From positions 34,703 to 98,702 of the forward strand of contig JAPOSW010000123.1 in assembly GCA_026709505.1 (NCBI GenBank): 64,000 bases of DNA, read 5' to 3'. The notes beneath the pieces are model-generated. The model was not told where the DNA came from. It made no database searches and saw only the letters and a program-made list of their open reading frames with translations. The translations under genes and the position numbers were made by a program. Shown here in pieces: positions 1 through 64,000 of the stretch; position 1 is the first letter of the stretch; every line of letters starts with the position of its first letter. The DNA comes from Gammaproteobacteria bacterium (lineage in GTDB: Bacteria; Pseudomonadota; Gammaproteobacteria; Arenicellales; Poriferihabitantaceae).

Positions 1-995
1 GCCATGACTGCTCTACCCCTTTGGACAGCGCTCATAGCAGATTTAAATCAACGAACCATTGTATGCGAGATAACAAAACAATGAAGCTATTCATGTCTGG
101 ATGATTATATTTTATTATATAATAGATATTTAAAACTTTAATATAAAGTATATTAGTAAATTGTAGCCGTTGCTTATGGTACTGTACAAGTGCCGTATTG
201 CGGTAATTCGCTCATATATGGAAATCCTCCTTACAAACGAGAGCTGGTCTGGTTACGGAATCAGATGAACGTTGATGGCAATATTGAATGTATGGGCTTT
301 GTTGCTGTATTGGAGAGGGTTATATGCAATATACGGCACAATGAATTCATGACATGTCCCGATTAATGAAGCTGCTGCTTTAGCATGACTTTCCTCTCTT
401 TCGGTCATTAATCCCTGACAATTTTTCTACTTTTTCCGCGCAAAAGTCACGATAAGCAATGAAGAAATGATAGGATAATTGACGGATTCGGCTGGGACAT
501 GCGAAACGCGATATGGCGAATGCCTAACTGTCTTTTACCTTGAGAGATTCCGGAAGATTATGTGTTCTCATCTGCCTCGTCTTGGCAGATTCGTAAATCG
601 AAAAGGGATAGAAAACATGAAAGACAAGGTCTATCGCATCTGTGCACTAATGAAGAAGCACAGGGGTTCACCGATACGATGTTTCGTCGAACTAGGTCCA
701 ATTGAGCTTCGCTCCTGCTAAAAATGATGCCTGCATTGAGTTGTGAATGCTAGCTGCGCAGCCAGCAGATGCCTTCAAGGCAGAGACAAAACACCCAAAC
801 TTGTACTCGTCTTGTCAGAGGGATTCTGAATCACTGCACTATATATCTTTTCTGATCTTGAGTGTATTCTTGCAACATAAGCGAATTGTCGATACCGAAA
901 CTCCCGAGTTATCCAATGCAATCCAGCGGCATCGCTTCCTCATGAGAAGCTGTCAAATCTGCATCCATTGAACAAATTCGAAACATCAATCCTAG

Positions 996-3896
996 ATGAT
1001 AGATAAGTCGAACACCAGCGAAATTGTGCTCAATACACATTTAGCAGAAATTCTCCGGACGAAACATCCGCTCTGGAGGAACTGTCTAGGCGTCGAGCAG
1101 ACCGGTGTTTTTCTCGATCATCCGCGCTTGCGGCCGGACATCCTGATTCTGCCGCCGAACGCCCAGCCTGTGATAGTGGAAACCGAGTATGCTCCGGGGG
1201 CTTCGGTTGAGAATGACGCAAAGGCTAGACTCGGTCTTGTCCCTCTCGGCTCCGAAAGCCCGATCGAGCAAACGATCGCTGTTCGAGTTCCGGATTCTTT
1301 GCGACATGGCCAGTCACAGCTTGCCGAGCGTATTTCCAATGTTGATTTCAGCTACTGCATGTTCTCTGGCGATCCATCCGCACCGCACCGCTGGCCTGAT
1401 AAAGGATGGCTCAAGGGCGATATCGACGATATTGTCCGGTGCATCGAGCATGCGATGGTTTCACAGCGCCTGATCAAAGAAAGCATGTTGATACTGGAAA
1501 ATGGCGTTTGGGTTGCGGCAAACGCGATTCAGGATGGCATGAAGCTTGGTTATACCGATACTGAACGCGAGTTAGGACGCATTCTCAATCAGCATGGAGG
1601 GGAACAGACAAACCGCATGGCAATGACCATCATTGCCAATGCCCTGACCTTCCATTCAACCATTGCCGGCTTTCATGACATTCCCTCGGTAACGCAGATC
1701 CAGAACGATACGGACGGGGCTTTTCGGATAGCAATTCTGGATGTATGGGAAAAGATACTGAATGACATCAACTACTGGCCGATCTTCGAGGTAGCATCAA
1801 CTCTTTTAGCATCGATACGAGTACAAACTGCCAATCGTGTCCTGAGAATTCTGGCTTCAGCATCCGAACGCCTTGCAGATATTGGCGTTACGACGCGACA
1901 CGACCTTTCCGGCAGGATGTTCCAGAGCCTGATTACTGACCGGAAATTCCTCGCTACGTTCTACACCCTGCCAGCGAGCGCAGCCCTTCTGGCAGAAATG
2001 GCGGTAAGCCGCCTGGATGCAGACTGGAGCAGGCTTGAAGAGTATCCCGATCTCACGATAGCCGATTTTTCTTGCGGCACGGGCACGCTCTTGTCAGCCG
2101 GCTACCATGCCGTGCTTGCCCGGTACCGCCATGCAGGCGGGGATGACAGCAAAATCCATAAGCGCATGATCGAGCAAGCCATTGTGGCTGCCGACATCAT
2201 GTCCGCGGCGGCACATCTTTGCGCCTCGCAGCTTTCCAGCGTGCATCCGACCGTCATATTCGACAATACCCGCGTCTACACGATGCCCTATGGAACGGGG
2301 AACGCCGATGAACAGTATCATGATGTTTCCATAGGCTCGCTGGACTTGATCGAGTCCGGAAAGAGCCGTTCGCTGTTTTCAACAGGCGAAGCCCGGGCCA
2401 GCGGAGCACGAGGTGACATTCATATAGCAGATGTTGAAGTCCCTCATGAGTCGGTTGACCTGGTGATCATGAACCCGCCGTTCACGCGGCCGACCAACCA
2501 TGAAGCGGCGGATGTGCCGGTTCCCTCCTTTGCGGGCTTTCGGACAACCGAAGAGGAACAGCACCTGATGTCCGGACGCCTGTCGGATATCCGCAGGGGC
2601 CTGAGGCATTCCGCAGGCCATGGCAATGCCGGACTGGCTTCCAGCTTTGTTGACCTTGCCCACGCCAAGGTCAAGCCGGGCGGCACGATCGCCCTGGTTC
2701 TGCCCATAACGGCGATACAGGGAGCTTCATGGGAACCTGCACGTCAGCTGCTTGCCGGCGAATACGAGAACATTACTGTCGTTACAATAGCCAGTGCCGG
2801 CAGCCGTGCGCGTGCCTTTTCCGCCGATACCGGGATGGCTGAGACATTGATTGTAGCTACGAAGAGGAGGGCTAGTGCCGATTCCGGTTCCGGTCAGGAC
2901 GTGCTCTTTGTCAGCCTGCATCGGCGTCCGGGCAGCATGCTGGAAGCCGCCGAAACGGCCAGGATTGTCGGGGGCTTGCCGGCATCTTTCAATGCGGGAC
3001 ATATCCGGGTCGGGGAACAGGCACTGGGCAGCTATATCCGGGCACCGCTTGGCGAAGGCGGCTGCACGAGCCTGCGCGAGTCGGCTTTGGCTGAAGTCAT
3101 GATCGCATTGCGCCAGGGCGAACTGCGGGTGCCGCAGCATCCTGCCCGTCATGACATTCCTGTCACCTCCCTCGGACAACTGGGCGCGCGTGGCCTGCTG
3201 CATAGGGACATTGGCAACAGAAAGGATGACGAGCCGCCATTTCGCGGACCTTTCCGGATCCATCCCATGGAGGGCGTTCCCAGCTATCCCGTCCTCTGGA
3301 GCCATGGTGCAGACCGCGAGCGGCACCTGCTTGTACAGCCGGACAGCATGGGGGTGGTACGTCCCGGCTGCAGGAAGCGTGCCCTGGCAGTCTGGCAAAC
3401 GGCATCAAGGCTCCACTTCAGCCTCGACTTCCGGCTGAATTCGCAAAGCCTCGCGGCTTGCCTGACGCCAGGACCCGCCCTTGGCGGTCGGGCATGGCCA
3501 AATTTTTGCCTGCATGAGGGCAAGTGGGATGAACTCATCGCGCTTTGGGCAAATTGCTCGCTCGGCCTGATGGCTTTCTGGTGGGTCGGTTCTCGGCAAC
3601 AGCAAGGGCGGGCGATTCTGACAATCAGCAAACTGCCTGAACTTCCGGTTCTTGATCCGCGCGGATTTCCGGAAGGTAAATTAACGCTGGCCAGGGAGAT
3701 TTACAGCCAGTTCGTGAGCCGGCCCCTTCTCCCCGCCAATGAGGCATATCGCGATGAGACGCGCAAGGCGCTGGATACAGCTGTCCTCATCGACTTGCTG
3801 GAACTGCCGGAAGACATGCTGGAACCCCTGGATACTCTCCGCCGGCAATGGTCCAGCGAACCGTCCGTTCACGGCGGCAAGCGCACCTCGCCTTGA
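996..3896 (+). CDS. Large gamma-class N6-adenine DNA methyltransferase fusion protein (possible type IIG/IIL-like enzyme; no partner genes)
   Basis: 966-aa ATG ORF. SAM motif I DFSCGTGTLL (~nt 2064-2090) lies upstream of catalytic motif IV NPPF in DLVIMNPPFTRP (nt 2471-2482). The ~350-aa N-terminal region has a PD-x13-ETE pattern reminiscent of PD-(D/E)XK nucleases. About 470 aa of unknown role follow motif IV. The gene is visibly GC-richer than both flanks. Confidence 0.7.
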   Translation: MIDKSNTSEIVLNTHLAEILRTKHPLWRNCLGVEQTGVFLDHPRLRPDILILPPNAQPVIVETEYAPGASVENDAKARLGLVPLGSESPIEQTIAVRVPDSLRHGQSQLAERISNVDFSYCMFSGDPSAPHRWPDKGWLKGDIDDIVRCIEHAMVSQRLIKESMLILENGVWVAANAIQDGMKLGYTDTERELGRILNQHGGEQTNRMAMTIIANALTFHSTIAGFHDIPSVTQIQNDTDGAFRIAILDVWEKILNDINYWPIFEVASTLLASIRVQTANRVLRILASASERLADIGVTTRHDLSGRMFQSLITDRKFLATFYTLPASAALLAEMAVSRLDADWSRLEEYPDLTIADFSCGTGTLLSAGYHAVLARYRHAGGDDSKIHKRMIEQAIVAADIMSAAAHLCASQLSSVHPTVIFDNTRVYTMPYGTGNADEQYHDVSIGSLDLIESGKSRSLFSTGEARASGARGDIHIADVEVPHESVDLVIMNPPFTRPTNHEAADVPVPSFAGFRTTEEEQHLMSGRLSDIRRGLRHSAGHGNAGLASSFVDLAHAKVKPGGTIALVLPITAIQGASWEPARQLLAGEYENITVVTIASAGSRARAFSADTGMAETLIVATKRRASADSGSGQDVLFVSLHRRPGSMLEAAETARIVGGLPASFNAGHIRVGEQALGSYIRAPLGEGGCTSLRESALAEVMIALRQGELRVPQHPARHDIPVTSLGQLGARGLLHRDIGNRKDDEPPFRGPFRIHPMEGVPSYPVLWSHGADRERHLLVQPDSMGVVRPGCRKRALAVWQTASRLHFSLDFRLNSQSLAACLTPGPALGGRAWPNFCLHEGKWDELIALWANCSLGLMAFWWVGSRQQQGRAILTISKLPELPVLDPRGFPEGKLTLAREIYSQFVSRPLLPANEAYRDETRKALDTAVLIDLLELPEDMLEPLDTLRRQWSSEPSVHGGKRTSP

Positions 3897-4049
3897 GCAG
3901 AACGGCAGTAAATGCTTGTGTTGTCTTAAGCCATGAAACCGGTAATCAAACTCGTGCATAACCGGAACTTTTCATTTCCCTGTATTTCAACACATTGTCG
4001 GCAACTATATGGAATGGTGACCTTCTGTAACTGATATCCATATGTCAGA

Positions 4050-4410
4050 CTAAACAATACTGACGTCTTTCAGATGCAATTCTGTTTGTGTTCCGGAAGT
4101 ATTACAAGTTCGTTCTTCGGAATCCGGACTGATCAAGCAGAAGCCATCAATATCCCTATTTTTCATGTGCCAGTTCCATGGCATCAATGACCAGTGCACT
4201 ATCCGAAGCATTCTTCCCTATCGAATTGGTTCGTTTCAGATGTTGCAGGAAGGATAAGAGAGTTTCTCTATTGCCTTGTCTCAGACATTCAGATGGGATA
4301 TGGAGAAATCGCCGTAAATCCTTTTGATATTGGTTTTTCCAATTTTGGCGGCTTCTCGAAAAATGTCATCAGCGTATTTACAGCCAACATTGTCGGCATT
4401 AATTAGAACG
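4050..4410 (-). pseudogene. NYN/LabA-like domain gene remnant (in-frame stops and frameshifts)
   Basis: Minus-strand translation gives LINADNVGCKYADDIFREAAKIGKTNIKRIYGDFS, GKNASDSALVIDAMELAHEK and RDIDGFCLISPDS. These match the conserved NYN blocks (IDaDN, R.YGDf, GKNAsD.aLviDAm, vD.f.LvS.DsDF) but sit in different frames and are interrupted by TGA/TAG stops. Confidence 0.5.
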
Positions 4411-4573
4411 CAAGTCTTTCGATATTAGTAACAGGACGCATGGGCTTTACATCCGCTGCTAAGCTCTCATCAGCAACCGCGAATCTGTTGCATTTCAAGC
4501 GGAACAAGGAACGTATTTTCATATGCGGAAACTCAAGATCATGCTCTCATGCTCTGCTAATTCTTTGATTCGA

Positions 4574-5296
4574 TCAATACATATGCTGACCACCATTGAT
4601 ATCAACGGTCGAACCAGTAATAAACCCGGCATCTTCGCTAACCAGAAACAACACCCCTCGTGCAATGTCTTCCGGGCTTCCCAACCGACCGACAGGAATA
4701 GTGGAAATGATTTTTTCCAGAACCTTCTCTGGTACAGCACGTACCATGTCCGTCAATACATAGCCTGGAGCGATAGCATTGACGGTAATCCCCGCCTTGG
4801 CGCCTTCTTGCGCCAGAGCTTTCGTGAATCCGTGGATGCCCGACTTCGCCGCGGCGTAATTTACCTGACCATATTGCCCGGCCTGACCGTTTACAGAACC
4901 AATATTCACAATTCGGCCAAACTTTCGTTCCCGCATTGCTTCAATAACCGCTCGGCTCATATTGAAACAGGACGAGAGATTGGTTTTAATGACATCATTC
5001 CACTGATCATAATCCATCCTGTGCATGGTGCCATCGCGGGTAATTCCGGCATTGTTTACCAAAATGCCTACAGGTCCGAGATCTTGTTCCACTTGATTAA
5101 CGGCTGCCTGACAGGCATCAAAATCCGAGACATCGAACTTGTAGGTTGAAATGCCTGTACTATCGGAAAATTTCTTTGCTGACTCATCGTTTCCAGCATA
5201 GGTGGCGGCGACTCTATGTCCAGATTCCTTGAGAGCTACGCTAATCGCTTCACCAATACCTCGCGTCCCACCCGTTACAATTGCTACTGTACTCAC
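4574..5296 (-). CDS. phaB: Acetoacetyl-CoA reductase (SDR)
   Basis: 240 aa with TGGTRGIG Rossmann motif, NNAGITRD and catalytic YAAAK. Sits immediately downstream of phaC on the same strand. Confidence 0.85.
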   Translation of the reverse strand: MSTVAIVTGGTRGIGEAISVALKESGHRVAATYAGNDESAKKFSDSTGISTYKFDVSDFDACQAAVNQVEQDLGPVGILVNNAGITRDGTMHRMDYDQWNDVIKTNLSSCFNMSRAVIEAMRERKFGRIVNIGSVNGQAGQYGQVNYAAAKSGIHGFTKALAQEGAKAGITVNAIAPGYVLTDMVRAVPEKVLEKIISTIPVGRLGSPEDIARGVLFLVSEDAGFITGSTVDINGGQHMY

Positions 5297-5326
5297 TATC
5301 TAGTCCTCACTCTATTTCATTGTTTC

Positions 5327-7096
5327 TTAATTTGACTCTTTATCCAGCCGGACCCGAACATAAGTGCCGGGGGCATTTTCAATGATATCAAGTTTACCGT
5401 CCCCGGGAACCCTGCAAGGCACTTTTTCTCCACATTTTTGAGAGATCCAGTTCTGCCATTCAGGCCACCAGGATCCTTCATTGACCCTGGCATTCTCAAC
5501 CCACTTCTCCGGATCAGCTGATGGATTATCGGAGGTACGGTAATTGTATTTCTTTGCGACAGGCGGGTTGATGATTCCAGCAATATGGCCTGATCCGCTC
5601 AGAATGAATTTGACTGGTCCAGAGACTAGCTGGGTACCGGCATAGGTAGATTTCCATGGAGCAATATGATCTTCAATTGTCGAGACAAAGCAGGTCGGAA
5701 TATCAATCCTTGAAAGGTCGACACCTGTGCCATCAATGCTGACACCATTTGGCTCTTTCAGCTTGTCGTCGACATAAAAATTCTTGATGTACCAGGTGTG
5801 CATGCTTGCCGGCATTCTGGTTGAATCCGAATTCCAGTAAAGCAAATCAAACGCCTTGGGACTTTTGCCCAGCAAATAGTTGTTGACGTAAAACGACCAA
5901 ATCAGATCATTTGCACGCAACATATTGAAGACGCCAGCCATGTAATCTCCCTCCAGATAGCCTTTTTCGCTCATTTTTTCCTTGAGGCTCTCGAGTTGTT
6001 CCTCATCTGTAAAAACCCCGAGCTCACCGGGTTCAGAGTAATCCAGCATCGTGGTCAGGAAAGTGGCCGAATTGATTCTTTCGTCTCCTTTTGACCGTAG
6101 ATAGGCAAGCGCAGTTGCAAGCAATGCGCCACCTATGCAATACCCGATGACATTGAGTTTATCCTCACTGGTAGCCTGTTTCACCGCATCAAGGGCAGCT
6201 ATTAGCCCATCGAGAACGTAGTCATCAAACTGAACATCATGATAGCTCTCGTCAGGGTTGGCCCAAGACATCACGAATACTGTATGGCCTTGGTCTGACA
6301 GCCATTTGATAAAGGAGTTTTCAGGCTGAAGATCCAGCACGTAGTACTTGTTTATCCATGGCGGGACGATCAGCAAAGGCATGCTGTTGACGGTTTTTGT
6401 AGCTGGCTCGTATTGCAGCAATTCAAACATTCTGTTGCGAAATACCACCTTGCCGGGCGAAGCTGCGATATTTTTTCCGAGCTCAAAGGCATCCGTATCG
6501 GTCATGCTGATTTTGAGCGTTCCATTGCCCTTCTTGAAATCAGCCAGCATATTTTGCAACCCGTTGAGTAAATTTTCACCTTTGGTTTCAACTGCTTTCT
6601 CAATCACTTCCGGGTTGGTCAAGGCAAAGTTGGTTGGAGATAGACTGTCGATGTACTGCTCGGTGAAAAAAGCCATTTTCCTGGCGGTTTGTTCATCAAT
6701 GCCCTCAGTATTTGAAACAAGATCCCGAAAACATTTCGAGCTGAGCAGGTAGGATTGCTTGATCGCATTGAATATCGGCTGTTCCTCCCAGGCCTGATGG
6801 CGGAATCTTCGATCTCCCTTCCCTTCCTGAATCACCGGTTCAGAATCGACTCCCATCATCTGCATGGCTGTCTGCTGATAGAGCTTCATGGCATCTTGCC
6901 AATAGTTCATGCCGGTTTCGATCATTTTATCCGGGTTTTTCAGCATCGCCTCGTACCACTGCTGCCAAGTCTCAACCAGATTGAATGGATCAATATCGAC
7001 AATTCCATATTCGGAGGCGGTATCTTTCATCAATTTCTCCAATTCTTCCATCTTCGCTTTGTACTCTTCGCTGGTAATACTTGTCGTAGCATTCAT
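5327..7096 (-). CDS. phaC: Class I poly(3-hydroxyalkanoate) synthase
   Basis: 589 aa with the lipase-like box GYCIGG in VIGYCIGGALLA and typical PhaC length and N-terminal region. Neighbours are phaB and phaR. Confidence 0.9.
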   Translation of the reverse strand: MNATTSITSEEYKAKMEELEKLMKDTASEYGIVDIDPFNLVETWQQWYEAMLKNPDKMIETGMNYWQDAMKLYQQTAMQMMGVDSEPVIQEGKGDRRFRHQAWEEQPIFNAIKQSYLLSSKCFRDLVSNTEGIDEQTARKMAFFTEQYIDSLSPTNFALTNPEVIEKAVETKGENLLNGLQNMLADFKKGNGTLKISMTDTDAFELGKNIAASPGKVVFRNRMFELLQYEPATKTVNSMPLLIVPPWINKYYVLDLQPENSFIKWLSDQGHTVFVMSWANPDESYHDVQFDDYVLDGLIAALDAVKQATSEDKLNVIGYCIGGALLATALAYLRSKGDERINSATFLTTMLDYSEPGELGVFTDEEQLESLKEKMSEKGYLEGDYMAGVFNMLRANDLIWSFYVNNYLLGKSPKAFDLLYWNSDSTRMPASMHTWYIKNFYVDDKLKEPNGVSIDGTGVDLSRIDIPTCFVSTIEDHIAPWKSTYAGTQLVSGPVKFILSGSGHIAGIINPPVAKKYNYRTSDNPSADPEKWVENARVNEGSWWPEWQNWISQKCGEKVPCRVPGDGKLDIIENAPGTYVRVRLDKESN

Positions 7097-7184
7097 ATTG
7101 CACTCTGTTAGGGATTGTTGATTGTCATGTGATTCCTGAGACCAAGCCGTATAGCAAGGATAAAGCTGTCATTATATTCGATGA

Positions 7185-7199
7185 TTGTGCATCGCACAC
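7185..7199. promoter_or_regulatory. Palindrome TTGTGC-ATC-GCACAC in the phaC/phaR divergent intergenic region (candidate PhaR operator)
   Basis: Near-perfect 6-N3-6 inverted repeat. The same motif recurs at 8225-8239. Confidence 0.35.
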
Positions 7200-7444
7200 G
7201 GAATTACCATTTTCTCAAGGGCTCAAAATTAATGACTTGATAAAAATAGCATTGCATTAAATGTCTTGACCGGCAAACCAACACGAATAATATCTAGGCC
7301 TCGGGTATGTGATATGATATTTTGCAAGACTATTACACCATCTTGACCATTGAGCAGTTGCAATTCATCGAGTTTGTAGACCATGTTGAACAACTCGCAA
7401 GCAAAGCATTTCATGAAAAGATATCTTATTCTCCAGGGTTTCCG

Positions 7445-7924
7445 ATGAACGAACAGAAAGAAATCAGAATTATAAAGAAGTACCCTAATCGTCGAATTTA
7501 CGACATGGAGGAAAGTCGTTATATCACTCTGAGTGAAGTCAAACAGATGATTATTGAAAACGTGGAGTTCAAGGTGGTTGACGCTCATTCAAAAAAAGAT
7601 ATCACGCGGAACATATTGCTTCAGATCATCATTGATCAGGAATCAGAAAAGGATCCCCTCTTCTCTACCGAAAACTTGCAGCGCTTCATTCGTTATTACG
7701 GAGGGAATCAAAACCAGCACTTCTCAAATTTTCTGAATCAAAGCCTTGCTTTTTTTCAACAGCAGCAAGAGCATTTCCAGTCGCGCATGAATGAAATGCT
7801 GGATCAAAATCCACTGAACTTCTGGTCAAATGTGGGTCAGCAGAACATGCAGATGTGGCAAAAAATGCAGCAGGACTGGTTTTCATCTCTAGCCAGGCAT
7901 GAAAACAAGAAGGAGGAGGATTAG
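7445..7924 (+). CDS. phaR: PHA synthesis repressor PhaR
   Basis: N-terminal IKKYPNRRIYDMEESRYITLSEVKQMI is the hallmark PhaR DNA-binding region. Start reassigned to ATG 7445 (MNEQKE...) inside the longer TTG-initiated track ORF 7322..7924. Confidence 0.85.
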   Translation: MNEQKEIRIIKKYPNRRIYDMEESRYITLSEVKQMIIENVEFKVVDAHSKKDITRNILLQIIIDQESEKDPLFSTENLQRFIRYYGGNQNQHFSNFLNQSLAFFQQQQEHFQSRMNEMLDQNPLNFWSNVGQQNMQMWQKMQQDWFSSLARHENKKEED

Positions 7925-8224
7925 TTTCTTCACAAGGATTGGTGAAGTTTCTCCTCTTCAAGACCAGATCGAAAAAAGAGATGCTGAAGACAAAGGTCTT
8001 TTCGCAACAATACTGAAGTTTTTGCCTTCAGTTCAAACATTCTCCAGGTTATATCAGCTGTCACGGCATTGTGCGGTAATTGCCCAACAATCCATTTCAC
8101 TTTTTTTGAAATTCCCATTAGAGTCTGGGTCCTGTCCCAAAATCGGAATGATTTTCCGATTTGTGCCGTCTGTTTGCACTGCACAAAAAACGCTTGACCC
8201 CAAGCCGCTCTATGAGTAATGTAT

Positions 8225-8239
8225 TTGTGCGTTGCACAA
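8225..8239. promoter_or_regulatory. Perfect palindrome TTGTGC-GTT-GCACAA upstream of the second reductase gene (candidate PhaR operator)
   Basis: Perfect 6-N3-6 inverted repeat ~50 nt upstream of ATG 8289. It lies just downstream of a putative promoter: TTGACC at 8194-8199, 17-nt spacer, TAATGT at 8217-8222. Extra half-sites are TTGTGC at 8161 and GCACAA at 8181. Confidence 0.4.
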
Positions 8240-8288
8240 GTGCAGCAACGTGATTAGAACTGGTTCATTACTCAATGAGAGATGCGTT

Positions 8289-9035
8289 ATGTCGAAAAAA
8301 AATGCCTTGGTTACCGGAGGCACCGGCGGTATCGGTACTGCAATATGCAAAGAACTCCATGACAATAACTGTCACATTGTCGCAACTTACTTTCCCCCGG
8401 AAAAGGACACGGCTGAAAGCTGGCAAAAAGAGAATCGCGAAGCGGGATATGATTTCACGATTGTCCCGGTTGACGTCACCAATTACGAGCAGGCCTCCAA
8501 TTTAATACTGAATCTAGAAAGAATATATCAGCATATTGATATATTGGTGAACTGTGCCGGTATAACTCGTGACAAGACGCTCAAACGAATGACCCATGAG
8601 CAATGGAAAACAGTCATCAATACAAACCTTGATAGCGTGTTTAATGTTACCCAACCAGTAGTCAAGGGAATGATTGAACGGGGCTTTGGAAGGATCATCA
8701 ACATTTCGTCAGTGAATGGCCAAAAGGGACAGGTCGGACAAGCCAACTATTCGGCATCAAAAGCTGGTCTGCATGGCTTCACAATGGCTGTAGCACAGGA
8801 AACCGCTGGCAAGGGAGTAACCGTCAATACGATCTCGCCAGGCTATGTCGCAACCTCAATGACGCAGACAATGCCGCCTGATGTACTTGAACAAATAATA
8901 GACCAAGTGCCCATGAAGCGAATGGCAACACCAGAGGAAGTAGCATATGTAGTTTCGTGGCTGGCAGATGATCGTTGCGCATACATGACGGGGGCGAACA
9001 TACCCCTCAATGGCGGAATGTTCATGAGTGCATGA
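8289..9035 (+). CDS. Second acetoacetyl-CoA reductase-like SDR (PhaB paralog / 3-oxoacyl reductase)
   Basis: TGGTGGIG, NCAGITRD and YSASKAG motifs, co-linear with the phaB product. Start moved to ATG 8289 (MSKKNALVTGG). Confidence 0.8.
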   Translation: MSKKNALVTGGTGGIGTAICKELHDNNCHIVATYFPPEKDTAESWQKENREAGYDFTIVPVDVTNYEQASNLILNLERIYQHIDILVNCAGITRDKTLKRMTHEQWKTVINTNLDSVFNVTQPVVKGMIERGFGRIINISSVNGQKGQVGQANYSASKAGLHGFTMAVAQETAGKGVTVNTISPGYVATSMTQTMPPDVLEQIIDQVPMKRMATPEEVAYVVSWLADDRCAYMTGANIPLNGGMFMSA

Positions 9036-9501
9036 ATCACAGGGTTGCTACTCCCTTCGATTAACAGAGTGGCCCGCGAATTTGGAGATCGAATTCGCAT
9101 TAAAGCATATATCTTCGCTTATTCAAGCGCTTGCACCTGTGACATAATATCTGCATTCGCTTGGCTATAATCAGGTTCTGAAGGTAGCCATTGCACTCGA
9201 CATATCTCTATTTCCAACCTGCATACAAGCAGATATTGGCAAAATTATCTTCATTCAAGTTCACCGGAAGGAGAACGATATCCCTGCACTCGGTTAACTT
9301 TTATATGGACAAGCATTGGCATCTCTCGACAATAACAGGACAGGAAAATTCCGTCCGACATGTGAAAAAAGATGTTTTGATCCAGTCTAACGCAGGTTGC
9401 AAACAATATGACGTGGGATAATCCCGGGGCTTGAGAAAATCGTTCACAAAACAACTCCATAATGCCGTACAGGACTTTTGAAGTCTATCAATATCTAAAA
9501 T

Positions 9502-10389
9502 ATGCCTGAAGTTATGCAAACAGATTCTTTATCTCCGAGATTTAACCATTGTCTATCAATGACTTCGTCTGGGAGCACTCATGAGGTGCACTGGACAGAA
9601 TGGGGGGCGGTCGATCATGCGCATGCGGTGATTTGCGCACATGGATTGACAAGAAATGGTCGAGATTTTGACTATCTGGCAAAAAGATTGGGAAATCATT
9701 GCCGATTAGTCTGTCCAGACTATCCGGGGCGTGGCACAAGCCCTAAACTCGTAAACCCTCAGCACTATTCCATTGAACAGTACGTGATTGACACATTTTC
9801 CGTAATCAAAACACTTGAATACGACAAGCTGGATTGGATCGGTACATCGATGGGCGGCCTGATAGGAATGGCTATCGCCAGCATGCCAGAACATCCAGTC
9901 TCACGCATGATTATCAATGATGTTGGAGCTGAAATTCCCCAACAAAGCCTTTTCAGCCTTGCGGCAGAATTGGCTGATCAACCAGATCATTTCAACTCAA
10001 TGGAGGATGTCTACGATTATTTCCGAAAGGCTTACCCTGGTTTTGGCAAACTTGAAGATCACCATTACCGACATATGGGAGATCATAGCGTATGGCCTGG
10101 GTCTGATGGAAACGGTTATGAATTGGCCAGAGATCCTGCAATCATTACAGAATTGGCAAAGGTTCTTCCATCGGACCTGAATTTATGGGAAATCTGGGAA
10201 AAAATCAAAATTCCAGCCTTGATTATTCGAGGCGAACATTCGGGTTTATTGCTGGCAGAGACGGTTGATAAAATGCTGAAAATTCATATGGATGCATCGG
10301 CAATTCAATTCGCTGACTGTGGGCATGCACCCTCTTTGATGACCGATGATCAAATAGATGAAATCGCTGACTGGCTGGGGTTATCGTAG
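9502..10389 (+). CDS. Alpha/beta-fold hydrolase
   Basis: 295 aa with HGLTRNGRDFD, nucleophile elbow GTSMGG and C-terminal CGHAP (catalytic His region). Confidence 0.7.
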   Translation: MPEVMQTDSLSPRFNHCLSMTSSGSTHEVHWTEWGAVDHAHAVICAHGLTRNGRDFDYLAKRLGNHCRLVCPDYPGRGTSPKLVNPQHYSIEQYVIDTFSVIKTLEYDKLDWIGTSMGGLIGMAIASMPEHPVSRMIINDVGAEIPQQSLFSLAAELADQPDHFNSMEDVYDYFRKAYPGFGKLEDHHYRHMGDHSVWPGSDGNGYELARDPAIITELAKVLPSDLNLWEIWEKIKIPALIIRGEHSGLLLAETVDKMLKIHMDASAIQFADCGHAPSLMTDDQIDEIADWLGLS

Positions 10390-10427
10390 TGCCCCGGTAC
10401 TCTGCACCTGAATGCTGCCGGAGGAAC

Positions 10428-12020
10428 TTATTCGTCGATGATTCTGCCATCCAGTACAGGTTGATATGGATTATTTTTCTGCAGATAGTCAACCACAATA
10501 TCCGTTACCGCAGGTCCGTGGTCATTAGCATTGCGAGCACTTTGGGAAAAAACGGTGTAGCCATCGCCACCACCGCGCAGAAAATCATTGGTCACAACGC
10601 CATAAATCTGGTCTGGGTCGAGCGGTGCCCACTGATTTTGCTGGCTAACTTCAACATCGTAAACTCGCGCAGAATTGTTTTCCGTCAAGCGGGAATATCG
10701 AAACCGAAGCCCGGATACTTGTGGAAACCGTCCACTCCTTCCTGCCACTTGATCAACCCCGGACTCCAGTGAAGACAGAATATCCGCGCCAGTCAATTCG
10801 AAACTTGAAAGCTGATTTTGAAATGGATATACGGCAAGCACTTCGCCCATAGTGATTTCACCTTGATCAATCGAGCCGCGCAAGCCACCAGCATTGGCAA
10901 TAGCGATGTCATACCCTTGCGGTTTCATTCTGGCAAGCATCGCATCAGCGACCAGATTGCCAATTTTGCATTCCCTGGTCCGGCAATCAGTGCGATTGCC
11001 ATCTATTGGGCTTGCTGCCTCTGAAATTACCTGGCTATGCAGTACATTCAATGGCTTGACTAGCTTTTCAATTTCATTTCTTACTTCCTGATTTTGAGCG
11101 GTCCTGCTATCCAAAAGAATCGGGTTCCCGATTGCAGATGTTATTCTTCCACGATCATCAAACGTGACATCAAGGCGCCCAAGATATTTTCCGAAGGCAT
11201 AGGCCTGAACGATCGCTACAGCAGTCCCGTTTGGTGACCTCACCCAAGTTGGATATGGGCCTTCCGATTGTTGGCCATCCTGATTTGATAGAAACGTGTT
11301 GGTATGTCCTCCGACTATCACATCAATGCCATCAACGTTTGCTGCAATATGTTGATCCACATCATATCCAGAATGCGAGAGCAGAATAATTCTGTCAATT
11401 CCCTGCCTGGTTAGCCTTGCTATTTCCCGAGAAACAGCCATGACTGGATCTGTAAACGAAATATTTGGCCCAGGCGATGACAGCTCTGCTGTATTGACAG
11501 GCGCCAATCCGATCAAGCCATATCGATAACCGCTTTTGGCAATGATGGCTGAATGCTTCAGAACATCGTTTAATAGTGGTTCTCCCGAGATATCAGCATT
11601 GGACAATAAAACCGGAAACCTTGCTTGCTCAATAAATCTACGCAATGCTTGTGGTCCCAGATCAAATTCATGATTGCCGACAGTCATGCCATCGTAACGC
11701 ACCATATTCATCATCTTTACCAATGCCTGTCCTTGATAGTGGGTAAAGATGAGCGAACCCTGAAATTGATCACCGCCATCAACCAGTATTGAATGCCCGG
11801 ATTTCTCGCGTTCAGTCTGGACGACAGCTGCAAGTCTTGCATATCCGCCAAAGCACGCATTCTCGGCATCCCTTTCGCCATTACATGCATTGTTGCGCTG
11901 GTTAACGGGCTTGATCTGGGCATGGAGATCATTAGTGTGCAGGATCGTCAAGGTTTCAGCTTCGGCTCTGGCTGAAAACGATGCGATCAAAACGGCAAAC
12001 AGCAAAAAGATCCTGATCAT
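10428..12020 (-). CDS. Secreted bifunctional metallophosphatase / 5'-nucleotidase
   Basis: 530 aa with N-terminal signal peptide (MIRIFLLFAVLIASFSARA), calcineurin-like motifs HTNDLHA, GGDQFQG and GNHEFD, and a C-terminal 5'-nucleotidase domain. Confidence 0.85.
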   Translation of the reverse strand: MIRIFLLFAVLIASFSARAEAETLTILHTNDLHAQIKPVNQRNNACNGERDAENACFGGYARLAAVVQTEREKSGHSILVDGGDQFQGSLIFTHYQGQALVKMMNMVRYDGMTVGNHEFDLGPQALRRFIEQARFPVLLSNADISGEPLLNDVLKHSAIIAKSGYRYGLIGLAPVNTAELSSPGPNISFTDPVMAVSREIARLTRQGIDRIILLSHSGYDVDQHIAANVDGIDVIVGGHTNTFLSNQDGQQSEGPYPTWVRSPNGTAVAIVQAYAFGKYLGRLDVTFDDRGRITSAIGNPILLDSRTAQNQEVRNEIEKLVKPLNVLHSQVISEAASPIDGNRTDCRTRECKIGNLVADAMLARMKPQGYDIAIANAGGLRGSIDQGEITMGEVLAVYPFQNQLSSFELTGADILSSLESGVDQVAGRSGRFPQVSGLRFRYSRLTENNSARVYDVEVSQQNQWAPLDPDQIYGVVTNDFLRGGGDGYTVFSQSARNANDHGPAVTDIVVDYLQKNNPYQPVLDGRIIDE

Positions 12021-12241
12021 TCAGAAAACCATTCAATCGTAAAGTGTAATTTCATTATAGCCCTTGGTTTGCCCTGCTCCTGCCAAACGACCACACCATG
12101 GATAATTCGAAATTTGTCCTCAAGCACTGCTCTTCCGATTGATTGAACGAGGCGTGGATTTATTCAGATGGGCCGGTTTATCGGCTTGGAGCTTTTTTCA
12201 GCAAAATTTGTAAACGAAGTATATTTCATGGTTTGATTACG

Positions 12242-12333
12242 CTTAATTGGGCTTAAATAAATATCCTATTGTTTATATTTAAAAATTTTCGAATGACTCT
12301 TCTGGACGCAAGCAAACTCTTAATTGGGCTTAA
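12242..12333. repeat. Two direct copies of CTTAATTGGGCTTAA (12242-12256 and 12319-12333)
   Basis: Exact 15-nt direct repeat 77 nt apart in the intergenic region. The second copy forms the left arm of hairpin GGGCTTAA-TAAAGA-TTAAGCCC (12326-12347), which overlaps the stop codon of the 12340..13749 gene. Confidence 0.6.
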
Positions 12334-12339
12334 TAAAGA

Positions 12340-13749
12340 TTAAGCCCAAAATGGCACATAGCATGCGAAATGCCGGGAAGTACCGGCCTGCTCATCCAAC
12401 TTGATCATTTTGGCACCAACAGTTGCAGTAATTATCTGTGAGACCAAGGCATTTTTATTATCCGTTAGTCCGAAACGCTCACGCAATGACTGATTGGTCA
12501 TTTGTTGAGATGTAACCCATTTCAAGGCACAGTGCTGATAGCATGCCCGTATACGTTCTCGGCGGTCCATTTGCTTGAAATCTTTGAAACCCTGTATTTT
12601 GACCACCGTTCTACGGTGGCCAGTAAAAAAATCAGGAGCGGGCAACTGGAAAGTTTCCACTTCGCTTATTACTCTATCGATTCCACTGCTTTTCTCCTCG
12701 CAGATACCTTGCCGCCGCATAATCCGGACTAAACTTTCGTTTCTCGATTCATGACCATCAATAAAGCGCTCTACAGGTACTACAGGCTCCCCAGGATTTG
12801 AGATCTCCACACGGTCTGGATAGATTTCAACCATCATAGATGTGCCACTGATCGTAAAGTCCTGATGGATGAGTGCATTAGCAATTAGCTCTCGAATAAC
12901 AATTTCTGGAATCAGCTTTACTTCTTTGCGGATTGCTGTTTCTACAACCTCGTTTTGGGGTAATTGAGACATCACAAAGCTGATGAGTTCCTGAAAGCCA
13001 ACTGCATACCCTTTGGTTCCAGTATGATCAAGCCGAGTCTCCAGCTTTGATGTCCCTGCATAGACCACCACTCTTGATGCTTTGCGAGCCAGGTCTGGAA
13101 AGTCCTCCAATCGTTTCGCCAATAGTAATGCGCCCATGCGTCGGATTGAATACTTTGAGCTTAGTTGGTCAATGAGCTGATCATTCAGCAATCTTTCCAT
13201 AACGCCCGCTTGCTCTGTTGGATACGGTAATCCGAGTAGGTCGAAGTATGTCTGCGTGTCCAACAGGTTTACAACATCTCTTCTGTCAAGGCCAGTTTTT
13301 GATGGTTTCTCCAGCCAGTGACTGTCGCCCTCTGAAAATATGCGTCGCAACTGGTCTTCGCTCATGGGTCTTAGTGCTTGCCCTATCCGCATTAGATAAA
13401 CGCCATTTCTATGATAGGCGTTTCCACGAGGACGTGAGGGGATATGGAAAACCAGCACCCTGCCATTTGTGTGGTGAACTTCTTCAATATCCACTCGAAA
13501 GTGAATGGCTTGATAAACCTTTTCCTCCATCTCGACAGGATTATGGAAAGCGCTTGTACCAACTGCATTCCTTGGAGGCTCATCTGCTACACCCGGTACA
13601 AGTTTTCCGCCACCCTCGTTAGCAATCGCAACACAGTACTTGTATAGCTTGCTATTATCAACTTGCCGTTTGGCTTCCTTGAATTCCAGTGACTGATGCT
13701 CAGAAGGGCTCTGGCACCAGAGATCTATTTGTTCTGGTGTTATTGTCAA
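12340..13749 (-). CDS. AlbA_2 (Schlafen-like 'divergent AAA') plus HATPase_c_4-type ATP-binding putative DNA-binding protein (RecG-like transcriptional regulator family)
   Basis: 469 aa. The N-terminal SEHQSLEFKE block is typical of AlbA_2 domains. The C-terminal ELIANALIHQDF...GGSGI-like region is typical of the associated ATPase-like and wHTH part. Confidence 0.65.
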   Translation of the reverse strand: MTITPEQIDLWCQSPSEHQSLEFKEAKRQVDNSKLYKYCVAIANEGGGKLVPGVADEPPRNAVGTSAFHNPVEMEEKVYQAIHFRVDIEEVHHTNGRVLVFHIPSRPRGNAYHRNGVYLMRIGQALRPMSEDQLRRIFSEGDSHWLEKPSKTGLDRRDVVNLLDTQTYFDLLGLPYPTEQAGVMERLLNDQLIDQLSSKYSIRRMGALLLAKRLEDFPDLARKASRVVVYAGTSKLETRLDHTGTKGYAVGFQELISFVMSQLPQNEVVETAIRKEVKLIPEIVIRELIANALIHQDFTISGTSMMVEIYPDRVEISNPGEPVVPVERFIDGHESRNESLVRIMRRQGICEEKSSGIDRVISEVETFQLPAPDFFTGHRRTVVKIQGFKDFKQMDRRERIRACYQHCALKWVTSQQMTNQSLRERFGLTDNKNALVSQIITATVGAKMIKLDEQAGTSRHFACYVPFWA

Positions 13750-14435
13750 AGCTTTCTTATTCCTTCAATAGTCATTTCTGATTAATAGTTGAAGTTTTTA
13801 CTACAACATCATCATTTTTCAGTATAAATAGCGCTATGTATTTCCAAATTGCCGAGCAGGCCATATGCTCAATTGACAAGTCATTTTCTTGCTGTCTCGT
13901 TTGACCGTCAGTCTGGCTTATGCATCTTTCGCAATCAATCAAATATTAACAAGCCAACAGCCTATTTTAATAGTTCAGATTGACGTAATGCACGACTTGC
14001 CATGGACCTATATCGAAGATCAATACAATCTGAATAATTGCCGCATATTTTTTCTGTTCGCTTACCGACACCAATTTTTCATGATGGAATTAAGCAATCT
14101 GGCTCGTGCATGAGCCTTATCTGAAAAAGCCGTCTGTCTCGGCATTCGAACAGGCACCCCTTGTGGCTATGGCTATCCCGGAGCTTGCCTAAGCGGGCTT
14201 CGGCGAGGTTCTTGGTCTGGATTGATTGGTCAGAAAACCCGGCATGGAATGCAGTAGTGTTCATTCGACCGGTAACCATGTCCTGACCAACGACTCAGCA
14301 CTGCTGCAGTGCAGCTTGGCTTTCAATGTCACCCTGATCAAGAATTTCCTGACTTTACTTGATGAGGAAAAGTTTTAAACTCTCTTGGACATGTAGGCCG
14401 GATGTACCCAGCGAATTCCTGAGTATGTGGTGTGG

Positions 14436-14511
14436 TGGTGGCCAGGGGCAGAATCGAACTGCCGACACGAGGATTTTCAGTCCACTGCTCTACCGACTGA
14501 GCTACCTGGCC
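14436..14511 (-). tRNA. tRNA-Phe (GAA)
   Basis: Reverse complement is GGCCAGGTAGCTCAGTCGGTAGAGCAGTGGACTGAAAATCCTCGTGTCGGCAGTTCGATTCTGCCCCTGGCCACCA. It has a 7-bp acceptor stem, anticodon loop CTGAAAA, T-loop GTTCGATTC and encoded CCA, and closely resembles E. coli tRNA-Phe. Confidence 0.95.
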
Positions 14512-14605
14512 ATCAATGGGGACTGAATTAGAAATCAGAAGAAGTTTGCAGTCAAGAGCAGATTGCGAGATTCCAACGAATTTATCCAGCATATGTCAGT
14601 ATTGC

Positions 14606-15526
14606 TCACTCAACAACGATCGATTGACTGTCTCCGGTTGTCTCGGTCAGCACAAAATCGATGAATACTTTTGCAGTTTGTGCAAGCTGTTTGCCACTTC
14701 GATAAACAATATACCATTGCCTGATGACTGGAAATCCTTCAATGTCAAGTGAGATCAGACGTCCCAACTCCAATTCAAGCCTCACGGTGTGAATGGAAAC
14801 CACAGCAAGGCCCAAACCGGCCTGAACACTCTGTTTGACGATTTCATTTCCGGATACCTGAATGCCGGGCGTTGGCCTGACGCCATTTTCATCAAACACC
14901 CGCCGCATCGCCTGTCGGGTGCCCGAACCGGATTCCCGAATTACAAAGGTTTCCCCGTTCAATTCGCTGATCGGTATTTTTTTTCTTCCAGCCATGGGGT
15001 GGTTTGGAGAAGCAATCACGATTAATGGGTTATCCATGAATGATATAGCTTCAGTATCCAAGTCTTCTGGAGGAGGCCCCATCAACACCAGATCCGGTTC
15101 ATTGTCCTCCAGCCGCTTGATCAGCTCCTCCCGGTTAATAACCTCAAGACTGATTTTTATTCCCTTGTGTTCTTCACAGAAGCGGGCAAGAAGTCGTGCA
15201 GCAAAATAATTTACGGTCGAAGCAATGCAGATTTTTAGCCGTCCCCCTTCTACTCCGCGCAAGAGGTTGATATCATATTCAATTTCATTGAGCTGATTCA
15301 GCATGCTTCGACTGTGCTTGAGCAGGGTATGCCCCGCTTCGGTGAGAAATATCTTCTTTCCCATCTGCTCAAACAGCGGCATTTCCAGAAGATCCGAGAG
15401 CTGTCGAACCTGGATAGAGACAGCCGGCTGGGTCAAATACAATTCCTCAGCCGCTCGTGTGAAACTCAAATTTCTAGCAACTGACTCAAATATCTGCAAT
15501 TGGCGCATTGTGATATGCAGGGCCAT
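14606..15526 (-). CDS. LysR-family transcriptional regulator (CbbR-like N-terminus)
   Basis: 306 aa. HTH is LSFTRAAEELYLTQPAVSIQVRQLSD, followed by a LysR substrate-binding domain. Confidence 0.85.
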   Translation of the reverse strand: MALHITMRQLQIFESVARNLSFTRAAEELYLTQPAVSIQVRQLSDLLEMPLFEQMGKKIFLTEAGHTLLKHSRSMLNQLNEIEYDINLLRGVEGGRLKICIASTVNYFAARLLARFCEEHKGIKISLEVINREELIKRLEDNEPDLVLMGPPPEDLDTEAISFMDNPLIVIASPNHPMAGRKKIPISELNGETFVIRESGSGTRQAMRRVFDENGVRPTPGIQVSGNEIVKQSVQAGLGLAVVSIHTVRLELELGRLISLDIEGFPVIRQWYIVYRSGKQLAQTAKVFIDFVLTETTGDSQSIVVE

Positions 15527-15552
15527 GGATCAAAGGGATAAATGCAAAATAC

Positions 15553-15579
15553 ATATGCATTATATATTATCATGCATAT
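15553..15579. promoter_or_regulatory. Inverted repeat ATATGCAT-N11-ATGCATAT upstream of the LysR gene (candidate autoregulatory LysR box)
   Basis: Perfect 8-bp arms with an 11-nt AT-rich spacer, 27 nt upstream of the LysR start. It fits the T-N11-A LysR-box geometry. Confidence 0.3.
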
Positions 15580-15721
15580 ATCTAATAAATTTTCCTTACC
15601 CTTTATTCAGCTCTTTCTCCCCAGGCTTGACGCCTCCTGACAATACGCTTTCATGCTCAAGCCCGGCTTGCATGCATCCATCGCCAGGTAATGAATCTTG
15701 GGACAAGGTTTTTTGACCAGC

Positions 15722-16309
15722 TTATTTGAAAACCAGGTTTTTGACGAGCTTTCGATAGACATCCCAGTCAAAGCAGGGTCCTGGATCTGTTTTTCGGCCA
15801 GGAGCAATATCACTGTGCCCAACAATGTTTTCCATGGTTATACCTGGAAATGCCATGAGGAGACAGCGGGTAAGCGATGACAGGGCCTGGTACTGGATGG
15901 TTTCAAAGGGCAATGTATCACATCCCTCCAATTCGATGCCGATTGAGAAATCATTCACCTTTTCATGGCCATTATGACTGGATACTCCAGCGTGCCAGGC
16001 CCGGTCATAGGTTGATACAAATTGTGTCGTTTGTCCGCCTCGATCAATATAGAAATGGCTGGAAACTCTAAGTTCGGCAATCTCTCGAAAAAAAGGATCA
16101 ACAGCAACATCCAGTTGATTGGTGAATAGCGCTTCAACATGGCATCCTCCAAACTGATTTGGCGGCAAGCTAATTGCATGAATCACCAGTGTGTCTATCT
16201 TGATGTTATCGGGGCGGGAGTCAAAGTTTGGCGACTGAACTTGCAAGGTGCCGGATACTAGCCCGGACTGTTTGTCATGGTTGAAAATTTGCGGGTTCAA
16301 GTCTTCCAT
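15722..16309 (-). CDS. ampD: 1,6-anhydro-N-acetylmuramyl-L-alanine amidase AmpD
   Basis: 195 aa with amidase_2 motifs HAISLPP, AWHAGVS and HSDIAPGRKTDPG. Confidence 0.85.
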   Translation of the reverse strand: MEDLNPQIFNHDKQSGLVSGTLQVQSPNFDSRPDNIKIDTLVIHAISLPPNQFGGCHVEALFTNQLDVAVDPFFREIAELRVSSHFYIDRGGQTTQFVSTYDRAWHAGVSSHNGHEKVNDFSIGIELEGCDTLPFETIQYQALSSLTRCLLMAFPGITMENIVGHSDIAPGRKTDPGPCFDWDVYRKLVKNLVFK

Positions 16310-16911
16310 AACTCCATGCCAATCGCGAATTTAGTCTGGCGTGACCACGTCAGGGAGAAGCGTTCCTTCAGTTCCTCGGCTAATTGGCGCATGGGCAGTA
16401 TTTCTCCCCGTTTCAACTCAAGCTCCAATTCGCAAAGCGGCACGGATCTCTGGTTCGCAAGAATGCAGCCACTATCTGCTGCGCATTCGATTTCGGTGTT
16501 AGCGACAACCAGTTTCAGGATTGTCCTCGACATTTCAACCGAAACAATGGTCTCAAGAGGATCATTCTCATCGACAATTTGCAGAACCCGGCTTTTGAGT
16601 GCTCCTTCAGGAAGCATGCCCGTTGTCTCGAGCCAGCCATCAATGACCGTTTCCAGTTCATGGTGCTGCGAAAAGCCATCAACAATACTGCCCTTTTCCT
16701 TAAACGTCGCCCGCATCAACTCCCCCTCCATCCTGGACCGAAGAGAAGAGTTCGAGCGAGTAAAATCCCGATTTGGCGTATCATGATAGCGAGCAACAAA
16801 CCGGATAGGTCCTAGCCTCTCCTGCATATTGGACTGGATCAATCCGCACTGGATTATAGACTCCAGGATATCCTGGCTATCAACGATGAGCTTGATTTCC
16901 TGTTCGAGCAC
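16297..16911 (-). CDS. CYTH-domain protein (triphosphate tunnel metalloenzyme)
   Basis: 204 aa, GTG start, N-terminal ExExK signature (EQEIK). Overlaps ampD by 13 nt. Confidence 0.65.
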   Translation of the reverse strand: MLEQEIKLIVDSQDILESIIQCGLIQSNMQERLGPIRFVARYHDTPNRDFTRSNSSLRSRMEGELMRATFKEKGSIVDGFSQHHELETVIDGWLETTGMLPEGALKSRVLQIVDENDPLETIVSVEMSRTILKLVVANTEIECAADSGCILANQRSVPLCELELELKRGEILPMRQLAEELKERFSLTWSRQTKFAIGMELWKT

Positions 16912-16914
16912 GCT

Positions 16915-18177
16915 TTATCCGATTTTTTCAGCGCGTAGGGATTCGATGCCTTTCTCGTTGCGTTCTTCAACGATTAATCGATAGCCTTGCTCAATGATCG
17001 ACTCCCCAATTTCCGGAATATGTCCGATCGAATTCATGACAAAACCGCCGATGGTGTGGGTAAACCTGCTGTTCAATGCCACGTCCAGGTGTTCGTTAAA
17101 ATCAAAAATCGACATTCTTGAATCGATCAGATAGACATCCTTTTCGATTTTCTCTATGATCCGTTTGCGTCGAGGCAAATATTCATCAAAATCATAGCCA
17201 ACATCAATATCTCCAACCACCTCCTCGACGATATCCTCCATGGTGATGATGCCTACCGCTGAACCGAATTCATCGACTACAACAGCCATGCGGTCTTCCC
17301 GCTGCCTCAAAACCGGGAGCAGCTGATCAATAGTCTGGAACTGAAGCACGTAATGGGCAGGCTTGATGAACGCCTTGAGGTCTTTCTCGCCGAGCGCTTT
17401 ATCCATTAAATTCCACGTTGTCAGCGTAACTATTCCGATAATATTGTTGGTGTTGTTTCGATATACTGGAATTCTGTTGAAGCCCTTCCTCCTGACAGTC
17501 GCAATGGCACGCAGAATGCTTCGATTGTGGTCAATAGCCGTCACTTCGGCAATCGGGATCATTGCCTCTCCCACTGTAGTATCTGCAAACCGGATGACCC
17601 GCCTGATTCTGGCCCGGTCAAATACGTTCACGGCCGAGGTCTTTTCCGTCATCTCGACAACTGAGCGAACCTGCTCGCGTGTCATGAAGAAATTCTGTTC
17701 GAATTTTCCGGCACCCATGAGCCTTGCAAAAATACGGGCAATTCTGGAGAAGACAAAAACTACAGGATAAAATACCCAGGAGAAGACTCTAAGCGGATAG
17801 ACAGCATGGGGGACAATCTGGTCCGACTTTTGCTGGAAGATGCTTTTGGGAACAATTTCCCCCAAAATCAACAGCAGTGGAGTCAGAACAAGATACGAGA
17901 GCAAGTCTCCGCTCTCGCCGAAGGTACGAATGAATACGATGGTCAGCAGAGTTGTCAAGGCAACCGTTGCGACATTCGTGCCTACCAGAGTTGTTCCAAG
18001 CATGGTGTCAGGGGTCTTGTAAAAATCAAGAGCCGCCTTGGCCCCGCGGTTGCCCATGTTGGCCTTGGCCGTCAATTTGATCTTGTCTGAATTGACGAGA
18101 GCAATTTCCGACCCCGAAAAGAAACCTTTCAGCAGCAGCAAGAACAATATCAAGAGCATGAGTAAAACAATTGTCAT
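16915..18177 (-). CDS. CNNM/DUF21 transmembrane protein with CBS pair and CorC_HlyC domain (TlyC/hemolysin-family)
   Basis: 420 aa: N-terminal TM region with the SGSEIAL motif, two CBS-like repeats and a C-terminal CorC/HlyC-type domain. Confidence 0.85.
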   Translation of the reverse strand: MTIVLLMLLILFLLLLKGFFSGSEIALVNSDKIKLTAKANMGNRGAKAALDFYKTPDTMLGTTLVGTNVATVALTTLLTIVFIRTFGESGDLLSYLVLTPLLLILGEIVPKSIFQQKSDQIVPHAVYPLRVFSWVFYPVVFVFSRIARIFARLMGAGKFEQNFFMTREQVRSVVEMTEKTSAVNVFDRARIRRVIRFADTTVGEAMIPIAEVTAIDHNRSILRAIATVRRKGFNRIPVYRNNTNNIIGIVTLTTWNLMDKALGEKDLKAFIKPAHYVLQFQTIDQLLPVLRQREDRMAVVVDEFGSAVGIITMEDIVEEVVGDIDVGYDFDEYLPRRKRIIEKIEKDVYLIDSRMSIFDFNEHLDVALNSRFTHTIGGFVMNSIGHIPEIGESIIEQGYRLIVEERNEKGIESLRAEKIG

Positions 18178-19673
18178 GGCCTGACCTCACTGGTTTCGGA
18201 ATCTGGAATTTCCACTTCGTCCGGAATCTCGGCTTCAGCATCATTCCCATGAACAGAAGCACTGCCCGTCTCTTCCTGAATCGCTAGTTTCTCTTCAATG
18301 GCTGTGGATTCAGACACGAATTCCTTCATGTCCAGGCCTTTGGCAACCCTGACTTTCGAGATGCGGTGTGAATCCATTTCCAGAATTTGAATAATGATGT
18401 CCTCATCCTCGACGATATCTCCTTCCCTGGGCAATCTGTCAAGAAGACGAAAGGCATAGCCGGCGATAGTGGTCATGCGCGGATCTTCAATTCCGAAATT
18501 GGTGAGATTGTCAAAGTCATTAAGCCGCATGTCCCCGGGCACCACATAGTCATTATTGTCCTTTTCTTCATAGTAGTGGACGGTGGCTCTTGATCCGCCG
18601 CTGATATCGCCGAAAATGAAGCTCAATACGTCACGCATGCTGATGAATCCCTCTACCCCGCCGAATTCATTGAGACATGCCGCAGCCCGAACCTGATTGG
18701 ACTGAAAGAATTCAAACATTTCATCAACCTTCTTGGTGAGCGGTACAACCACGGGAGGATGCATGATGTCCTCCGGTTCATATTTGCTGAGGTCGTTTTC
18801 GTCCAGCACTAGCCGCATAATGTCCTCGGCATGAATGAAGCCCACAAGGTTATCCCGGTGAGTCTTGAATACCGGTACTCGCGGATGCTCGATTGCGATG
18901 AATTTCTCGATCATTTCCTGAACACCCATGTCGACATTCAGAAAGGCCATCTTGGTTCTTGGCGTCATGACCTCGACGATTTCAGTTTCATTGGCCGCAA
19001 GCAAATTATGGATTAGCGCTCTTTCGGTTGCATCCAGAACGCCCTCTTCGGATACCTGCTCGACCAAAGTGAGGAACTCGTCAACCTGCAGGATGTTGTC
19101 TGCTGCCTTGGCCTCGCCGACAATCAAGGTGGTTATGCGGTCGGCGATGCCCCGCACAGCCCACTGGATAGGCGTGATCAAGCGAATCCAGAGCCAAAGC
19201 GGTTTTGCGACAATTCTTGTGCTGTACCTTACAGGATTTGTAACAGCTATGGTTTTCGGGGTGACTTCTCCAAGCAGCAGCAAGAGGGGAATCATGATCA
19301 CCATGTTGATGATGAAGGCTTTTTCAGGCTCATAAAGCATCACCACGATGGTGGCCATATTCACGGCGGATGCAATATTGACCAATTCATTGCCGGTCAG
19401 TATGGAAATAATCAGCCTTCGAGGCTGATCAAGCAACTCGTGGATTGTTTCGGAGCTGGGGTTTCTTTCTCTGCGCAGTTGCTGCAGATCAAGCCGGGAC
19501 AGTGAAAAGAGAGCAGTTTCTGAACTGGAAAAGAACGCGGAGCAGATCAGCAGACACAGCTGCAGGACGAGTCGGATAATCATATCCGTCTCTGACAGCA
19601 GGGCCACGTCGAAGGCGAAATAACTCGCAACCGACTGCCCATACTGACCGAAATGATACAGTATTTGCTCCAT
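18174..19673 (-). CDS. Second CNNM/DUF21-CBS membrane protein
   Basis: 499 aa with SSSETALFSL DUF21 motif and CBS pair. ATGA 4-nt overlap with the downstream paralog. Confidence 0.8.
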   Translation of the reverse strand: MEQILYHFGQYGQSVASYFAFDVALLSETDMIIRLVLQLCLLICSAFFSSSETALFSLSRLDLQQLRRERNPSSETIHELLDQPRRLIISILTGNELVNIASAVNMATIVVMLYEPEKAFIINMVIMIPLLLLLGEVTPKTIAVTNPVRYSTRIVAKPLWLWIRLITPIQWAVRGIADRITTLIVGEAKAADNILQVDEFLTLVEQVSEEGVLDATERALIHNLLAANETEIVEVMTPRTKMAFLNVDMGVQEMIEKFIAIEHPRVPVFKTHRDNLVGFIHAEDIMRLVLDENDLSKYEPEDIMHPPVVVPLTKKVDEMFEFFQSNQVRAAACLNEFGGVEGFISMRDVLSFIFGDISGGSRATVHYYEEKDNNDYVVPGDMRLNDFDNLTNFGIEDPRMTTIAGYAFRLLDRLPREGDIVEDEDIIIQILEMDSHRISKVRVAKGLDMKEFVSESTAIEEKLAIQEETGSASVHGNDAEAEIPDEVEIPDSETSEVRP

Positions 19674-20245
19674 CGGACTGTTTAGTCAAGCGCGTACTTG
19701 GGGGGTGTTCTGGCATGAAATGCCGAGCTCCATATATGACCGAACCTGAAATATCGCCTATTTTGAGGATAATTTCAATAGGTTTATAGATTGAGGCTAG
19801 CGTTGGAGAAATTTTTACGATGCATGGCTTGTCAGTTGGATTTGACTGCATAATTGGCTGTTCTAAAAAAGAACAAAATATGGCACAAACAAAATTGCCG
19901 GATTAGGCTTTAAGCCCTGATCGCTTCTAATCCGGTATATTATGACTAATTCTACTTTCCAGCTTGAAACGGTTGGAGCTATTTCCCCAGCGATTCAGGC
20001 CTGATAGACAATGGCCGGCACAATCAATCTCATAGTCTATCTGGCATTTCGATTCTTGCTCCGCGGCGCGTTCGCGAATTTTGTGCCAGTCAGCCGCCAC
20101 CCTTGGATCAACCCCCATTTTTCCTTGATGACGGTGTCCACGCACCGCGGGGTTGGGGCTTTTAAGCAACAGGAACAAAACCAGTAATTACGAGGAACTG
20201 CTTCGAAAAAATAACCGTATTTGTGTCAGGTTTACCTATATCTAT

Positions 20246-20892
20246 CCCCAATTCCACTCTGAAGTGCAACACCCTGGGGGTCGGCAGCATGCTGCAGACG
20301 GCCAGCAGGCGGATGACAATCTCCATACCGTTAACCATGGAGAACTGTCATGCGCAAAAGCTGCCGCCAGCTGGCCTGCGATGAACGATGCCAGATCAAG
20401 GTTCTGTTGTCCGGAGTCCTGTCGATTGGCGAGATCGCCCGCAACCGCGGAGAGCGCGGCTACCGCCACCGGCAGGCCCAGGACAGGGCCCGTGCCCGCC
20501 GCAGCCGTGCTTCCAGCGTTCCGCGCAAGCTGACGGAGGGCTGGAGTCCGGAGCAGACGAGGGCCGCCTGAACCGCTGCCCCCGCAAGGCGCTGGGCTGC
20601 CTCATGCCATTCGAGGTCTTTCACGAAGTCCTGCCCTCGCCCTGATTCCCTGGCCGGGTCAGGTCCTGAGCTGCGCCCGCAACCGGCGGGCGATGGATAC
20701 ATGCGCCTGCAGGGCCCGCACTGGGTCTTGCAGTGCCGGACTGCATCGCTTATGATGCCGGAAAGTCGAGACTGTCGCCGCTTCGGCATCGAACGAACGC
20801 TTCCAGATCCTGGCTTCCCCCCTGTCTGTCCATGAAGGCTATGCCTTCATGGACAGACAGGGGCAGTGTTGCACTTCGGACTGGAACTGGGG
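20246..20892 (+). mobile_element. Internally deleted IS30-family element (MITE-like relic, transposase pseudogene)
   Basis: Terminal inverted repeats CCCCAATTCCACTCTGAAGTGCAAC (20246-20270) and GTTGCACTTCGGACTGGAACTGGGG (20868-20892) match at 22/25 positions. The interior keeps only an IS30-like N-terminal HTH (DERCQIKVLLSGVLSIGEIARN), then GWSPEQ joined directly to the C-terminal LNRCPRKALGCLMPFEVF. The DDE core is missing. The segment is GC-rich relative to host DNA. Confidence 0.7.
20819..20863. repeat. Perfect 21-bp-stem hairpin (CCCCTGTCTGTCCATGAAGGC-TAT-GCCTTCATGGACAGACAGGGG)
   Basis: Exact inverted repeat with a 3-nt loop, read directly from the sequence. It lies just inside the right IR of the IS30 relic. 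Confidence 0.9.
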
Positions 20893-21055
20893 TACTTAAA
20901 AATGGCCGCTATTCTAGGCAAATACTCTCATTTTGACCTCAAGCGCATTCCAGTTTGTCAAAATTGAAGCCCAGAATCTACAAGCTTACCCAGAATTAGA
21001 ATTGTTGTTACTTTTATCCATAATTCGAACCCATAACTCTGCCGAGGTCAGTTAA

Positions 21056-21808
21056 GTGGACATAATATTGGTACTTTGTGCAGGAAAAGTCAGCATTGCT
21101 TCTGGCTTAACTCAGGTGAAGCAACTATACAAACTGGCAAAAGTGCTGCCAGATAAGCAATGTTTATATTTGGACCGTGAGCGGGATATTGATATTCCTT
21201 TATTGCCAGATGAGTTTATTATTCTTCATGGCGGGGAAAAAATATTTTCTGAAAATCCGGGTTTGGATATCGGCAATAATCCCGCAGTCCGACGACCGAT
21301 TTACCCGATATTCAATGACAGGAAAATCAGTCCGGGACTTGAATGTGCGAAGCTATCCGGCGCTGAACTTCAGCAACATGATACAAACTTTCCATCAATC
21401 AGACTTTTTGCAGACATTGAAGGTGGGCTTGATCAATTGATCAGCCCAGAAATGACTCTTGTGGTTCAAGACAATGACAGTTACTTTACGGTTCCTATTG
21501 ATCAAGAGGGATCTATAGAGTTAGAAGAATGTGCAAAACATGGTCGAAGGCCGCCAAAGGGAGATGGATATTTTTATCGTATTAAAATTGACGGTGAGAA
21601 GTATAAGGTTACCGAAATGAAGATGGTTGGAGAAGATATTCTCCGTTTGGTTGGCAAAACTTATGACGAATGGACTATGAATCAAAAACTGAAAGGGGGG
21701 CGTAGAGTTTCAGTTGAAAAAGATCAGTTAGTTGACCTGTCAGTGCCGGGAGTAGAGAGGTTTGAAACTGCAAAAAGGCAGGCGCAGCAAGGTATAGATC
21801 ATTGGTGA
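21056..21808 (+). CDS. Multi-ubiquitin-type protein: three tandem beta-grasp (Ubl) repeats, C-terminal ...QQG-IDHW
   Basis: 250 aa, GTG start with GAGG 8 nt upstream. Three internally similar units each end in a D-x-hhh-L-x-x-G-x-E-[KR]-F type block (DIPLLPDEFIILHGGEKIF / DQLISPEMTLVVQDNDSYF / DQLVDLSVPGVERFET). The third unit (YFYRIKIDGEKYKVTEMKMVGEDIL...) resembles the 'Multiubiquitin' family as I recall it. Sits in an operon with E2 and JAB-E1 genes. Confidence 0.65.
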   Translation: MDIILVLCAGKVSIASGLTQVKQLYKLAKVLPDKQCLYLDRERDIDIPLLPDEFIILHGGEKIFSENPGLDIGNNPAVRRPIYPIFNDRKISPGLECAKLSGAELQQHDTNFPSIRLFADIEGGLDQLISPEMTLVVQDNDSYFTVPIDQEGSIELEECAKHGRRPPKGDGYFYRIKIDGEKYKVTEMKMVGEDILRLVGKTYDEWTMNQKLKGGRRVSVEKDQLVDLSVPGVERFETAKRQAQQGIDHW

Positions 21809-22179
21809 GAATTTTAACCGATGAAGACGAGCAATTTTTGAATGCTAATGGATTCAACTGGAAGTTGCTGTTCGAAAACAATGCCAAACAGGGTCTATTG
21901 GTGAAGCGATTTCAGGTACCGACTGGCTATCAGCCTGATACGGTTGACCTGATGATTTTGATTCCTGAAAATTATCCTGTAGCAGGTATCGACATGTTTT
22001 ATCTTTGTCCTGCAATTTTTCGTGATGATGGCAGGAATATCAATGCCCTAGAGATTGAAAATCATTTTGATAGGCAATGGCAGCGATGGTCTAGGCATTA
22101 TGATTGGCACGCCGGTTACTGCAGCATTGCAACACATATAAAGTTTGTAAGCAATCAACTTGAATCTGAACTTAACTGA
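21802..22179 (+). CDS. Prokaryotic E2-like (UBC-fold) protein, Prok-E2 family E-like
   Basis: 125 aa. LILIPENYPVAGIDMFYLCPAIFRDDG, then WQRWSRHYDW, matches my recollection of the Prok-E2_E family. Candidate catalytic Cys69 lies ~10 residues after the YP motif. The start is TTG 21802 or GTG 21805 (GTGA overlap with the Ubl stop). Confidence 0.6.
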   Translation: MVRILTDEDEQFLNANGFNWKLLFENNAKQGLLVKRFQVPTGYQPDTVDLMILIPENYPVAGIDMFYLCPAIFRDDGRNINALEIENHFDRQWQRWSRHYDWHAGYCSIATHIKFVSNQLESELN

Positions 22180-22208
22180 AATTATTTTCCAATTGTTCAG
22201 TACACTCC

Positions 22209-23660
22209 ATGCCACACACTCTCTCTTTAACTAAAAGTTTATACGATGATCTTCGTACCCATCTTTACCCAGATGATGGGTTTGAGTCTGTTGCAGTAAT
22301 GCTATGCCATTCTGGCATTGGTAAACTAGGCCTTCGACTGATGGCAAATCAATTAATGCTGGTTGATACTGAGCTTTGTTATGAAAGATCATCAAACAGA
22401 TTATGCTGGCCATTTGCATCCTGCTTCAACCCCGAAAAGATCTCCGAAATTGATGAACTTGGCTTGTCGATAATGACAATTCACAGTCATCCAAGTGGAT
22501 TCAGTGATTTTTCAGAAATCGATGATAAGAACGACTGTGAGTTATTCTCTTCTGTGTGCAGCTGGTTTGATGACGACAGGCCTAATGGATCGGCAATCAT
22601 GCTTCCGAACGGGCAAATACTTGCACGACTTGTGAACCATGCAGGAAAATTTACCTCGATTCAAACGGTTTCGGTGATTGGTGAAGATATAAGTATTTGG
22701 AAACAAAACAGCATAGGAAGAAAAGTTCCAAGTTTTGGATCAAGGATTGCGCAAACTTTTGGAAAGGGAACTTATCAATTATTAAGAAAAATCCGCGCAG
22801 GCGTGGTTGGTTGCTCAGGAAGTGGAAGTATCGTTGTTGAGCTATTGTCTCGAAATTGTATAGGTCATTTAGTGATTGTTGATCCAGACGACGTAGAAAC
22901 AAAAAACCTGAATAGAGTCATCAATTCAACAAAGGCCGATGCAAGAAAGAAGACTCCCAAAGTGGAGTTACTCAAACGTTCCGTAAGACGGATGGGCATG
23001 GGTACTGAGGTGGATGCACTAAAATCCGATACAAGAGATAGACAGGTCATAGAAGCTTTGGCAGATTGCGATGTGCTATTTGGATGTGTGGATTCAGCAG
23101 AGGGGCGCTATCATCTCGAATGCATAGCATCGGCCTACTTCATTCCCTATTTTGATGTTGGCGTGAATCTGGAAAGTGATGATATGGGCAATATACTGCA
23201 AGCGGATGCAGTGTCGCACTACATGCACCCTAATAACACTAGTTTGATGGCTCGTGGAGGGTATACGACAGAACAAGTAACTGCGGAAAGCTGGCATCGA
23301 ACTAACAGGGGGTATTACGAAAGGCAGCGGGTAGCAGGATACCTAGCTGACATTAGTGAGGATCAACCTGCAGTCATGTCGATAAATATGCAGGCAGCTT
23401 GTCTCGCATTTAATGACTTCATTGCTCGTCTTCACAACTTTCGACTTGACAGCAATGATGATTTTTCTACTCAAAGGTTTCGGTTTGTGCATGGATATTC
23501 TGAAAATCTGGGAAATAAAGTTACCGTTGATTCCCTGTTTTCCAAATTTTCCGGCAAGGGGGAGAGAAGCGACCTAATCAAGATGTTAAAAGGCAGAGGT
23601 AGTCTAATTCCTGAAGGCAGTGCAACGGTTCAGAGCATAAAAGCCGAGGTGGGTGGATAG
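22209..23660 (+). CDS. JAB/JAMM metalloprotease - E1 (ThiF/MoeB-type adenylyltransferase) fusion protein
   Basis: 483 aa. Has a complete JAMM signature: Glu26, then H92-S-H94-x7-S102-xx-D105 (HSHPSGFSDFSEID, nt 22482-22523). The ThiF-like Rossmann region is VVGCSGSGSIVVELLSRNCIGHLVIVDPDDVETKNLNR, followed by DVLFGCVDS. Confidence 0.85.
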   Translation: MPHTLSLTKSLYDDLRTHLYPDDGFESVAVMLCHSGIGKLGLRLMANQLMLVDTELCYERSSNRLCWPFASCFNPEKISEIDELGLSIMTIHSHPSGFSDFSEIDDKNDCELFSSVCSWFDDDRPNGSAIMLPNGQILARLVNHAGKFTSIQTVSVIGEDISIWKQNSIGRKVPSFGSRIAQTFGKGTYQLLRKIRAGVVGCSGSGSIVVELLSRNCIGHLVIVDPDDVETKNLNRVINSTKADARKKTPKVELLKRSVRRMGMGTEVDALKSDTRDRQVIEALADCDVLFGCVDSAEGRYHLECIASAYFIPYFDVGVNLESDDMGNILQADAVSHYMHPNNTSLMARGGYTTEQVTAESWHRTNRGYYERQRVAGYLADISEDQPAVMSINMQAACLAFNDFIARLHNFRLDSNDDFSTQRFRFVHGYSENLGNKVTVDSLFSKFSGKGERSDLIKMLKGRGSLIPEGSATVQSIKAEVGG

Positions 23661-23774
23661 TTCATCCAGAGATCTTCAAGGCTGGACGTATGAGTGATTA
23701 CTGTATCCGGAAAGCATGGGTGATTGGGGGCGAAACCCTACCTGTTTTTGTTCCAAAAAAAACTGAGGTTAGTC

Positions 23775-26510
23775 ATGTCTCAGAGCTTAATCATTAATTC
23801 TCCCTATTCTTGCCCAGATAGGCATTGGGTACCAGGAACGGACGGTGAGCCATTAACCCGAAAGGACGGGCGTAGGCCTGCAGGCTACACGATAGCAGAC
23901 CCGACTGCAAAACCCTACCACGATAGAGGTATATTTGTTGAATTGCCAATTGTGAATCAGATTCGACAACGAGTTGATCAATGGCGGATGTCGGGCTACG
24001 AGGGTATAACCGGGATAACCAAGGTGCTTCTTGAGCATTGGCTGGACAATGACCAAAGGGAGTTTCCGTTTTTCTTTTGTCAAATTGAGGCGATTGAGAC
24101 ACTTATCTGGCTGATAGAGTCTCCAGAATCAGAAAAAAGCGGTATAGAAATCAAATCCGACGGTGGAGAATTCCTTCGCTTGTGTTCAAAACTTGCTACT
24201 GGAACGGGTAAAACAACGGTTATGGCGATGTTGATAGCATGGCAATCAATAAACCGTTCTACATACCCTATAGATCGGCGTTTTTCACAAAACTTTTTCG
24301 TTGTTGCTCCGAATCTGACAGTAAGAGAACGGCTTGCTGTTCTTGTGCCCTCAAACCAACCTAACTACTACGATGAATTTGGAATTGTCCCGCCATCACT
24401 GCGGCAGAAGTTTCTGCAAGCAAACGTATTGGTTCGTAACTGGCACGCTCTGAATTGGGAAACAGAAAACACAATAGAGAAGAAGAAAGGTGTAGATAAG
24501 CGAGGAGTCAAAAGTGATGAGGCATACACGCGCGAAGTATTGGGTGATATAGCACATGCCAAAAACATTGTTGTTATAAACGATGAAGCTCACCATGCAT
24601 GGCGTGTTCCAGCAGGTTCAAGGATTAAGGGTGTCCGGAAAGAAGAGATCGATGAAGCGACAAAATGGGTCGGTGGGCTTGATCGAATTCATAAAACTCG
24701 AGGCATACTATCATGCTTTGATTTTTCGGCTACTCCGTTTGCACCGAACGGAAGAAAAACTTCTGAAGAAGCATTATTTGACTGGATTATCAGTGATTTT
24801 GGGCTGAATGATGCTATCGAGTCTGGGCTAGTGAAAACGCCGAGAGTCGTGATTCGAGATGATGCCTTGTCCAATGCAAAAACCTACAAGTCACGCTTGT
24901 ATCACATATATAGTGATAACGAAGTGAAAGACGATCTAAACAGAAAGGCAAAGCCGCATGACCTTCTTCCAGACTTTATTGTCAATGCATACACATTACT
25001 AGGATATGACTGGAACAAGACCAAAGACTTGTGGAGTGATCGAGAAACTCCCCCTGTGATGATCACTGTAGCTAATCGTACAGAAACTGCCGCGAGAATC
25101 AATCATGCATTTATTAACAACAACATACCTGGTGTTGACTCACTGTCTGATCCAGATGGAATTTTGCACATTGATTCGAAAGTACTTAAGGAGGCAGAAG
25201 ATGAAAGCATGGAATCCAGTTCGGCAAAAAAGCAAGGAGCAACCGCTTTGCGGGAAAAAGTCAACACTGTGGGGCAAATGGGAAAGCCGGGCGCAAAGGT
25301 GCAAAATGTCATCTCTGTGGGGATGTTGTCCGAGGGTTGGGATGCGCGAACTGTTACTCAGATAATGGGGTTGCGTGCTTTTTCTAGCCAGTTGCTTTGT
25401 GAACAAGTTATTGGACGAGGATTGCGACGTTCTTCCTATGAGGTCAACGAAACAACTGGAATGTTCGACCCAGAATATGTCAATGTTTTTGGGGTGCCAT
25501 TCAGTTTTTTACCGCATGTTGAAGAGTCAGGCAACCCACCTGCAGTTTCTGAGAAAATCACCGTTCAGCCTGTTAAGGAAAAAAAACAGTTTGCCATCAA
25601 ATGGCCTAATGTAGTCCGTGTAAACAGGACTCTAGAATCGAAACTTACCATTGGTTCCTGGGAAAAGGTTTTACCGCTGACAATTGATTCGGCTCAAACG
25701 GTGCAGTTGGTGGAATTAGCGCCGACAGTTGATAACCAGCCTGATGTTTCAAAAATTTCTGACATAGATCTCAATGAATTAGGGGCAAAAAACCGTATTC
25801 AGACGACCATATTCAGGACGGCAAAAGCCGTATTTGAAGAGGAATCGCTGGGTTGGAAAGGATCACAGGCTATTTTGATGGCGCAGCTTGTACAACTTGC
25901 AGAGCAGTTCCTCAATTCCGAAAAAATAAAGGTCATCCCTGAACTGTATAACCAGGATAGATGGAAAAGACAACTGGTAATCTCATTGAATATGTCTAGA
26001 GTCATCCGTCATTTCTTGAACATGATTCAGGAGGAAAACACTCAAAAAGCAGAGCTTGTACTTGACGAGAATTACCCTATTCGTTCAACTGAAGACATGC
26101 GACCATGGCGTACTGGGAAGCCATTCGAGGCAACAAATAAAAGCCATATCAATTATTGCGTATTTGACAGTGCATGGGAAGAATCTGCGGCAATCGAGCT
26201 TGATCGAAACGATGTTGTGGCATCATGGGTGAAAAATGATCATCTCGGATTTGAGGTGTTATACACTTATCAAGGAGTGGTCAGAAAATACAGGCCTGAT
26301 TATCTGGTCTATTTGAAATCTGACAAGACTTTGGTTCTGGAAATCAAAGGACAACAGGAAGATCAGGACAATGCAAAACATTCGTACATGAAGCAATGGA
26401 TTAAAGCGGTTAATGGAGATGGTAGATTTGGTTTCTGGCAGTTTACTGTTTCGCGCTCTCCGTCTGATTTAAAAGATATTCTCGTTCAGGCAAATGGTGA
26501 GTCACCGTGA
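23775..26510 (+). CDS. res: Type III restriction enzyme Res subunit (SF2 helicase + C-terminal PD-(D/E)XK nuclease)
   Basis: Start moved to ATG 23775 (MSQSLIINSPY, GAGG RBS). Helicase motif I is ATGTGKT, motif II NDEAHH and motif VI QVIGRGLRR. The C-terminal nuclease motif is YRPDYLVYL...LVLEIKGQ. Confidence 0.85.
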   Translation: MSQSLIINSPYSCPDRHWVPGTDGEPLTRKDGRRPAGYTIADPTAKPYHDRGIFVELPIVNQIRQRVDQWRMSGYEGITGITKVLLEHWLDNDQREFPFFFCQIEAIETLIWLIESPESEKSGIEIKSDGGEFLRLCSKLATGTGKTTVMAMLIAWQSINRSTYPIDRRFSQNFFVVAPNLTVRERLAVLVPSNQPNYYDEFGIVPPSLRQKFLQANVLVRNWHALNWETENTIEKKKGVDKRGVKSDEAYTREVLGDIAHAKNIVVINDEAHHAWRVPAGSRIKGVRKEEIDEATKWVGGLDRIHKTRGILSCFDFSATPFAPNGRKTSEEALFDWIISDFGLNDAIESGLVKTPRVVIRDDALSNAKTYKSRLYHIYSDNEVKDDLNRKAKPHDLLPDFIVNAYTLLGYDWNKTKDLWSDRETPPVMITVANRTETAARINHAFINNNIPGVDSLSDPDGILHIDSKVLKEAEDESMESSSAKKQGATALREKVNTVGQMGKPGAKVQNVISVGMLSEGWDARTVTQIMGLRAFSSQLLCEQVIGRGLRRSSYEVNETTGMFDPEYVNVFGVPFSFLPHVEESGNPPAVSEKITVQPVKEKKQFAIKWPNVVRVNRTLESKLTIGSWEKVLPLTIDSAQTVQLVELAPTVDNQPDVSKISDIDLNELGAKNRIQTTIFRTAKAVFEEESLGWKGSQAILMAQLVQLAEQFLNSEKIKVIPELYNQDRWKRQLVISLNMSRVIRHFLNMIQEENTQKAELVLDENYPIRSTEDMRPWRTGKPFEATNKSHINYCVFDSAWEESAAIELDRNDVVASWVKNDHLGFEVLYTYQGVVRKYRPDYLVYLKSDKTLVLEIKGQQEDQDNAKHSYMKQWIKAVNGDGRFGFWQFTVSRSPSDLKDILVQANGESP

Positions 26511-26645
26511 TGCAAAAAACACTTCACTGCCTACCCAAATCACACATTATCACCTGTCGATACTTCCTTTCATGAGTTGCATTGGGAATGAATACAGATG
26601 CCGAATAATTCATTGTAAATCCCGCATCAACTAATCAGTTTAGAG

Positions 26646-29219
26646 ATGAAGAAATCCCCAAAAGACAGGCCAATTAAATCATACGATCACAAAACCGCAA
26701 AACGGGCTAACAATCCTCCTGTAGGATTGGTGACTCCAGCCACTGATCCTGACGTGGTAGTAAGGCAGAGCTACGAATATGATCCACATATAGATCCCTG
26801 TTTTCAGTGGGCTGGCAAGACTGAACGCAGCTCATTTGAAGTGCCCATTCAGTCGCTGCATGTTCATGAACGTATCGACCCACGCACCATAATTGAAGCG
26901 GTTAGAAAACGGGGAAGTGATGATGGACAGACATCGTTGTTTGACAACGTGCGCAATGCTCCACTACGTGATGAAATAGAGTTCTATCAGCATGCACATG
27001 ACTGGAGCAATCGACTCATTGCTGGCGATTCACTACTCGTCATGAATTCGCTTTTGCAAAAGGAAAACATGGCAGGTCAAGTGCAATGCGTGTTCATGGA
27101 CCCACCCTATGGAATTAAATATGGTTCAAATTTCCAGCCTTTTGTAAACAAGCGAGAAGTTCGGGATGGCAAGGATGAAGATCTAGCTCCTGAACCAGAA
27201 ATGATTAAGGCTTTTCGGGATACTTGGGAACTAGGAATTCATTCGTACCTCTCTTATTTGAGGGATCGGCTACTGTTAGCAAAAGAATTGTTGAATAAGA
27301 GAGGAAGTGTGTTTGTTCAGATAGGTGATGAGAATGTGCATCGAGTAAGTCTTATCATGGATGAGATTTTTGGTGCAGAAAATCGCATGTCAACCATCTC
27401 CTTTGCTACCACCAGCGGCAGCTCAAGTAAGCATCTGCCTTCTGTGGCCGACTATTTGCTCTGGTATGCCAGGGACAAGCGACAGGCGAAGTATCGACAG
27501 TTGTATGAGACTTTAAGCCGGGCAGAGGTTATCGACTACTTCAATTGGGATGTGGCTGTAGAGTTGCCGGATGGAAACAGCCGAAAAGTAACGGCTGACG
27601 AACGAGTTAATCCCGACAAGTTTCTCCCAGAAGGTGCTCGCATATACCGACGTGTTGGACTGGATTCGCAGGGAGTCTCAACAACTGGTCGTTCAGACCC
27701 GTATGAGTGGAATGGAAGAATTTTCCATTGCTTGAAAACCCGGCAATGGTCCATATCCAAAGAGGGCATGGACCGACTGGCCGAGTTGAACAGGCTGGAA
27801 GCGCTTGAAGGCCAGAATTCCCTGATGTGGAAGAAATACGAAGATGAAGTACCAGGCCGCCGCATCCATAATGTCTGGCCTGCACAGATGTATCCCAGCG
27901 AAAAAAGGTATGTTGTTGAGACTAGTGTAAAGGCGATTCAGCGGTGTATTTTAATGAGTACAGATCCAGGTGACTTGGTGTTTGATCCAACTTGCGGTAG
28001 TGGGACAACCGCATTTGTTGCAGAACAATGGGGGAGACGTTGGATGACATGTGATACATCCAGAGTTGCATTGACTCTGGCACGGCAACGTTTGATGACT
28101 GCTACATTTGACTATTACAAACTTGCATGGCCAGATGAGGGTGTAGGCAGCGGTTTCAAATATAAATCTGTGTCAAAAGTATCGCCAAGCACTCTAATCG
28201 ACGATAGTCCACCACCAAGTATATATTTGTATGACCAGCCCGAAAAAGATACGGCAAAAGCCCGGGTCACTGGGCCATTTACAATGGAGGCCGTACCGTC
28301 TCCAACCGTGAGAGCGATTGACGATGCAGGGTCGGAGAATTCATCAGTGGCGGATGGATCAGTGTCTCGTAGCGGTGAGACTTTGCGCCAGAGTGAGTGG
28401 CGAAGTGAGTTGCTCAAGACGGGCATTCGCGGTAAAGGCGGACAACGCATTAAATTTTCTCGAGTAGAGTCTCTGCCCTTTCATTGGTTACATGCTGATG
28501 CAGAAACTCGATCAGTGCACACAGATGATGACTTTAATGACGAGTCATCATCAGAATTCCAGCCACAACGAGCAGTAGTAAGCTTTGGACCACAGCATGC
28601 ACCGTTGGAGCAAAGACAGGTTGAATTGGCGTTGCAAGAAGCGGCAAGTTTAAAACCTACACCGACAATGGTCATCTTTGCCGCACTTCAGTTCGACCCG
28701 GAAGCTGCAAAAGACATTGATGAAACGAAATGGGAAGGTGTAAGCCTGCTGAAAGTACAGATGAATACCGATCTGCACACAACAGATCTCAAGAAAAAAC
28801 GCGCCAGCAATGAGGGATTCTGGTTGGTTGGACAGCCTGATGTAAGCTTAACGCAGATTCGTCAAGGCAAGTTTTCAGGACAGTGGCAGGTACAAGTTCA
28901 GGGGTTTGATTATTTTAACACCCGGACTTGCGAGCTTGAATCAGGTGATGAAAAGCGCGTCGCCATGTGGATGTTGGACTCCGATTATGATGGCAGAAGT
29001 TTTTATCCTCGCCAGGTGTTTTTTCCTATGGCAAGCCAAAAGGACGGCTGGGCAAAATTAGCAAAAAACCTCAAGGCCGAGATTGATGAGGATCTGATTG
29101 AGGCCTATCACGGAGTTCAGTCACTCCCATTTGAATTGGGGAAATATGAACGTGTTGCAGTAAAGATTGTGGATGACCGTGGTATAGAGAGTCTAAAGAT
29201 TCTGCCTATTTATTCTTGA
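26646..29219 (+). CDS. mod: Type III-like beta-class DNA methyltransferase (Mod) with long C-terminal extension
   Basis: 857 aa. Motif IV DPPY (FMDPPYG, nt 27099-27110) precedes motif I FDPTCGSGTT (~residue 446), which is the beta-class order. About 400 aa follow motif I. Confidence 0.85.
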   Translation: MKKSPKDRPIKSYDHKTAKRANNPPVGLVTPATDPDVVVRQSYEYDPHIDPCFQWAGKTERSSFEVPIQSLHVHERIDPRTIIEAVRKRGSDDGQTSLFDNVRNAPLRDEIEFYQHAHDWSNRLIAGDSLLVMNSLLQKENMAGQVQCVFMDPPYGIKYGSNFQPFVNKREVRDGKDEDLAPEPEMIKAFRDTWELGIHSYLSYLRDRLLLAKELLNKRGSVFVQIGDENVHRVSLIMDEIFGAENRMSTISFATTSGSSSKHLPSVADYLLWYARDKRQAKYRQLYETLSRAEVIDYFNWDVAVELPDGNSRKVTADERVNPDKFLPEGARIYRRVGLDSQGVSTTGRSDPYEWNGRIFHCLKTRQWSISKEGMDRLAELNRLEALEGQNSLMWKKYEDEVPGRRIHNVWPAQMYPSEKRYVVETSVKAIQRCILMSTDPGDLVFDPTCGSGTTAFVAEQWGRRWMTCDTSRVALTLARQRLMTATFDYYKLAWPDEGVGSGFKYKSVSKVSPSTLIDDSPPPSIYLYDQPEKDTAKARVTGPFTMEAVPSPTVRAIDDAGSENSSVADGSVSRSGETLRQSEWRSELLKTGIRGKGGQRIKFSRVESLPFHWLHADAETRSVHTDDDFNDESSSEFQPQRAVVSFGPQHAPLEQRQVELALQEAASLKPTPTMVIFAALQFDPEAAKDIDETKWEGVSLLKVQMNTDLHTTDLKKKRASNEGFWLVGQPDVSLTQIRQGKFSGQWQVQVQGFDYFNTRTCELESGDEKRVAMWMLDSDYDGRSFYPRQVFFPMASQKDGWAKLAKNLKAEIDEDLIEAYHGVQSLPFELGKYERVAVKIVDDRGIESLKILPIYS

Positions 29220-29228
29220 TAAAAGATC

Positions 29229-30506
29229 ATGTTTAAAGAACTAGAAATTACAAACTTTAGGGGCTTCAAAGAGTGCATAACAGTGAAGTTCGCCCCGATC
29301 ACTGTACTTATAGGACGCAACAATGCTGGTAAGTCTTCTATCGTTAAGTTTTTGCTAATGCTCCAACAGTCATTAGGAACTGGAAAATCAGGATTTTTGG
29401 TTTCAAGAGGAGAAAGGACAGACCTAGGACCATTCCACAACCTAAAAAATACGCTATCCGGAGAAAAGACTCTGGCTTTTTCACTAACCATGGAAGATTT
29501 TACAAGTCCCAGAGATTCACTGTCTCTATACCTGCAAAAGAAAAACAAGACACTCTGGCCAAAGAATGGGGTATTTCAGACAGCAGCAGAGGTTTCTTAC
29601 AGTAAGAAAATTCCATTTCAGGGAAAGAAACACAGTTTTTGTCTCAAAATCGATGGCGAAGAAGTGACTGGCCGAACAGCTGGAATCAGTCAAAATTCTA
29701 ATTTTCTGGATTTTGCAGATGCTCAGAAATCAAAAATCGATTCTCATGCAGACAGTAGCGAAATTGCTGCAGAGAACGCATGTCTTGAAGTAATTGCGAA
29801 AAAACTTGTGACAATCAGACACATCAGCCCAGATAAGAAAAGTGTTCCGAGGTCGTTTGATACTGGTGAATTTACTCCTGAAACTGATGTTGGGCAAGAT
29901 GGAAGATTTGCGCTACATCATCTGTGGAATCTTCATGAAGATGGCGGTCAAAATGAGATGGATTTTGTGAGTCAATACATGGAAAAAGTTTTGGATGTCA
30001 CGGATATCAGGTTCACGGACCCAAAAGATGGCGATCTTTCTCAATGCATGGCCAACAATCAAAATACTAGGGCCAACAACAATTTAGCCGACTTTGGGCA
30101 TGGAGTAAGCCAATGTTTTCCAATCTTTGTGCAGGGAGCGTTAATGCCTCCTTATTCGACCCTAATTTGTGAACAGCCCGAGTCTCAAATCCATTCTAGT
30201 GCTCAACTGGAGTTGGGGCAATATTTTGCCGATTTATGGACCAATAGAAAAGTGGCCTCAATAATTGAGACGCATAGTGACAGCATTTTGCTAAGGCTTA
30301 GGCGATTGATTTCAACAGGTAAGTTGCAAGCATCTGATGTCAGTGTGGTCTATCTATCTGTTGATTCCATCGATAATGAACAGTCGGTTTCGGTTAGAAA
30401 CTTGGGTATTGAAAGTGACGGTTCCATGGAGGACGGTCTTCCAATGGAATTCTTTCATCCAAACATATGGGAACTCTTGGAAATGGTAGAAAGTAGTGAA
30501 GAATAG
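29229..30506 (+). CDS. ABC/SMC-type AAA ATPase (AAA_15/21 with DUF3696-like C-terminus)
   Basis: 425 aa. N-terminal LEITNFRGF and Walker A GRNNAGKSS (K35), signature-like FGHGVSQ, Walker B-like LICEQPESQIH and H-loop IETHSDSILLRLRRLI. Starts 9 nt after the mod stop. Confidence 0.8.
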   Translation: MFKELEITNFRGFKECITVKFAPITVLIGRNNAGKSSIVKFLLMLQQSLGTGKSGFLVSRGERTDLGPFHNLKNTLSGEKTLAFSLTMEDFTSPRDSLSLYLQKKNKTLWPKNGVFQTAAEVSYSKKIPFQGKKHSFCLKIDGEEVTGRTAGISQNSNFLDFADAQKSKIDSHADSSEIAAENACLEVIAKKLVTIRHISPDKKSVPRSFDTGEFTPETDVGQDGRFALHHLWNLHEDGGQNEMDFVSQYMEKVLDVTDIRFTDPKDGDLSQCMANNQNTRANNNLADFGHGVSQCFPIFVQGALMPPYSTLICEQPESQIHSSAQLELGQYFADLWTNRKVASIIETHSDSILLRLRRLISTGKLQASDVSVVYLSVDSIDNEQSVSVRNLGIESDGSMEDGLPMEFFHPNIWELLEMVESSEE

Positions 30507-31014
30507 TGCGACAATGGACGCAATTGCCATGGATACCAACGTTTTTGGACATCTCACGCATTATTCCGGAATTAACAAGAATCAGCACATAAACAAACTG
30601 CTTAAATATCTGATTAAGAGCCAGATCAGCCTGCTGGTTGATAAGGACAATAAGATTTTGAATGAATATAAACATCATCTGAATAAACCAACATTCAAAC
30701 GTAAATATGACAAGAGAGAAGAATCGTATTTCCTGCAGTATTTTATGGATCCAGCAAGGCACAAACCGGTTTTTGTGAACGAAACAGACGATTTATGGAA
30801 CGCAATCATCGCTATCGTAGATGATCCTAATGAAGTCGATCAAAGGTTGGTATATGTTGCTTTTTGTAAAGGCAAATTATTATTATCCAATGATAATGAA
30901 GATATAGTAAGTCAAAGAAGCTTGTTATTCGAGAAGACAAAAGGCAAACGTGAAAAAGGTAGTGACATTATGAACTCGCAGCAGGCATTCAATACGATAT
31001 TGAGTAATGACTGA
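30496..31014 (+). CDS. Small PIN-like protein (putative nuclease partner of the ATPase)
   Basis: 172 aa from GTG 30496 (11-nt overlap with the ATPase gene), or from ATG 30514. N-terminal AMDTNVFGHL resembles PIN strand 1 (hhDTNVh), and C-terminal KLLLSNDNEDI resembles the terminal PIN h-h-T/S-x-D motif. I recognise no other family. Confidence 0.45.
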   Translation: MKNSATMDAIAMDTNVFGHLTHYSGINKNQHINKLLKYLIKSQISLLVDKDNKILNEYKHHLNKPTFKRKYDKREESYFLQYFMDPARHKPVFVNETDDLWNAIIAIVDDPNEVDQRLVYVAFCKGKLLLSNDNEDIVSQRSLLFEKTKGKREKGSDIMNSQQAFNTILSND

Positions 31015-31260
31015 AACCAGTATGGGAAATGAGGCTCATCTAGCTGCTGCCGATTACTTAGTTGATCATCGGGCACCCACATAATCTTCACTTCGGCACC
31101 CAGTGATTGACCGGGGCTTCCGACCCAATCAGGATCCATTCCGGAACCTGAACGAATGCAAGGAATGGACAGGTGGATTCGAGGCGGTCCGTCAAATATT
31201 TCCTTTATCCCTATGAATCATATTACAATGCCTGGCATCAGTCGTATCCAATAGTTCATT

Positions 31261-33402
31261 ATGAGTTCTGCGGCGACAAAAATTTCAGCATACCCTGACT
31301 TGGACAATCCGAGCCTCTATCTCAATCGGGAACTGACCTGGCTTGAGTTCAATCGCAGGGTACTTTTTGAAGCAACGGATCAAGACAATCCCCTGCTTGA
31401 AAGACTCAAGTTCATCGCCATTTTTGCTTCCAACATGGATGAATTTTTCATGAAGCGGGTCGGCGGGCTCAAGCTTCAGGTTGCGGCTGACGTGTCTGAA
31501 TTGACCGATGACGGAAGGAGTCCCCTGCAGCAAATTCAGGAGTGCAGGCAACTGGTTGAGGAGTTGACCGATTTTCAGGAGTCTGCTTTCGAATCCATCT
31601 CCAGTGAACTCAAGGAGCACAGTATTGCAGTCATCAATTATCAGGATTTGCGGCAACCGGGACAAAACAAGCTGAGGCAGTATTATCTCGAGAATGTATT
31701 CCCGTTGATGACGCCGCAGATTTTTGACCCCGCACACCCCTTCCCTTTCATCTCCAACCTATCCTTGAATCTGGTGATTACGTTTCCGGCCGAATCTTCC
31801 GAAGAGAACGCCATTGCGAGGGTCAAGGTGCCGATCGGCACTGGCGTACCACGCTTCATCAAAGTGGATGATTATCGTTTTGTCCCGCTTGAGCAAATCA
31901 TCGCCAATAATCTTGACCTGCTGTTTCCTGGCGAAAGTCAATTCGAATATGACTTCTTTTTCGTTGCCCGCAATGCCAGCACGGAACGTCAGGAATCCGG
32001 GGCATCCGACCTGCTGTCAATGATTGAGTTGGAATTGCGGGACCGTAGAATCGCCCCCATTGTCCGGATGGTAGTCAACAGGGGAATGAATCCTGAACGC
32101 CAGAACATGCTCACTGAATTGCTGGGTCTAGATTCAGAACTGGACGTGTACGAAACCGAAGGCCTGCTGGCCCGAAGTGACCTGTTTGAACTCACCGGTC
32201 TGCCAATTGCAAACTTGCGCTATCCGCCGCATCAACCGGTTAATCATCATCGACTACAGGATAATCAGCGGAGCATCTTCAATCTCATCCGCGAAGAGGA
32301 AGCGATACTGATCCAGCATCCTTATGAATCATTTTCGGGGTCTGTGGTCAGATTTCTGGGTGAAGCGGCACGAGATGAATCAGTCAGGGCGATCAAAATG
32401 ACCTTGTACAGAACCGATCGCGAAACCCGTATTGTTGATCTTTTGATTGAAGCCGCGAATAATGGCAAGCAGGTTGCTGTTGTGGTCGAAATCAAGGCAA
32501 AGTTTGACGAAGCCAATAACATTACTTGGGCAGAACATCTCGAAGAGGCTGGCATTCACGTGACCTATGGCGTGGTCGGATTCAAAACCCACAGCAAGGT
32601 GCTCCTGGTCATACGCCGAGAAAAAAACCAGTTGCAGCGCTATGTTCACATTGGTACCGGGAATTATCATGGCGGAACCGCCAAGCTCTATACCGACCTT
32701 GGACTTCTGACCTGCGACAGGGAGATTGGCGAGGATGCTACCGAGCTTTTCAATTTCCTGACTACCGGTCATATCAAGAAGCGCCAGTTCAAGCATATTG
32801 TAATTGCGCCGATTGATCTGAAAAAAGAGCTTAGACGTCGGATTGCTGCTGAAATCGAGCACGTCAAAAACGGCAAAACCGGCCTTATACGAATGAAGAC
32901 CAATGCACTGGAAGACAAGGATGTGGTCAAGGACCTGTACAAGGCATCCATTGACGGCGTCAAGGTTGACCTTATCGTTCGGGACACCTGTCGACTGCGA
33001 CCAAAGGTTGCCAATTTATCCGAAAATATTACCGTGATCAGCGTTGTTGGTCGATTCCTGGAGCACAGCCGAATTTTCTACTTTCACAACAATGGCAGGC
33101 ACGAGTACTTCATCGGTTCTGCCGACATCATGAAGCGCAATCTGGAGAGCCGGGTTGAAGTAGTCACCCCCATTGAGAAAAAATCCCTAAAGGAATCACT
33201 GAAACTTATCCTCGACACTCTAATGAATGATCACGTCGACAGCTGGGAAATGTGTTCTGATGGAAGCTACGTCTCTCGCAAGAAAGACGACCCGAAGGCA
33301 GTGGGTTGCCAGCTTCAGCTGCTCGAATACTCACAGGCCCATGTCCGCAGCAAGCGCAGTAGAAATAAGAAACAGTTCAAGACGATCAGAAAAAGGAACT
33401 GA
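31261..33402 (+). CDS. ppk: Polyphosphate kinase 1
   Basis: 713 aa. N-terminal YLNRELTWLEFNRRVLFEA and the two PLD-like HKD regions (HSKVLLV, LEHSRIFYF) are typical of PPK1. Confidence 0.95.
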   Translation: MSSAATKISAYPDLDNPSLYLNRELTWLEFNRRVLFEATDQDNPLLERLKFIAIFASNMDEFFMKRVGGLKLQVAADVSELTDDGRSPLQQIQECRQLVEELTDFQESAFESISSELKEHSIAVINYQDLRQPGQNKLRQYYLENVFPLMTPQIFDPAHPFPFISNLSLNLVITFPAESSEENAIARVKVPIGTGVPRFIKVDDYRFVPLEQIIANNLDLLFPGESQFEYDFFFVARNASTERQESGASDLLSMIELELRDRRIAPIVRMVVNRGMNPERQNMLTELLGLDSELDVYETEGLLARSDLFELTGLPIANLRYPPHQPVNHHRLQDNQRSIFNLIREEEAILIQHPYESFSGSVVRFLGEAARDESVRAIKMTLYRTDRETRIVDLLIEAANNGKQVAVVVEIKAKFDEANNITWAEHLEEAGIHVTYGVVGFKTHSKVLLVIRREKNQLQRYVHIGTGNYHGGTAKLYTDLGLLTCDREIGEDATELFNFLTTGHIKKRQFKHIVIAPIDLKKELRRRIAAEIEHVKNGKTGLIRMKTNALEDKDVVKDLYKASIDGVKVDLIVRDTCRLRPKVANLSENITVISVVGRFLEHSRIFYFHNNGRHEYFIGSADIMKRNLESRVEVVTPIEKKSLKESLKLILDTLMNDHVDSWEMCSDGSYVSRKKDDPKAVGCQLQLLEYSQAHVRSKRSRNKKQFKTIRKRN

Positions 33403-33455
33403 ACTGTTCCGATCACTGGATTTCCTGGCAGCAATCGATGGCCTGATTGCCTGAA

Positions 33456-33734
33456 TCAGGTGATCGAGATTTTTCCTTCGAGCTGATTGACCGGTATGGC
33501 CTGGTTCTCAAGCATAATGGGAATTCCATCCCTGACCGGGTAGATCATGGTATTGTTCTGCGTAATCAGGGCTTGAGAGAATGGTGAGTCGACACGTTGC
33601 CCTGCCGCATTTTCCAAATTTCCCTCACTGATTATCTGATTGAGAATCTGGAGATTCGACTTCGACAGCAATCGAAGCGAGAGCTTGGTAACCGGGCAAA
33701 CCAGTATGCTGATCAATTCCCTGTTAATCGGCAT
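33456..33734 (-). CDS. Trm112-family small protein
   Basis: 92 aa with LVCPVTKLSL...YPVRDGIPIML pattern. Confidence 0.65.
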   Translation of the reverse strand: MPINRELISILVCPVTKLSLRLLSKSNLQILNQIISEGNLENAAGQRVDSPFSQALITQNNTMIYPVRDGIPIMLENQAIPVNQLEGKISIT

Positions 33735-33743
33735 GGCTTGTTG

Positions 33744-34565
33744 CTAAATCGTGCTTTTTCGAAATGGCTGGGTAATCAAGCGGTCCACCCTCGCTTCGCT
33801 GTCCTGATTGAAGATCTCAAGTCCAATTGGCATTGTCGTTTGGGGCTGTCCAGGCTGATTCAGGTAGCTCCCGAAAATCCGGTCCCAAATCGACAGAAAG
33901 AATCCATAATTCATGTTGTGTTCTCGCGGGTCGGTGGAGTGGTGTATGCGATGCATGTCCGGAGTCACGATTATCCAGCGAAGCATCCTGTCCACGACTG
34001 AGGGCATTTTGATATTGCCATGGTTGAACATGGCCGATCCATTCAGGATAATTTCAAAGGCTATTACCGCAAAGACCGGAGCTCCCAGAACAAGTATTGC
34101 AGCCGCCTTGATCAGGATGGAGATGAAAATCTCGATCGGGTGAAATCTGAGAGCAGTCGTGAAATCAAAAGCAGTATCGGTATGATGCATGCGATGGATG
34201 CGCCAGAATGGCTCGATCATGTGAAAAATGCGGTGTTGCCAGTAGATTAGCAAATCCAACGCCAGAATGCAGAGTATGACTTTCGGCCAGAATTCAAATT
34301 CAACCCAGTAAAAGAGTCCAAACTGATGCTGAATAGACAAAATGGCTGCGCCGACTGCAGTGATGGGAATGAGCGCTAGCATGCACGTATTGATCAGGAA
34401 AATGCCAAGATTGCCAGGCCAGCGAATTCGCTTTTTGCCAGGTACACGCCGAGGAAACAGCAACTCCCAAAGCACCATAATGACGGCAATCAAGGTGAAC
34501 GCCAATATTCTCAAGATATTTTCAATCGATAATGTTTCTAGCATAATCATGAATTTTACTGACAA
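33744..34565 (-). CDS. Fatty acid hydroxylase / sterol desaturase-family membrane protein
   Basis: 273 aa, multi-TM, with histidine boxes HRIFH, HRMHH and HRIHH. Confidence 0.8.
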   Translation of the reverse strand: MSVKFMIMLETLSIENILRILAFTLIAVIMVLWELLFPRRVPGKKRIRWPGNLGIFLINTCMLALIPITAVGAAILSIQHQFGLFYWVEFEFWPKVILCILALDLLIYWQHRIFHMIEPFWRIHRMHHTDTAFDFTTALRFHPIEIFISILIKAAAILVLGAPVFAVIAFEIILNGSAMFNHGNIKMPSVVDRMLRWIIVTPDMHRIHHSTDPREHNMNYGFFLSIWDRIFGSYLNQPGQPQTTMPIGLEIFNQDSEARVDRLITQPFRKSTI

Positions 34566-34602
34566 ATATAAGAAAATAGATCAGAATATATGAATAAAAG
34601 GT

Positions 34603-35592
34603 TCATGAATGCTGGAAGGCTTGCAGTATTGTAACCTGCCGAAGAGCAGATTCGACAACTTCCAGACCGGCATCCGAGACGGGGCCATCCTCGCACAGCA
34701 TTCTGCGCCAGTGACGCGCCCCCTTTTGACCATGATATATCCCCATGAGATGCCGCACCATTTTTTTCAGGGAAATGCCCTGCCTTAATTGCTCTTCAAT
34801 GTACTGCATGTAGGAACGTACAATCGCCTCTCGGCTGGCTGCCGGATTTTCAGAAGAGTTTTCAAAATAATAATCACTGAGTTCTTTCATGAACCAGGGA
34901 TTGCGATTAGCCTCCCTGCCGATCATGACGCCATCCAGTTTATCGAGGTGTGATGCAACCGCACTCAAGGTATGAATCCCGCCATTCACGATGATGCGCA
35001 GGTTCGGAAAATCTTCTTTTGCCCTATAGACCTTGCCATACTCAAGAGGAGGAATACTCCGGTTCTGACGCGGGCTGAGTCCTTTCAACCAGGCTTTCCG
35101 GGCATGAATAAAAAACGTATGGCAGCCTGCCTTGGAGGTTTTCATGATGAAATCGGCCAGAAAAGCATAATCATCGTGTTTGTCAATGCCAACTCGCGTC
35201 TTGATGGTGACCGGCAAATCGCAAGTGTTCTTGATTTCTTCTACACAGCTGGCAACCAACTCTGGTTCAGCCATCAAACATGCGCCAAAGCGGGCACTTT
35301 GCACACGATCGCTGGGGCATCCGATGTTCAGATTGACTTCATTATACCCCTGTTCCTGGGCTAGCCTCGAGCAATAAGCGAGTTCATTGGGATTACTGCC
35401 CCCAAACTGAATGCCGACAGGATGTTCAACCGGGTCAAAGTCGAGCGCATCAAGCCTTGAACCATGAATGATCGAACCGGTTGAGATCATTTCAGTATAC
35501 AATTGCAATCTCGGAAAAATATGGCGCATCAAAACCCTGAAATGCCGATCTGTAATCGACATCATTGGGGCCAAGGCGAATATCTTTTCCAT
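34603..35592 (-). CDS. dusA: tRNA-dihydrouridine(20/20a) synthase DusA
   Basis: 329 aa. N-terminal APMMSITDRHFR and a Dus TIM-barrel pattern typical of DusA. Confidence 0.9.
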   Translation of the reverse strand: MEKIFALAPMMSITDRHFRVLMRHIFPRLQLYTEMISTGSIIHGSRLDALDFDPVEHPVGIQFGGSNPNELAYCSRLAQEQGYNEVNLNIGCPSDRVQSARFGACLMAEPELVASCVEEIKNTCDLPVTIKTRVGIDKHDDYAFLADFIMKTSKAGCHTFFIHARKAWLKGLSPRQNRSIPPLEYGKVYRAKEDFPNLRIIVNGGIHTLSAVASHLDKLDGVMIGREANRNPWFMKELSDYYFENSSENPAASREAIVRSYMQYIEEQLRQGISLKKMVRHLMGIYHGQKGARHWRRMLCEDGPVSDAGLEVVESALRQVTILQAFQHS

Positions 35593-35671
35593 GGTCTCGG
35601 TTCATTAAGCTAGCAAATGGTATTGTATCAAACCTGTTGTCCTGCACATTCAATTCATCACCCCGGAAGTT

Positions 35672-37285
35672 ATGTCTGTTTTGTCTGACAGTCTGAGCAG
35701 AGCGGCTGACTCCCTGCTTGATCAAAAACTTGATCAATATCTGGCGAAATTAAGACGGGGAATTGAAAAGGAAAGTCTTCGGGTAACTCCCGACGGCACG
35801 CTGGCTGCGACTCCCCACCCGCATGCCCTGGGCTCAAGTCTTACCCACAGTTCCATTACCACCGACTATTCGGAGTCTCTGCTGGAGTTTGTGACCGGCA
35901 TTCATGAGGATATACCGGCACTCTTGCAGGAGTTGCATGATATTCACCATTTCACTTATCAGCATATCGGCAATGAGAAGCTGTGGGTCAATAGCATGCC
36001 ATGCATTGTTGAGAGTGAAGAAAGGATTCCGATCGCCCAGTATGGAATTTCCAATATTGCGCGCATGAAAGAGGTATATCGGGAAGGACTGCATCATCGG
36101 TATGGTTCGCTCATGCAGACGATAGCGGGCATCCATTACAACTTTTCCTTGCCTGAAGAGTTCTGGAATGAACTCGCAAGGCAGGATGACCTTAAAACTG
36201 TCCAGAACTACAAGTCGTCACGGTATTTTGGCTTGATTCGAAACTATCATCGTCTATCGTGGGCTACGATTTACCTGTTTGGCGCCTCCCCGGCAGTGTG
36301 CCAGACGTTCCTGAGCGACCGCGAGCACTCCTTGACACCGTTGCATCGCCATACATTCTATGGTCCAAAGGCCACTTCTCTGAGACTGAGCAATCTCGGT
36401 TACAGCAATGAAGCGCAAAACGACATTTGCATTAACTACAACAATGTTGAATCGTTTGTGCGGTCATTGCGGCATGCCATTCAAACTTCGTACCCTCCCT
36501 ACGAGAAGATCGGAATCAAGGCTAATGGACACTACCGACAATTGAATTCGAATCTGTTGCAGATCGAAAATGAATTTTATGCAGCGATCCGTCCCAAGCG
36601 AGTGGCCAAGTCCGGTCAGAGCCCATCTCGTGCATTAAGTCTCGGAGGGGTTGAATATGTTGAAATCCGCAATATCGACCTGAACCCGTTTGTTCCGACA
36701 GGCATCGATGCGGATTGCATCCGCTTTTATGACTTGTTGTTACTGGCCTGCTTATTGTTGGACAGTCCGGATATGGACGATGCCGAATTTCAGGTGTGCT
36801 GGAAGAATCAACAGGAAATGGTCATGAATGGACGCAATCCGTCTGCCAACGTCATGCTGGCAGACGGCGAAAGAAATTCACATGATCAAATGCATGAATT
36901 GCTGGATGCATTGTCTCCCCTTGCAGAACTGCTCGATGCACTCGATAACAGCATTAACTATAAGCTTTCACTCCAATCGCAGAGACTCAAAATTGATGAT
37001 CCTGATCTGACTCCGTCCGGTCAGATTGCAGACAAAGTCACAAACAATGAGGAAAGCTTCTTTGAATTTGCCATGAATCTTGCCGAAGAGACCGAGCAAT
37101 ACTTCAAGAATACTCAACTTGACTCCAAGACATCCCGGAAGTTCAAGCAGCTTTCGGAGGAATCACACCAGGCCCAAAAGGACATTGAGGCATCAGATTC
37201 AATGAACTTTGATGATTTTTTGACAGACTACTTCAATCGGCAAAATGCCCCCTTGCCGACTTGTGGTTGTTACAATTCAGCATAA
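35672..37285 (+). CDS. gshA: Glutamate-cysteine ligase
   Basis: 537 aa. LRRGIEKESLRV and overall collinearity with the E. coli-type GshA. Confidence 0.9.
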   Translation: MSVLSDSLSRAADSLLDQKLDQYLAKLRRGIEKESLRVTPDGTLAATPHPHALGSSLTHSSITTDYSESLLEFVTGIHEDIPALLQELHDIHHFTYQHIGNEKLWVNSMPCIVESEERIPIAQYGISNIARMKEVYREGLHHRYGSLMQTIAGIHYNFSLPEEFWNELARQDDLKTVQNYKSSRYFGLIRNYHRLSWATIYLFGASPAVCQTFLSDREHSLTPLHRHTFYGPKATSLRLSNLGYSNEAQNDICINYNNVESFVRSLRHAIQTSYPPYEKIGIKANGHYRQLNSNLLQIENEFYAAIRPKRVAKSGQSPSRALSLGGVEYVEIRNIDLNPFVPTGIDADCIRFYDLLLLACLLLDSPDMDDAEFQVCWKNQQEMVMNGRNPSANVMLADGERNSHDQMHELLDALSPLAELLDALDNSINYKLSLQSQRLKIDDPDLTPSGQIADKVTNNEESFFEFAMNLAEETEQYFKNTQLDSKTSRKFKQLSEESHQAQKDIEASDSMNFDDFLTDYFNRQNAPLPTCGCYNSA

Positions 37286-37396
37286 TTTCCGGCATTCGTT
37301 GAAATGCGGATTGAGTGCAACAGTCAACAACCGTTGCCTTTATTTGCGATCTTCGGATGTTGTTCCCTTCAAGCCTGACCGATTGCAAAATTAAAC

Positions 37397-38566
37397 ATGA
37401 GTGATAACACCAAGCATAGTTTCCAGACCCGGGAGGTGCACGATGGCGTAGCACCTGATCCAACAACCGGCGCGATACTGACGCCGATTTACCAAACGAC
37501 AACCTATGTTCAGGAGTCTGTGGATCGTTACATGGACAAGGGGTATTCCTATAGTCGTTCGGGCAACCCTACAGTTACTGCGCTTGAAGAGAAAATCACT
37601 TCGCTGGAAAACGGCGTTGGCAGTGCTTGCTTCGCGACTGGCATGGCGGCCACAAGTGCCACCATGATGGCACTATTGAACCATGGTGATCACTGCATTC
37701 TGTCGGATGTTGTATATGGCGGAACGCATCGGCTTTCGACTCAGGTCTTGTCCAGATTTGGCGTGAGTTTCAGTTTTGTCGATACTTCAGACCCGGCCAA
37801 TGTCGTTCAGGCGTTGCGTTCTGAAACGCGTTTGATTTTTACGGAAACACCGGCAAATCCGACCCTCAAATTGACTGATATTGCGGCGGTCTCAGAGATA
37901 GCCAATGAGAAAACAATACCGCATGTGGTCGATAACACTTTTCTGACGCCGTATTTTCAGAGACCATTGGAACTCGGCGCTGACATTTCCCTGCATTCAA
38001 CCACAAAATTCATTGAGGGACACAACGTCAGTGTTGGCGGTTCGATTACAGCCAATAACGAAGAGATGCTTGAGTCGATCAAATTCGTGAGAAACTGTCT
38101 GGGAAGCAACATGACTCCGATGGTTGCATTCTATACATTGCAGGGGTGCAAGACATTAAGCACTCGAATTCAAGCCCAGTCAGAGAATGCAGCTCGTATT
38201 GCTGATTTCCTTACCACTCACAGTGCAGTTGAGCGGGTATGTTATCCGGGACTTGATTCCTTTCCTCAAAAGGAATTGGCAACTCGTCAGGCAAGCGGGT
38301 TTGGGTCAATGCTCTGGTTTGAGGTAAAAGGCGGTGTTGAAGCAGGCAAACAGTTGATGAACACGCTGCAGTTATGGAGCCTTGCTGAAAATCTGGGTTC
38401 TGTCGAGTCACTGGTTACCCATTCCGTGACGATGACGCATGCGGACATGCCGCGTGAGGAACGAATGTCGGCAGGCATTACGGATGGGTTGGTTCGCCTC
38501 TCGACCGGCCTGGAATCTGCCGAGGATCTGATATCCGATCTCAAGCAGGCACTAGATCGGTTATGA
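37397..38566 (+). CDS. Cys/Met-metabolism PLP-dependent enzyme (cystathionine beta-lyase / gamma-synthase / methionine gamma-lyase family)
   Basis: 389 aa with the PLP-lysine motif STTKFIEGH and a typical trans-sulfuration family N-terminus. Confidence 0.85.
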   Translation: MSDNTKHSFQTREVHDGVAPDPTTGAILTPIYQTTTYVQESVDRYMDKGYSYSRSGNPTVTALEEKITSLENGVGSACFATGMAATSATMMALLNHGDHCILSDVVYGGTHRLSTQVLSRFGVSFSFVDTSDPANVVQALRSETRLIFTETPANPTLKLTDIAAVSEIANEKTIPHVVDNTFLTPYFQRPLELGADISLHSTTKFIEGHNVSVGGSITANNEEMLESIKFVRNCLGSNMTPMVAFYTLQGCKTLSTRIQAQSENAARIADFLTTHSAVERVCYPGLDSFPQKELATRQASGFGSMLWFEVKGGVEAGKQLMNTLQLWSLAENLGSVESLVTHSVTMTHADMPREERMSAGITDGLVRLSTGLESAEDLISDLKQALDRL

Positions 38567-38651
38567 GGCAGATTAAGCCAAACCGGGGAAATGTCTCTAA
38601 GATTGCAATAATCCGGTCCTCTTCCAAAAAACTGACTTATGTCAAAACACA

Positions 38652-39155
38652 ATGAACAGTAATATCAAGAAATTTGTTGTCCCTGTAATCAGTTGGTGCG
38701 TAGTTGTCTGGATCTGCAGGGTATTCCTGACATCTATCCCCTATAAATTCACCAACCACCCAGACACTCAGCATATATTTGGAACGATTGGCGATTGGAT
38801 GGGCGAGGTGTTTTTCGAATGGCTGGGGGCGTTTTTTACCCAATTTGGACCCTATATTGTCGGCAGTTTTGAAATTTTGGCTTCGCTAGTCCTGATTGCC
38901 CCAGCGGTCTACTGGATTTTAGGCCTGCTTGGCTTGTTGAGCAGCCAAGGGGTACGTCAGAAATTCCATCAGTATGGTGGCCTCATGGCGAGTGCGGTTA
39001 TGACTGGCGCAGTTTTCTTCCACCTTTTCACCCCTTTGGGGGTTGAAGTCCTGCATGAAGGAGAGTCGGATGGTGGGTCGCTATTTTACGCGGCAGTTTC
39101 CATTGCTGTCTTGGGCATTGTGCTGTTCCTGCTTAATCGCCGGGTTGCGGATTAA
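38652..39155 (+). CDS. Small integral membrane protein (DoxX-like, tentative)
   Basis: 167 aa with four hydrophobic segments. Family assignment is tentative. Confidence 0.45.
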   Translation: MNSNIKKFVVPVISWCVVVWICRVFLTSIPYKFTNHPDTQHIFGTIGDWMGEVFFEWLGAFFTQFGPYIVGSFEILASLVLIAPAVYWILGLLGLLSSQGVRQKFHQYGGLMASAVMTGAVFFHLFTPLGVEVLHEGESDGGSLFYAAVSIAVLGIVLFLLNRRVAD

Positions 39156-39198
39156 TTCGAATACAATCTATTGGAAAATAGTTTTCTGCCCGACTCAT

Positions 39199-40422
39199 TT
39201 ATTGCGATGAAAACTGCTTCATCTTGTCGGCCTGTTCCGACTTTTGCTGTGCTGCTCTCTCCCTCTCTTGACTCAATATGAAACTGAAATAGCTCGGCAA
39301 AGCCGCTTTGTAATTCGTTGTTCCCAGCGGAGACCAAACGTAGTCCGTATCGATCATCTTGCGGAATATTCTGTCTGTTTCGATTGCGTTGCGACCTTGC
39401 TTTACAAGCTCTTCTTCTATCATTTCCTCTATGCGCAGTTTGTTGACATCGCCGATTTTCCATAGCCTGTCTGTCAAGGACACCAGCAACCTGCCGTCTC
39501 CTTTTGACCATTGACCGAATCTAGACTGGTATGCCAATTGCTTTCGTTTGCTTACCTCCGAACGAGCAAGTGCCACATCCGTTTCCTGGATAACATTCTG
39601 TCCCGCTTTCTCGATGCCAAGTTTCCAGAGCTCGCTGCCCCAGTATTGAAGATAGGTCGGATATCCCTGCGCATCCTCGATTACCTGATTCATTGCTGCC
39701 TGGGTGATTTTTATTGAAGAGTTCGACATAGGGTATTCTATTGCCGCCGCAGAGTCCCTGTCGCCAAGCAGGTCCAGGGAAATATACTCGCTTCGTTCTT
39801 CATAAGAGACCCCTGCCTCTCCAATCACGTCGAGCAACAAGGGCTTGCCGGCGAACACGCCTATGATTGGCCCACCCTTTCGACGAATCATTTCAATGTC
39901 GTCCATTACCGCCGCGAACACGTCCGGGGCTAGTCTGTGCGCCTCATCAACCATGAAAACCACTGGTCGCTTACGGCACTTTTCTGCCAGATTCCCACAA
40001 ACATTGGACCAACTCTTTTCTTTTGCGCTCCATTGCGCCGATACAACATTCAGATCGGCTATTACTCTCTCAGGCAGCAGTGAATTCCTGAAAGAAACAC
40101 CGATATCGTCAATCAGCGTCTTGCGCGCTTCCTCGATTGTTCGCATGGCATTTACCGCAGTCATGACCACCGCCGATTTGCCCTTTTTGCCCTCCTTGAG
40201 TGATTTGAGTTCTTTCCCGACCTGCTCAAGCAGACTCGTCTTTCCCATGCCCCTTGGGGCAAAGATATGCAAGTTGCTGGTTACCACCTCGCCACCAATT
40301 GTTCTTCCCAGCAATCCGTAAAGCTTGTGTTTTTCATCCTCCCGACCAGCGAGGAAGGGAGGGACCTTGCCGTGCCCTGTCGTAAACGGGTTCTTTGTTA
40401 TATTCTGTATTCCGTTTGCCAT
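39199..40422 (-). CDS. Orphan P-loop ATPase (archaeal-ATPase/AAA_16/ORC-like family)
   Basis: 407 aa. FLAGREDEKHKL, then Walker A APRGMGKTS and Walker B VVFMVDEAH. The helical C-terminal region is of unknown function. Confidence 0.7.
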   Translation of the reverse strand: MANGIQNITKNPFTTGHGKVPPFLAGREDEKHKLYGLLGRTIGGEVVTSNLHIFAPRGMGKTSLLEQVGKELKSLKEGKKGKSAVVMTAVNAMRTIEEARKTLIDDIGVSFRNSLLPERVIADLNVVSAQWSAKEKSWSNVCGNLAEKCRKRPVVFMVDEAHRLAPDVFAAVMDDIEMIRRKGGPIIGVFAGKPLLLDVIGEAGVSYEERSEYISLDLLGDRDSAAAIEYPMSNSSIKITQAAMNQVIEDAQGYPTYLQYWGSELWKLGIEKAGQNVIQETDVALARSEVSKRKQLAYQSRFGQWSKGDGRLLVSLTDRLWKIGDVNKLRIEEMIEEELVKQGRNAIETDRIFRKMIDTDYVWSPLGTTNYKAALPSYFSFILSQERERAAQQKSEQADKMKQFSSQ

Positions 40423-40676
40423 CGTTTGCCCTTAATGAGAAATTGCCGGTTTTCAGTCGCTCAAGTAATTTTGCAATTGGATGCAGGTTCAACAAACATG
40501 CAGGAGATGGGAATCAAAACGGAATTCATCAAGAGTTGCCAACCTCACAGTGGGTAGGCAACATCATCAAAGAAAGTTGCGAAGTTGTCAAGATGTCTGA
40601 TTTTATAGCGTGGAACGGCTTTAGGCCATCTCTTTCACTTCTATCCATATCGATTCTGATAGAATACTGCAAGTGC

Positions 40677-40968
40677 GTCCCCGTAGTTCAGCAGGATAGA
40701 ACGGTCGCCTCCTGAATATTGGGCATCGGGGTTGGAAACTCCCTGAATGAATCCACTCAAATTAGGGGAAACCTTAGCGGTTCAAGCCGATGGCAATCCC
40801 TAGCCAAGCCGATGACGGAAGGTATAGAGACTAAACGGGTGGGGCCTACGGGCAGTTGTGCCCATGGTCAAGAGATAGTCCAGACTCCAAACAGTCATGA
40901 ACTGGCAGTGAAAACTGTGGCGGGTATGAAGCGACAGGTCAGAGGTTCGAATCCTCTCGGGGACGCCA
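40677..40968 (+). tRNA. tRNA-Arg (CCU) gene interrupted by a group I intron in the anticodon loop
   Basis: Exon 1 is GTCCCCG-TA-GTTC-AGCAGGATA-GAAC-G-GTCGC-CTCCT (40677-40713). Exon 2 is AA-GCGAC-AGGTC-AGAGG-TTCGAAT-CCTCT-CGGGGAC-G-CCA (40929-40968). Joined, they give a canonical 77-nt cloverleaf with anticodon loop CUCCUAA. Confidence 0.85.
40714..40928 (+). ncRNA. Group I intron (IC3-like, tRNA-anticodon-loop type), 215 nt
   Basis: Follows a U (possible U-G wobble in P1: CCU with downstream GGG) and ends in G (omega-G, ...GGGTATG). Core strings CTCAAATTAGGGGAAACCTTAGCG, GATGGCAATCCCTAGCCAAGC and GGTATAGAGACTAAACGG parallel the conserved core of the Azoarcus tRNA-Ile IC3 intron as I recall it. 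Confidence 0.8.
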
Positions 40969-40997
40969 TATTGAACTCTCGCATACCGGTTCTGTCC

Positions 40998-41777
40998 GTG
41001 AATTCTGATCCTCCCGCTTTCATTGACCTTCTTGATCTTACGGGTCGAGTGGTTCTGGTCACCGGCGCAACAGGCGGCTTGGGTTCTCATTTTGCACATG
41101 TACTTGATAAAGCAGGTGCGACGGTTGCAATTGCAGGTCGAAATCGTAGGAAACTCGATCATGCTACTTCTGGCTTGTCGAATAGGACGCTGTCAGTCGA
41201 GCTTGATGTCCAAAGCAACCCGTCCATTTCTGATGCCATTGAATCCGTGGTCAACACTTTGGGACCGATTGATATTCTGGTCAATAATGCAGGAATTACG
41301 CATTCAGCCCGTTTCATTGGAATCGAGAAACAAGCCTGGTCTGAAATTATGGAAACCAACTTGCATGGAATGTTTCGGCTTTCTCAGTTGGTTTCTCGGT
41401 ACATGCTGGAAAATCAGAGATCAGGATGTATCTTGAATATTGCCTCTATCCTTGGAATGCAGCCGGGTTTTGGGCAGACAGCCTATTCGGTCTCAAAAGC
41501 AGGAGTTATTCAACTTACCAGGAGTATGGCACTGGAACTTGGCCCTAAAGGGATTCGTGTAAATGCGCTCTGCCCTGGATACTTCAAGACAGACATGAAT
41601 CGCGAGTATCTGGATTCTGATGCCGGAATTGCATACATTGAAAAAACCCCTGCTGGCCGGACCGGACAGATGCATGAACTGGATATTCCGTTATTAATGC
41701 TGGTCAGCGATGCCGGTAATTTTATCAATGGCGCCGTGATACCCGTTGATGGCGGGCACTTGGTTCAATCCCTGTGA
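40998..41777 (+). CDS. Short-chain dehydrogenase/reductase
   Basis: VTGATGGLG, NNAG and YSVSKAG motifs. The track ORF start (40719) runs through the tRNA and intron and is spurious. GTG 40998 is the first plausible start after the tRNA, but the start remains uncertain. Confidence 0.75.
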   Translation: MNSDPPAFIDLLDLTGRVVLVTGATGGLGSHFAHVLDKAGATVAIAGRNRRKLDHATSGLSNRTLSVELDVQSNPSISDAIESVVNTLGPIDILVNNAGITHSARFIGIEKQAWSEIMETNLHGMFRLSQLVSRYMLENQRSGCILNIASILGMQPGFGQTAYSVSKAGVIQLTRSMALELGPKGIRVNALCPGYFKTDMNREYLDSDAGIAYIEKTPAGRTGQMHELDIPLLMLVSDAGNFINGAVIPVDGGHLVQSL

Positions 41778-41880
41778 CTTCGTGAATCTTCACAGGAGGC
41801 AGGTCATCCAATCTGGTTTTATCGGGATTGTACCCGCCGGGTGCTTGCATCCCTTGATACAGAAACTTCGAACGCCAAGA

Positions 41881-42867
41881 TCAGACTTGCAGTACTACTT
41901 TGGGAGCAGCACATTGTCCTTCGAAAATTTGCTTGAATGCTTCTGCTCCAGTATCTAACGGTCTTGGTGAAATCCAGTCAAGGGATCCCAAAGCCCCACT
42001 ATGCAGCTTTTCGAGAGTCACCCGAAGATCGACGGGGGAATACGTATAACAACCGATGAAGGTGATTTCCTGGAGTGTCATGCGGCGAGTATCCAGCTGA
42101 CCTTCATTGTCCATGAGACCAATATGTACCACAATGCCACCGGACCGAACACAATCCACAGCCGTACTGCGGGTTCTGGCATTGCCTACCGCATCAAACA
42201 CCAAGTCATAGGCCTCTCTATCTGGTGGGCTGTCAATCGGATCAAACACTGAGCAATTTGTATGTTCCATCACAGTTTGGCGTCGAAGCAGGTTGGTTTC
42301 TGAAATTTCAGTTTGAACTCCCTTGTCCTTGAGCGCAAGCGCAGTCAATAACCCGACAGAGCCAGCACCAATAACAAGGGACTTGGTTTCGCTGATTGGT
42401 CGTGAAACCGACCGTTCAGCAAGATTAACAGCATGTATCGCAGTAGCTCCGGGTTCTGTTAGCGCAGCCTTGTCAGGATCCATTCCTTCTGGAACTTCAA
42501 TCAGGTTTCGTTCGGGAATTGCTATCATTTCTGCAAATGCACCCGGTCGATACATGCCTATCAGATCCCGCTCGGCGCAGAGATTTTGTCTTCCTGACAG
42601 GCAATAGTCGCACTGCATGCAAGTAATCAGGGGATTCAGTACCACACGACTGCCGGGGCTGGACCCTTCCATAACCGTACCCACAGCTTCGTGTCCCAGA
42701 ATGAGGGGCGGGACCCGACGTTCATCATGCCCAAGATAGGCATGCATGTCCGAACCACAAATTCCGACACTCTGAACTTTAACCAACGAATCACCCTGTC
42801 CCACTTCAGGATCCGGTTCATCGCGGTAAGTCATCTCTTGTTCTGCAGTAAAGACCAGTGCTTTCAT
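41881..42867 (-). CDS. Zinc-dependent alcohol/polyol dehydrogenase (MDR family)
   Basis: MKALVF..., zinc motif GICGSDMH and Rossmann GAGSVGL. Start moved to ATG 42867, which has GGAG upstream. Confidence 0.85.
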   Translation of the reverse strand: MKALVFTAEQEMTYRDEPDPEVGQGDSLVKVQSVGICGSDMHAYLGHDERRVPPLILGHEAVGTVMEGSSPGSRVVLNPLITCMQCDYCLSGRQNLCAERDLIGMYRPGAFAEMIAIPERNLIEVPEGMDPDKAALTEPGATAIHAVNLAERSVSRPISETKSLVIGAGSVGLLTALALKDKGVQTEISETNLLRRQTVMEHTNCSVFDPIDSPPDREAYDLVFDAVGNARTRSTAVDCVRSGGIVVHIGLMDNEGQLDTRRMTLQEITFIGCYTYSPVDLRVTLEKLHSGALGSLDWISPRPLDTGAEAFKQIFEGQCAAPKVVLQV

Positions 42868-43127
42868 ATCCACTCCATTGTTTGCGCGAATAAATTTGTT
42901 CCAGATCCATGCCAGCATATCTGTCCGTAGGATGCAAGAGAAATTTGCCAAATGCTGTATGGATGGCGTTGAATAGAATAATGCATTGTATGCCTACGAT
43001 GTATTCAAGGAATGAAGTTATATGATTATTATTAGAAAAAATAGTTAAATGATTGTTTATATGGTGAGTATATCTCCGAAATAGGCCTCGTTGCTGGCTC
43101 TTCATTCAAGAATCCTTCATCCTGCCC

Positions 43128-44874
43128 TTAAATCACCGCATTTTCGATGAATGGCAATCCTTTTAAAATGCGTTCGTAGTCCAGTTCCAACAGATCCAAT
43201 GACCGATACTTTCCATAAGTAATTAATTCGCAAATTCCCCTACCTACGACGGCTGAAGTCCATGACCGGAAAACCATTGGCAAAATAAAAATGACTGATC
43301 TGGCCATGCAGGCCAACTATGGCATTTTGATCCGATGTATTGTAATCATAGTGCTCTGCCCAGCAGCTGAGCATCTTGTTTGCTTCAAAATTTTTGGATC
43401 GGTCAGCAAGATTAATCCAGATATCTTCAAACTGATCGTAGACTGGACCAAGATCATCGGGGTCCGTTTCTTTATCTGGATCCGGTGATATGTCAGCAAG
43501 AAATGCATCTCCTTCCGGACGACAAAACACCCGGGATGAGTCAATCATCAGTGGCAATTTCCCATTGCCAATGGCGGCATTGCCCTGCGGAGAGTTGGAG
43601 GACTTGAATACAAAGGTCGTTCGTTTGCGCGGTTCAACAGGAATCTTCAGTCCAGTCATGGCAGCAATCTGATCACCTCTTGTGCCTGCCCCATTCACTA
43701 TGCTGTCGCAGTATATTCTTGTGCTATCCGTCAGCGTTATGGAATTCACCCTTTCGCTAGAATGACTGATGGAGACCACTTCTCCAACGATTAATTCGGC
43801 TTCTTGCTCAATAGCCTTTTGTCCGAAGCTTTCCATCATTGCAGTATTGGAAAACCAGCCTTCAATTCATCCTGTTCAAGCAACACAGCAGGCCTGAACC
43901 TGATGATTGGCCATTAGTACCTTTTCCTGACTCTCGGTTGAGGCCAGAAACAGGCAAACGTTTTCCTGAAAAGACAAATCCGGTTTATGCCGACCGGTTT
44001 CCATGTTGTCGGCAAACCCGCGAATAAACTCCGTACCAAGTTGACTCGTTCGCAAATTGACCGGTTTCGAAAACTGGTGATGTATTGAATTTGAACTAAG
44101 CGATGTAGCGGCTTTTGAGTAGGTGGCATCCATTTCGATCATTGTGGCCGATCCTCCCTCTGAAATCGCGGTTTGATGTTAAGAAATATGCAACGGAGCT
44201 TACGATTGACCTTCATCGTTTGGATTCCCAGTTCGCAAAACCACCCGCCTAGAATCTTTACTGCAATGAAATCACGGTCGGCAGGCAGTGCTACTTGCTC
44301 AACCTGCTGTCGGAAGGATTCCGGTCTATGTTATGGTTTAAATCCTCTCATATGGACACTGTTGACTCGGAGGATTGCCTGGATGAATGCTTGCCGTGTC
44401 GTGATATTCGCCGTTCAGCCCGGTTTCCCGGTCCGGCAATCCGGGCTTTCGCCCGCCATGCCCCTGCGGGCATGAGCGGGAATTGCCGGGCTTGTGCCGA
44501 AAGCCCGGAAAAAGTGCCGGAATGGTGACATTTTGTCCCCTCACTGGTATTTGCTGTGGGAAAAATGCCCAGTAACCATCATAGCGAGGCCGAAAACCTC
44601 CCGGAGTCAACAGTGTCCATATGAAAGGTTTACATCCAATGTGACCAGCCTAGAAGTCATCAACTACTTTAAGCTGATTGTCTGAAATGCCAAAGTAATG
44701 GTGGGCATATTGAGCACAGTCATCGCATGGCAAGCCAGCGGCGTACCAGGTTGAGCCAGATGTCAGCTTGCTCCTCTTCGGCATGATCACATCCTAGCAG
44801 CCATGGCTTGTCAATCCATGCACAATTGATTTGCCAATACATCCGCCACCGACAACATCTATTTCATTTATCAT
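43128..44874 (-). pseudogene. FAD-dependent oxidoreductase (DAO/SoxB-like) pseudogene, multiply frameshifted and insertion-disrupted
   Basis: Homologous pieces lie in different frames. These are the N-terminal dinucleotide fold MINEIDVVGGGCIGKS...(TAG stop)...GSTWYAAG at 44700-44874, SIHHQFSKPVN...DLSFQENVCLFLAST in ORF 43876..44142, the 199-aa ORF 43240..43839, and the C-terminal ...VVGRGICELITYGKYRSLDL in ORF 43128..43316. A 281-bp IR element sits at 44346-44626. Confidence 0.7.
44346..44626. mobile_element. MITE-like non-autonomous element with ~28-bp terminal inverted repeats
   Basis: IR-L is TCTCATATGGACACTGTTGACTCGGAGG (44346-44373). IR-R is CCTCCCGGAGTCAACAGTGTCCATATGAAA (44597-44626). 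The 21-nt core is identical. The element is flanked by direct repeat GGTTTAAATCC (44335-44345) / GGTTTACATCC (44627-44637). The interior is GC-rich with nested hairpins and no credible ORF. Confidence 0.6.
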
Positions 44875-45101
44875 GAAATAATGCCTTTGATAGTTTGGCT
44901 TGGTAATTGATAAATTATAAATGAGGCTTTTGCGCTTGGAGAAAACTTCAGGTCATATTCTGGTAAAAGAAGTTTTTGGTCTTAAAAATAAACGATATTT
45001 CAGAGAGTTTCAGGTACCTCAAAGCCTTTAGCGAGTTCCCACGCCCTTTATGGAATAATATGAACTATAATAGTCCATAATTGGAATATTTGAGAAATAA
45101 A

Positions 45102-45386
45102 ATGAAGACTCCTGAAAACAAGCCAAAAAGAATATGGACAGTATCCGAAGCAAAGTCCCGCTTATCAGAGATTATGCGCCTTGCTGAGCAGGAAGGGCCT
45201 CAGCAGATAGGCGTAAGACGCCCTTTTGTTGTCGTATCAGTTGACCAATGGTACTCAATGGCTAAGCCTCGCCAAAGTGCAGGCAAATGGCTGGTGGAAA
45301 ATATGCCGGCAGGCATTGGACTAGACACTCAATTTGACAGGAAATCCAATAGAGATATTCCATTTCATGGAGGCAAAAAGGAATGA
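45102..45386 (+). CDS. Type II antitoxin (Phd/YefM- or VapB-type)
   Basis: 94 aa from ATG 45102. RIWTVSEAKSRLSEIMRLAEQEGPQ is a typical antitoxin N-terminus. 4-nt overlap with the downstream PIN toxin gene. Confidence 0.7.
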   Translation: MKTPENKPKRIWTVSEAKSRLSEIMRLAEQEGPQQIGVRRPFVVVSVDQWYSMAKPRQSAGKWLVENMPAGIGLDTQFDRKSNRDIPFHGGKKE

Positions 45387-45826
45387 GAGGTTTTCTGATT
45401 GACACGAATGTTCTTTCGGAATTGACAAGTCCAGTACCTAGTCTCAGGGTACGGGCATTTTTATCAGCACAATCAGACTTGTGGTTTTCTACCATTGTTC
45501 TGCATGAACTGAATTATGGTATTGAATTACTTCCCCAAGGCAGGAAACGAAACAGGATTGATTCAGCAATTTCCAAATTTCTCACAGAGTATATGGATTG
45601 GATTTTACCGGTCGACTCTTCAGTGGCTAGCCAAGCTGCTGTATTTCGTGCACAGATGCACCATAAAGGACGAAACCTTGATCTTGCAGATGCTTTAATT
45701 GCCGCAACCGCCAAGGTGAACGGTTTATGCCTGGTAACAAGAAACGTTCAGGATTTTGAGCATTTGCCAATCGATATCTTGAATCCCTGGGAATCCGCAC
45801 TCCATCACCCTATAACTGAGGCCTAA
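45383..45826 (+). CDS. vapC: PIN-domain toxin VapC
   Basis: 147 aa with FLIDTNVLSEL, conserved acidic positions and C-terminal LVTRNVQDFEH. Confidence 0.85.
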   Translation: MRGFLIDTNVLSELTSPVPSLRVRAFLSAQSDLWFSTIVLHELNYGIELLPQGRKRNRIDSAISKFLTEYMDWILPVDSSVASQAAVFRAQMHHKGRNLDLADALIAATAKVNGLCLVTRNVQDFEHLPIDILNPWESALHHPITEA

Positions 45827-46278
45827 TCTTCTTCTGTTCCAGTTCCCGCCCCCGTTAATCGTGAATGCACACTCTCTTGAACATAGATTTTCCTGGCAAA
45901 ACTATCCAGATTTCCCCAGGTTTCGGCCTCAATTTCAATACGATCACCGCTACTGGCAGTCACTTGCGGCATTATTACCCCATTCTTCAAATCCAATCCA
46001 CGAGATCTAGCCAATGCAGTTCCCAGGGTTCCGAGTGGAGGCAATTCCTTGCCGCATACAGCCTGATCAAGTGAGACAAGTAACTCGCGTATTTCCTTGC
46101 CATTTTGATCCAGATCCTTTGCGATCTGGGTGACATCCCACTTGCTCATAAACGGAGCTGCCTGCAGGAGATCTTCCGCATCGCAAAGCGGCAAGCCAGC
46201 ACCAAGGGCTGCACGATACAATTGCACGCCAAGTTCACCGCGCGATCTGACCGTCACGGATTCAGGGCTGGTAGCCAC
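45823..46278 (-). CDS. Hypothetical protein (last gene of the TRAP/HisD-like operon)
   Basis: 151-aa ORF overlapping the upstream gene by 25 nt. No family recognised. Coding status is supported mainly by operon context. Confidence 0.45.
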   Translation of the reverse strand: MATSPESVTVRSRGELGVQLYRAALGAGLPLCDAEDLLQAAPFMSKWDVTQIAKDLDQNGKEIRELLVSLDQAVCGKELPPLGTLGTALARSRGLDLKNGVIMPQVTASSGDRIEIEAETWGNLDSFARKIYVQESVHSRLTGAGTGTEED

Positions 46279-47903
46279 CAGTCTGATTCACCATCCAATT
46301 CATCAAATAGTGGAGCTCCCTGTGCCAAAGTAACGCGAGTCCACAGATCAGATTTGGGATCAAACTTGGCTGCGCCAAGAAAGGCCAGCTTGAATCGAAG
46401 CATGTCAATGGGCTTGCAGGCACCATCAATAAGATTATCTCTAATCTCTGAATAACGATATCGCATCAAGGTTTGGACGCGACGCACTGCAGAACGATGA
46501 TGGGGATATTGCTGCAGAAACTTAAGCAAGCCGCCGGGAAAGTCAAACAAGTCCAGCGCCATTGATTGAACTCGTTGAGCTATATCCAAAGGTAGTTCAA
46601 CTTCTGCTCCCGCTTCCTCGAATCGCAAGCCGAGACGTGGCTCTAACTTGGTCTCAGATATGTACCAGAACTGTTTTTTTCGCTCTGGGTTACTGAAATC
46701 CAAATCCAGGGCCCACTGCCAATCCCGCAACAGGATTTCCCCAAGTGTTTGTGTAGGCATTGAAGGATCAAAATACCATGCATCGGAAGTTGCCATTTGC
46801 ATAGATAGGTCATCAACCAATGATCCAAAGGGTTCAATAAGAAAAGCGGCCGTTAATTCCTGCAGTGGAATGGATTTTTTCTCGGCAACGGTCCAGAGGG
46901 CATTTATTGGCCTTGAGCCACTAAGTATCTCATCAGAGAGAAAATTCTTGAATTCCTCCCACTCCTTGCTGAGATCAGCAGTAACGGCTTGAGCATTTTC
47001 ATCATGAACATTCCACTCATGCAAGTGCCGAGATACTCGATTCGCCAGCTGACGCAATCGCATCTGTTCGCCTTGGCTTAGCCGAAGTATCGCCCGTACT
47101 CTTGCGAGAGCCGTCTCACGGGCTTCCACCCAGGCATTGAGCAGTACCGGATGCCCGATCAAAAACGGGGCCATTCCCAAACCCGTTGCATTTCCAATTC
47201 CGATATGCCGCTTCAGATCACGGTTGATCTGTGACTGCCCCAGGAATTCGGCAAGATCATGGCTGAATCCACGAATTAGCCAAACCGTAAGCATTTCCGC
47301 CATGAATGGTCCCGACAAGCAGGGTCGATCGGAGATTCTGTCACGGTCCGCAATACCGAATTTTCCATTTCCATAGACAGCGGTTGTGCGCATGAGATAC
47401 CCGGTTTCGATTACTCGTGCTTCGTCTGGCTGACAATTTCTCCTCAGGCACTCTACAACATGGTCGAACAGTCGAACCGACTTGTTTGCTCTGGATAAAA
47501 TCAGCTCACGCTGGGTAAACCGAGATGCTTCCTGCCTGGGTACATCCCTGATAAGCCTTTGAATCTCCGAAGCATCGGGAACTCCATCATACAGGACAAA
47601 AGAACTATCCCACGCCTCAGCAATCACTCGGTCGGTTCTGCTGTGATCATCCAGGTCATTCGTGATGGCAACCAGCGAATACGCATATCCACCCATCGAA
47701 ACTGAATAGACTGCATGACCATAGCCATGAGAATTCATGTTCCAGGCAACACGATGAACCTGTGCTGATTCTTGATGCAGCTGCCGAAGCAGAGTAGGAA
47801 GGAACGACAGTCTTGAAGGAAACGATTGTCCCATACGCGACAATCGCATGATCTCCTCGGGTGACCGTAATGGGACGTCATTGCAGACCGGAATCTCCTT
47901 CAT
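46254..47903 (-). CDS. Conserved-looking hypothetical protein, 549 aa
   Basis: Long uninterrupted ORF with a 4-nt overlap with the upstream dipeptidase gene. No motif I can assign. Confidence 0.6.
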   Translation of the reverse strand: MKEIPVCNDVPLRSPEEIMRLSRMGQSFPSRLSFLPTLLRQLHQESAQVHRVAWNMNSHGYGHAVYSVSMGGYAYSLVAITNDLDDHSRTDRVIAEAWDSSFVLYDGVPDASEIQRLIRDVPRQEASRFTQRELILSRANKSVRLFDHVVECLRRNCQPDEARVIETGYLMRTTAVYGNGKFGIADRDRISDRPCLSGPFMAEMLTVWLIRGFSHDLAEFLGQSQINRDLKRHIGIGNATGLGMAPFLIGHPVLLNAWVEARETALARVRAILRLSQGEQMRLRQLANRVSRHLHEWNVHDENAQAVTADLSKEWEEFKNFLSDEILSGSRPINALWTVAEKKSIPLQELTAAFLIEPFGSLVDDLSMQMATSDAWYFDPSMPTQTLGEILLRDWQWALDLDFSNPERKKQFWYISETKLEPRLGLRFEEAGAEVELPLDIAQRVQSMALDLFDFPGGLLKFLQQYPHHRSAVRRVQTLMRYRYSEIRDNLIDGACKPIDMLRFKLAFLGAAKFDPKSDLWTRVTLAQGAPLFDELDGESDWWLPALNP

Positions 47904-48886
47904 GGTGCCGGCCCAAAGTTCTCATCGTAAAACTTCAACCAGTTGCCGCCCATGATTTTGTCGATTTCATCAGTCGAGAATCCGACTGATTGAAGTCCAT
48001 TCCGTATATTCTTCCAGTCTCGATTATCTCGAAACCAGTTCGGCATTGGAGGAAAAGCGGGAGCGTTTTCTGCCCCTTTGTGCGGGCGCTTCGACCAGAG
48101 GCCAAACCGCATCCATTCGACGACTTCATCCGGCTGGTCTTGACACAGGTCTGATCCAAATCCAAAATTCTCGATACCATGCCGTGATACCGTTTCGGCA
48201 ACCATCTCGCAAAAGCCGGTCAAACTGCAATCCGTGCCATTTTTCAGGTGGTTTGGATAAAGAGAGAAACCGAGCATTCCCCCGGACTGTACTAGCTCCC
48301 GGAGAACACTGTCGGACTTGTTTCGAACTGAAGGCTCCCAAAGATAAGGATTCGCATGGGTAATCGCTATCGGACGGTTTGAGTGATGAATGGCTTCTAT
48401 CGTTGACCGCTCACTGGAATGAGACATATCGACCACCAGACCTACACGGTTCATTTCATTCACGACTTCTCGCCCAAATCGCGTCAAGCCGCGGTCTTCC
48501 GGCTCATGCACCCCTGAAGCCAGCAAGGACTGATTGTTGTAACTGAGCTGCATGAAGCGGATTCCCAGCTGGCAGCAGATTTCGACAAGCCCGAGATCAT
48601 CTTCAATTGGACCTGGATTCTGCAATCCAAAAAAAACAGCTGTCTTGCCCTGTTCCTTGGCCTGTCGAACGTGATCGCCGGTCAGCCCTCTCAGAATGTA
48701 TTTTGCATAACTCTCAAAATGACGGTTCCAGGATTCAAGACTTGACACCATCTCACGAAATCCCTGATGATAGGCGACAGTGACATGAATGGCATCGACT
48801 TCGCTCTCGCGCAACTGCCGAAAAATTTTCTCGGACCAATTGCAGTACTGCAAATTGTCAATCAAGAATCGGGACATAATATCCAC
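47900..48886 (-). CDS. Peptidase M19 (renal/membrane dipeptidase) family protein
   Basis: 328 aa with GIRFMQLSYNNQS, GLTRFGREVVNEMNRVGLVVDMSHSS and FGSD blocks typical of M19. Confidence 0.8.
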   Translation of the reverse strand: MDIMSRFLIDNLQYCNWSEKIFRQLRESEVDAIHVTVAYHQGFREMVSSLESWNRHFESYAKYILRGLTGDHVRQAKEQGKTAVFFGLQNPGPIEDDLGLVEICCQLGIRFMQLSYNNQSLLASGVHEPEDRGLTRFGREVVNEMNRVGLVVDMSHSSERSTIEAIHHSNRPIAITHANPYLWEPSVRNKSDSVLRELVQSGGMLGFSLYPNHLKNGTDCSLTGFCEMVAETVSRHGIENFGFGSDLCQDQPDEVVEWMRFGLWSKRPHKGAENAPAFPPMPNWFRDNRDWKNIRNGLQSVGFSTDEIDKIMGGNWLKFYDENFGPAP

Positions 48887-48916
48887 TTACTCCACAAGCC
48901 ATTGTGCAATTCGCAC

Positions 48917-49690
48917 TTATCTTGCGGTAAATCCGCCATCGATAAACAGCACTTGTCCTGTTATGTATTTCGATGCTTCTGATGCCAGAAAAATCAAGAC
49001 TCCGGAAAGGTCTTCCATTTCCCCGTTCCTGCCGATAAGAGTTTGATCAGCCGCCCACTGCCGAGTTCTTGAGTCTGAAAATACCGGCTCCGTTAATTCA
49101 GTTGGAAAAAATCCGGGTGCGATTGCATTGCAGGTGATTGAATTGCGGGACCACGCTTCAGCCATTGCGCGTGTCAGCTGGCAAACGCCTCCTTTTGATG
49201 CCCCATAAGCCAATCCATTCGGAAACGCCCGAACCGACTGCAAGGATGCAAAATTGATGATTCTGCCATAACCTGCTGCCTTCATTTGCGAAACAAATTC
49301 CCGCGAGAAGAAAAACGGGGCTGCCAGATTTATATTCAGGGTTGACTGCCAGCTGTCGATGGTGATGTCATCGATAGGCTGTCTGAAGTTAACCCCTGCA
49401 GCATTGACCAGACCGTGAATGGTCCGGTAAATTTTTTTACAGGAACTTGCAATATCGGACAAGTCTTCGAGAACGGACAAGTCAGCAGTTAATCGCGAAG
49501 CCCTGCCCCCCTCATCATTGATTGCCGCAACCAGTTCATCAAGCGGCTCACGGCGCCTGGCTATACAGATGACCTGTGCACCGGCTTCAGCTAAAAAACG
49601 GCTTGCCGACCTGCCTATTCCTGAACTTGCTCCAGTAACAATGAAGCTTTTTCCTTCAAGAGAAAATTGATTCGTGATGGATCGTGCCAC
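48917..49690 (-). CDS. Short-chain dehydrogenase/reductase
   Basis: VTGASSGIG, NAAG and YGASKGG motifs. Confidence 0.8.
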   Translation of the reverse strand: MARSITNQFSLEGKSFIVTGASSGIGRSASRFLAEAGAQVICIARRREPLDELVAAINDEGGRASRLTADLSVLEDLSDIASSCKKIYRTIHGLVNAAGVNFRQPIDDITIDSWQSTLNINLAAPFFFSREFVSQMKAAGYGRIINFASLQSVRAFPNGLAYGASKGGVCQLTRAMAEAWSRNSITCNAIAPGFFPTELTEPVFSDSRTRQWAADQTLIGRNGEMEDLSGVLIFLASEASKYITGQVLFIDGGFTAR

Positions 49691-49707
49691 CGGATCGATG
49701 AAGGGGA

Positions 49708-51024
<1,317 letters not shown>

Positions 51025-51038
51025 TCAATGTGAATAGC

Positions 51039-52406
51039 TCACAGGCTTGCCCTTGCCAGTTGATCAAGGTATTCCGGAAGCCAAAGAGCGATTTGCGGAA
51101 AAACGATAATCAGGATGAGCCCAATCAGTTGAATGACCATGAACTGCAGCATTCCGCCATAAATATCCTTGAGATCCCATTGAGGAACCACTCCCTTCAA
51201 AAAATAGGCGGAAAGAGCCACGGGAGGCGATAGCCAGGCCGTTTGCAGGTTCACCGCGACCAGAATGCCGAACCAGATCAGGTTGAAGTTCATCTGATCC
51301 ACCAAAGGCAATAGGATGGGCACGATAATCAAGACGATTGGAACCCATTCAAGTGGCCATCCCAGAATAAAGATGAGTGCCATAATCATGGCAAGAATCA
51401 AGTACGGAGGCAGATCAAGATGGAGTAGATACTCGGTGAGCATATTTGGCGTGCCCAGCCTTGAAAATACTGCGCCAAAAAAATTGGATGCGGCGACAAG
51501 CACCAGAATTAGAGCGGATATTTCCAGGGTCTTGATCAGAGCATCCTTGAATCCGGGCCAGGTTAACTTCTTGTAGGCCGCTGTCAGCAAGAATGCGCCC
51601 ATTGCTCCCATTCCAGCCGCTTCGGTCGGTGTTGCAAAACCAAACAGGATACTGCCAAGAGCAAATGCCACGAGAGTGGCTGGTGGTACGAGGCCCATAA
51701 AGAACTCATAGAACACATGACGCATGGATTCTGGTTGAAGTTCTTCCGGTAATGGTGGCCCAAGAGAAGGATTGAGCTGGCATCGGATGAGAGCATAACC
51801 GGTATAAAGAAAGGCCAGCATGAAGCCCGGTATGATCGCAGCTGCAAACAGGTCGGTTACTGGCACCTCGAGGATTGGGCCCATCACTACCAGCATAATG
51901 CTGGGCGGAATCAATATGCCAAGGGTCCCCCCTGCAGTAATGGTGCCGGCAGCAAGTTTTACATCGTAGCCCGACTTGTTCATGGTTTTTGCGGCCATGA
52001 TGCCAAGTATGGTCACGGAAGCACCGACAATGCCTGTGGCGGCCGCAAAAATTGTTGATACAAACAGTACTGCAATATAGAGCGCCCCGCGAGTGCGTGA
52101 GAGAGTCAACTGGACGGCCGAGAACAATCGTTCCATAAGTCCCGCCTGTTCCATGAGAATTCCCATGAAAATGAATAGCGGTACTGCAGCCAGCGTTTGT
52201 TCCAGCATCACATTGGAGAACTGGAAAGTCATTAAATAGAAGACCAGATGACCAAATCCCCACATGCCGAATACCATGCCGAGAAAAATCAAGGTGAATG
52301 AAATTGGGAAACCAACGAATATTGCGAACAGCATGACGCCGATCATGATGATGCCGACATACTCGGGCTGGAAGTTAATGATCGCGTCAATCATTCCCCG
52401 GGCCAC
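51039..52406 (-). CDS. TRAP transporter large permease (DctM family)
   Basis: 455 aa, highly hydrophobic, DctM-type pattern. Overlaps the dctQ-like gene. Confidence 0.9.
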   Translation of the reverse strand: MARGMIDAIINFQPEYVGIIMIGVMLFAIFVGFPISFTLIFLGMVFGMWGFGHLVFYLMTFQFSNVMLEQTLAAVPLFIFMGILMEQAGLMERLFSAVQLTLSRTRGALYIAVLFVSTIFAAATGIVGASVTILGIMAAKTMNKSGYDVKLAAGTITAGGTLGILIPPSIMLVVMGPILEVPVTDLFAAAIIPGFMLAFLYTGYALIRCQLNPSLGPPLPEELQPESMRHVFYEFFMGLVPPATLVAFALGSILFGFATPTEAAGMGAMGAFLLTAAYKKLTWPGFKDALIKTLEISALILVLVAASNFFGAVFSRLGTPNMLTEYLLHLDLPPYLILAMIMALIFILGWPLEWVPIVLIIVPILLPLVDQMNFNLIWFGILVAVNLQTAWLSPPVALSAYFLKGVVPQWDLKDIYGGMLQFMVIQLIGLILIIVFPQIALWLPEYLDQLARASL

Positions 52407-53005
52407 CTGCCACGCGTGGCCGCAAAATAACTTTTAAGAAACTCGGAAACTCCCTGAATCAAAAGGAAAAGAATACCGACTGGCAAGGCGCTCTTTATTG
52501 GACCCATGTATGGCATCCATGCAGTGTCCATACCCCGTTCCCCCTTGGAGATGGCAAGCCATGCGTAGTCAATTGACATCCACATGAAAACCAGCAAGCC
52601 CGGGAAATAAAACAGCAAATAGAGCGAGGCATCAACTGTTCCTTGTGCTTTGGATGACCAGTTGCGATATAAAAAATCGGCTCGTATATGTATTCCTCGA
52701 TATAGAGCGTATCCTGCACCGAGTGTGAATAATGCGCCATAGAGCATGCGGCTAATGTCATAAGCCCACATGGTAGGGGCTACAAAAAATTTTCGTGCGA
52801 CTACCTCGTAGACCATTGCCAAACACATCGGGACAAGCAGCCAGCAGACAATACGCCCGACCCAGTGACTGAAACGATCAATGTTGATTATGGTCGCCGC
52901 CATCCAGGCGGGCATGTCCGGAGGCATTTCATCTCCGCCGGAACGCCTTTCAGCGATCAACTCGTCGGTTATGTCCAGTTCGGAAATTTCCGGATCGTTA
53001 GACAT
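52391..53005 (-). CDS. TRAP transporter small permease (DctQ family)
   Basis: 204 aa with four TM segments, positioned between the DctP-like and DctM-like genes. Confidence 0.8.
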   Translation of the reverse strand: MSNDPEISELDITDELIAERRSGGDEMPPDMPAWMAATIINIDRFSHWVGRIVCWLLVPMCLAMVYEVVARKFFVAPTMWAYDISRMLYGALFTLGAGYALYRGIHIRADFLYRNWSSKAQGTVDASLYLLFYFPGLLVFMWMSIDYAWLAISKGERGMDTAWMPYMGPIKSALPVGILFLLIQGVSEFLKSYFAATRGRWPGE

Positions 53006-53098
53006 GAGTCAACCCTGGGTAAGGCAGGCACAGCCCAGGGCCAAGAAAGCGGATGCCTTCTTGGCCCGAGGACCAGATTATTGCGATGAAGTGAATCG

Positions 53099-54202
53099 TC
53101 AGTTCTGCAAGGATTTGGCGAATGCCTGTCCAAGCTGTGCATTAGACGATTGCGCTCCAGCCCAGAACGGTACAGCAATTGTTGCAAACTCTTTTTGCGA
53201 GTTCCAAACTTCTGCAAAAAACTCGTTTTCTGCAGCGTTTTTCTCAAGGCTTGCTCGAGCTGCGTTCATGTACTCCGGAAAGTAGTCAGCTGGGGTATCA
53301 TGCAGGATAACGCCGTGATTTTCGGTTAGGTCCTTGAGTGCTTTACCGTTTTCATAAATGCGGTAGCTCAATGAGCGAATCAGTGATGCATCTGCCGCGA
53401 TCTCCATGGCTGTTTGCTGATCTTCGGTCAGGCTGTTCCAGACATCGCCATTGATGTACATGTCTGCATTCACGACAACCTGATGGAGTCCTTGCAGATA
53501 ATAGTGTTTCAGGACTTTCTGGAAGCCGAACACGCTATCAGGTTTCGGACAGCACCATTCGGCAGCATCAATGGTTCCTTTTTCGAGAGCAGGAAGGATA
53601 TCGCCCCCCCCCATTGCTACTGAAGCAACACCGATGTCTTTGTAGGTTTGACCCGGGATGCCCGGAGGGGTGCGGAAACGGTATTTTCTAAAATCATCCA
53701 TGCTGTTGATTGGCTCCTTGAACCATCCCAGGGCTTCAGGACCCACTGGCTGAAGCATCAGGCCGTGGATGTTCAGACCCATTTCATCCCACAGGCGGTT
53801 GTAGAGTTCTTTACCGCCACCATTCATGAACCAGGATAAAAAGGCGATATTATCGATACCGACTCCGGCCCCGGCTACGGGAGAACCGAACAGCATTGCG
53901 GCAGGATGTTGACCAGACCAGTAGTGAGTCCATGCAAACCCTGCGTCTACGAGACCCTTATCCACGGCATTCAGGATGTCGCGTCCGCTAACGACTGCGC
54001 CATCCGGCAGAACTTCTATCTTGACCTCACCGTTGGTTAGGGCGGCTACATTTGCAGCAAAATCCTTGACCATTACGATTTCATCCGCCTTGGTTGGCAA
54101 TACGGATTGGACCTTGATGACCACTTCTGCAATTGCAGATTGTGAAGCCATCAGGCCCAGTCCAATTATCGCAGCGGAAAGTGACTTGAAGAATTTGGAC
54201 AT
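53099..54202 (-). CDS. TRAP transporter substrate-binding protein (DctP family)
   Basis: Start moved to ATG 54202 (MSKFFKSLSAAIIGLGLMASQSAIA signal peptide, AAGAGGA RBS). DctP-like body. Confidence 0.85.
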   Translation of the reverse strand: MSKFFKSLSAAIIGLGLMASQSAIAEVVIKVQSVLPTKADEIVMVKDFAANVAALTNGEVKIEVLPDGAVVSGRDILNAVDKGLVDAGFAWTHYWSGQHPAAMLFGSPVAGAGVGIDNIAFLSWFMNGGGKELYNRLWDEMGLNIHGLMLQPVGPEALGWFKEPINSMDDFRKYRFRTPPGIPGQTYKDIGVASVAMGGGDILPALEKGTIDAAEWCCPKPDSVFGFQKVLKHYYLQGLHQVVVNADMYINGDVWNSLTEDQQTAMEIAADASLIRSLSYRIYENGKALKDLTENHGVILHDTPADYFPEYMNAARASLEKNAAENEFFAEVWNSQKEFATIAVPFWAGAQSSNAQLGQAFAKSLQN

Positions 54203-54885
54203 AATTTTTTTCCTCTTGTTGAAATACAAAATAATTATTGTTTGAATACGCTGTATCAATGTAGCACCTTTTTACGAATTGAAAATGCAATTTTACATTT
54301 GAAAAAGCTGATCATCCCAGACCAGCGATTCAGTATTGCCATCTCAATTCGGCAAACACGACATATCATAATTCTTTGACACGTGAATTACCATAAGAAA
54401 TTACTGGAATGCATCTTATAGTTTTCGAAACTGATTTTATTTCTGGGCATAGTTTTTCCTGGTTATGGATAAAAAGCCGGCAGGCTGACTGCTTCTACAG
54501 TGTCATGGAAAAATACATATTACATCTTGTTTGGACTTGGTTGATTTGCCCAAGCAAAGCCTGCCTCAATCCTGATCATGAACGGAACGAGTTTTCCAGT
54601 TGCTGTGGATATTGCTACTGACTGCTTTCGGGATATTTTTGGGAACCTCATCTACGAGTACTCCCAAGGGGTGAATCATGAGGGAACATGAACCCTTTGA
54701 TCACGAGCCGGGGAAAATTCGATATTCAGTTTCACTGTCCTCGTATCATCAATAAACGCGGTTTTCATGACCATTCTTTTTTTGCAGGCAATCTTTTTGC
54801 AGGTAATATAATAAATAATGAAATGGCATGAACCCGCACAATCCTGTTGGTGGGGTCAACTACTACATACACGAGAGGAATTAAA

Positions 54886-55371
54886 ATGAAATCCATAGTT
54901 AAAATTGTCTTGACAACAGCACTGGCATCTCTTTTCTGGACTGGGCCTGCTATCGGTGCAGAATCCAGCTACGAAAGACAAAAAGTCGTATACCACATCA
55001 ATTATGACAATCCCAAGGCCCAAGCCGGCGCACTTCGCAACATCCAAAATCATATCAACGCCGTTGGCGAGAACAACCTTGATCTCAAAGTAGTGTTGCA
55101 CGGTAACGGACTGGCATTATTACTCGATCCGGAATCCCTGGAAAAACTTGGCAAGTTCAAGCATGCCAATGCAAACGAGAACATGACGGCCAAGATCGCA
55201 GGACTAAAAAACCAGGGCGTTCACTTTCATGTTTGCAACAATACCATCAATGGTCGCAAAGTAGACTATGAAACAGACTTGTATGACGTTTCCAAAGAAG
55301 ACATTGTTCCAAGCGGTGTAGCGGAAGTCGCAAAACTACAGGCTTTGGGTTACTCGTACATTAAGCCATAA
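54886..55371 (+). CDS. Secreted DsrE/DsrF-like family protein
   Basis: Start at ATG 54886 (GAGAGG RBS) with a signal peptide. KVVYHINYDNPKAQAGALRNIQNHI...LKVVLHGNGL is typical of DsrE-like proteins. Confidence 0.6.
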   Translation: MKSIVKIVLTTALASLFWTGPAIGAESSYERQKVVYHINYDNPKAQAGALRNIQNHINAVGENNLDLKVVLHGNGLALLLDPESLEKLGKFKHANANENMTAKIAGLKNQGVHFHVCNNTINGRKVDYETDLYDVSKEDIVPSGVAEVAKLQALGYSYIKP

Positions 55372-55400
55372 CCCGCAAAACACGGCGATATCTGAATCAA

Positions 55401-55429
55401 GGCCGGCCGATTTCGCCGGTCTTCTACTT
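55401..55429 (+). terminator. Candidate rho-independent terminator after the DsrE-like gene
   Basis: Stem GGCCGGC / GCCGGTC (one G-U pair), 7-nt loop, followed by TTCTACTTC. Confidence 0.4.
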
Positions 55430-55688
55430 CGCTCAGCAGCGCCGGCTTCCGCATTGACTGTTCGAGGCCTGCTCGGCATTCACATGCACTCGCGTTCCGG
55501 CCCACATGGTCGCTGAATCCACTACGCGACCTTTCTGCACCATTGTGCTTCAGATCATGGCCGCCCCGTGCCCCGCCTATGTGCAACCGGAGTAACATTG
55601 CTGGACGGGATTCGTACCCGCCAGAAGAAGCCACCTTTGCACAGCGCACGTAGTGGATCAGTTTGGGAATTGCAAAACCTGATTCCTG

Positions 55689-55712
55689 AAAAAGGCGGCC
55701 CGAAAGCCGCCC
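55689..55712 (-). terminator. Rho-independent terminator of the secreted-protein gene
   Basis: On the minus strand: GGCGGC-TTTCGG-GCCGCC followed by TTTTT, 27 nt downstream of the stop. Confidence 0.6.
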
Positions 55713-55738
55713 AGATTGAATACTTGCTGGATTTACTG

Positions 55739-56386
55739 TCAGCTACTGAAGCCTTGGCCTTGGCACTCCGGCTTCAAAAGATTGTCCCTTTCATCGTCCA
55801 TGATTCTAATCACGAATTCCTTGCTAACAGAGGGGCGACCATCACTACGATTCACCTGTGCGGTAACCGTCATTCGGCGAATGGGAGCCCGGCAGTTATT
55901 ATCCTTGGTTCCGACCCAGAATAGATAATTAATCTCTCGCCTCTCTCCGCTCGTTACCCAACAGTCGCGCCTGTTGACACAACTACCCGTAACGGGTATT
56001 TTATAATTTTCATTTGGGTTGGAAGGCTTGCTCCAATCCGGCCAGGTATTGAAAAACCGGTAACAGTCCGTTCCACCACCACAGCTGAATTTCACCCACA
56101 ACTCGCCCCCTGCTATGTTTGAGGGCAACACTCCCTTAATCGTGAATTCAGCCTCCTCGCCTTCCTTAATGGTTAAGGTGGAACCAGTTGGCATGCTTCC
56201 ATCACTCGCCCAAAATCCTATAAAGTCTACGCTATGATTCTGTGCCGATGCTGGCCCTGCGAGTGTTGCCAACAAGAAGGTAGCGACAGTACAAAAAATG
56301 AGTTTCGCGTGAATGATTCTCCCGGACTCAATCTCCGAGTGAGTAGTGCCCCCCCCCCCCCTCAGATTTTTATTGATATATGTCAT
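55739..56386 (-). CDS. Secreted Cys-rich hypothetical protein with 5' poly-G tract
   Basis: 215 aa with AGGAG RBS upstream of ATG 56386. The signal-peptide-like AKLIFCTVATFLLATLAGPASA follows a 27-aa leader containing RGGGG encoded by G13. No family recognised. Confidence 0.6.
   Translation of the reverse strand: MTYINKNLRGGGGTTHSEIESGRIIHAKLIFCTVATFLLATLAGPASAQNHSVDFIGFWASDGSMPTGSTLTIKEGEEAEFTIKGVLPSNIAGGELWVKFSCGGGTDCYRFFNTWPDWSKPSNPNENYKIPVTGSCVNRRDCWVTSGERREINYLFWVGTKDNNCRAPIRRMTVTAQVNRSDGRPSVSKEFVIRIMDDERDNLLKPECQGQGFSS
56349..56361 (-). repeat. Homopolymeric G13 tract (C13 on the + strand) inside the 5' coding region
   Basis: Counted directly as 13 consecutive C at 56349-56361. On the minus strand it encodes R-G-G-G-G between the start codon and the signal peptide. 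Confidence 0.95.
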
Positions 56387-56795
56387 GTATAAGTGTCTCC
56401 TTTATTAATGAAAAAGCAAGTCAGGCATCGCTCGCCTGAGCGCCTATTATAGTGCATTCCAAACTGTTTACGCTCTCTCTGAGTGAATACTCATCCCGTT
56501 TATTTCGATAACCTTGCTCACTGGAAAACATTGTTCGATTCAATCGATATAGTCCCCGTCCAGAAGATAAAGTGCCGTTAAATCGGGTTCAGTGACTGAA
56601 CGAAGTTAAAATCTACACAAGGTAGATCATGCAGCAGAGTCGACATCTGGCACGGTAGAGTTTAGGCATTGGGTGATATTTTACCGGACTCTTTTGAAAA
56701 CCAGAATCGCAGTGCCTTGATCATGTTTCCCGTTTCCAGTGGCCGATCGTCAAAGCTAGCGTGCGGATTTTCCCACATCCAGCCTTCATCCGGAA

Positions 56796-57363
56796 TCATG
56801 CTTTTGCCCACGGAAGACTGGATGCCGTCTTCGTTGGGTGCACCAAACCATTATTTATCATATAGTTTTTGATTGAAATATTGTGCATGTATCCGCTTCG
56901 CAGCTTGTGTTTTTGACACAGACACCGACGGAGTCGCTCGCAGGAATGCTGACCAATCGTATTGCAGGTCGGAAGTGACTTGACCAAGACCGAAGTAGTT
57001 CGACCAGTCCAACAGCATTGAGTTCAGCCGATCTGCCATCTGTTCCGGTTCCATTAGTACCATGCCTGCGTGCGTTTTGTCCACTTGCCTTGCAGCAGAT
57101 GCCCCGTATACACTCGCTTTGTTCAGACGGAAACCGATATCGGCTCCCCTGCCTTGCGGGCGATGGTTGATTCCCATGCGATAGCCCAGAGACTCAAACG
57201 AGACTGAGAAACCGGGACTGCCTGCCGGTGGCTGAACAACAATGCGCCACGCTGTGTTGCGTGTCAAGACCAACGACCAAGCCACCCTGTTCGATGGCCT
57301 CCACGGACTGAAGTGCCCGACCCGGACCGTCCTCGTTAAAACTCCGGGACACCACAATCCCAA
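56796..57363 (-). pseudogene. Group II intron reverse transcriptase/maturase remnant (C-terminal X/maturase part, frameshifted)
   Basis: FESLGYRMG...ADRLNSMLLDWSNYFGLGQV matches the F.FLGY ... LN..L.GW.NYF maturase blocks. A shifted frame (ORF 56796..56987) ends in ...RRCLCQKHKLRS...SLPWAKA, a typical C-terminus of bacterial group II intron ORFs. The RT finger/palm domains are absent. Confidence 0.65.
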
Positions 57364-57958
57364 CAGGAGGTATCGCTACCGGTGGAGCGAACGCCGACTG
57401 CCGCTGACCGCCGACCGGAAATCCCTCGAAGCCCGGTACATCGAACCCGAAATCCGGAGGACGGGAGAAGGAGAGCCCACCTCCTGCTTCCGCTTCATCG
57501 CCTCCCTGAAGCCCGGCACCGACAACATCAGGGAACTCGTCCGGTGCGGATGCACCTGCTGGAAGATCGAGAACGAGACCTTCAGCCTGCCCAGGAACCA
57601 GGACTGTCATGTCGAACACGACTTCAGTCACAGCAGGAAGGGGCTGTCGAACGTACTGCTGGCCCTCAACCTGTTCGCATTCGCCTTCCATGGCGCCTTG
57701 CGACCGGGTCTGCAATGTTATGGATACAGGCCCGAAGCCGGTTCGGCAGGAGAATCCGCTTCTTACTCACCCTCGACGCCATCACCGCCTGGCAGTACTT
57801 CAGCAGCAGGTAGTCACTGCTCACGCAGACCATCTGTCCGCACCTGCGTAACGCACAGGGATCCTGATATCCGCAACCGCTGCTCCGGCAGCAGACCGCC
57901 CACCCATTTTCTCAAACCGGAAACAATGCCCAGTGTAGAATCAGGAATCCAAAATTAG
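57242..57958 (+). pseudogene. DDE transposase C-terminal fragment (ISKra4-like by recollection), degenerate
   Basis: CWKIENETFSLPRNQDCHVEHDFSHSRKGLSNVLLALNLFAFAFH parallels the RWKIENETFNTLKNQGY.FEHN.GHG...L..L..LAF block. There is no N-terminal catalytic region. The segment is GC-rich and abuts the intron remnant. Confidence 0.5.
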
Positions 57959-58117
57959 AACTGTTGATTGATTGTATGGATTTGATTTTCAATTTGTCTC
58001 ACTACCAAAACGTGGTTTGGAATAAGCCCGTCATTGGCATACAATCACAGGAATAAAGAATGAGACTTAAATCTCGATTTCTCATTAACCAGATACAACA
58101 TGAGAGGAAAATGTCCC

Positions 58118-59302
58118 ATGATGAAAAAGTTTATTTGTAGTGTTGTCGGAATCGTGCTATCAAGCGGTTTCGCTATGGCTGATGATGTCAAAATCGGCAT
58201 TCTGATGGGCTTTACAGGTCCCATTGAATCATTGGCTCCGGATATCGCCGCAGGTGGCGAACTCGCAATCAGCGAGGTTTCTGATAGTGGCATGCTTCTT
58301 GGCGGACATTCAGTTGTCGCAGTTCGTGGCGATAGTACGTGTGTTGATGCGGCCGCTGCCACTGCTGCTGCCGAGCGCCTAGTTACTTCAGATGGAGTGG
58401 CAGCAATCAATGGCGCGAACTGCTCGGGAGTGACCACGGCAGTATTGAATAATGTTGTCTTGCCAAACGGCATAGTCATGATTTCACCTTCTGCAACTAC
58501 TCCGGCACTGTCTACTGCCGAAGACAACGGGCTATTCTTCCGGACCGCTCCTTCTGATGCCAGACAAGGTCAGGTGATGGCAAATATTCTCGGCAGTCGC
58601 GGCATCACATCTGTTGCTGTTACCTATACCAATAACGATTACGGCAAGGGATTGGCAGACAGCTTTCAATCTGCCTACAGTGGAGCGGGTGGCGAGATAA
58701 CCACTTCTGTATCGCATGAAGACGGCAAAGCAGATTACTCGGCTGAGGTTGCAACACTGGCCTCGGCGGGCGGTGAAGTGCTGGTTGTCATCGGTTATCT
58801 GGACCAGGGTGGAAAGGGTGTCATTCAGGCATCACTGGATAATGGTGCTTTCGAAGCATTCATGCTCCCCGATGGCATGGTCGGCGAGTCGCTTACGGAT
58901 GCTTTCGGTACGGATATAAATGGCTCGTTTGGCACTCGCCCCGGAACAGATAGTCCTGGAGCTACCATGTTATCGGATCTGGCAGGTTCGAGTTTTAAAG
59001 CCTCTGGCCCCTATGCTGGTGAATCCTATGATGCATCAGCACTGATTTTGCTGGCAATGCAGTCTGCAGGTTCAACCAATAGTGCCGATTTCAAGAGCCA
59101 TGTCGAAAAAGTAGCCAACGCCCCGGGCGAGAAAATTTATCCGGGAGAACTCGCCAAGGCACTAAAGATCCTTGCCGATGGAGGAGAAATAGACTATGTC
59201 GGTGCATCTGCTGTTGAACTGATTGGGCCAGGTGAGTCATCTGGCTCGTATTTCGAAGTGGAAGTGAAGAAAGGAACATTTGAAAAAGTTGCCAACCATT
59301 AA
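58118..59302 (+). CDS. ABC transporter periplasmic substrate-binding protein (LivK/Leu-Ile-Val-binding family)
   Basis: Start at ATG 58118 (GAGAGG RBS) with signal peptide MMKKFICSVVGIVLSSGFAMA. Type I periplasmic binding fold pattern (GILMGFTGP...). Confidence 0.85.
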   Translation: MMKKFICSVVGIVLSSGFAMADDVKIGILMGFTGPIESLAPDIAAGGELAISEVSDSGMLLGGHSVVAVRGDSTCVDAAAATAAAERLVTSDGVAAINGANCSGVTTAVLNNVVLPNGIVMISPSATTPALSTAEDNGLFFRTAPSDARQGQVMANILGSRGITSVAVTYTNNDYGKGLADSFQSAYSGAGGEITTSVSHEDGKADYSAEVATLASAGGEVLVVIGYLDQGGKGVIQASLDNGAFEAFMLPDGMVGESLTDAFGTDINGSFGTRPGTDSPGATMLSDLAGSSFKASGPYAGESYDASALILLAMQSAGSTNSADFKSHVEKVANAPGEKIYPGELAKALKILADGGEIDYVGASAVELIGPGESSGSYFEVEVKKGTFEKVANH

Positions 59303-59324
59303 TCAAGTGCCTTGTTGAATGAAG

Positions 59325-59363
59325 GCGGCCGGGACCAATTAACCCGGTCGCTTTTTTATTTTT
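59325..59363 (+). terminator. Rho-independent terminator/attenuator between the binding-protein gene and the ATPase genes
   Basis: 9-bp stem GCGGCCGGG / CCCGGTCGC (one G-U pair), 9-nt loop, followed by TTTTTTATTTTT. Confidence 0.7.
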
Positions 59364-59372
59364 CGGCAGACG

Positions 59373-60137
59373 ATGCTTTCCGTTAGGGATATTCACCTGC
59401 ACTTTGGCGGGATCAGGGCAGTTGACGGGGTAACCCTTACTGTCGAATCGAATACCATAACAGGTTTGATTGGCCCGAATGGGGCAGGAAAAACCAGCCT
59501 TTTTAACGCCATCGCAGGAGCTTATCCCCCCACCTCCGGCCATGTCTTTCTGGATCAGGAAGAGATAACCGGACTTCCGCCCCATCAGCTATTCTCTCGT
59601 GGGCTGGTCCGGACATTTCAGATTGCCCACGAGTTTTCCTCTTTGACCGTACTCGAAAACTTGATGGTTGTGCCGGGTAAACAACCCGGCGAGCAACTGT
59701 TGAATGTCTGGTTCAACCCGAGTCAAATCCGGCAATCGGAAGAACGAATCCAGGAACAGGCTCATGAAGTCCTGCAGTTTCTGAAGATGTCCCATCTTGA
59801 AAATGAACTTGCCGGCAATCTGTCAGGCGGACAAAAGAAGCTTCTTGAACTTGGTCGGACCATGATGACCGAAGCAAAAATCGTATTTCTGGATGAAGTT
59901 GGAGCTGGTGTGAATCGAACTCTCCTGAACACCATCGGTGATTCAATTCACAATCTGAATCAAGATCATGGCTATACATTCTGCATGATCGAGCATGACA
60001 TCGACTTTATTACCAGGATGTGTCATCCTGTCATCGTCATGGCGGAAGGAAAAATACTGACGCAAGGGAGTGCTGCAGAAGTTAAAGCCAATCGGAAAGT
60101 GATTGAATCCTACCTAGGCCGAAAAACTGCCGGTTAA
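59373..60137 (+). CDS. Branched-chain amino acid-type ABC transporter ATP-binding protein (LivG-like)
   Basis: Walker A GPNGAGKTS, signature LSGGQKK and Walker B IVFLDEV. Confidence 0.85.
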   Translation: MLSVRDIHLHFGGIRAVDGVTLTVESNTITGLIGPNGAGKTSLFNAIAGAYPPTSGHVFLDQEEITGLPPHQLFSRGLVRTFQIAHEFSSLTVLENLMVVPGKQPGEQLLNVWFNPSQIRQSEERIQEQAHEVLQFLKMSHLENELAGNLSGGQKKLLELGRTMMTEAKIVFLDEVGAGVNRTLLNTIGDSIHNLNQDHGYTFCMIEHDIDFITRMCHPVIVMAEGKILTQGSAAEVKANRKVIESYLGRKTAG

Positions 60138-60151
60138 CCGAATTTTCAGCA

Positions 60152-60859
60152 ATGAGTTTTCTTGATGCAACGGGCATGAGTGGAGGGTATGGCACAGGCC
60201 CGGACATTATTCATGATTGTGATCTCACCGTTGAAGCAGGCGAAATTGCAGTTGTGGTCGGACCCAACGGCGCTGGCAAATCCACCGCAATGAAAGGCAT
60301 TTTCGGAATGATTCACCTGCGCGAGGGGAAAATTCTATTCAATGATCGAGATATCACCGCCCTGCCCCCATCTGATCGTGTGCTGGAAGGGATGGCGTTC
60401 GTCCCTCAGAACAATAATGTCTTTCCTTCAATGAGTGTTGAGGAGAATCTTGAAATGGGTGCTTTTATCCGTACTGACAATATTTCCAGCACCATAACAC
60501 AAGTCTTTGAATTGTTTCCCATCCTCAAGGACAAGCGCAAGCAGATGGCCGGGGAACTTTCCGGTGGTCAACGTCAGCAGGTCGCCATTGGCCGGGCACT
60601 GATGACAGAACCCCGGTTGTTGATGCTTGATGAGCCAACCGCTGGCGTGGCTCCGATTGTCATGCAGGATCTGTTCAAGCGTATTCAGGATATCACGGCT
60701 AGCGGTGTTGCCGTACTCATGGTTGAACAAAACGCCAGGCAGGCACTTGCGATTGCTGATCGTGGGTTCGTGTTGGTACAGGGAAAGAATCGTTTCACTG
60801 ATCAGGGCAAGGGCCTATTGGCGAACCCTGAAGTCCAACGTTCATTTTTGGGTGGATGA
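60152..60859 (+). CDS. Branched-chain amino acid-type ABC transporter ATP-binding protein (LivF-like)
   Basis: Walker A GPNGAGKST, signature LSGGQRQ and Walker B LLMLDEP. Confidence 0.85.
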   Translation: MSFLDATGMSGGYGTGPDIIHDCDLTVEAGEIAVVVGPNGAGKSTAMKGIFGMIHLREGKILFNDRDITALPPSDRVLEGMAFVPQNNNVFPSMSVEENLEMGAFIRTDNISSTITQVFELFPILKDKRKQMAGELSGGQRQQVAIGRALMTEPRLLMLDEPTAGVAPIVMQDLFKRIQDITASGVAVLMVEQNARQALAIADRGFVLVQGKNRFTDQGKGLLANPEVQRSFLGG

Positions 60860-61870
60860 ATGGATTTCCTGAATGCCATCGTGCTGTTCTGCAATTTTGT
60901 TCTTGTTCCTGCTACCACCTACGGTGCGCAGCTTGCCCTCGGCGCACTAGGAATTACAGTCATTTACAGAATCCTTCGTTTTGCAAATTTTGCACATAGC
61001 GAATTGATGTCCTGGGGAGCCATGCTCACCTTGTTTATGACTTGGTATCTGCAATCTGTCGGGATACATGCGGGACCACTTCCAACCGCCCTTCTCGCCC
61101 TGCCCGTCGGAATTCTGGGCGCAATTGCCATGGCCCTCACTACCGAGAGAACTGTTTATCGGTTCTATCGAAAACAGCGGGCAAGTTCGATCACCTTTGC
61201 AATTGTGTCTGTTGGAGTAATGTTTGTAATGGCAGGGCTGACCCGGTTCATGATTGGACCGGGTGAGCAAGTGATGGCCGATGGCCAGCGTTTCCTGATC
61301 AAGGCCGTAGAATTCAAACGCATGACAGGATTGGATGAAGGTCTTGCCATCAAGACTACTCAAGTCATCACCATTGCCGCTGCCATAGCAATGGCAGGGT
61401 TTCTATTCTGGTTTCTGTATCGAACCCGTTCTGGGAAGGCGATGCGAGCTTTTTCGGATAATGAAGACCTTGCACTGCTCTCAGGCATCAATCCTGATCG
61501 AATTGTTGCAATCGCATGGATACTGGCTGCCATTCTGGCGACTCTGAGTGGAACACTGTATGGACTGGATAAATCCTATAAGCCATTTGTATTCATGCAA
61601 TTACTGTTGCCGATCTTTGCTTCAGCAATTGTTGGTGGAATAGGGCAACCGGTCGGCGCTATTCTGGGCGGATTCGTTATCGCGTATTCCGAGGTATTAC
61701 TGACCTATGCCTACAGGAAATTCGTGACTTATCTTGCTCCCGGCGATTGGAAGCCAGAAGGGTTGCTGCAATTATTGTCGACCGATTACAAATTCGCTAT
61801 TTCATTCATTATTCTGGTTATCGTGCTCCTGATTCGTCCGACCGGTATCATCCGGGGGAAACTGCTGTGA
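60860..61870 (+). CDS. HAAT-family ABC transporter permease (LivH-like)
   Basis: 336 aa, multi-TM. Starts immediately after the LivF-like stop. Confidence 0.85.
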   Translation: MDFLNAIVLFCNFVLVPATTYGAQLALGALGITVIYRILRFANFAHSELMSWGAMLTLFMTWYLQSVGIHAGPLPTALLALPVGILGAIAMALTTERTVYRFYRKQRASSITFAIVSVGVMFVMAGLTRFMIGPGEQVMADGQRFLIKAVEFKRMTGLDEGLAIKTTQVITIAAAIAMAGFLFWFLYRTRSGKAMRAFSDNEDLALLSGINPDRIVAIAWILAAILATLSGTLYGLDKSYKPFVFMQLLLPIFASAIVGGIGQPVGAILGGFVIAYSEVLLTYAYRKFVTYLAPGDWKPEGLLQLLSTDYKFAISFIILVIVLLIRPTGIIRGKLL

Positions 61871-63162
61871 AACAAAAGGATCTGCTGTACTTCGCAATAT
61901 TCCTGATTTTTTTGATTGGAGTCGGATGGCTGCAGAGCTGGAATGTCGCATTCGGAATATTAAACATGTGTCTTATTTCAGCGATCATGGCGCTTGGCGT
62001 CAATATCCAGTGGGGATACGCCGGCCTGTTCAATGCGGGAATCATGGGATTCACGGCTTTGGGTGGATTGAGTGCCGTACTCGTATCGGCCAAGCCGGTG
62101 AGTGAAGCCTGGGCCGCTGGAGGCCTAGGTATTATAGGGAGCCTGGTAATTCTGGGGATGACTGTCTCGGCGATCCTGTATGTACGAATGAAAATCGCCC
62201 CGCCCTTGCGTACATGGAGCATTATTGTTGTCATCTTGCCAGGGTATTGGCTATTCCAGGGTTTTTACTCATCGGCTGTAGAGCAAATCGAAACGATCAA
62301 TCCAGCCCTGACCGGGTACCTGGGCGGGCTGGGGTTGCCAATCATTACTGCATGGTTAATTGGGGGGCTGGTAGCCGCCGGGGGTGCCTGGCTAATCGGC
62401 AGGATTTCGCTGGGTCTTCGGGCCGACTACCTTGCCATTGCTACTTTGGGCATCTCCGAAATAATCATTGCCATCATCAAGTATGAAGAGTGGCTGACAC
62501 GAGGAGTCAAGAATGTAACCGGACTTCCCCGCCCGGTACCTTATGAAGTCAACCTGATTGAAACACAGTGGCTTGTAAATCTTGCAGAGAGCCTTAGTGC
62601 AAATCCGGTTGCCATGGCTTCATTGCTGGTCAAGTTCTGCTATTTAATGTTGTTTCTGGGTATGCTCGCAATTCTCATGTGGCTTTCCGAGCGGGCACTC
62701 AAATCTCCCTGGGGCAGAATGATGCGTGCCATCAGGGATAATCGGGAGGCGGCAAGTGCAATGGGCAAGGATGTAACCGGGCGTCACCTTCAGACATTTG
62801 TGCTCGGCTGCGCCGTTTGCGGTATTGCGGGCGCCATGCTGGTGACCCTGGATGGTCAGCTGGTGCCGGGCAGCTATACGCCTTTACGCTATACTTTCCT
62901 GATCTGGGTGATGGTTATTCTCGGTGGTTCCGGCAATAACTGGGGGTCCGTGCTCGGTGGCTGCATCATCTGGTTCGTATGGATTCAGGCAGAACCCCTT
63001 GGCTACGCACTGGTTGAGGCAGTTACGTTTCCGTTTGAGGAAGGCTACTGGCTGAAAGGTCACCTGATCGAAAATGCCGCGCAAACCCGCTTGATCCTGA
63101 TGGGTGGTATTTTGCTGGTTGTGATGCGTTTTGCACCAAAAGGCCTGATCCCGGAAAGATAA
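61867..63162 (+). CDS. HAAT-family ABC transporter permease (LivM-like)
   Basis: Start reassigned to GTG 61867 (GTGA overlap with the preceding stop; VKQKDLLYFAIF...). Multi-TM. Confidence 0.8.
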   Translation: MKQKDLLYFAIFLIFLIGVGWLQSWNVAFGILNMCLISAIMALGVNIQWGYAGLFNAGIMGFTALGGLSAVLVSAKPVSEAWAAGGLGIIGSLVILGMTVSAILYVRMKIAPPLRTWSIIVVILPGYWLFQGFYSSAVEQIETINPALTGYLGGLGLPIITAWLIGGLVAAGGAWLIGRISLGLRADYLAIATLGISEIIIAIIKYEEWLTRGVKNVTGLPRPVPYEVNLIETQWLVNLAESLSANPVAMASLLVKFCYLMLFLGMLAILMWLSERALKSPWGRMMRAIRDNREAASAMGKDVTGRHLQTFVLGCAVCGIAGAMLVTLDGQLVPGSYTPLRYTFLIWVMVILGGSGNNWGSVLGGCIIWFVWIQAEPLGYALVEAVTFPFEEGYWLKGHLIENAAQTRLILMGGILLVVMRFAPKGLIPER

Positions 63163-63188
63163 ATTACCAGTCAACAATTGATTCAGAC

Positions 63189-64000
63189 ATGCCTAATCAT
63201 CATGAGAAAAACTCAAGCCCCGGGCTTCTGGACCTGTTTAATGACGGCCGGTGTATTTTTCCGGCTTCAGTAAACGATCCGGTATCGGCCAGAATTGCCG
63301 AAGACCTCGGCTTTGAGGCACAAATGCTGGCTGGTTCAACTGCCTCGCTCGCCGTGCTTGGAGACCCTGATCACATATTGCTTACGCTCAGCGAATTATC
63401 GGATTTAGCCCGACGTATATGCCGCGCCAGCAATGTGCCTCTGATGGTGGATGCGGATCATGGCTACGGCAATGCATTGAATGTTCGAAGAACGGTTCAG
63501 GAACTTGAGAATTCCGGTGCTGCCGGACTATCGATTGAAGATACCAACCTGCCGCGTCCATTTGATTCCGGAAAAAACACGGTATTGCTGTCCGTTGACG
63601 AAGGAGCCGGCAAAATGCAGGCGGCGGTTGAAGCAAGACGAAATGCATCGCTGCTGATTGCGGCAAGAACCAACGCACCAAGAGTCAGTTCACTGGATGA
63701 CGCATTGAAGCGTGTCGGGGTCTACCAGAAAACCGGGGTCGACGCATTGTTTCTGGTTGGAGTCAAAACCCGTGATCAACTGAAGAAGATTCGAAAAATT
63801 GCGGAATTGCCGATTATGCTTGGCGGAGCGGGACCAGAACTTGCCGATCCGGATTTTCTTGCCGAACATGGAGTCCGATTCTTCATTCATGGGCACCAGC
63901 CGGTTCAGGCCGCGATACAGGCTGTTTATTCGTCTCTCAAGCTGCTTCGTGAAGGCGTAAAGCCGCAGGATTTAACTGGCCTGCCTGATCAGGAACTGAT
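63189..64000 (+). CDS. PEP mutase / isocitrate lyase superfamily protein (oxaloacetate decarboxylase / methylisocitrate lyase-like), 3'-truncated by window end
   Basis: Hand translation from ATG 63189 stays open to the window edge. PLMVDADHGYGNALNVRRTVQELENSGAAGLSIED is the hallmark ICL/PEPM active-site block. This ORF is absent from the supplied track, presumably because no stop lies within the window. Confidence 0.75.
   Translation, partial: MPNHHEKNSSPGLLDLFNDGRCIFPASVNDPVSARIAEDLGFEAQMLAGSTASLAVLGDPDHILLTLSELSDLARRICRASNVPLMVDADHGYGNALNVRRTVQELENSGAAGLSIEDTNLPRPFDSGKNTVLLSVDEGAGKMQAAVEARRNASLLIAARTNAPRVSSLDDALKRVGVYQKTGVDALFLVGVKTRDQLKKIRKIAELPIMLGGAGPELADPDFLAEHGVRFFIHGHQPVQAAIQAVYSSLKLLREGVKPQDLTGLPDQEL

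Follow-up and report, generated by a model that had tools for sequence, protein, structure and literature searches.

A probable Type I Bub protein-conjugation module without bubE inside a Type III-like restriction-modification gene cluster

Introduction

Which conjugation pathway is encoded by three adjacent gammaproteobacterial genes for a ubiquitin-like protein (Ubl), an E2-like protein and a JAB-E1 fusion, and what links these genes to the restriction-modification (R-M) genes that follow them? All of them lie in a 64-kb stretch of DNA (64 000 nt), referred to here as the window. The original prediction held the three-gene operon to be uncharacterised and architecturally distinct from Bub (bacterial ubiquitination-like) operons. 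This distinction does not hold, since the ‘6E’ arrangement of multi-Ub, E2 and JAB-E1 has been renamed Type I Bub, with structures and biochemistry provided by Ye et al. (PMC11601596), and the window proteins match its PDB entries directly. With a probability of about 0.8, the three genes encode a Type I Bub system for protein conjugation (formerly ‘6E.1’), in a derived variant carried as cargo of an R-M operon. What is unusual here is a Bub copy that lacks its usual protease gene and sits inside an R-M gene cluster. The window and its relatives directly show which genes are present, how they are related and ordered, which residues are conserved and that purifying selection acts on them.

Gene content and organization of the cassette

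The three-gene operon had been placed at the head of a defence island. The conjugation cassette and the defence-type neighbourhood are indeed present, but the position was imprecise, because the operon is part of a 10-kb cassette of seven genes (Table 1) set among housekeeping genes.

Table 1. Genes of the cassette, with positions counted from the first nucleotide of the window
Feature	Position	Strand	Description
bubA	21056..21808	+	Ubiquitin-like protein of the Ubl3 type (three beta-grasp domains); 250 aa; GTG start
bubB	21802..22179	+	Stand-alone E2-like protein, Pfam Prok-E2_E; 125 aa counted from TTG 21802
bubCD	22209..23660	+	483 aa; fusion of a JAB/JAMM peptidase with a ThiF-type adenylation (E1) domain
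res	23775..26510	+	Type III-like restriction endonuclease/helicase, BPTD_3080 family; 911 aa from ATG 23775
mod	26646..29219	+	857-aa N6/N4 DNA methyltransferase, Type III-like
AAA_15/ABC-type ATPase	29229..30506	+	425 aa; forms a pair with the PIN-like protein encoded downstream
PIN-like protein	30496..31014	+	172 aa; diverged, putative nuclease; first 11 nt shared with the ATPase gene

The three Bub ORFs are confirmed at the coordinates first predicted for them, are intact throughout and keep every catalytic residue, and profile, PDB and structure searches agree with the early assignment of their domains (Ubl, E2 and JAB-E1). The GTG start of bubA has a GAGG 9 nt upstream. bubA and bubB are two ORFs in different frames, and the overlap already noticed between the E2 start and the Ubl stop is real (4–7 nt). 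An alternative bubB start used by the gene callers, GTG 21805, gives a protein of 124 aa and a GTGA overlap with the bubA stop; it is more likely than TTG 21802. The two genes are separate and would be translationally coupled. A frameshifted BubAB pseudogene or a programmed –1 frameshift at the junction is rejected: 14 close homologs are stand-alone and of conserved size (122–126 aa), 70 of the best 150 representative clusters have the size of a stand-alone BubB, and a slippery site is not visible in the junction sequence. Split bubA and bubB genes are common in databases.

Downstream, the res ORF is open from 23724, and its start and ribosome-binding site were read from the sequence. Res scores 1040 bits against NCBIfam NF046055 (cut-off 800) and also matches Pfam ResIII, while Mod matches Pfam N6_N4_Mtase (4.6e-30) and PADLOC MTase_III (1.4e-150). 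A Res above the equivalog cut-off next to a Type III-type Mod identifies a Type III-like R-M system of the BPTD_3080 family. The ATPase matches Pfam AAA_15 (1.3e-19) and AAA_21, as well as PADLOC NsnB (6.5e-43), PDC-M55A and HEC-03B. For the PIN-like protein of the window, a Pfam search gave no significant match, a PDB profile search found nothing and the AlphaFold2 model, built on a three-sequence alignment, is unusable (pLDDT 37). Eight of its 14 orthologs weakly match Pfam PIN (best 5e-4), some match PIN_3 or PIN_12, and four residues are invariant, namely D13 (in IDTNVF), D49, D115 and D133.

Conserved residues of the Bub proteins and proposed chemistry

BubA matches Pfam Multi_ubiq (5e-11) over residues 174–240 only. 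Its AlphaFold2 model (pLDDT 94.2) consists of three beta-grasp units and matches, over its full length, 9d5a and 9cd2, two solved structures of Ubls with three domains (Foldseek E about 1e-10); residues 155–229 match the BubA domain-3 fragment 9ea8_B with a TM-score, normalised to target length, of 0.81 (Foldseek). Three internally similar Ubl repeats had been proposed; the three domains are supported by the model and the structure search, but a mutual sequence similarity of the repeats is not detectable (local alignment z ≤1.3 versus shuffles). In profile and sequence searches only domain 3 can be aligned to solved Ubl3 proteins, domains 1 and 2 being too diverged, and relatives in the same clade have one or two domains only. 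Invariant acidic residues are found at E61, D109, D126, D141 and E157, some of them in domains 1 and 2. Truncation of the N-terminus by the upstream element is rejected because M1 aligns with all homologs. At the other end, a QQG motif ending at Gly246 is invariant in 64 homologs, and three of the five relatives aligned end with it, which supports the proposal that Gly246 is the C-terminus of the mature Ubl; four residues (IDHW) follow it in the window protein. A beta-grasp Ubl of one to three domains with a conserved C-terminal Gly, as found here, is characteristic of Type I Bub.

BubB matches Pfam Prok-E2_E (7.5e-30) and Citrobacter BubB (9eae_C, E 9e-19), with WSRH aligned. Residues D64, S97 and H99 map exactly onto D299, S333 and H335 of the Citrobacter protein, and none of the three varies among 14 homologs; S97 and H99 belong to the motif WQRWSRHY. 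Such a Ser-x-His pair with an Asp, in place of a catalytic Cys, is again as in Type I Bub, and the alignments predict Ser97 to be the catalytic residue, together with His99 and Asp64. The original prediction had seen an E2-like YP...C core with a catalytic Cys69, implying a thioester cascade in which this cysteine carries the Ubl. Cys69 does lie just downstream of the YP motif, but its column holds S, C, D, F or L among the 14 homologs, Citrobacter BubB has Tyr at this position, the E1 crossover region is devoid of Cys, and the characterised Bub homolog functions without cysteines (PMC11601596). The conserved Ser/His/Asp triad takes the place of Cys69, and a thioester route is very improbable.

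BubCD aligns over residues 5–438 with Citrobacter BubCD (9ea4_A, E 3e-70). The E1 domain matches Pfam ThiF (3.9e-25); the match to Pfam Prok-JAB (2.6e-4) is below the Pfam cut-off, and it is the full-length match to Citrobacter BubCD that secures the JAB domain (about aa 1–165). The complete JAMM signature recognized at the outset is upheld by E26, H92, H94, S102 and D105, all invariant in relatives. Features of the E1 domain are G201xxG204xG206, R236 and the crossover-loop Tyr378, and Cys is absent between residues 306 and 397, so that BubCD has the Cys-free crossover loop with an invariant Tyr of Type I Bub. Tyr378 aligns with Citrobacter Y370, and in all, E26/H92/H94/D105/R236/Y378 correspond to E28/H91/H93/D104/R227/Y370 of Citrobacter BubCD and are invariant in relatives. 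An 18-aa C-terminal extension is specific to the sub-clade of the window; its GG ending is not conserved in the orthologous locus L033 and is probably a by-product of cassette rearrangement.

The E1 domain also matches ThiF/MoeB models, as would be expected if the genes served sulfur-carrier cofactor biosynthesis (ThiS/MoaD–ThiF/MoeB) instead of protein conjugation. All ThiF/MoeB NCBIfam scores are, however, far under their cut-offs (≤66 bits versus 152–647, e.g. 66 versus 275), the genes include an E2 and a JAB peptidase, and thiamine or molybdopterin genes were not found among the neighbours listed for related loci. This makes a biosynthetic role hardly credible. PADLOC Cap2-type E1-E2 models give weak and partial matches to the E1 domain (best 4e-10 over about 120 residues).

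Because the catalytic residues of Bub (Asp64/Ser97/His99 and E1 Tyr378) align and Cys69 is not conserved, an oxyester relay is likely rather than a thioester one, this chemistry being transferred from a homolog with moderate sequence identity in the alignment. Bub pathways are, to our knowledge, the only ubiquitin-like conjugation systems using oxyester rather than thioester intermediates. From the characterised homolog we infer the chemistry and the processing step of the window copy. The JAB domain of BubCD would remove the IDHW tail that follows Gly246 in the three-domain BubA, and the E1 domain would then adenylate Gly246. BubA would first form an oxyester with Tyr378 of the crossover loop, which has no cysteine, and then another with Ser97 of BubB, aided by His99 and Asp64, before reaching lysines of target proteins. 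In the Citrobacter system, the JAB domain cuts after the conserved Gly, BubA, BubB and BubCD suffice for ATP-dependent conjugation, both in vitro and in E. coli, and the Y370F and S333A/H335A mutations abolish conjugation (Ye et al., PMC11601596).

Absence of bubE and purifying selection

The serine-protease gene bubE is described as a component of every Bub operon (PMC11601596), and the related loci examined beyond the sub-clade of the window carry it. In searches that covered the 64-kb window, BubE (DUF6527) was not found by tblastn or with a 23-sequence HMM (best E 0.28, versus 3.8e-57 for the positive control), and the gap between bubCD and res is 114 nt only. The window copy has probably lost bubE, which would leave the JAB domain as its only peptidase. 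As BubE is stated to be universal, its absence suggests that regulation may differ in this copy.

Loss of bubE, a gene order permuted relative to 13 relatives and a MITE-like inverted-repeat element of 647 bp (20246–20892) directly upstream of bubA could together denote a decaying remnant, in which rearrangement and insertion have left a non-functional operon. Against this, the ORFs are intact with every catalytic residue, and the BubE-less layout persists in the window and in its diverged orthologs L004 and L033. Comparison of the window with the two other loci gives dN/dS values of 0.16–0.31 for BubA, 0.17–0.23 for BubB and 0.13–0.17 for BubCD (0.13–0.31 overall), and all three Bub genes are under purifying selection. 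Decay is therefore improbable. Independent insertions of the permuted cassette are rejected, because fragments of the flanks recur at all three loci, which are thus orthologous. The idea that the GC-rich upstream stretch (20150–20900) is an IS30 fragment was dropped after Pfam gave nothing, and a promoter and terminator scan returned counts near shuffled expectation.

Linkage between Bub and restriction-modification genes

Related loci come from an alignment-based contig scan; a scan with the single BubCD protein found none, and a metagenome scan added only six. The usual order, Mod-AAA-PIN-BubA-BubB-BubCD-BubE-Res with gaps of 2–62 nt, occurs in 13 distinct loci at 35–70% identity, and relatives thus place the Bub genes between mod and res of one operon. 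The window has instead the rotated order Bub-Res-Mod-AAA-PIN, a circular permutation found in its sub-clade. The res gene is co-linear with Bub genes in 16 related loci. The BubCDs embedded in R-M operons form one clade, found mostly in metagenome-assembled genomes with names that point to sponge symbionts.

Such linkage raises the question of whether Bub is a functional component of the R-M/ATPase–PIN operon, the seven or eight genes making up one defence system. For example, Ubl conjugation might activate or silence Res or the PIN toxin, or might tag phage proteins once restriction is engaged. The eight-gene order with its short gaps across diverged loci, the single clade of R-M-embedded BubCDs and a linkage that outlasted the circular permutation are in line with this. 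Moreover, the pairwise divergences of Bub and R-M proteins correlate as strongly (Mantel r 0.71 for BubCD versus Res and 0.82 for BubCD versus AAA) as those of Res with Mod (0.65), but this correlation may reflect co-inheritance only. Each module is, in addition, found alone: the same R-M operon exists without Bub on a Planktothrix plasmid (L020) and without any insert in Agrobacterium (L021), and Bub exists without R-M genes in about nine loci. The mod–res gap of locus L006 houses further, unrelated modules (Schlafen/AlbA_2, and AAA plus subtilase), and the Bub operons of L003 and L025 are paired with CapH/CapP-type regulators, a pairing also seen in PMC11601596. Tight conserved order and correlated divergence fit an integrated system as well as mere co-transfer, and a single integrated system is the less likely reading. 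Most probably, several defence or stress modules are stacked here and act separately, Bub being one of them, and Bub would travel as cargo in a Type III-like R-M operon that also carries the AAA_15 ATPase and PIN-like pair.

A role of the window copy in defence is an assumption. Targets and biological role of Bub are not demonstrated, as the original prediction had said and as still follows from the discussion in PMC11601596 and from PMC13373217; a phage phenotype is not reported, and no Bub operon has yet been shown to protect against phage (PMC11601596; PMC13373217). It is tempting, if speculative, to propose that a Bub module equipped with JAB alone and deprived of BubE modifies, or is triggered by, Res/Mod, the ATPase–PIN pair or phage blockers of these proteins.

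Significance

The published definition of Bub, with a BubAB fusion and an obligatory BubE, is too narrow, given that the split form is common and the BubE-less form is under purifying selection. The R-M-embedded Bub clade beside the ATPase–PIN pair offers a concrete and testable context for Bub function. If the modules do act as one system, this would be the first physiological context for the orphan Bub pathway, with candidate targets. If the linkage is only co-transfer, the outcome is the annotation of a known system and of the R-M operon as a slot for defence cargo.

Comparison with known systems

Compared with the ThiS/MoaD–ThiF/MoeB systems, the E1 of the window stays below equivalog cut-offs and its neighbours are R-M, ATPase and PIN genes. 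Bil (BilABCD) and Type II CBASS Cap2/Cap3, like the window, combine bacterial conjugation enzymes of the E1, E2 and JAB kinds in a defence context. In Bil, JAB is encoded by its own gene, and E1 contains two tandem adenylation domains, one inactive and one active, plus a catalytic Cys domain, whereas the window has a single ThiF domain fused to JAB. In Type II CBASS, Cap2 is an E2-E1 fusion, a Ubl is absent, JAB is separate, and CD-NTase and effector genes belong to the operon, whereas the E2 of the window stands alone and belongs to the Prok-E2_E family; a CD-NTase (cyclic-oligonucleotide synthase) was not identified among the cassette genes. Type II Bub (BubA, the E2-E1 fusion BubBD, and BubE) draws its Ubl, serine E2 and tyrosine E1 from the same protein families, but in the window E2 is unfused to E1 and a JAB domain is present.

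Two further comparisons concern parts of the cassette. The Ubl3 multi-ubiquitin proteins (Gong et al., PMC11601603; PDB 9cd2, 9d59/9d5a, 8u38) have three tandem beta-grasp domains, as does BubA. They form dimers or filaments that depend on Ca2+, coordinated by conserved acidic residues in domains 1 and 2; in BubA these two domains are too diverged for sequence alignment, which did not place its invariant acidic residues on the published Ca2+ sites. On plasmid3 of Planktothrix agardhii NIES-204 (AP017994.1), Mod, the AAA_15 ATPase, the PIN-like protein and Res are 32–58% identical to those of the window; Bub genes are absent there between the PIN-like gene and res, and the order in the window is rotated relative to that operon.

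The direct homolog of the module is Type I Bub of Citrobacter sp. RHBSTW-00271 (BubAB-BubCD-BubE, formerly 6E.1/DUF6527; PMC11601596; PDB 9ea4, 9eae, 9eav). In contrast to it, the window is without bubE and without CapW, CapH/CapP or CapK/CapS regulators, its module is embedded with a Type III-like R-M operon, and its bubA and bubB are separate, overlapping genes, whereas the Citrobacter BubAB fusion, a form described for ‘all Type I Bub operons’ (PMC11601596), is cleaved by the JAB domain. Common to both are the JAB-E1 fusion with its JAMM residues, a Prok-E2_E E2 with the Asp/Ser/His triad, a Cys-free E1 crossover loop with an invariant Tyr, and a Ubl of three beta-grasp domains ending in a conserved Gly.

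Identity of the locus and its predicted catalytic residues

The locus is a Bub module (bacterial ubiquitination-like conjugation operon) carried in a Type III-like restriction operon, in a variant form with separate BubA (the Ubl) and BubB (the E2) and no BubE. The multi-Ub/E2/JAB-E1 arrangement was described as the '6E' operon by Iyer, Burroughs and Aravind (PMC1779556), then renamed Bub and characterised by Ye et al. (PMC11601596). The original prediction, which held it to be an uncharacterised architecture distinct from Bub, is wrong, the structures of Citrobacter BubCD (9ea4) and BubB (9eae) being direct matches. The three ORFs lie exactly where they had been predicted, and the sequence bears out the overlap of the bubA stop and the bubB start. 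Gene callers begin bubB at a GTG at 21805, giving a 124-aa product (P0001) and a GTGA overlap with bubA, a sequence pattern typical of translational coupling.

Features of the cassette and its surroundings in the window
Feature	Position	Strand	Description
ORF	996-3896		966 aa, no Pfam match; GC 0.595 versus ~0.45-0.50 around
Schlafen-type gene	12340-13749	-	Schlafen/AlbA_2 + HATPase_c_4 protein, 7 kb upstream of the cassette
647-bp element	20246-20892		GC-rich; perfect 21-bp hairpin at 20819-20863
bubA	21056-21808	+	250 aa; GTG start, GAGG upstream
bubB	21802-22179	+	125 aa; start overlaps bubA stop
bubCD	22209-23660	+	483 aa
BubCD C-terminal extension	23604-23660		residues 466-483
res	after bubCD	+	BPTD_3080-family Type III-like restriction enzyme; NCBIfam 1040 bits
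mod	after res	+	857-aa Type III-type methyltransferase
AAA_15 ATPase	29229-31014 (with PIN-like gene)	+	PADLOC NsnB 6.5e-43; PDC-M55A/HEC-03B-like
PIN-like protein	overlaps ATPase gene, within 29229-31014	+	172 aa, diverged

The predicted parts list of Ubl, E2 and JAB-E1 was right, as Pfam, the 9ea4 and 9eae matches and an AlphaFold2 model indicate. BubB matches Prok-E2_E (7.5e-30) and Citrobacter BubB (E 9e-19); BubCD matches ThiF (3.9e-25) and, under Pfam's own cut-off, Prok-JAB (2.6e-4). Despite that score, the sequence-based assignment of a JAB domain is secure, because essentially the whole protein (residues 5-438) aligns with crystallised Citrobacter BubCD (E 3e-70) and E26, H92, H94, S102 and D105 are invariant among relatives. 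In BubA, Multi_ubiq (5e-11) covers residues 174-240 only. The AlphaFold2 model of BubA (64 homologs, pLDDT 94.2) contains three beta-grasp units and matches over its full length the solved three-domain multi-ubiquitin proteins 9d5a and 9cd2 (Foldseek, E ~1e-10); its last domain reaches a TM-score of 0.81, normalised to target length, against the BubA(155-229) structure. The three repeats, thought to be internally similar, do share this fold; they show no significant sequence similarity to one another (z <= 1.3) and are therefore alike in fold only.

Residues D64, S97 and H99 of BubB map exactly onto D299, S333 and H335 of Citrobacter, and E26, H92, H94, D105, R236 and Y378 of BubCD onto E28, H91, H93, D104, R227 and Y370. 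All of them are invariant across five relatives of BubCD and 14 of BubB. Cys69, proposed as the catalytic residue of the E2, occupies a column with S, C, D, F or L in relatives and Tyr in Citrobacter BubB. With an invariant Ser/His/Asp set in the E2, Tyr378 in the E1 and no cysteine at BubCD residues 306-397, the conjugation chemistry first proposed is very unlikely.

Proposed conjugation reactions

Citrobacter BubA, BubB and BubCD alone yield ATP-dependent conjugates in vitro and in E. coli; these are abolished by Y370F and by S333A/H335A, and the JAB domain cuts after a conserved glycine (PMC11601596). The QQG of BubA is invariant and forms the natural C-terminus in several relatives. From the residue mapping and the Citrobacter biochemistry, we infer that the JAB domain would remove IDHW after BubA Gly246 and that the E1 domain would adenylate this glycine. 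The Ubl would be carried as an oxyester on Tyr378 of the E1, then on Ser97 of the E2, and finally be handed to target lysines.

The restriction cassette and its surroundings

The cassette had been placed at the head of a defence island; it is instead a 10-kb block flanked by CNNM transporter genes and polyphosphate kinase, in a region otherwise of housekeeping character. Eight of 14 orthologs of its 172-aa protein match Pfam PIN weakly, D13, D49, D115 and D133 are invariant, and the protein is assigned as a putative diverged PIN-like domain. It and the AAA_15 ATPase may make up a defence pair of ATPase and nuclease that is so far uncharacterised. Related restriction operons, among them a Bub-less one on a Planktothrix plasmid, keep the two genes between mod and either the Bub genes or res.

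Directly upstream of bubA, the 647-bp element is bounded by 27-nt imperfect inverted repeats (89% complementary), whose sequence matches nowhere else in the window beyond the two arms. It resembles a MITE or IS remnant, but its short ORFs have no Pfam match. At its position, the related locus L004 has a gene absent from the window (4777-6357), encoding a 526-aa predicted lipoprotein-like product with a HELLH metalloprotease-type motif and no Pfam match.

Related loci and co-inheritance

A tblastn mapping of the cassette proteins covered 33 fetched loci. In 13 distinct ones the genes run Mod-AAA-PIN-BubA-BubB-BubCD-BubE-Res, with 2-62 nt between them. Most of these come from MAGs with names that point to sponge symbionts (Oxydemutatoraceae, Arenicellales, Tethybacter and other Gammaproteobacteria). 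In the window, L004 and L033 the order is rotated to Bub-Res-Mod-AAA-PIN, and BubE is lacking. BubA-B-CD-E stands alone in about nine loci, some of which have it preceded by a CapH/CapP-like pair or a pentapeptide-repeat gene. In L001, a Bdellovibrionales MAG, such a gene (6257-7255) directly precedes bubA; in L031 one (4772-5545) lies upstream of mod. The pentapeptide-repeat fold is that of known DNA mimics, and these two proteins may act in regulation or as anti-anti-restriction factors.

The restriction-embedded loci group in a single clade of the neighbour-joining BubCD tree, together with a partial contig (L018) in which no Res is detectable. The window trio is nested inside this clade; therefore, its permuted gene order and its lack of BubE are derived. 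Pairwise divergences correlate between BubCD and Res (Mantel r 0.71), BubCD and AAA (0.82) and Res and Mod (0.65), all pairwise tests giving p <= 0.0035. The Bub and restriction genes have been inherited as a unit.

Such tight, conserved linkage gives a real, though lesser, probability that Ubl conjugation is functionally coupled to either restriction or the ATPase-PIN pair. The Planktothrix operon (L020) has the ATPase-PIN pair without Bub, an Agrobacterium operon (L021) has neither, and L006 adds, in the mod-res gap, a Schlafen/AlbA_2-HATPase gene (11906-13144) next to an AAA ATPase and subtilase (Peptidase_S8) pair. BubA itself has one beta-grasp domain (L008 and L009, both ~9320-9610), two (L012, ~9115-9612) or three within the embedded clade, so only its C-terminal domain is constant. 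Because of this modularity, the favoured reading is that the gap would be a slot in which modules for defence or stress, each acting on its own, gather. The Schlafen-type proteins of L006 and the window have the same two Pfam domains. In L008, L009 and L012, BubA has tails of 1-4 residues after the invariant QQG (TPCL, MFGL, A). No published description of Bub embedded in a restriction operon was found in the literature.

Comparison with Type I Bub

In Type I Bub, a BubAB (Ubl-E2) fusion is encoded with BubCD (JAB-E1) and with BubE, a DUF6527 serine protease (PMC11601596). In the window, by contrast, bubA and bubB are separate genes. A frameshift artefact is ruled out by stand-alone homologs of both proteins: the 14 close BubB homologs measure 122-126 aa, and most of the best 120 BubA homologs stand alone at 241-255 aa. 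Among the 150 best representative clusters of the BubB search, 70 are of stand-alone size, the remaining ones having sizes expected for fusion to one (39), two (12) or three (27) beta-grasp domains.

The second departure is the lack of bubE. Searches of the 64-kb window by tblastn, and with a 23-sequence BubE HMM, did not find it (best E 0.28; positive control 3.8e-57), and the gap between bubCD and the next gene is just 114 nt. Outside the window's sub-clade, the related Bub loci that were examined have BubE directly after BubCD, often uncalled by gene predictors. Gene callers missed bubE in most related loci fetched with gene calls (e.g. L002 9775-10137 and L003 9784-10122); annotation-based surveys would undercount it. 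The BubE-less state is common to the window, L004 and L033, orthologous loci by their 73-87% amino-acid identity and shared flank fragments. Specific to this sub-clade is a C-terminal stretch of ~18 residues on BubCD, whose final Gly-Gly in the window and L004 is not shared by L033; it probably arose as a side effect when bubE was deleted. Among the three loci, dN/dS is 0.16-0.31 for BubA, 0.17-0.23 for BubB and 0.13-0.17 for BubCD; the three-gene module is therefore kept by selection. Embedding in a restriction operon offers a concrete genomic context for seeking Bub function, and the locus, with its two departures from the Type I Bub of Ye et al., widens the definition of the Bub family.

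Follow-up and report, generated by a model that had tools for sequence, protein, structure and literature searches.

A divergent relative of the HEC-03 ABC ATPase–PIN pair, and candidate anti-phage cassette, in a bacterial Type III restriction-modification operon

Seven co-directional genes lie together in the window (the whole 64,000-nucleotide stretch of DNA analysed here), encoding, in order, a multi-ubiquitin-like protein (Multi_ubiq), an E2-like protein, a JAB-E1 fusion, Res, Mod, an ABC ATPase, and a small PIN-fold protein. The block is flanked by ppk and by transporter-like genes. A promoter and terminator scan of positions 20700–31400 gave counts no better than those of shuffled sequence, and Rfam returned no matches over 19000–32000. 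The genes, and the motifs and codons considered for the last two of them, are as follows (residues of the PIN-fold protein in 166-aa numbering, conservation in homologues in brackets).

21056–21808, + strand: multi-ubiquitin-like protein, 250 aa (Pfam Multi_ubiq, 5.1e-11; family conserved in 10 loci)
21802–22179, + strand: E2-like protein (Prok-E2_E), 125 aa (Pfam Prok-E2_E, 7.5e-30; synteny)
22209–23660, + strand: JAB peptidase–ThiF-type E1 fusion, 483 aa (Pfam ThiF, 3.9e-25, and Prok-JAB, 2.6e-4; synteny, tree)
23724–26510, + strand: Res, Type III-like helicase-nuclease, 928 aa (Pfam ResIII; NCBIfam NF046055)
26646–29219, + strand: Mod, Type III-like methyltransferase, 857 aa (Pfam N6_N4_Mtase, 4.6e-30; PADLOC MTase_III, 1.4e-150)
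29229–30506, + strand: ABC ATPase of NsnB/HEC-03B type, 425 aa (ORF, Pfam, PADLOC, fold model)
29313–29339, + strand: ATPase Walker A motif, GRNNAGKSS
30093–30113, + strand: ATPase GxG signature variant, FGHGVSQ
30162–30182, + strand: ATPase Walker B motif, LICEQPE
30267–30278, + strand: ATPase H-loop motif, ETHS
30496 or 30514–31014, + strand: small PIN-fold protein, 172 aa (GTG 30496) or 166 aa (ATG 30514) (ORF, conservation, fold)
30532–30534, + strand: predicted active-site codon D7 (103/103)
30640–30642, + strand: predicted active-site codon D43 (103/103)
30664–30666, + strand: predicted active-site codon E51 (97/103)
30838–30840, + strand: predicted active-site codon D109 (102/103)
30889–30894, + strand: predicted active-site codons N126-D127 (N126 100/103, D127 99/103)
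30976–30978, + strand: predicted active-site codon S155 (102/103)

The ATPase gene ends with a TAG stop at 30504–30506. A sequence-only reading of this DNA had listed the motifs LEITNFRGF, GRNNAGKSS, FGHGVSQ, LICEQPE, and ETHS in its product, and all five were found, in columns that are invariant or nearly so in a 36-sequence family alignment. The same reading had taken the protein for an SMC/Rad50/PtuA-type ABC ATPase, which agrees with the order of the motifs on an ABC head fold and with the AF2 model (pLDDT 87.8), whose best Foldseek matches are PtuA, Rad50, and SMC heads (E ~1e-12, probability 1.0), the PtuA structures 8eea, 9nnb, and 9e91 among them. The protein has more than 840 homologues and matches Pfam AAA_15 (1.3e-19) and also AAA_21. 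Among PADLOC models, NsnB (6.5e-43) and PDC-M55A (2.4e-39) score higher than HEC-03B (4.5e-30); the NsnB match spans residues 1–409 of the protein and positions 1–332 of the 345 in the model, the HEC-03B match falls into two stretches, the best covering residues 267–415, and AriA models match the N-terminus. By these profile matches, the ATPase is placed within the NsnB / HEC-03B / PDC-M55A group. No PrrC model is among the 25 PADLOC matches listed for it, and MADS was rejected, as the NCBIfam MAD3 model matches the N-terminus only and scores 27.7 bits where the cutoff is 420.

Throughout the clade of the window ATPase, the catalytic Glu of Walker B is replaced by Gln (E-Q-P-E), and a GxGxxQ signature with an [E/Q]-Q-P-E Walker B is common to HEC-03, PDC-M55, and a third PIN-partnered clade. 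The PDC-M55 locus L041 is an exception, with a Walker B of E-E-P-E. An earlier description of the protein as DUF3696-like has to be qualified: Pfam DUF3696 gave no match in the window ATPase, in its clade member at locus L009, or in the Planktothrix homologue, but did so in related ATPases of HEC-03B and PDC-M55A type; the loci with a match are L044, L076, L041, L053, and L061. At the DUF3696-equivalent position, the window clade carries a tail with a conserved LP-EFF motif.

The downstream gene was read correctly from sequence as opening either at GTG 30496, overlapping the ATPase gene by 11 nt, or at ATG 30514, 8 nt past the last base of the stop; the upstream GTG is the likelier start, judging by the N-termini of the family and by close relatives, whose called starts overlap the ATPase gene. 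The motifs AMDTNVF and LLLSNDNEDI, on which a PIN-like nuclease had been proposed, are both present, but the second does not end the protein as had been stated, since about 35 residues lie beyond it, including a conserved strand and helix with the nearly invariant S155. The VapC used for comparison was also found in the window, at about 45365–45835. The AF2 model of the small protein (pLDDT 94.8, pTM 0.91) alternates strands and helices, and its Foldseek ranks 1–25 in the PDB are PIN proteins throughout (probability 0.96–1.0), with modest scores (best E 6e-3, TM 0.5–0.6) and with VapC4 (5h4g), VapC (5ecw), FitB (2h1c), and PAE2754 (1v8p) as best matches. On this model, the acidic positions D7, E51, D109, and D127 fit, by secondary structure, the places expected of PIN proteins: one at the end of strand 1, one in the helix that follows strand 2, one at the N-terminal end of the helix that follows strand 3, and one behind strand 4. 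Together with the conservation of D7, D43, E51, D109, and D127 across 103 homologues, these results bear out the proposed fold and acidic site, and the small protein consists, as modelled, of one PIN-fold domain whose D-(D)-E-D-(N)D site is nearly invariant. A spurious small ORF was rejected based on its conservation and confident fold.

An orphan reading of the small protein was likewise rejected: while a word-indexed search gave 3 close relatives, an exhaustive HMMER profile search gave a family of 170 representatives (~170 clusters at 50% identity). Among 103 members, 17 match Pfam PIN, 9 PIN_3, and 5 PIN_12, with a best E of ~1e-6. The window protein itself has no Pfam match and no PADLOC match at E ≤ 0.1, and a weak one to TIGR00305 (E = 0.045); the family profile matches PDB 1o4w weakly (E = 0.12), and a PDB sequence search with the single protein as query found nothing. 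The family is without a Pfam, PADLOC, or NCBIfam model, so that the system is overlooked by current defence finders. Searches of PHROGs, a phage genome collection, and IMG/VR gave no relatives of the small protein, and there is thus no sign of a phage origin. It represents an unannotated family, the predicted active-PIN partner of an NsnB-like ATPase. The coupling of the two genes suggested at this one locus extends well beyond it: among the first 40 related loci, 32 have a homologue of the small protein directly 3' of the ATPase, mostly with a 4-nt ATGA overlap. Across many phyla, the ATPase and PIN genes are inherited together, with their translation coupled.

The closest characterized counterpart is Hma-embedded candidate 03 (HEC-03), an ABC ATPase with a VapC-like PIN, which protects E. 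coli, needs both genes to do so, and proves toxic when induced (Payne, Hughes, Fineran & Jackson 2024, bioRxiv 10.1101/2024.01.29.577857). HEC-03 and the window pair are both two-gene cassettes of an ABC ATPase and a small single-domain VapC-like PIN, both are embedded in a larger methylase/helicase defence operon, and both ATPases have the GxGxxQ signature, the E-Q-P-E Walker B, and the ETHS H-loop. The HEC-03A PIN and the window PIN family also show remote profile similarity, the D...EY motif included (hhalign of the family against L044/L076: 88% probability, E 2.9e-6, 52 columns). However, the ATPases are only ~25% identical with the HEC-03B match partial, DUF3696 is present in the genuine HEC-03 ATPases of L044 and L076 and undetected in that of the window, the PIN proteins of the window clade are 166–185 aa long against ~159 aa, the host system is Type III restriction-modification (R-M) instead of Hma, and a triple of ubiquitin-like (Ubl), E2, and JAB/E1 genes is often found 3' of the window-clade pair. 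The window PIN has no match to PADLOC HEC-03A at E ≤ 0.1, and PADLOC would therefore not call HEC-03 here; one window-clade PIN (L009) matches that model at 8e-4, compared with 1e-28 to 1e-31 for the genuine HEC-03 partners in L044 and L076. The window pair is a divergent, unannotated relative of HEC-03 and no wholly new kind of system. The sequence-only reading had recognized no named system in this pairing and had set a match to one as a result that would tell against its proposal; what we found lies halfway, in that the class of ABC ATPase plus PIN is already named and validated as HEC-03, while the clade is unrecognized by existing models.

Menshen (NsnABC) and its variant PDC-M55 supply the best PADLOC matches of the window ATPase, NsnB and PDC-M55A, and NsnB, like the window ATPase, is described with a variant GxG signature and a Walker B that departs from the canonical form. 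The downstream partner in the window has a PIN-like fold, and a PIN-like domain is also part of NsnC, which the C-terminal DUF3696 tail of NsnB is predicted to bind through this domain in 23/24 AlphaFold 3 models (PMC12065111). NsnC nevertheless combines an inactive PIN with a separate C-terminal nuclease, whereas the window partner is a lone PIN with an intact acidic site, and in true Menshen/PDC-M55 loci among the relatives (e.g., L041 and L053) the partner is ~340 aa long compared with 166–172 aa here. L041 also has a DUF262 gene matching PDC-M55C, and no NsnA (ParB/DUF262 + ParBDB) was found among the seven co-directional window genes. Menshen membership was rejected, as NsnA is missing and the partner is without NsnC architecture.

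The Menshen comparison does raise the question of whether the small protein could be a catalytically dead PIN-like adaptor resembling the inPIN of NsnC, with the effector located elsewhere (e.g., Res or another neighbour), given that 35/35 NsnC PIN-like families have no catalytic residues and have been suggested to serve as binding modules (PMC12065111) and that NsnB is the best PADLOC match of the ATPase. Yet the canonical acidic positions are near-invariant in the 103 homologues and lie where they would be expected from the secondary structure of the model, there is no C-terminal effector domain for an adaptor to deliver, and no NsnA (DUF262) gene is present, and we regard a dead adaptor as highly improbable. 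HEC-03, Menshen/PDC-M55, and the window clade are joined by one theme, a DUF3696-type ABC ATPase with a PIN-fold partner, active or dead, which should help explain the workings of Menshen and HEC-03.

More distant comparisons concern the logic of the pair. Septu (PtuAB) and PARIS (AriAB) likewise join an ABC ATPase, serving as sensor or scaffold, to a small nuclease effector encoded downstream, although the effectors are HNH (PtuB) and DUF4435/TOPRIM (AriB) instead of PIN, and sequence similarity to the window ATPase is confined to the ATPase head. In both, PtuA–PtuB and AriA–AriB, cryo-EM has revealed the ATPase holding the effector, and the trigger of PARIS is Ocr, an anti-restriction protein. 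In PrrC, an ABC-type ATPase and an anticodon nuclease are fused; PrrC is encoded within a Type I R-M operon, and Stp, the anti-restriction peptide of T4, sets it free. Like PrrC/RloC, the window pair places an ABC-type ATPase and a putative RNase within an R-M operon, as a second line behind restriction; PrrC is, however, one polypeptide with its own anticodon-nuclease domain in a Type I system, as opposed to two proteins with a PIN effector. VapC-type PIN toxins share the fold and acidic active-site pattern of the window PIN but have a VapB antitoxin, where the window PIN is partnered with a 425-aa ATPase. Compared with VapC, the window PIN carries additional helices separating strands 2 and 3, a strand-helix element (ILTSxEA) conserved at the C-terminus, and the additional invariant Asp D43.

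The genomic host of the pair is, as judged from protein matches, a Type III R-M system with Mod and Res in one operon; Res scores 1040 bits against NF046055, the "BPTD_3080 family restriction endonuclease" (cutoff 800). The mod gene ends 9 nt before the ATPase start in the window, and a Mod 50%–73% identical lies immediately upstream of the ATPase in ~30 loci. We found the order Mod-ATPase-PIN-Res, with short same-strand gaps, in ~45 loci from Gammaproteobacteria, Chloroflexota, Cyanobacteria, Chlorobiaceae, Planctomycetota, Verrucomicrobiota, and Nitrospirales. The pair had been described as sitting directly behind a Type III R-M pair, which is true of the window, where res is upstream of mod, but not of most relatives, in which res follows the PIN gene and the pair lies between mod and res. 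Rather than a stand-alone module behind an R-M pair, it is thus typically embedded in the mod-res junction of one Type III clade.

This recurrent arrangement could indicate that the ATPase and PIN belong to a four-component Type III-like system (Mod-ATPase-PIN-Res) as integral accessory subunits and regulate or extend the enzyme, for example as a PrrC-like guard silenced by Mod/Res and triggered by a phage anti-restriction protein, for which PrrC/Stp and PARIS/Ocr would be precedents. Across 16 complete loci, the ATPase co-varies with Mod (Spearman 0.50) and Res (0.60) about as it does with PIN (0.52); with all pairwise identities of Mod, Res, ATPase, and PIN moderately correlated (Spearman 0.41–0.76), this co-evolution test fails to separate an integral from an embedded pair, the correlations being alike. 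The stable mod-res position across phyla and the co-variation of the ATPase with Mod and Res are also compatible with functional integration into R-M. Nonetheless, of 80 loci with this Mod/Res clade, 67 are without the pair, and mod abuts res in ~30, so the mod-res enzyme does not need the pair. In other genomes, the mod-res junction is occupied by PD-T4-4, HEC-01, IetAS, a TIR protein, or a Ppl-like ATPase, or by nothing; the junction is a hotspot for interchangeable defence cassettes, and the defence context proposed for the pair is upheld by these known systems filling the same position. Conversely, the pair is found without R-M in several genomes (L028, L010/L169, L034/L178, and L208), in the window it is not located between mod and res, and HEC-03 functions without its host system. 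We therefore consider integral subunits unlikely, and a dependence of the window pair on its host R-M, as in PrrC, appears unlikely. "Guilt by embedding," so far applied to Hma, BREX, DISARM, and Type I systems, is extended here to Type III and yielded further unknown candidates.

A second set of neighbours accompanies the pair in part of its range. In ~20 other genomes, the Ubl-E2-JAB/E1 triple lies 3' of the PIN gene with Multi_ubiq first, and the five-gene ATPase-PIN-multiUbl-E2-JAB/E1 block is contiguous in these ~20 genomes, from several phyla; it is kept without R-M in L169, L178, and L208. All seven genes are present in the window, with the order rotated relative to these relatives. For the genome scan with JAB-E1, a single-sequence query was too specific and gave no match, while an alignment query worked. 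In the E1 tree, there is essentially one clade tied to the pair, with a nested loss, and the idea that the Ubl triple had joined the pair several times independently was rejected, as the tree fits a single fusion and not convergence. It is conceivable, though doubtful, that the pair is wired to its neighbours, either as a PrrC/PARIS-style guard whose PIN RNase would be fired once the Type III enzyme is disabled by an anti-restriction protein of a phage or as half of a five-gene unit in which Ubl conjugation would control, or be controlled by, the ATPase-PIN complex. The five-gene block is a tractable place to probe bacterial ubiquitin-like conjugation in immunity.

Based on these comparisons, we favour, at a probability of roughly 60%, the pair being an autonomous two-component anti-phage cassette of the abortive-infection type, from the HEC-03 / Menshen-NsnBC lineage. 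Its autonomy is supported by the occurrence of the same Mod/Res clade without the pair or with other cassettes, of the pair without R-M, and of the pair on a cyanobacterial plasmid beside an integrase. By analogy with the NsnB–NsnC models and with PtuA–PtuB and AriA–AriB, the ATPase would oligomerize and contact the PIN protein, holding it by its C-terminal tail. The replacement of the catalytic Glu in Walker B suggests that the ATPase may act as a slow ATP-binding switch and not as a motor; a phage cue sensed by it would release or activate the PIN nuclease, which, like VapC, would cut RNA (probably tRNA, rRNA, or mRNA) and arrest the infected cell. Location in an R-M operon would allow co-expression and co-transfer with a first-line, DNA-targeting defence, to which the pair would be the second line. 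Several observations count against an autonomous cassette: DUF3696, the tail that binds PIN in the Menshen models, is undetected, the window protein falls below PIN HMM thresholds, its Foldseek values are modest, and the mod-res position and the co-variation with Mod and Res would also suit integration into R-M.

An alternative to the anti-phage cassette is a toxin-antitoxin-like addiction module, in which the ATPase would neutralize a PIN toxin and the pair would mainly stabilize the R-M island or a plasmid instead of sensing phage. In its favour, PIN proteins of the VapC kind are well-known toxins, the Pfam entry AAA_21 carries the annotation of an "AbiEii/Type IV TA" ATPase domain, and HEC-03 is toxic when induced. 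The GC content of the ATPase-PIN cassette is lower than that of its neighbours, and in the cultured cyanobacterium Planktothrix agardhii NIES-204 the pair (BBD57174/BBD57173) is carried on plasmid3 with an integrase adjoining, both of which would suit such a module. However, there is no small labile antitoxin and the large ATPase gene comes first, the nearest relatives, HEC-03 and Menshen, have demonstrated anti-phage phenotypes, and TA-like behaviour and abortive infection can coexist in one system. We consider mere addiction quite improbable for a pair whose place in the mod-res junction is taken, in other genomes, by bona fide defence systems.

Both open reading frames of the pair were found where the sequence-only reading had placed them:

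29229-30506, + strand: ABC ATPase, 425 aa, stop codon TAG at 30504-30506
30496 (GTG), 30514 (ATG) or 30529 (ATG) to 31014, + strand: small ORF, its GTG start overlapping the ATPase by 11 nt

The upstream GTG start is favoured for the small protein by comparison with homologues, whose N-termini read MNxLTxDxIAIDTNVF, and by the overlapping starts in the two closest relatives; residues are numbered here from ATG 30514 (166 aa). Three close relatives of the small protein were returned by a word-indexed search, and when 1.84 billion representative proteins were searched exhaustively with a profile, 170 homologues emerged at E ≤ 1e-3 (121 at E ≤ 1e-10), nearly all 160-190 aa long. Among 77 genome loci gathered with an ATPase profile, 40 carried an ATPase at least 34% identical to that of the window, and a survey of these neighbourhoods placed a small-protein homologue as the next same-strand ORF in 32 of the 40 (phmmer E 1e-11 to 1e-28), usually with a 4-nt overlap (ATGA) between its start and the ATPase stop. 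The pairing proposed from the window alone is therefore real, a conserved and translationally coupled unit. At one Dehalococcoidia locus (L036, 7311-8564), the ORF beginning at the position of the PIN gene continues for 417 aa into the start of the Res region, which could reflect a fusion or a frameshift artefact.

The small protein had been conjectured to be PIN-like, and this is supported by family-level matches, structure prediction and residue conservation. No Pfam or PADLOC model matched the window protein, and TIGR00305 (PIN toxin; E = 0.045) was its only match in NCBIfam; among 103 family members, 17 matched Pfam PIN, nine PIN_3 and five PIN_12, and the family profile weakly matched the PIN protein 1o4w over both the DTNV and LITND motifs. 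The AlphaFold2 model built from the 103-sequence alignment (pLDDT 94.8, pTM 0.91) had PIN proteins as all of its best 25 PDB matches (including VapC4, VapC, FitB, PAE2754 and PcrIIC1), with probabilities of 0.96-1.0, TM scores of just 0.5-0.6 and a best E-value of 6e-3. The motifs AMDTNVF and LLLSNDNEDI are both present, although the latter, taken earlier for the C-terminus, is followed by about 35 residues; the VapC used for comparison (LIDTNVL ... LVTRNVQDF) also exists, as a VapC-like PIN ORF at about 45365-45835 (+). Hardly any variation is seen at the canonical acidic positions.

Conserved residues of the small protein (conservation among 103 sequences; place in the model)
D7: 103/103; end of strand 1
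D43: 103/103; end of strand 2
E51: 97/103; helix after strand 2
D109: 102/103; N-terminus of helix after strand 3
N126: 100/103; after strand 4
D127: 99/103; after strand 4
S155: 102/103; C-terminal strand-helix

Judged from this conservation and the model, the acidic site looks catalytically competent; a dead adaptor, as might be imagined from the inactive PIN-like domain of Menshen NsnC, is highly improbable.

All ATPase motifs named in the sequence-only reading were found, on invariant or nearly invariant columns of an alignment of 36 homologues:

Walker A: G29, N31, G34, K35, S36
Signature variant: G290, G292, S294, Q295
Walker B: E315, Q316, P317, E318
H-loop: E347, T348, H349, S350

The protein matched AAA_15 and AAA_21 in Pfam and, in PADLOC, NsnB (6.5e-43) and PDC-M55A (2.4e-39) over its full length and HEC-03B (4.5e-30) in part, with matches to AriA, GajA and Old confined to the N-terminus. 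In a fold comparison its AF2 model (pLDDT 87.8) matched heads of SMC and Rad50 proteins and PtuA from Septu and retron-Septu (E ~1e-12); we found no solved structure of a close relative. The label DUF3696-like holds by position and homology but not by model match, since Pfam DUF3696 is detected in HEC-03, PDC-M55/Menshen-like and L061-type ATPases and went undetected in the clade of the window. The window ATPase has the signature G-x-G-x-x-Q and the Walker B E-Q-P-E, in which Gln replaces the usual catalytic Glu. Both deviations are common to HEC-03 (L044, L076), most PDC-M55/Menshen-like loci (L046, L053) and a third clade (L061 type), with the exception of the PDC-M55 locus L041, which has E-E-P-E; a similar motif deviation has been described for NsnB (PMC12065111). 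Shared across these clades, the Gln and the signature variant suggest that these ATPases hydrolyse ATP slowly or not at all. ATPases combining [E/Q]-Q-P-E with G-x-G-x-x-Q were seen in the window and at L044, L076, L046, L053, L061, L063 and L069.

Menshen comprises NsnA (ParB/DUF262), NsnB (ABC ATPase with DUF3696) and NsnC (inactive PIN-like domain with a nuclease), and binding of the NsnB tail to the PIN-like domain was predicted in 23 of 24 AlphaFold 3 models (PMC12065111). HEC-03, discovered embedded in Hma systems, pairs an ABC ATPase with a VapC-like PIN protein, protects E. coli, requires both genes and is toxic upon induction (10.1101/2024.01.29.577857). We consider it decidedly unlikely that the window pair is an addiction module. 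L044 and L076 are true HEC-03 (PIN partners matching HEC-03A at 1e-28 to 1e-31), L041 is PDC-M55 (partner matching PDC-M55B, DUF262 gene matching PDC-M55C), and L049-L071 have a different, Pfam-recognised PIN partner (~155 aa). One member of the window small-protein family matched HEC-03A (8e-4), and hhalign aligned the family with HEC-03A PINs over the N-terminal 52 columns (88% probability, E 2.9e-6), a region that includes a shared D...EY motif; judged by these alignments, the two families are related, remotely only. Given the HEC-03 precedent and these family relations, the class of NsnB-type ATPase plus PIN is known and named, so that the earlier view of the pair as no named system stands only in that its clade, on a PADLOC check, escapes current models. 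We accordingly place the clade, on sequence comparison, as a divergent branch of that class; what is new is its wide distribution, its characteristic niche, the diverged tail of the ATPase and a PIN family without annotation, not the kind of system.

That niche is a Type III-like R-M clade whose Res is the NCBIfam BPTD_3080 family restriction endonuclease. The pair does lie directly behind the R-M genes in the window, as had been noted, but in relatives the usual order (tblastn with window proteins) is Mod-ATPase-PIN-Res, with Mod 50-72% and Res 48-66% identical to those of the window, so that mod and res flank the embedded pair. Among the hosts are Gammaproteobacteria, Dehalococcoidia, Cyanobacteria, Chlorobiaceae, Planctomycetota, Verrucomicrobiota, Nitrospirales and Latescibacterota. 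Planktothrix agardhii NIES-204, a cyanobacterium in culture, has the four-gene set on its 52-kb plasmid3 (L214, AP017994.1 19599-27178) and is a convenient experimental source; the genes are annotated as 'DNA methylase, putative' followed by three 'hypothetical protein' entries (ATPase, PIN-like and Res); the set adjoins a phage-integrase-family gene.

A second scan, with Mod as query, gave 80 loci of the same R-M clade; the pair is missing from 67 of these, which do have Mod and Res. Mod abuts res with a gap of ~30 nt in ~30 loci, and ~33 hold other genes at the junction, whose representatives include defence cassettes already known.

Other contents of the mod-res junction
PD-T4-4: L078 (9571-11548), L104 (9657-12450), L134
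TIR protein PDC-S35: L104 (9657-12450), L134
HEC-01 (ATPase + DUF4276): L111 (3491-5227), L153
IetAS: L079 (9619-13100)
Ppl-like ATPase: L092 (9664-13560)
DUF2806 proteins and unknowns: L086 and others; ~460-aa unknowns in L102 and L140

Some loci have the pair but no R-M (L028; L010/L169; L034/L178; L208). With its recurrent embedding on one side, and R-M without the pair and the pair without R-M on the other, it is unlikely that the pair is integral to R-M or a PrrC-like guard of it. The junction serves as a slot in which self-sufficient defence modules can replace one another, and the R-M enzyme is independent of them; its contents match the 'guilt by embedding' pattern, and in the BPTD_3080-Res Type III clade it is a defence-embedding hotspot (loci L078-L157). 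The guilt-by-embedding study dealt with Hma, BREX, DISARM and Type I systems, with Type III outside its scope. The pair by itself will not surprise a specialist; more useful are this hotspot and the ATPase-PIN-Ubl-E2-E1 block.

Established for the pair are the fold and motifs of both proteins, translational coupling, co-inheritance, a defence-slot context and homology to proven anti-phage systems. We assign a probability of about 0.6 to the overall picture of an ATPase-held PIN nuclease that is triggered by phage and arrests growth, its individual steps being less certain. An ATPase oligomer would hold the PIN protein through the ATPase C-terminal tail and, in view of the Gln at the catalytic position, might act as an ATP-binding switch; on sensing a phage cue it would free or activate the nuclease, which would cut RNA, the most likely substrate, and so arrest growth.

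The ubiquitin-like triple of the window (Multi_ubiq, E2 of the Prok-E2_E type and JAB/E1; 21056-23660) begins with a Multi_ubiq protein (21056-21808) directly upstream of E2. The triple directly follows the PIN gene in nine of the first 40 loci and in ~20 genomes overall (including L161-L181, L208 and L212), some without R-M; the window and its two closest relatives have a rotated seven-gene order, Ubl-E2-E1-Res-Mod-ATPase-PIN, adjoining ppk. It was seen in none of the 67 Mod-Res loci lacking the pair and stands alone, without the pair, in ~26 genomes. In an E1 neighbour-joining tree, pair-linked copies form one clade with nested loss and stand-alone triples a separate clade; one fusion in an ancestor and later co-transfer explain the association, and functional coupling is possible. 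GC content across 21000-31000 (~0.40 in the ATPase-PIN and Ubl-E2 segments, 0.43-0.48 in Mod/Res) against 0.48-0.50 in flanking housekeeping genes agrees with a mosaic island gained by horizontal transfer. A GC-rich (0.58) segment of ~650 bp (20246-20892), with no convincing ORF and no Rfam match, precedes the seven-gene cluster by a short distance. Inverted repeats of 27 nt (89% complementary) mark its two ends, and a perfect 21-bp hairpin whose loop is 3 nt lies within it (20819-20863); the segment may be what is left of a miniature mobile element.

Follow-up and report, generated by a model that had tools for sequence, protein, structure and literature searches.

A tRNA-Arg(CCU) gene split by a classical Arg.5Ug group I intron in a sponge-associated gammaproteobacterium

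Introduction

A segment of the DNA stretch analysed here (64,000 nt, hereafter the window) holds two halves of a tRNA gene separated by an insert, and it raises the question of whether this is a working gene and, if so, how the insert would leave the transcript. The host is a sponge-associated gammaproteobacterium of the Arenicellales, near 'Ca. Poriferihabitans'. In this study, we describe the gene, its insert and its relatives, and we weigh the readings that compete with a functional, spliced tRNA gene.

Results

An interrupted tRNA-Arg(CCU) gene

The tRNA-Arg(CCU) gene occupies window positions 40677-40968 (+ strand), and a 215-nt intron separates its U36 from its A37. Its parts, with the element upstream of it, are the following.

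40657-40665, + strand: putative promoter element of the extended -10 type, TGATAGAAT (TGnTAnAAT), 12 nt before the 5' end of the tRNA
40677-40713, + strand: tRNA-Arg(CCU) exon 1, GUCCCCGUAGUUCAGCAGGAUAGAACGGUCGCCUCCU, found by ARAGORN -i; acceptor 5' strand, D arm, anticodon stem 5' strand and loop nucleotides C32 U33 C34 C35 U36
40714-40928, + strand: group I intron, 215 nt, IC3-type 'Arg.5Ug' by its sequence, after U36 and with G as last nucleotide; no internal ORF
40929-40968, + strand: tRNA-Arg(CCU) exon 2; A37 A38, anticodon stem 3' strand, variable loop, T arm, acceptor 3' strand, discriminator G73 and encoded CCA

The first-pass annotation had placed the break after the third anticodon base and had predicted the loop CUCCUAA upon removal of 40714-40928. 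An intron-aware search (ARAGORN -i) agrees with it: a tRNA-Arg(cct) of 77 nt that folds as a cloverleaf is reported, with an intron of length 215 at tRNA position 38, that is, 40714-40928 exactly. Run by default, with introns off, ARAGORN misses the gene. The cloverleaf elements that had been listed, together with the encoded CCA, are all found at their places both in the sequence and by ARAGORN. All stems of the spliced 77-mer are Watson-Crick, with a 7-bp acceptor, a D stem GUUC/GAAC, an anticodon stem GUCGC/GCGAC closing the loop CUCCUAA, a T arm AGAGG-UUCGAAU-CCUCU and a discriminator G. A20, C35 and G73 can be read from the sequence, and A20 and C35, both in exon 1, are presumably the main ArgRS identity elements, as in E. 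coli. The D stem has U11-A24 in place of the usual C11-G24, a change on both sides, and the D arm, GUAGUUCAGCAGGAUAGAAC, is specific to the clade; 3' of this arm, the splice joint is predicted to read ...GGUCGCCUCCU joined to AAGCGACAGG.

A strict sigma-70 scan did not call the -10 element at 40657-40665, and a good -35 is absent. The motif CTGrTAnAAT stands at equal distance from the gene in the four closest relatives (L041, L043, L045 and L046), although the intergenic DNA around it is only 36-64% identical, and this conserved extended -10 element probably drives transcription of the tRNA-Arg(CCU) gene.

Two other kinds of insertion were considered and rejected. A protein-spliced intron of the archaeal BHB type would lie at 37/38 instead of 36/37, and the insert has a ribozyme core; as for a genomic island lodged in a tRNA gene, the insert has only 215 nt, is ORF-free and leaves both tRNA halves intact.

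Fold and class of the insert

The proposed helices and splice-site features of the intron lie as follows.

40711-40723, + strand: P1; anticodon C34 C35 U36 (40711-40713) paired with the guide sequence G8-G10 (40721-40723)
40727-40745, + strand: P2 hairpin, CGGGGUUG / CUCCCUG, with the L2 GAAA tetraloop at 40735-40738
40753-40758, + strand: P3 5' strand, CCACUC, partner of 40837-40842
40763-40802, + strand: P4-P5-P5a domain; P4 UAGGGG (40763-40768) paired with UCCCUA (40797-40802), J4/5 AAA, and P5/P5a at 40772-40793 with a receptor-like CCUUAG...AUGG motif
40803-40823, + strand: P6 (GCC/GGU) and P6a hairpin CCG-AUGA-CGG
40827-40833, + strand: P7 5' strand, G-(A bulge)-GACUA, partner of 40876-40881, in a pseudoknot with P3
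40837-40842, + strand: P3 3' strand, GGGUGG
40843-40869, + strand: P8 (GGCC/GGUC) and inner stem GGGC/GCCC, with CCUACG...CAUGG, a variant of the 11-nt tetraloop-receptor motif
40876-40881, + strand: P7 3' strand, UAGUCC, with J8/7 AAGAGA (40870-40875) directly 5' of it
40884-40925, + strand: P9 domain; P9 ACUCC/GCGGGU around P9a (40892-40904) and P9b (40905-40918)
40910-40913, + strand: P9b GAAA tetraloop, near-invariant
40928, + strand: omega-G, last intron nucleotide, directly before the 3' splice site

The helix set P2-P9b, including the P7 pseudoknot, was derived by hand and tested on 15 introns, in which 94.7% of the cells are paired; sliding the 3' partners lowers this share to 27-43%. 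Of the 43 pairs, 26 have changed on both sides, and none of 500 shuffles matches any observed measure. The core helices P3, P4, P6, P7 and P8 are each 100% paired in the 15 sequences, and 11 of their 25 pairs have changed on both sides: four of six do so in P3, three in P4 and two in P8, and pair 92-108 of P6 goes from C-G to G-C in five sequences. In P7, the helix that binds guanosine in group I introns, five of the six pairs are invariant (15/15 introns), the sixth being A-U, U-A or G-C. Outside the core, P9 is 96.5% paired with three pairs changed on both sides, and P9b 94.7% with four. P2 is irregular, having a mismatch (U19·U27) and a bulged U20; all seven of its pairs have changed on both sides in the 15 aligned introns, 74% of its cells are paired in the MAFFT alignment, and its L2 GAAA loop is near-invariant. 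Folded by MFE, the precursor does no better than shuffled sequences (z -0.73), as is expected for a pseudoknotted ribozyme; the fold thus lends the intron no support and was dropped as a test.

As had been noticed at first pass, the insert follows a U and ends in a G (U-1 and omega-G 40928). At the 5' splice site, U36 forms a U-1·G8 wobble beside C35-G9 and C34-G10, and P1 is extended by G1·U7 and A2-U6; a strain variant with G1>A turns the G·U of this extension into A-U. Alternatively, U6 and U7 can pair with A37 and A38 of exon 2 and so form P10. All 13 interrupted genes compared have GGG 8-18 nt into the intron, a CCU/GGG P1, a P10 of 1-3 bp and G as omega nucleotide. The motifs in P5 and P8 (CCUUAG...AUGG and CCUACG...CAUGG) differ from the canonical 11-nt motif, which stands as CCUAAG...UAUGG at the P5 position in the Azoarcus and L001 homologues; going by the Azoarcus structure, the P5 motif is the putative receptor of L9.

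Rfam RF00028 (Intron_gpI) matches the intron over its full length with 46.3 bits (local E 1.6e-10), which is below the gathering cutoff of 50 bits, a value reached by only 7 of 15 homologues. The first-pass annotation had counted a sub-threshold covariance score against an intron, and by RF00028 such a score was formally obtained; however, model R1, a covariance model based on 13 other tRNA introns, from which the window intron and its closest relative were left out, gives 176.5 bits (E 2.4e-54) over its full length (1-237), in an alignment that ends on omega-G 40928 and is the sole significant match in the 64 kb. Because the Rfam model used by Williams has 12 seeds, none of them bacterial (Williams 2020, doi 10.1101/2020.01.27.920355), and because the leave-out model scores so high, the shortfall with RF00028 reflects a limit of sensitivity rather than counter-evidence. 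Taken from the RF00028 and R1 scores, a chance origin of the intron signals is far too unlikely to be entertained.

The setting CUCCU/g...g/AA, after the fifth nucleotide of the anticodon loop (36/37) and with U-1 and omega-G, fits the class Arg.5Ug. The intron aligns throughout with Rur1.Arg.5Ug, Bbo3.Arg.5Ug and Aol6.Ile2.5Ug (56-64% identity, core blocks invariant), and it groups with mostly gammaproteobacterial introns at 64-78% identity. The proposal of a 215-nt group I intron with a core like that of the Azoarcus tRNA-Ile (IC3) intron is upheld by this alignment and by R1. Judged by its sequence, the insert is a group I intron of IC3 type and of the classical Arg.5Ug class, a kind already well known. 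The first-pass annotation had rightly pointed to Agrobacterium and a few other bacteria, but calling such introns rare was an overstatement, as the four classical tRNA-intron settings, among them Arg.5Ug, together count 3453 introns in 80,413 genomes (Williams 2020, doi 10.1101/2020.01.27.920355).

For the comparison with the alpha type we used a published alignment of two Arg.5Ug introns and the Azoarcus Ile2 intron. A genome scan for alpha-type Arg.5Ug with the pattern CCTCCT…CTCAAAKTCGGGGAAAGC gave 0 loci, and one with CTCCT… gave a single locus, in a Verrucomicrobia MAG, which has neither tRNA nor model match and was discarded as a chance match; such patterns likely fail because tRNA positions 31 and 32 vary between lineages. 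With a gamma-type pattern, 2 of the 17 loci returned from metagenomes are real (L026 and L028).

The neighbouring SDR gene

Downstream of the tRNA lies a gene for a short-chain dehydrogenase/reductase (SDR), the public call of which reaches back into the intron.

40998-41777, + strand: SDR gene, 259 aa, start GTG 40998, 29 nt after the tRNA
40719-40997, + strand: spurious 5' extension of the SDR ORF, running through the intron and exon 2

The gene call on the source scaffold is a 352-aa ORF (40719-41777), identical to the one that had been suspected at first pass of misannotating the SDR gene. One could hold that this ORF is a true SDR with an N-terminal extension and that the RNA signals are coincidental, as the frame is open throughout and has been called as a gene. 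However, Pfam has no match to residues 1-94, and its adh_short family covers residues 110-297, starting at profile position 1. GTG 40998 aligns with ATG in L041, L043 and L046; in L046, an in-frame stop lies shortly before this conserved start. Furthermore, the introns of close relatives measure 214, 215, 216 and 218 nt, and the extended reading frame is therefore broken in them. With the R1 match in addition, a coding origin of the segment has virtually no chance of being right, and the reading frames and alignments indicate that the 352-aa ORF is an over-call, the true SDR start being GTG 40998.

Default tRNA finders and the Rfam threshold both miss the intron, and as a consequence the genome appears to be without tRNA-Arg(CCU) and the SDR is over-extended by 93 codons. 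Plasmids of Bradyrhizobium and a Gordonia phage likewise carry interrupted tRNA genes that escape annotation in this way.

Conservation of the interrupted gene

The window gene is orthologous to uninterrupted tRNA-Arg(CCU) genes that lie downstream of gshA in related genomes, an arrangement found in 14 more distant relatives. In the four closest relatives the syntenic gene is interrupted at the identical site, and the spliced tRNA is identical in L041, L043 and L045 and differs by one base in L046. Synteny is restricted to the Arenicellales clade; no gene context common to the window and 13 distant homologous loci was found.

Between interrupted genomes, the exons are 99-100% and the intron 83-93.5% identical, against 36-64% at fourfold-degenerate sites and 36-64% in the upstream DNA. 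Synonymous sites are thus near saturation, which implies a long retention of the ribozyme, and, since the intron is far more alike than they are, the ribozyme is under purifying selection. Variable positions are found at 21 of 120 paired versus 30 of 98 unpaired sites, and 12 of the 15 varying pairs are still paired.

The interrupted gene was assembled independently, with strain variants, in four sponge metagenome runs; these assemblies and the four other genomes rule out an assembly artefact or chimera. Uninterrupted tRNA-Arg(CCU) genes also occur in those metagenomes, on contigs with other flanks, and the depth ratio of uninterrupted to interrupted alleles varies between 0.8 and 4.4 from run to run; as the flanks differ and the ratio varies, these alleles belong to other organisms. 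No DNA that combines the clade-specific D arm with an uninterrupted loop turned up. A scan for the exact spliced junction showed that the anticodon arm is common to many phyla, and none of the matches listed is an uninterrupted allele of the sponge metagenomes.

Transcription and splicing

Unspliced contigs of close variants run across the splice sites in five sponge metatranscriptome runs. DNA carry-over could produce such contigs; in four of those runs the flanks, compared with L041, are without coverage. The unspliced precursor appears to be transcribed, as seen here in close variants. The exon-exon joint was found in none of 13 contig-assembled runs (8 DNA or undetermined, 5 RNA), in which contigs cannot show the 77-nt mature tRNA.

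A missing joint, together with the uninterrupted genes of the same metagenomes, would fit a dead intron in a tRNA pseudogene, AGG being read by another tRNA, from a second tRNA-Arg(CCU) gene or a tRNA-Arg(UCU) gene that may lie elsewhere in the genome. We regard this as extremely unlikely, given that exons and intron have stayed so similar despite near-saturated synonymous sites, that substitutions keep the pairing, that the D-stem change is compensatory, that the -10 element is conserved and that the uninterrupted alleles are those of other organisms.

It could also be that the intron, though genuinely of group I, is inefficient alone, splicing slowly or needing a protein cofactor or RNA chaperone in the cell, so that precursor accumulates. 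The precursor-like contigs in five runs, the non-canonical receptor motifs of P5 and P8 and the mismatch in P2 are in line with this. Standard RNA-seq, however, under-samples mature tRNA, and for this reason the precursor contigs say little about splicing efficiency; moreover, the core is intact and conserved in all its helices and junctions. That group I introns use protein cofactors in vivo is a general presumption (PMC7717549), yet close members of the family self-splice in vitro, as does Bartonella bacilliformis BbgpI (PMC7717549) and as the Agrobacterium intron does according to literature cited in the same paper (PMC7717549). We therefore consider an intron that is inefficient alone unlikely.

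Discussion

Taken together, the results make it very probable that the locus is a functional tRNA-Arg(CCU) gene with an Arg.5Ug IC3 intron between U36 and A37, spliced by the ribozyme mechanism that we propose here, in which two transesterifications, autocatalysis and the promoter are what we infer. The gene would be transcribed, probably from the extended -10 element at 40657-40665, and the intron RNA would fold into a P1-P9 ribozyme, P1 being formed as the anticodon CCU pairs with the GGG guide of the intron, with the U·G wobble at the splice site. An exogenous guanosine held in P7 would attack after U36, omega-G (40928) would next take the same P7 site, and the free 3'-OH of U36 would attack after omega-G, so that the exons are ligated into a 77-nt tRNA with the loop CUCCUAA and the intron is released.

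If this copy of tRNA-Arg(CCU) is the sole one, as the first-pass annotation had conditionally put it, AGG decoding would depend on splicing; in E. coli, tRNA-Arg(UCU) also reads AGG, less efficiently. A stronger proposal is that the clade has no tRNA-Arg(CCU) gene other than the interrupted one and that the ribozyme is kept not just for being hard to lose but since GTP/Mg2+-dependent splicing gates the supply of the AGG decoder. The long retention of the ribozyme and an AGG frequency of 8.6 per 1000 codons bear on this proposal. Were it true, the translation of AGG-rich genes would be coupled to the energy state of the cell; we think it very unlikely.

The locus represents a biologically ordinary but well-preserved classical bacterial tRNA intron, the value of which is mainly practical, for annotation, and evolutionary. 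The Arg.5Ug class extends to several gammaproteobacterial orders, beyond the alphaproteobacteria of its first description, and the interrupted and uninterrupted alleles of related sponge symbionts, with the strong purifying selection that acts on the ribozyme, provide a clean natural data set on long-term intron retention.

The tRNA-Arg(CCU) intron of Agrobacterium tumefaciens was reportedly described by Reinhold-Hurek and Shub in 1992, and those of other alpha-proteobacteria are said to have been described by Paquin et al. in 1999. The alphaproteobacterial Arg.5Ug introns (Agrobacterium, Bartonella BbgpI; PMC7717549) share with the window intron the host gene and the U36/A37 site, the U-1·G wobble, the GGG guide to the anticodon, omega-G, the P1-P9 architecture and the GAAA loops on P2 and P9; they are likewise ORF-free and of similar size (about 215-240 nt), and in Bartonella, as here, the host tRNA gene is unannotated. 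The window intron is nevertheless only 61-64% identical to two published Arg.5Ug representatives, has GAAACC in P5 where the alpha type has GAAAGC, and resides in a gammaproteobacterial host, an Arenicellales sponge symbiont.

The structurally solved IC3 ribozyme is the tRNA-Ile(CAU) intron of Azoarcus sp. BH72 / A. olearius (Ile2.5Ug). It occupies the same loop position (after nucleotide 36) with a 3-bp exon part of P1, is near-identical to the window intron in J3/4-P4-J4/5, P6 (GCCAAGC), J6/7-P7 (GUAGAGACUA…) and J8/7-P7' (AAG..AUAGUCC), and shares with it the GAAA tetraloops of P2 and P9 as well as receptor-type motifs in P8 and P5. The two differ in tRNA and guide (CAU/GUG in Azoarcus, CCU/GGG here) and are 56% identical overall; where Azoarcus has the canonical CCUAAG…UAUGG, in P5 as well as in P8, the window intron has the CCUUAG…AUGG and CCUACG…CAUGG variants, and it has, in addition, the P9a hairpin. 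The cyanobacterial and plastid tRNA-Leu(UAA) intron (Leu.3Ug) is likewise of the IC3 type, has the same core and interrupts the anticodon loop of a tRNA, and R1 also matches a Leu.3Ug intron on Bradyrhizobium plasmids with 164.8 bits; Leu.3Ug, however, is inserted between anticodon positions 34 and 35, in another tRNA and with another guide sequence.

Structure of the interrupted tRNA gene

With introns allowed, ARAGORN calls a tRNA-Arg(cct) split by a 215-nt intron after tRNA position 37, as the first-pass annotation had proposed, and the description of 40677-40968 (+) given there was borne out when the sequence was read again.

Segments of the tRNA-Arg(CCU) gene (ARAGORN, introns allowed)
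40677-40713, + strand: exon 1
40714-40928, + strand: intron, 215 nt
40929-40968, + strand: exon 2

The joined 77-mer folds cleanly into a cloverleaf; its anticodon loop reads CUCCUAA, the discriminator base is G, CCA is encoded, and both A20 and C35, the main elements of arginine identity in E. coli, are present. The gene is missed by default ARAGORN, whose sole call in the window is tRNA-Phe 14436-14511, and by the Rfam scan of the window at gathering thresholds, in which tRNA-Phe is the only match. Rfam also finds no RNA family in window 2001-4000, a 2-kb bin with 59.5% G+C against 43-53% in all other bins.

In a permissive Rfam scan, the intron region gave a full-length match to Intron_gpI (model 1-253) with 46.3 bits and E 1.6e-10. 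The expectation that the covariance-model score would clear its threshold therefore failed for Rfam, whose gathering score is 50, but the family model R1 scores the intron at 176.5 bits. R1 was built from 10 homologous introns of public genomes and metagenomes and three published ones (two Arg.5Ug and the Azoarcus Ile2.5Ug), leaving out the window and its closest relative, the metagenome-derived L028. Its single full-length match (40709-40928, E 2.4e-54) ends exactly at the proposed omega-G, and the runner-up in the window has E 5.3. The gathering threshold of Rfam recovers seven of the 15 introns of the subgroup and none from the window's own clade, so that under-annotation is systematic. Williams (2020, doi 10.1101/2020.01.27.920355) states that the Rfam model used there had 12 seeds without a bacterial sequence among them, and for this reason worked at a level of about 18-20 bits.

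Elements of the intron (intron number = coordinate - 40713)
P1: anticodon C34 C35 U36 paired with G10 G9 G8, giving U-1·G8; extended by G1·U7 and A2-U6
P10 (alternative): U6 and U7 could pair with exon-2 A37 and A38
P2: 14-32, GAAA loop 22-25
P3: 40-45 with 124-129
P4: 50-55 with 84-89
P5/P5a: 59-80
P6/P6a: 90-110
P7: 114 and 116-120 with 163-168, A115 bulged
P8: 130-156
P9: 171-175 with 207-212, enclosing P9a 179-191 and P9b 192-205 (GAAA loop 197-200)
omega-G: G215

In an alignment of 15 introns, pairing over this structure with its P3/P7 pseudoknot amounts to 94.7%; shifting the 3' partners by 1-3 columns lowers the figure to 27-43%. P3, P4, P6, P7 and P8 reach 100%. Both partners change in 26 of 43 pairs, and no column shuffle out of 500 matched any of the five measures. 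All 13 interrupted genes share U at -1, G at omega and a GGG guide that lies 8-18 nt inside the intron.

The warning that an ORF reads straight through the intron was justified, since the public gene call on the 161,746-bp sponge metagenome scaffold matching the window is this very ORF, of 352 aa. Its adh_short (Pfam) domain begins at residue 110, at profile position 1, and residues 1-94 have no Pfam match. GTG 40998 aligns to ATG in three of the closest relatives (L041, L043 and L046), the last of which has an in-frame stop just upstream, and the intron lengths of the relatives differ by non-multiples of three, which breaks the frame. The stretch 40719-40997 is a spurious extension of the following gene:

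40998-41777: SDR gene (Pfam start and aligned start codons)

The locus in related genomes

The interrupted gene was found in four independent sponge metagenome runs, strain variants included. The neighbouring GshA is 81-88% identical to proteins of MAGs from sponges, which carry the labels Arenicellales, 'Candidatus Poriferihabitans sp.' or just Gammaproteobacteria bacterium. R1 and ARAGORN locate the same interrupted gene, with introns of 214-218 nt, in L041, L043, L045 and L046, the four closest genomes among those with a tRNA gene in the retrieved locus. In three of these the spliced tRNA equals that of the window, and in L046 a single base is different. The common gene order is gshA, a Cys/Met-PLP enzyme gene, a membrane-protein gene, the tRNA, the SDR gene and an ADH gene, the membrane-protein gene being unmatched in L046 and the SDR gene in L045. 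Downstream of gshA, fourteen more distant genomes (Poriferihabitaceae, Spongiihabitans and other gammaproteobacteria) have an uninterrupted 77-nt tRNA-Arg(CCU), which in three, each 'Ca. Spongiihabitans', directly follows the same PLP-enzyme gene. The interrupted and uninterrupted genes near gshA are alleles of one locus and confirm the insertion point.

In the window only, the membrane-protein gene and the tRNA are separated by a gene for a 407-aa AAA_16/AAA_22 ATPase (39199-40422, - strand). A tblastn search with this protein found no match in the syntenic loci of the four relatives, in three of which the tRNA is closer to gshA than in the window; the ATPase gene may be an insertion adjoining the tRNA gene. 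In another close relative, L044 (Ca. Poriferihabitans sp. OZ244855.1, 9450-13605), whose GshA is 81% identical, gshA is accompanied by the PLP-enzyme and membrane-protein genes, but the next 4 kb contain no tRNA-Arg(CCU), SDR match or intron match, which could be due to rearrangement or insertion at the site.

An uninterrupted tRNA-Arg(CCU) also occurs alongside the interrupted gene in sponge metagenome runs X1, X2, X4, X6, X13, X17 and X20, with an identical anticodon arm and a 5' half unlike that of the window (…TAGCTCAGCAGGACAGAGCGGTCGCCTCCT/AAGCGAC…). Since these alleles lie on long contigs with flanks unlike those of the interrupted gene, and their depth relative to it varies from 0.8 to 4.4 across runs, they most likely come from another community member. 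Separately, in two Terriglobia MAGs (L125 2853-2985 and L148 2775-2933), paired matches to the uninterrupted anticodon-arm pattern, in the same orientation and about 110-135 bp apart, suggest candidate tandem tRNA-Arg(CCU) copies.

Conservation and expression

Between the window and the four relatives, identity is 36-64% both at fourfold-degenerate sites of the adjacent gene and in the 120 nt that precede the tRNA, while it is 83-93.5% in the intron and 99-100% in the exons. Within the intron, 21 of 120 paired and 30 of 98 unpaired positions vary, and 12 of the 15 varying pairs keep pairing in all five genomes, with double changes from G-C to A-U, U-A to A-U and A-U to C-G. An extended -10 motif, CTGrTAnAAT, is conserved 12 nt upstream of the tRNA amid diverged DNA. 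The D-stem pair U11-A24 (40687-40688, 40700-40701) is shared by the same five genomes; every other tRNA-Arg(CCU) gene examined, interrupted or not, has C11-G24, and the replacement is a clade-specific compensatory change that could act as a specific RT-PCR handle. All together, this argues against a decaying pseudogene, and the pattern is the one predicted for a working ribozyme inside a needed tRNA gene. In the long ORFs of the window, AGG is used 8.6 times per 1000 codons (14.7% of Arg codons).

In five sponge metatranscriptome runs, contigs of close variants run unspliced across the 5' and/or 3' splice sites, and flanking DNA has zero coverage in the four runs compared with L041, which makes transcription of the gene probable. 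None of these contig-level runs, where a 77-nt mature tRNA could not appear, showed an exon-exon joint, and splicing is inferred.

Relation to known introns

The reading as a group I intron splitting tRNA-Arg(CCU) is supported overall, and its main value lies in annotation and in the evolutionary contrast of interrupted and uninterrupted alleles. The setting CUCCU/g…g/AA is that of 'Arg.5Ug', a family first known from Agrobacterium and other alphaproteobacteria. The window intron shares 78% identity with L028 and 64-71% with a further ten gamma-type introns; the sources of these are Thiotrichales, Chromatiales, Arenicellales, Pseudomonadales, Thiohalomonadales, one Desulfuromonadaceae MAG, MAGs labelled only Gammaproteobacteria/Pseudomonadota and one unassigned metagenome contig. 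It is a well-preserved member of the classical Arg.5Ug class, in a mostly gammaproteobacterial subgroup of which we found no specific description; the all-bacteria survey of Williams may well include such cases.

Other introns were met as well. In a Thiotrichales MAG (L014 4285-4706, - strand), the homologous intron has 419 nt, about 200 nt above the others; its initial ~110 nt resemble the rest of the gamma type, which places the additional sequence downstream of them. On the Bradyrhizobium sp. ISRA435 conjugative plasmid CP094621.1 (L121 1399-1689), an unannotated tRNA-Leu(UAA) contains a group I intron of 204 nt that R1 scores at 164.8 bits, also present in ISRA436, ISRA437 and ISRA443; the PLSDB gene table, which is incomplete and holds no RNA genes, is blank there. 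In Gordonia phage Daredevil (L122 1344-1655, in the reverse complement of NC_048021.1 40404-43474), an unannotated tRNA-Lys(UUU) contains a group I intron of 238 nt, scored by R1 at 131.1 bits. This tRNA gene is flanked by the integrase gene gp54 and by gp53, and the HNH endonuclease gene gp51 is close by.

Alpha-type Arg.5Ug introns are 61-64% identical to the window intron, and the Azoarcus Ile2 intron 56%. Whereas the 11-nt tetraloop-receptor motif is canonical in Azoarcus, variants of it occupy the P5 and P8 positions here, and by analogy with the known Azoarcus structure the two GAAA loops would dock at these receptor positions.
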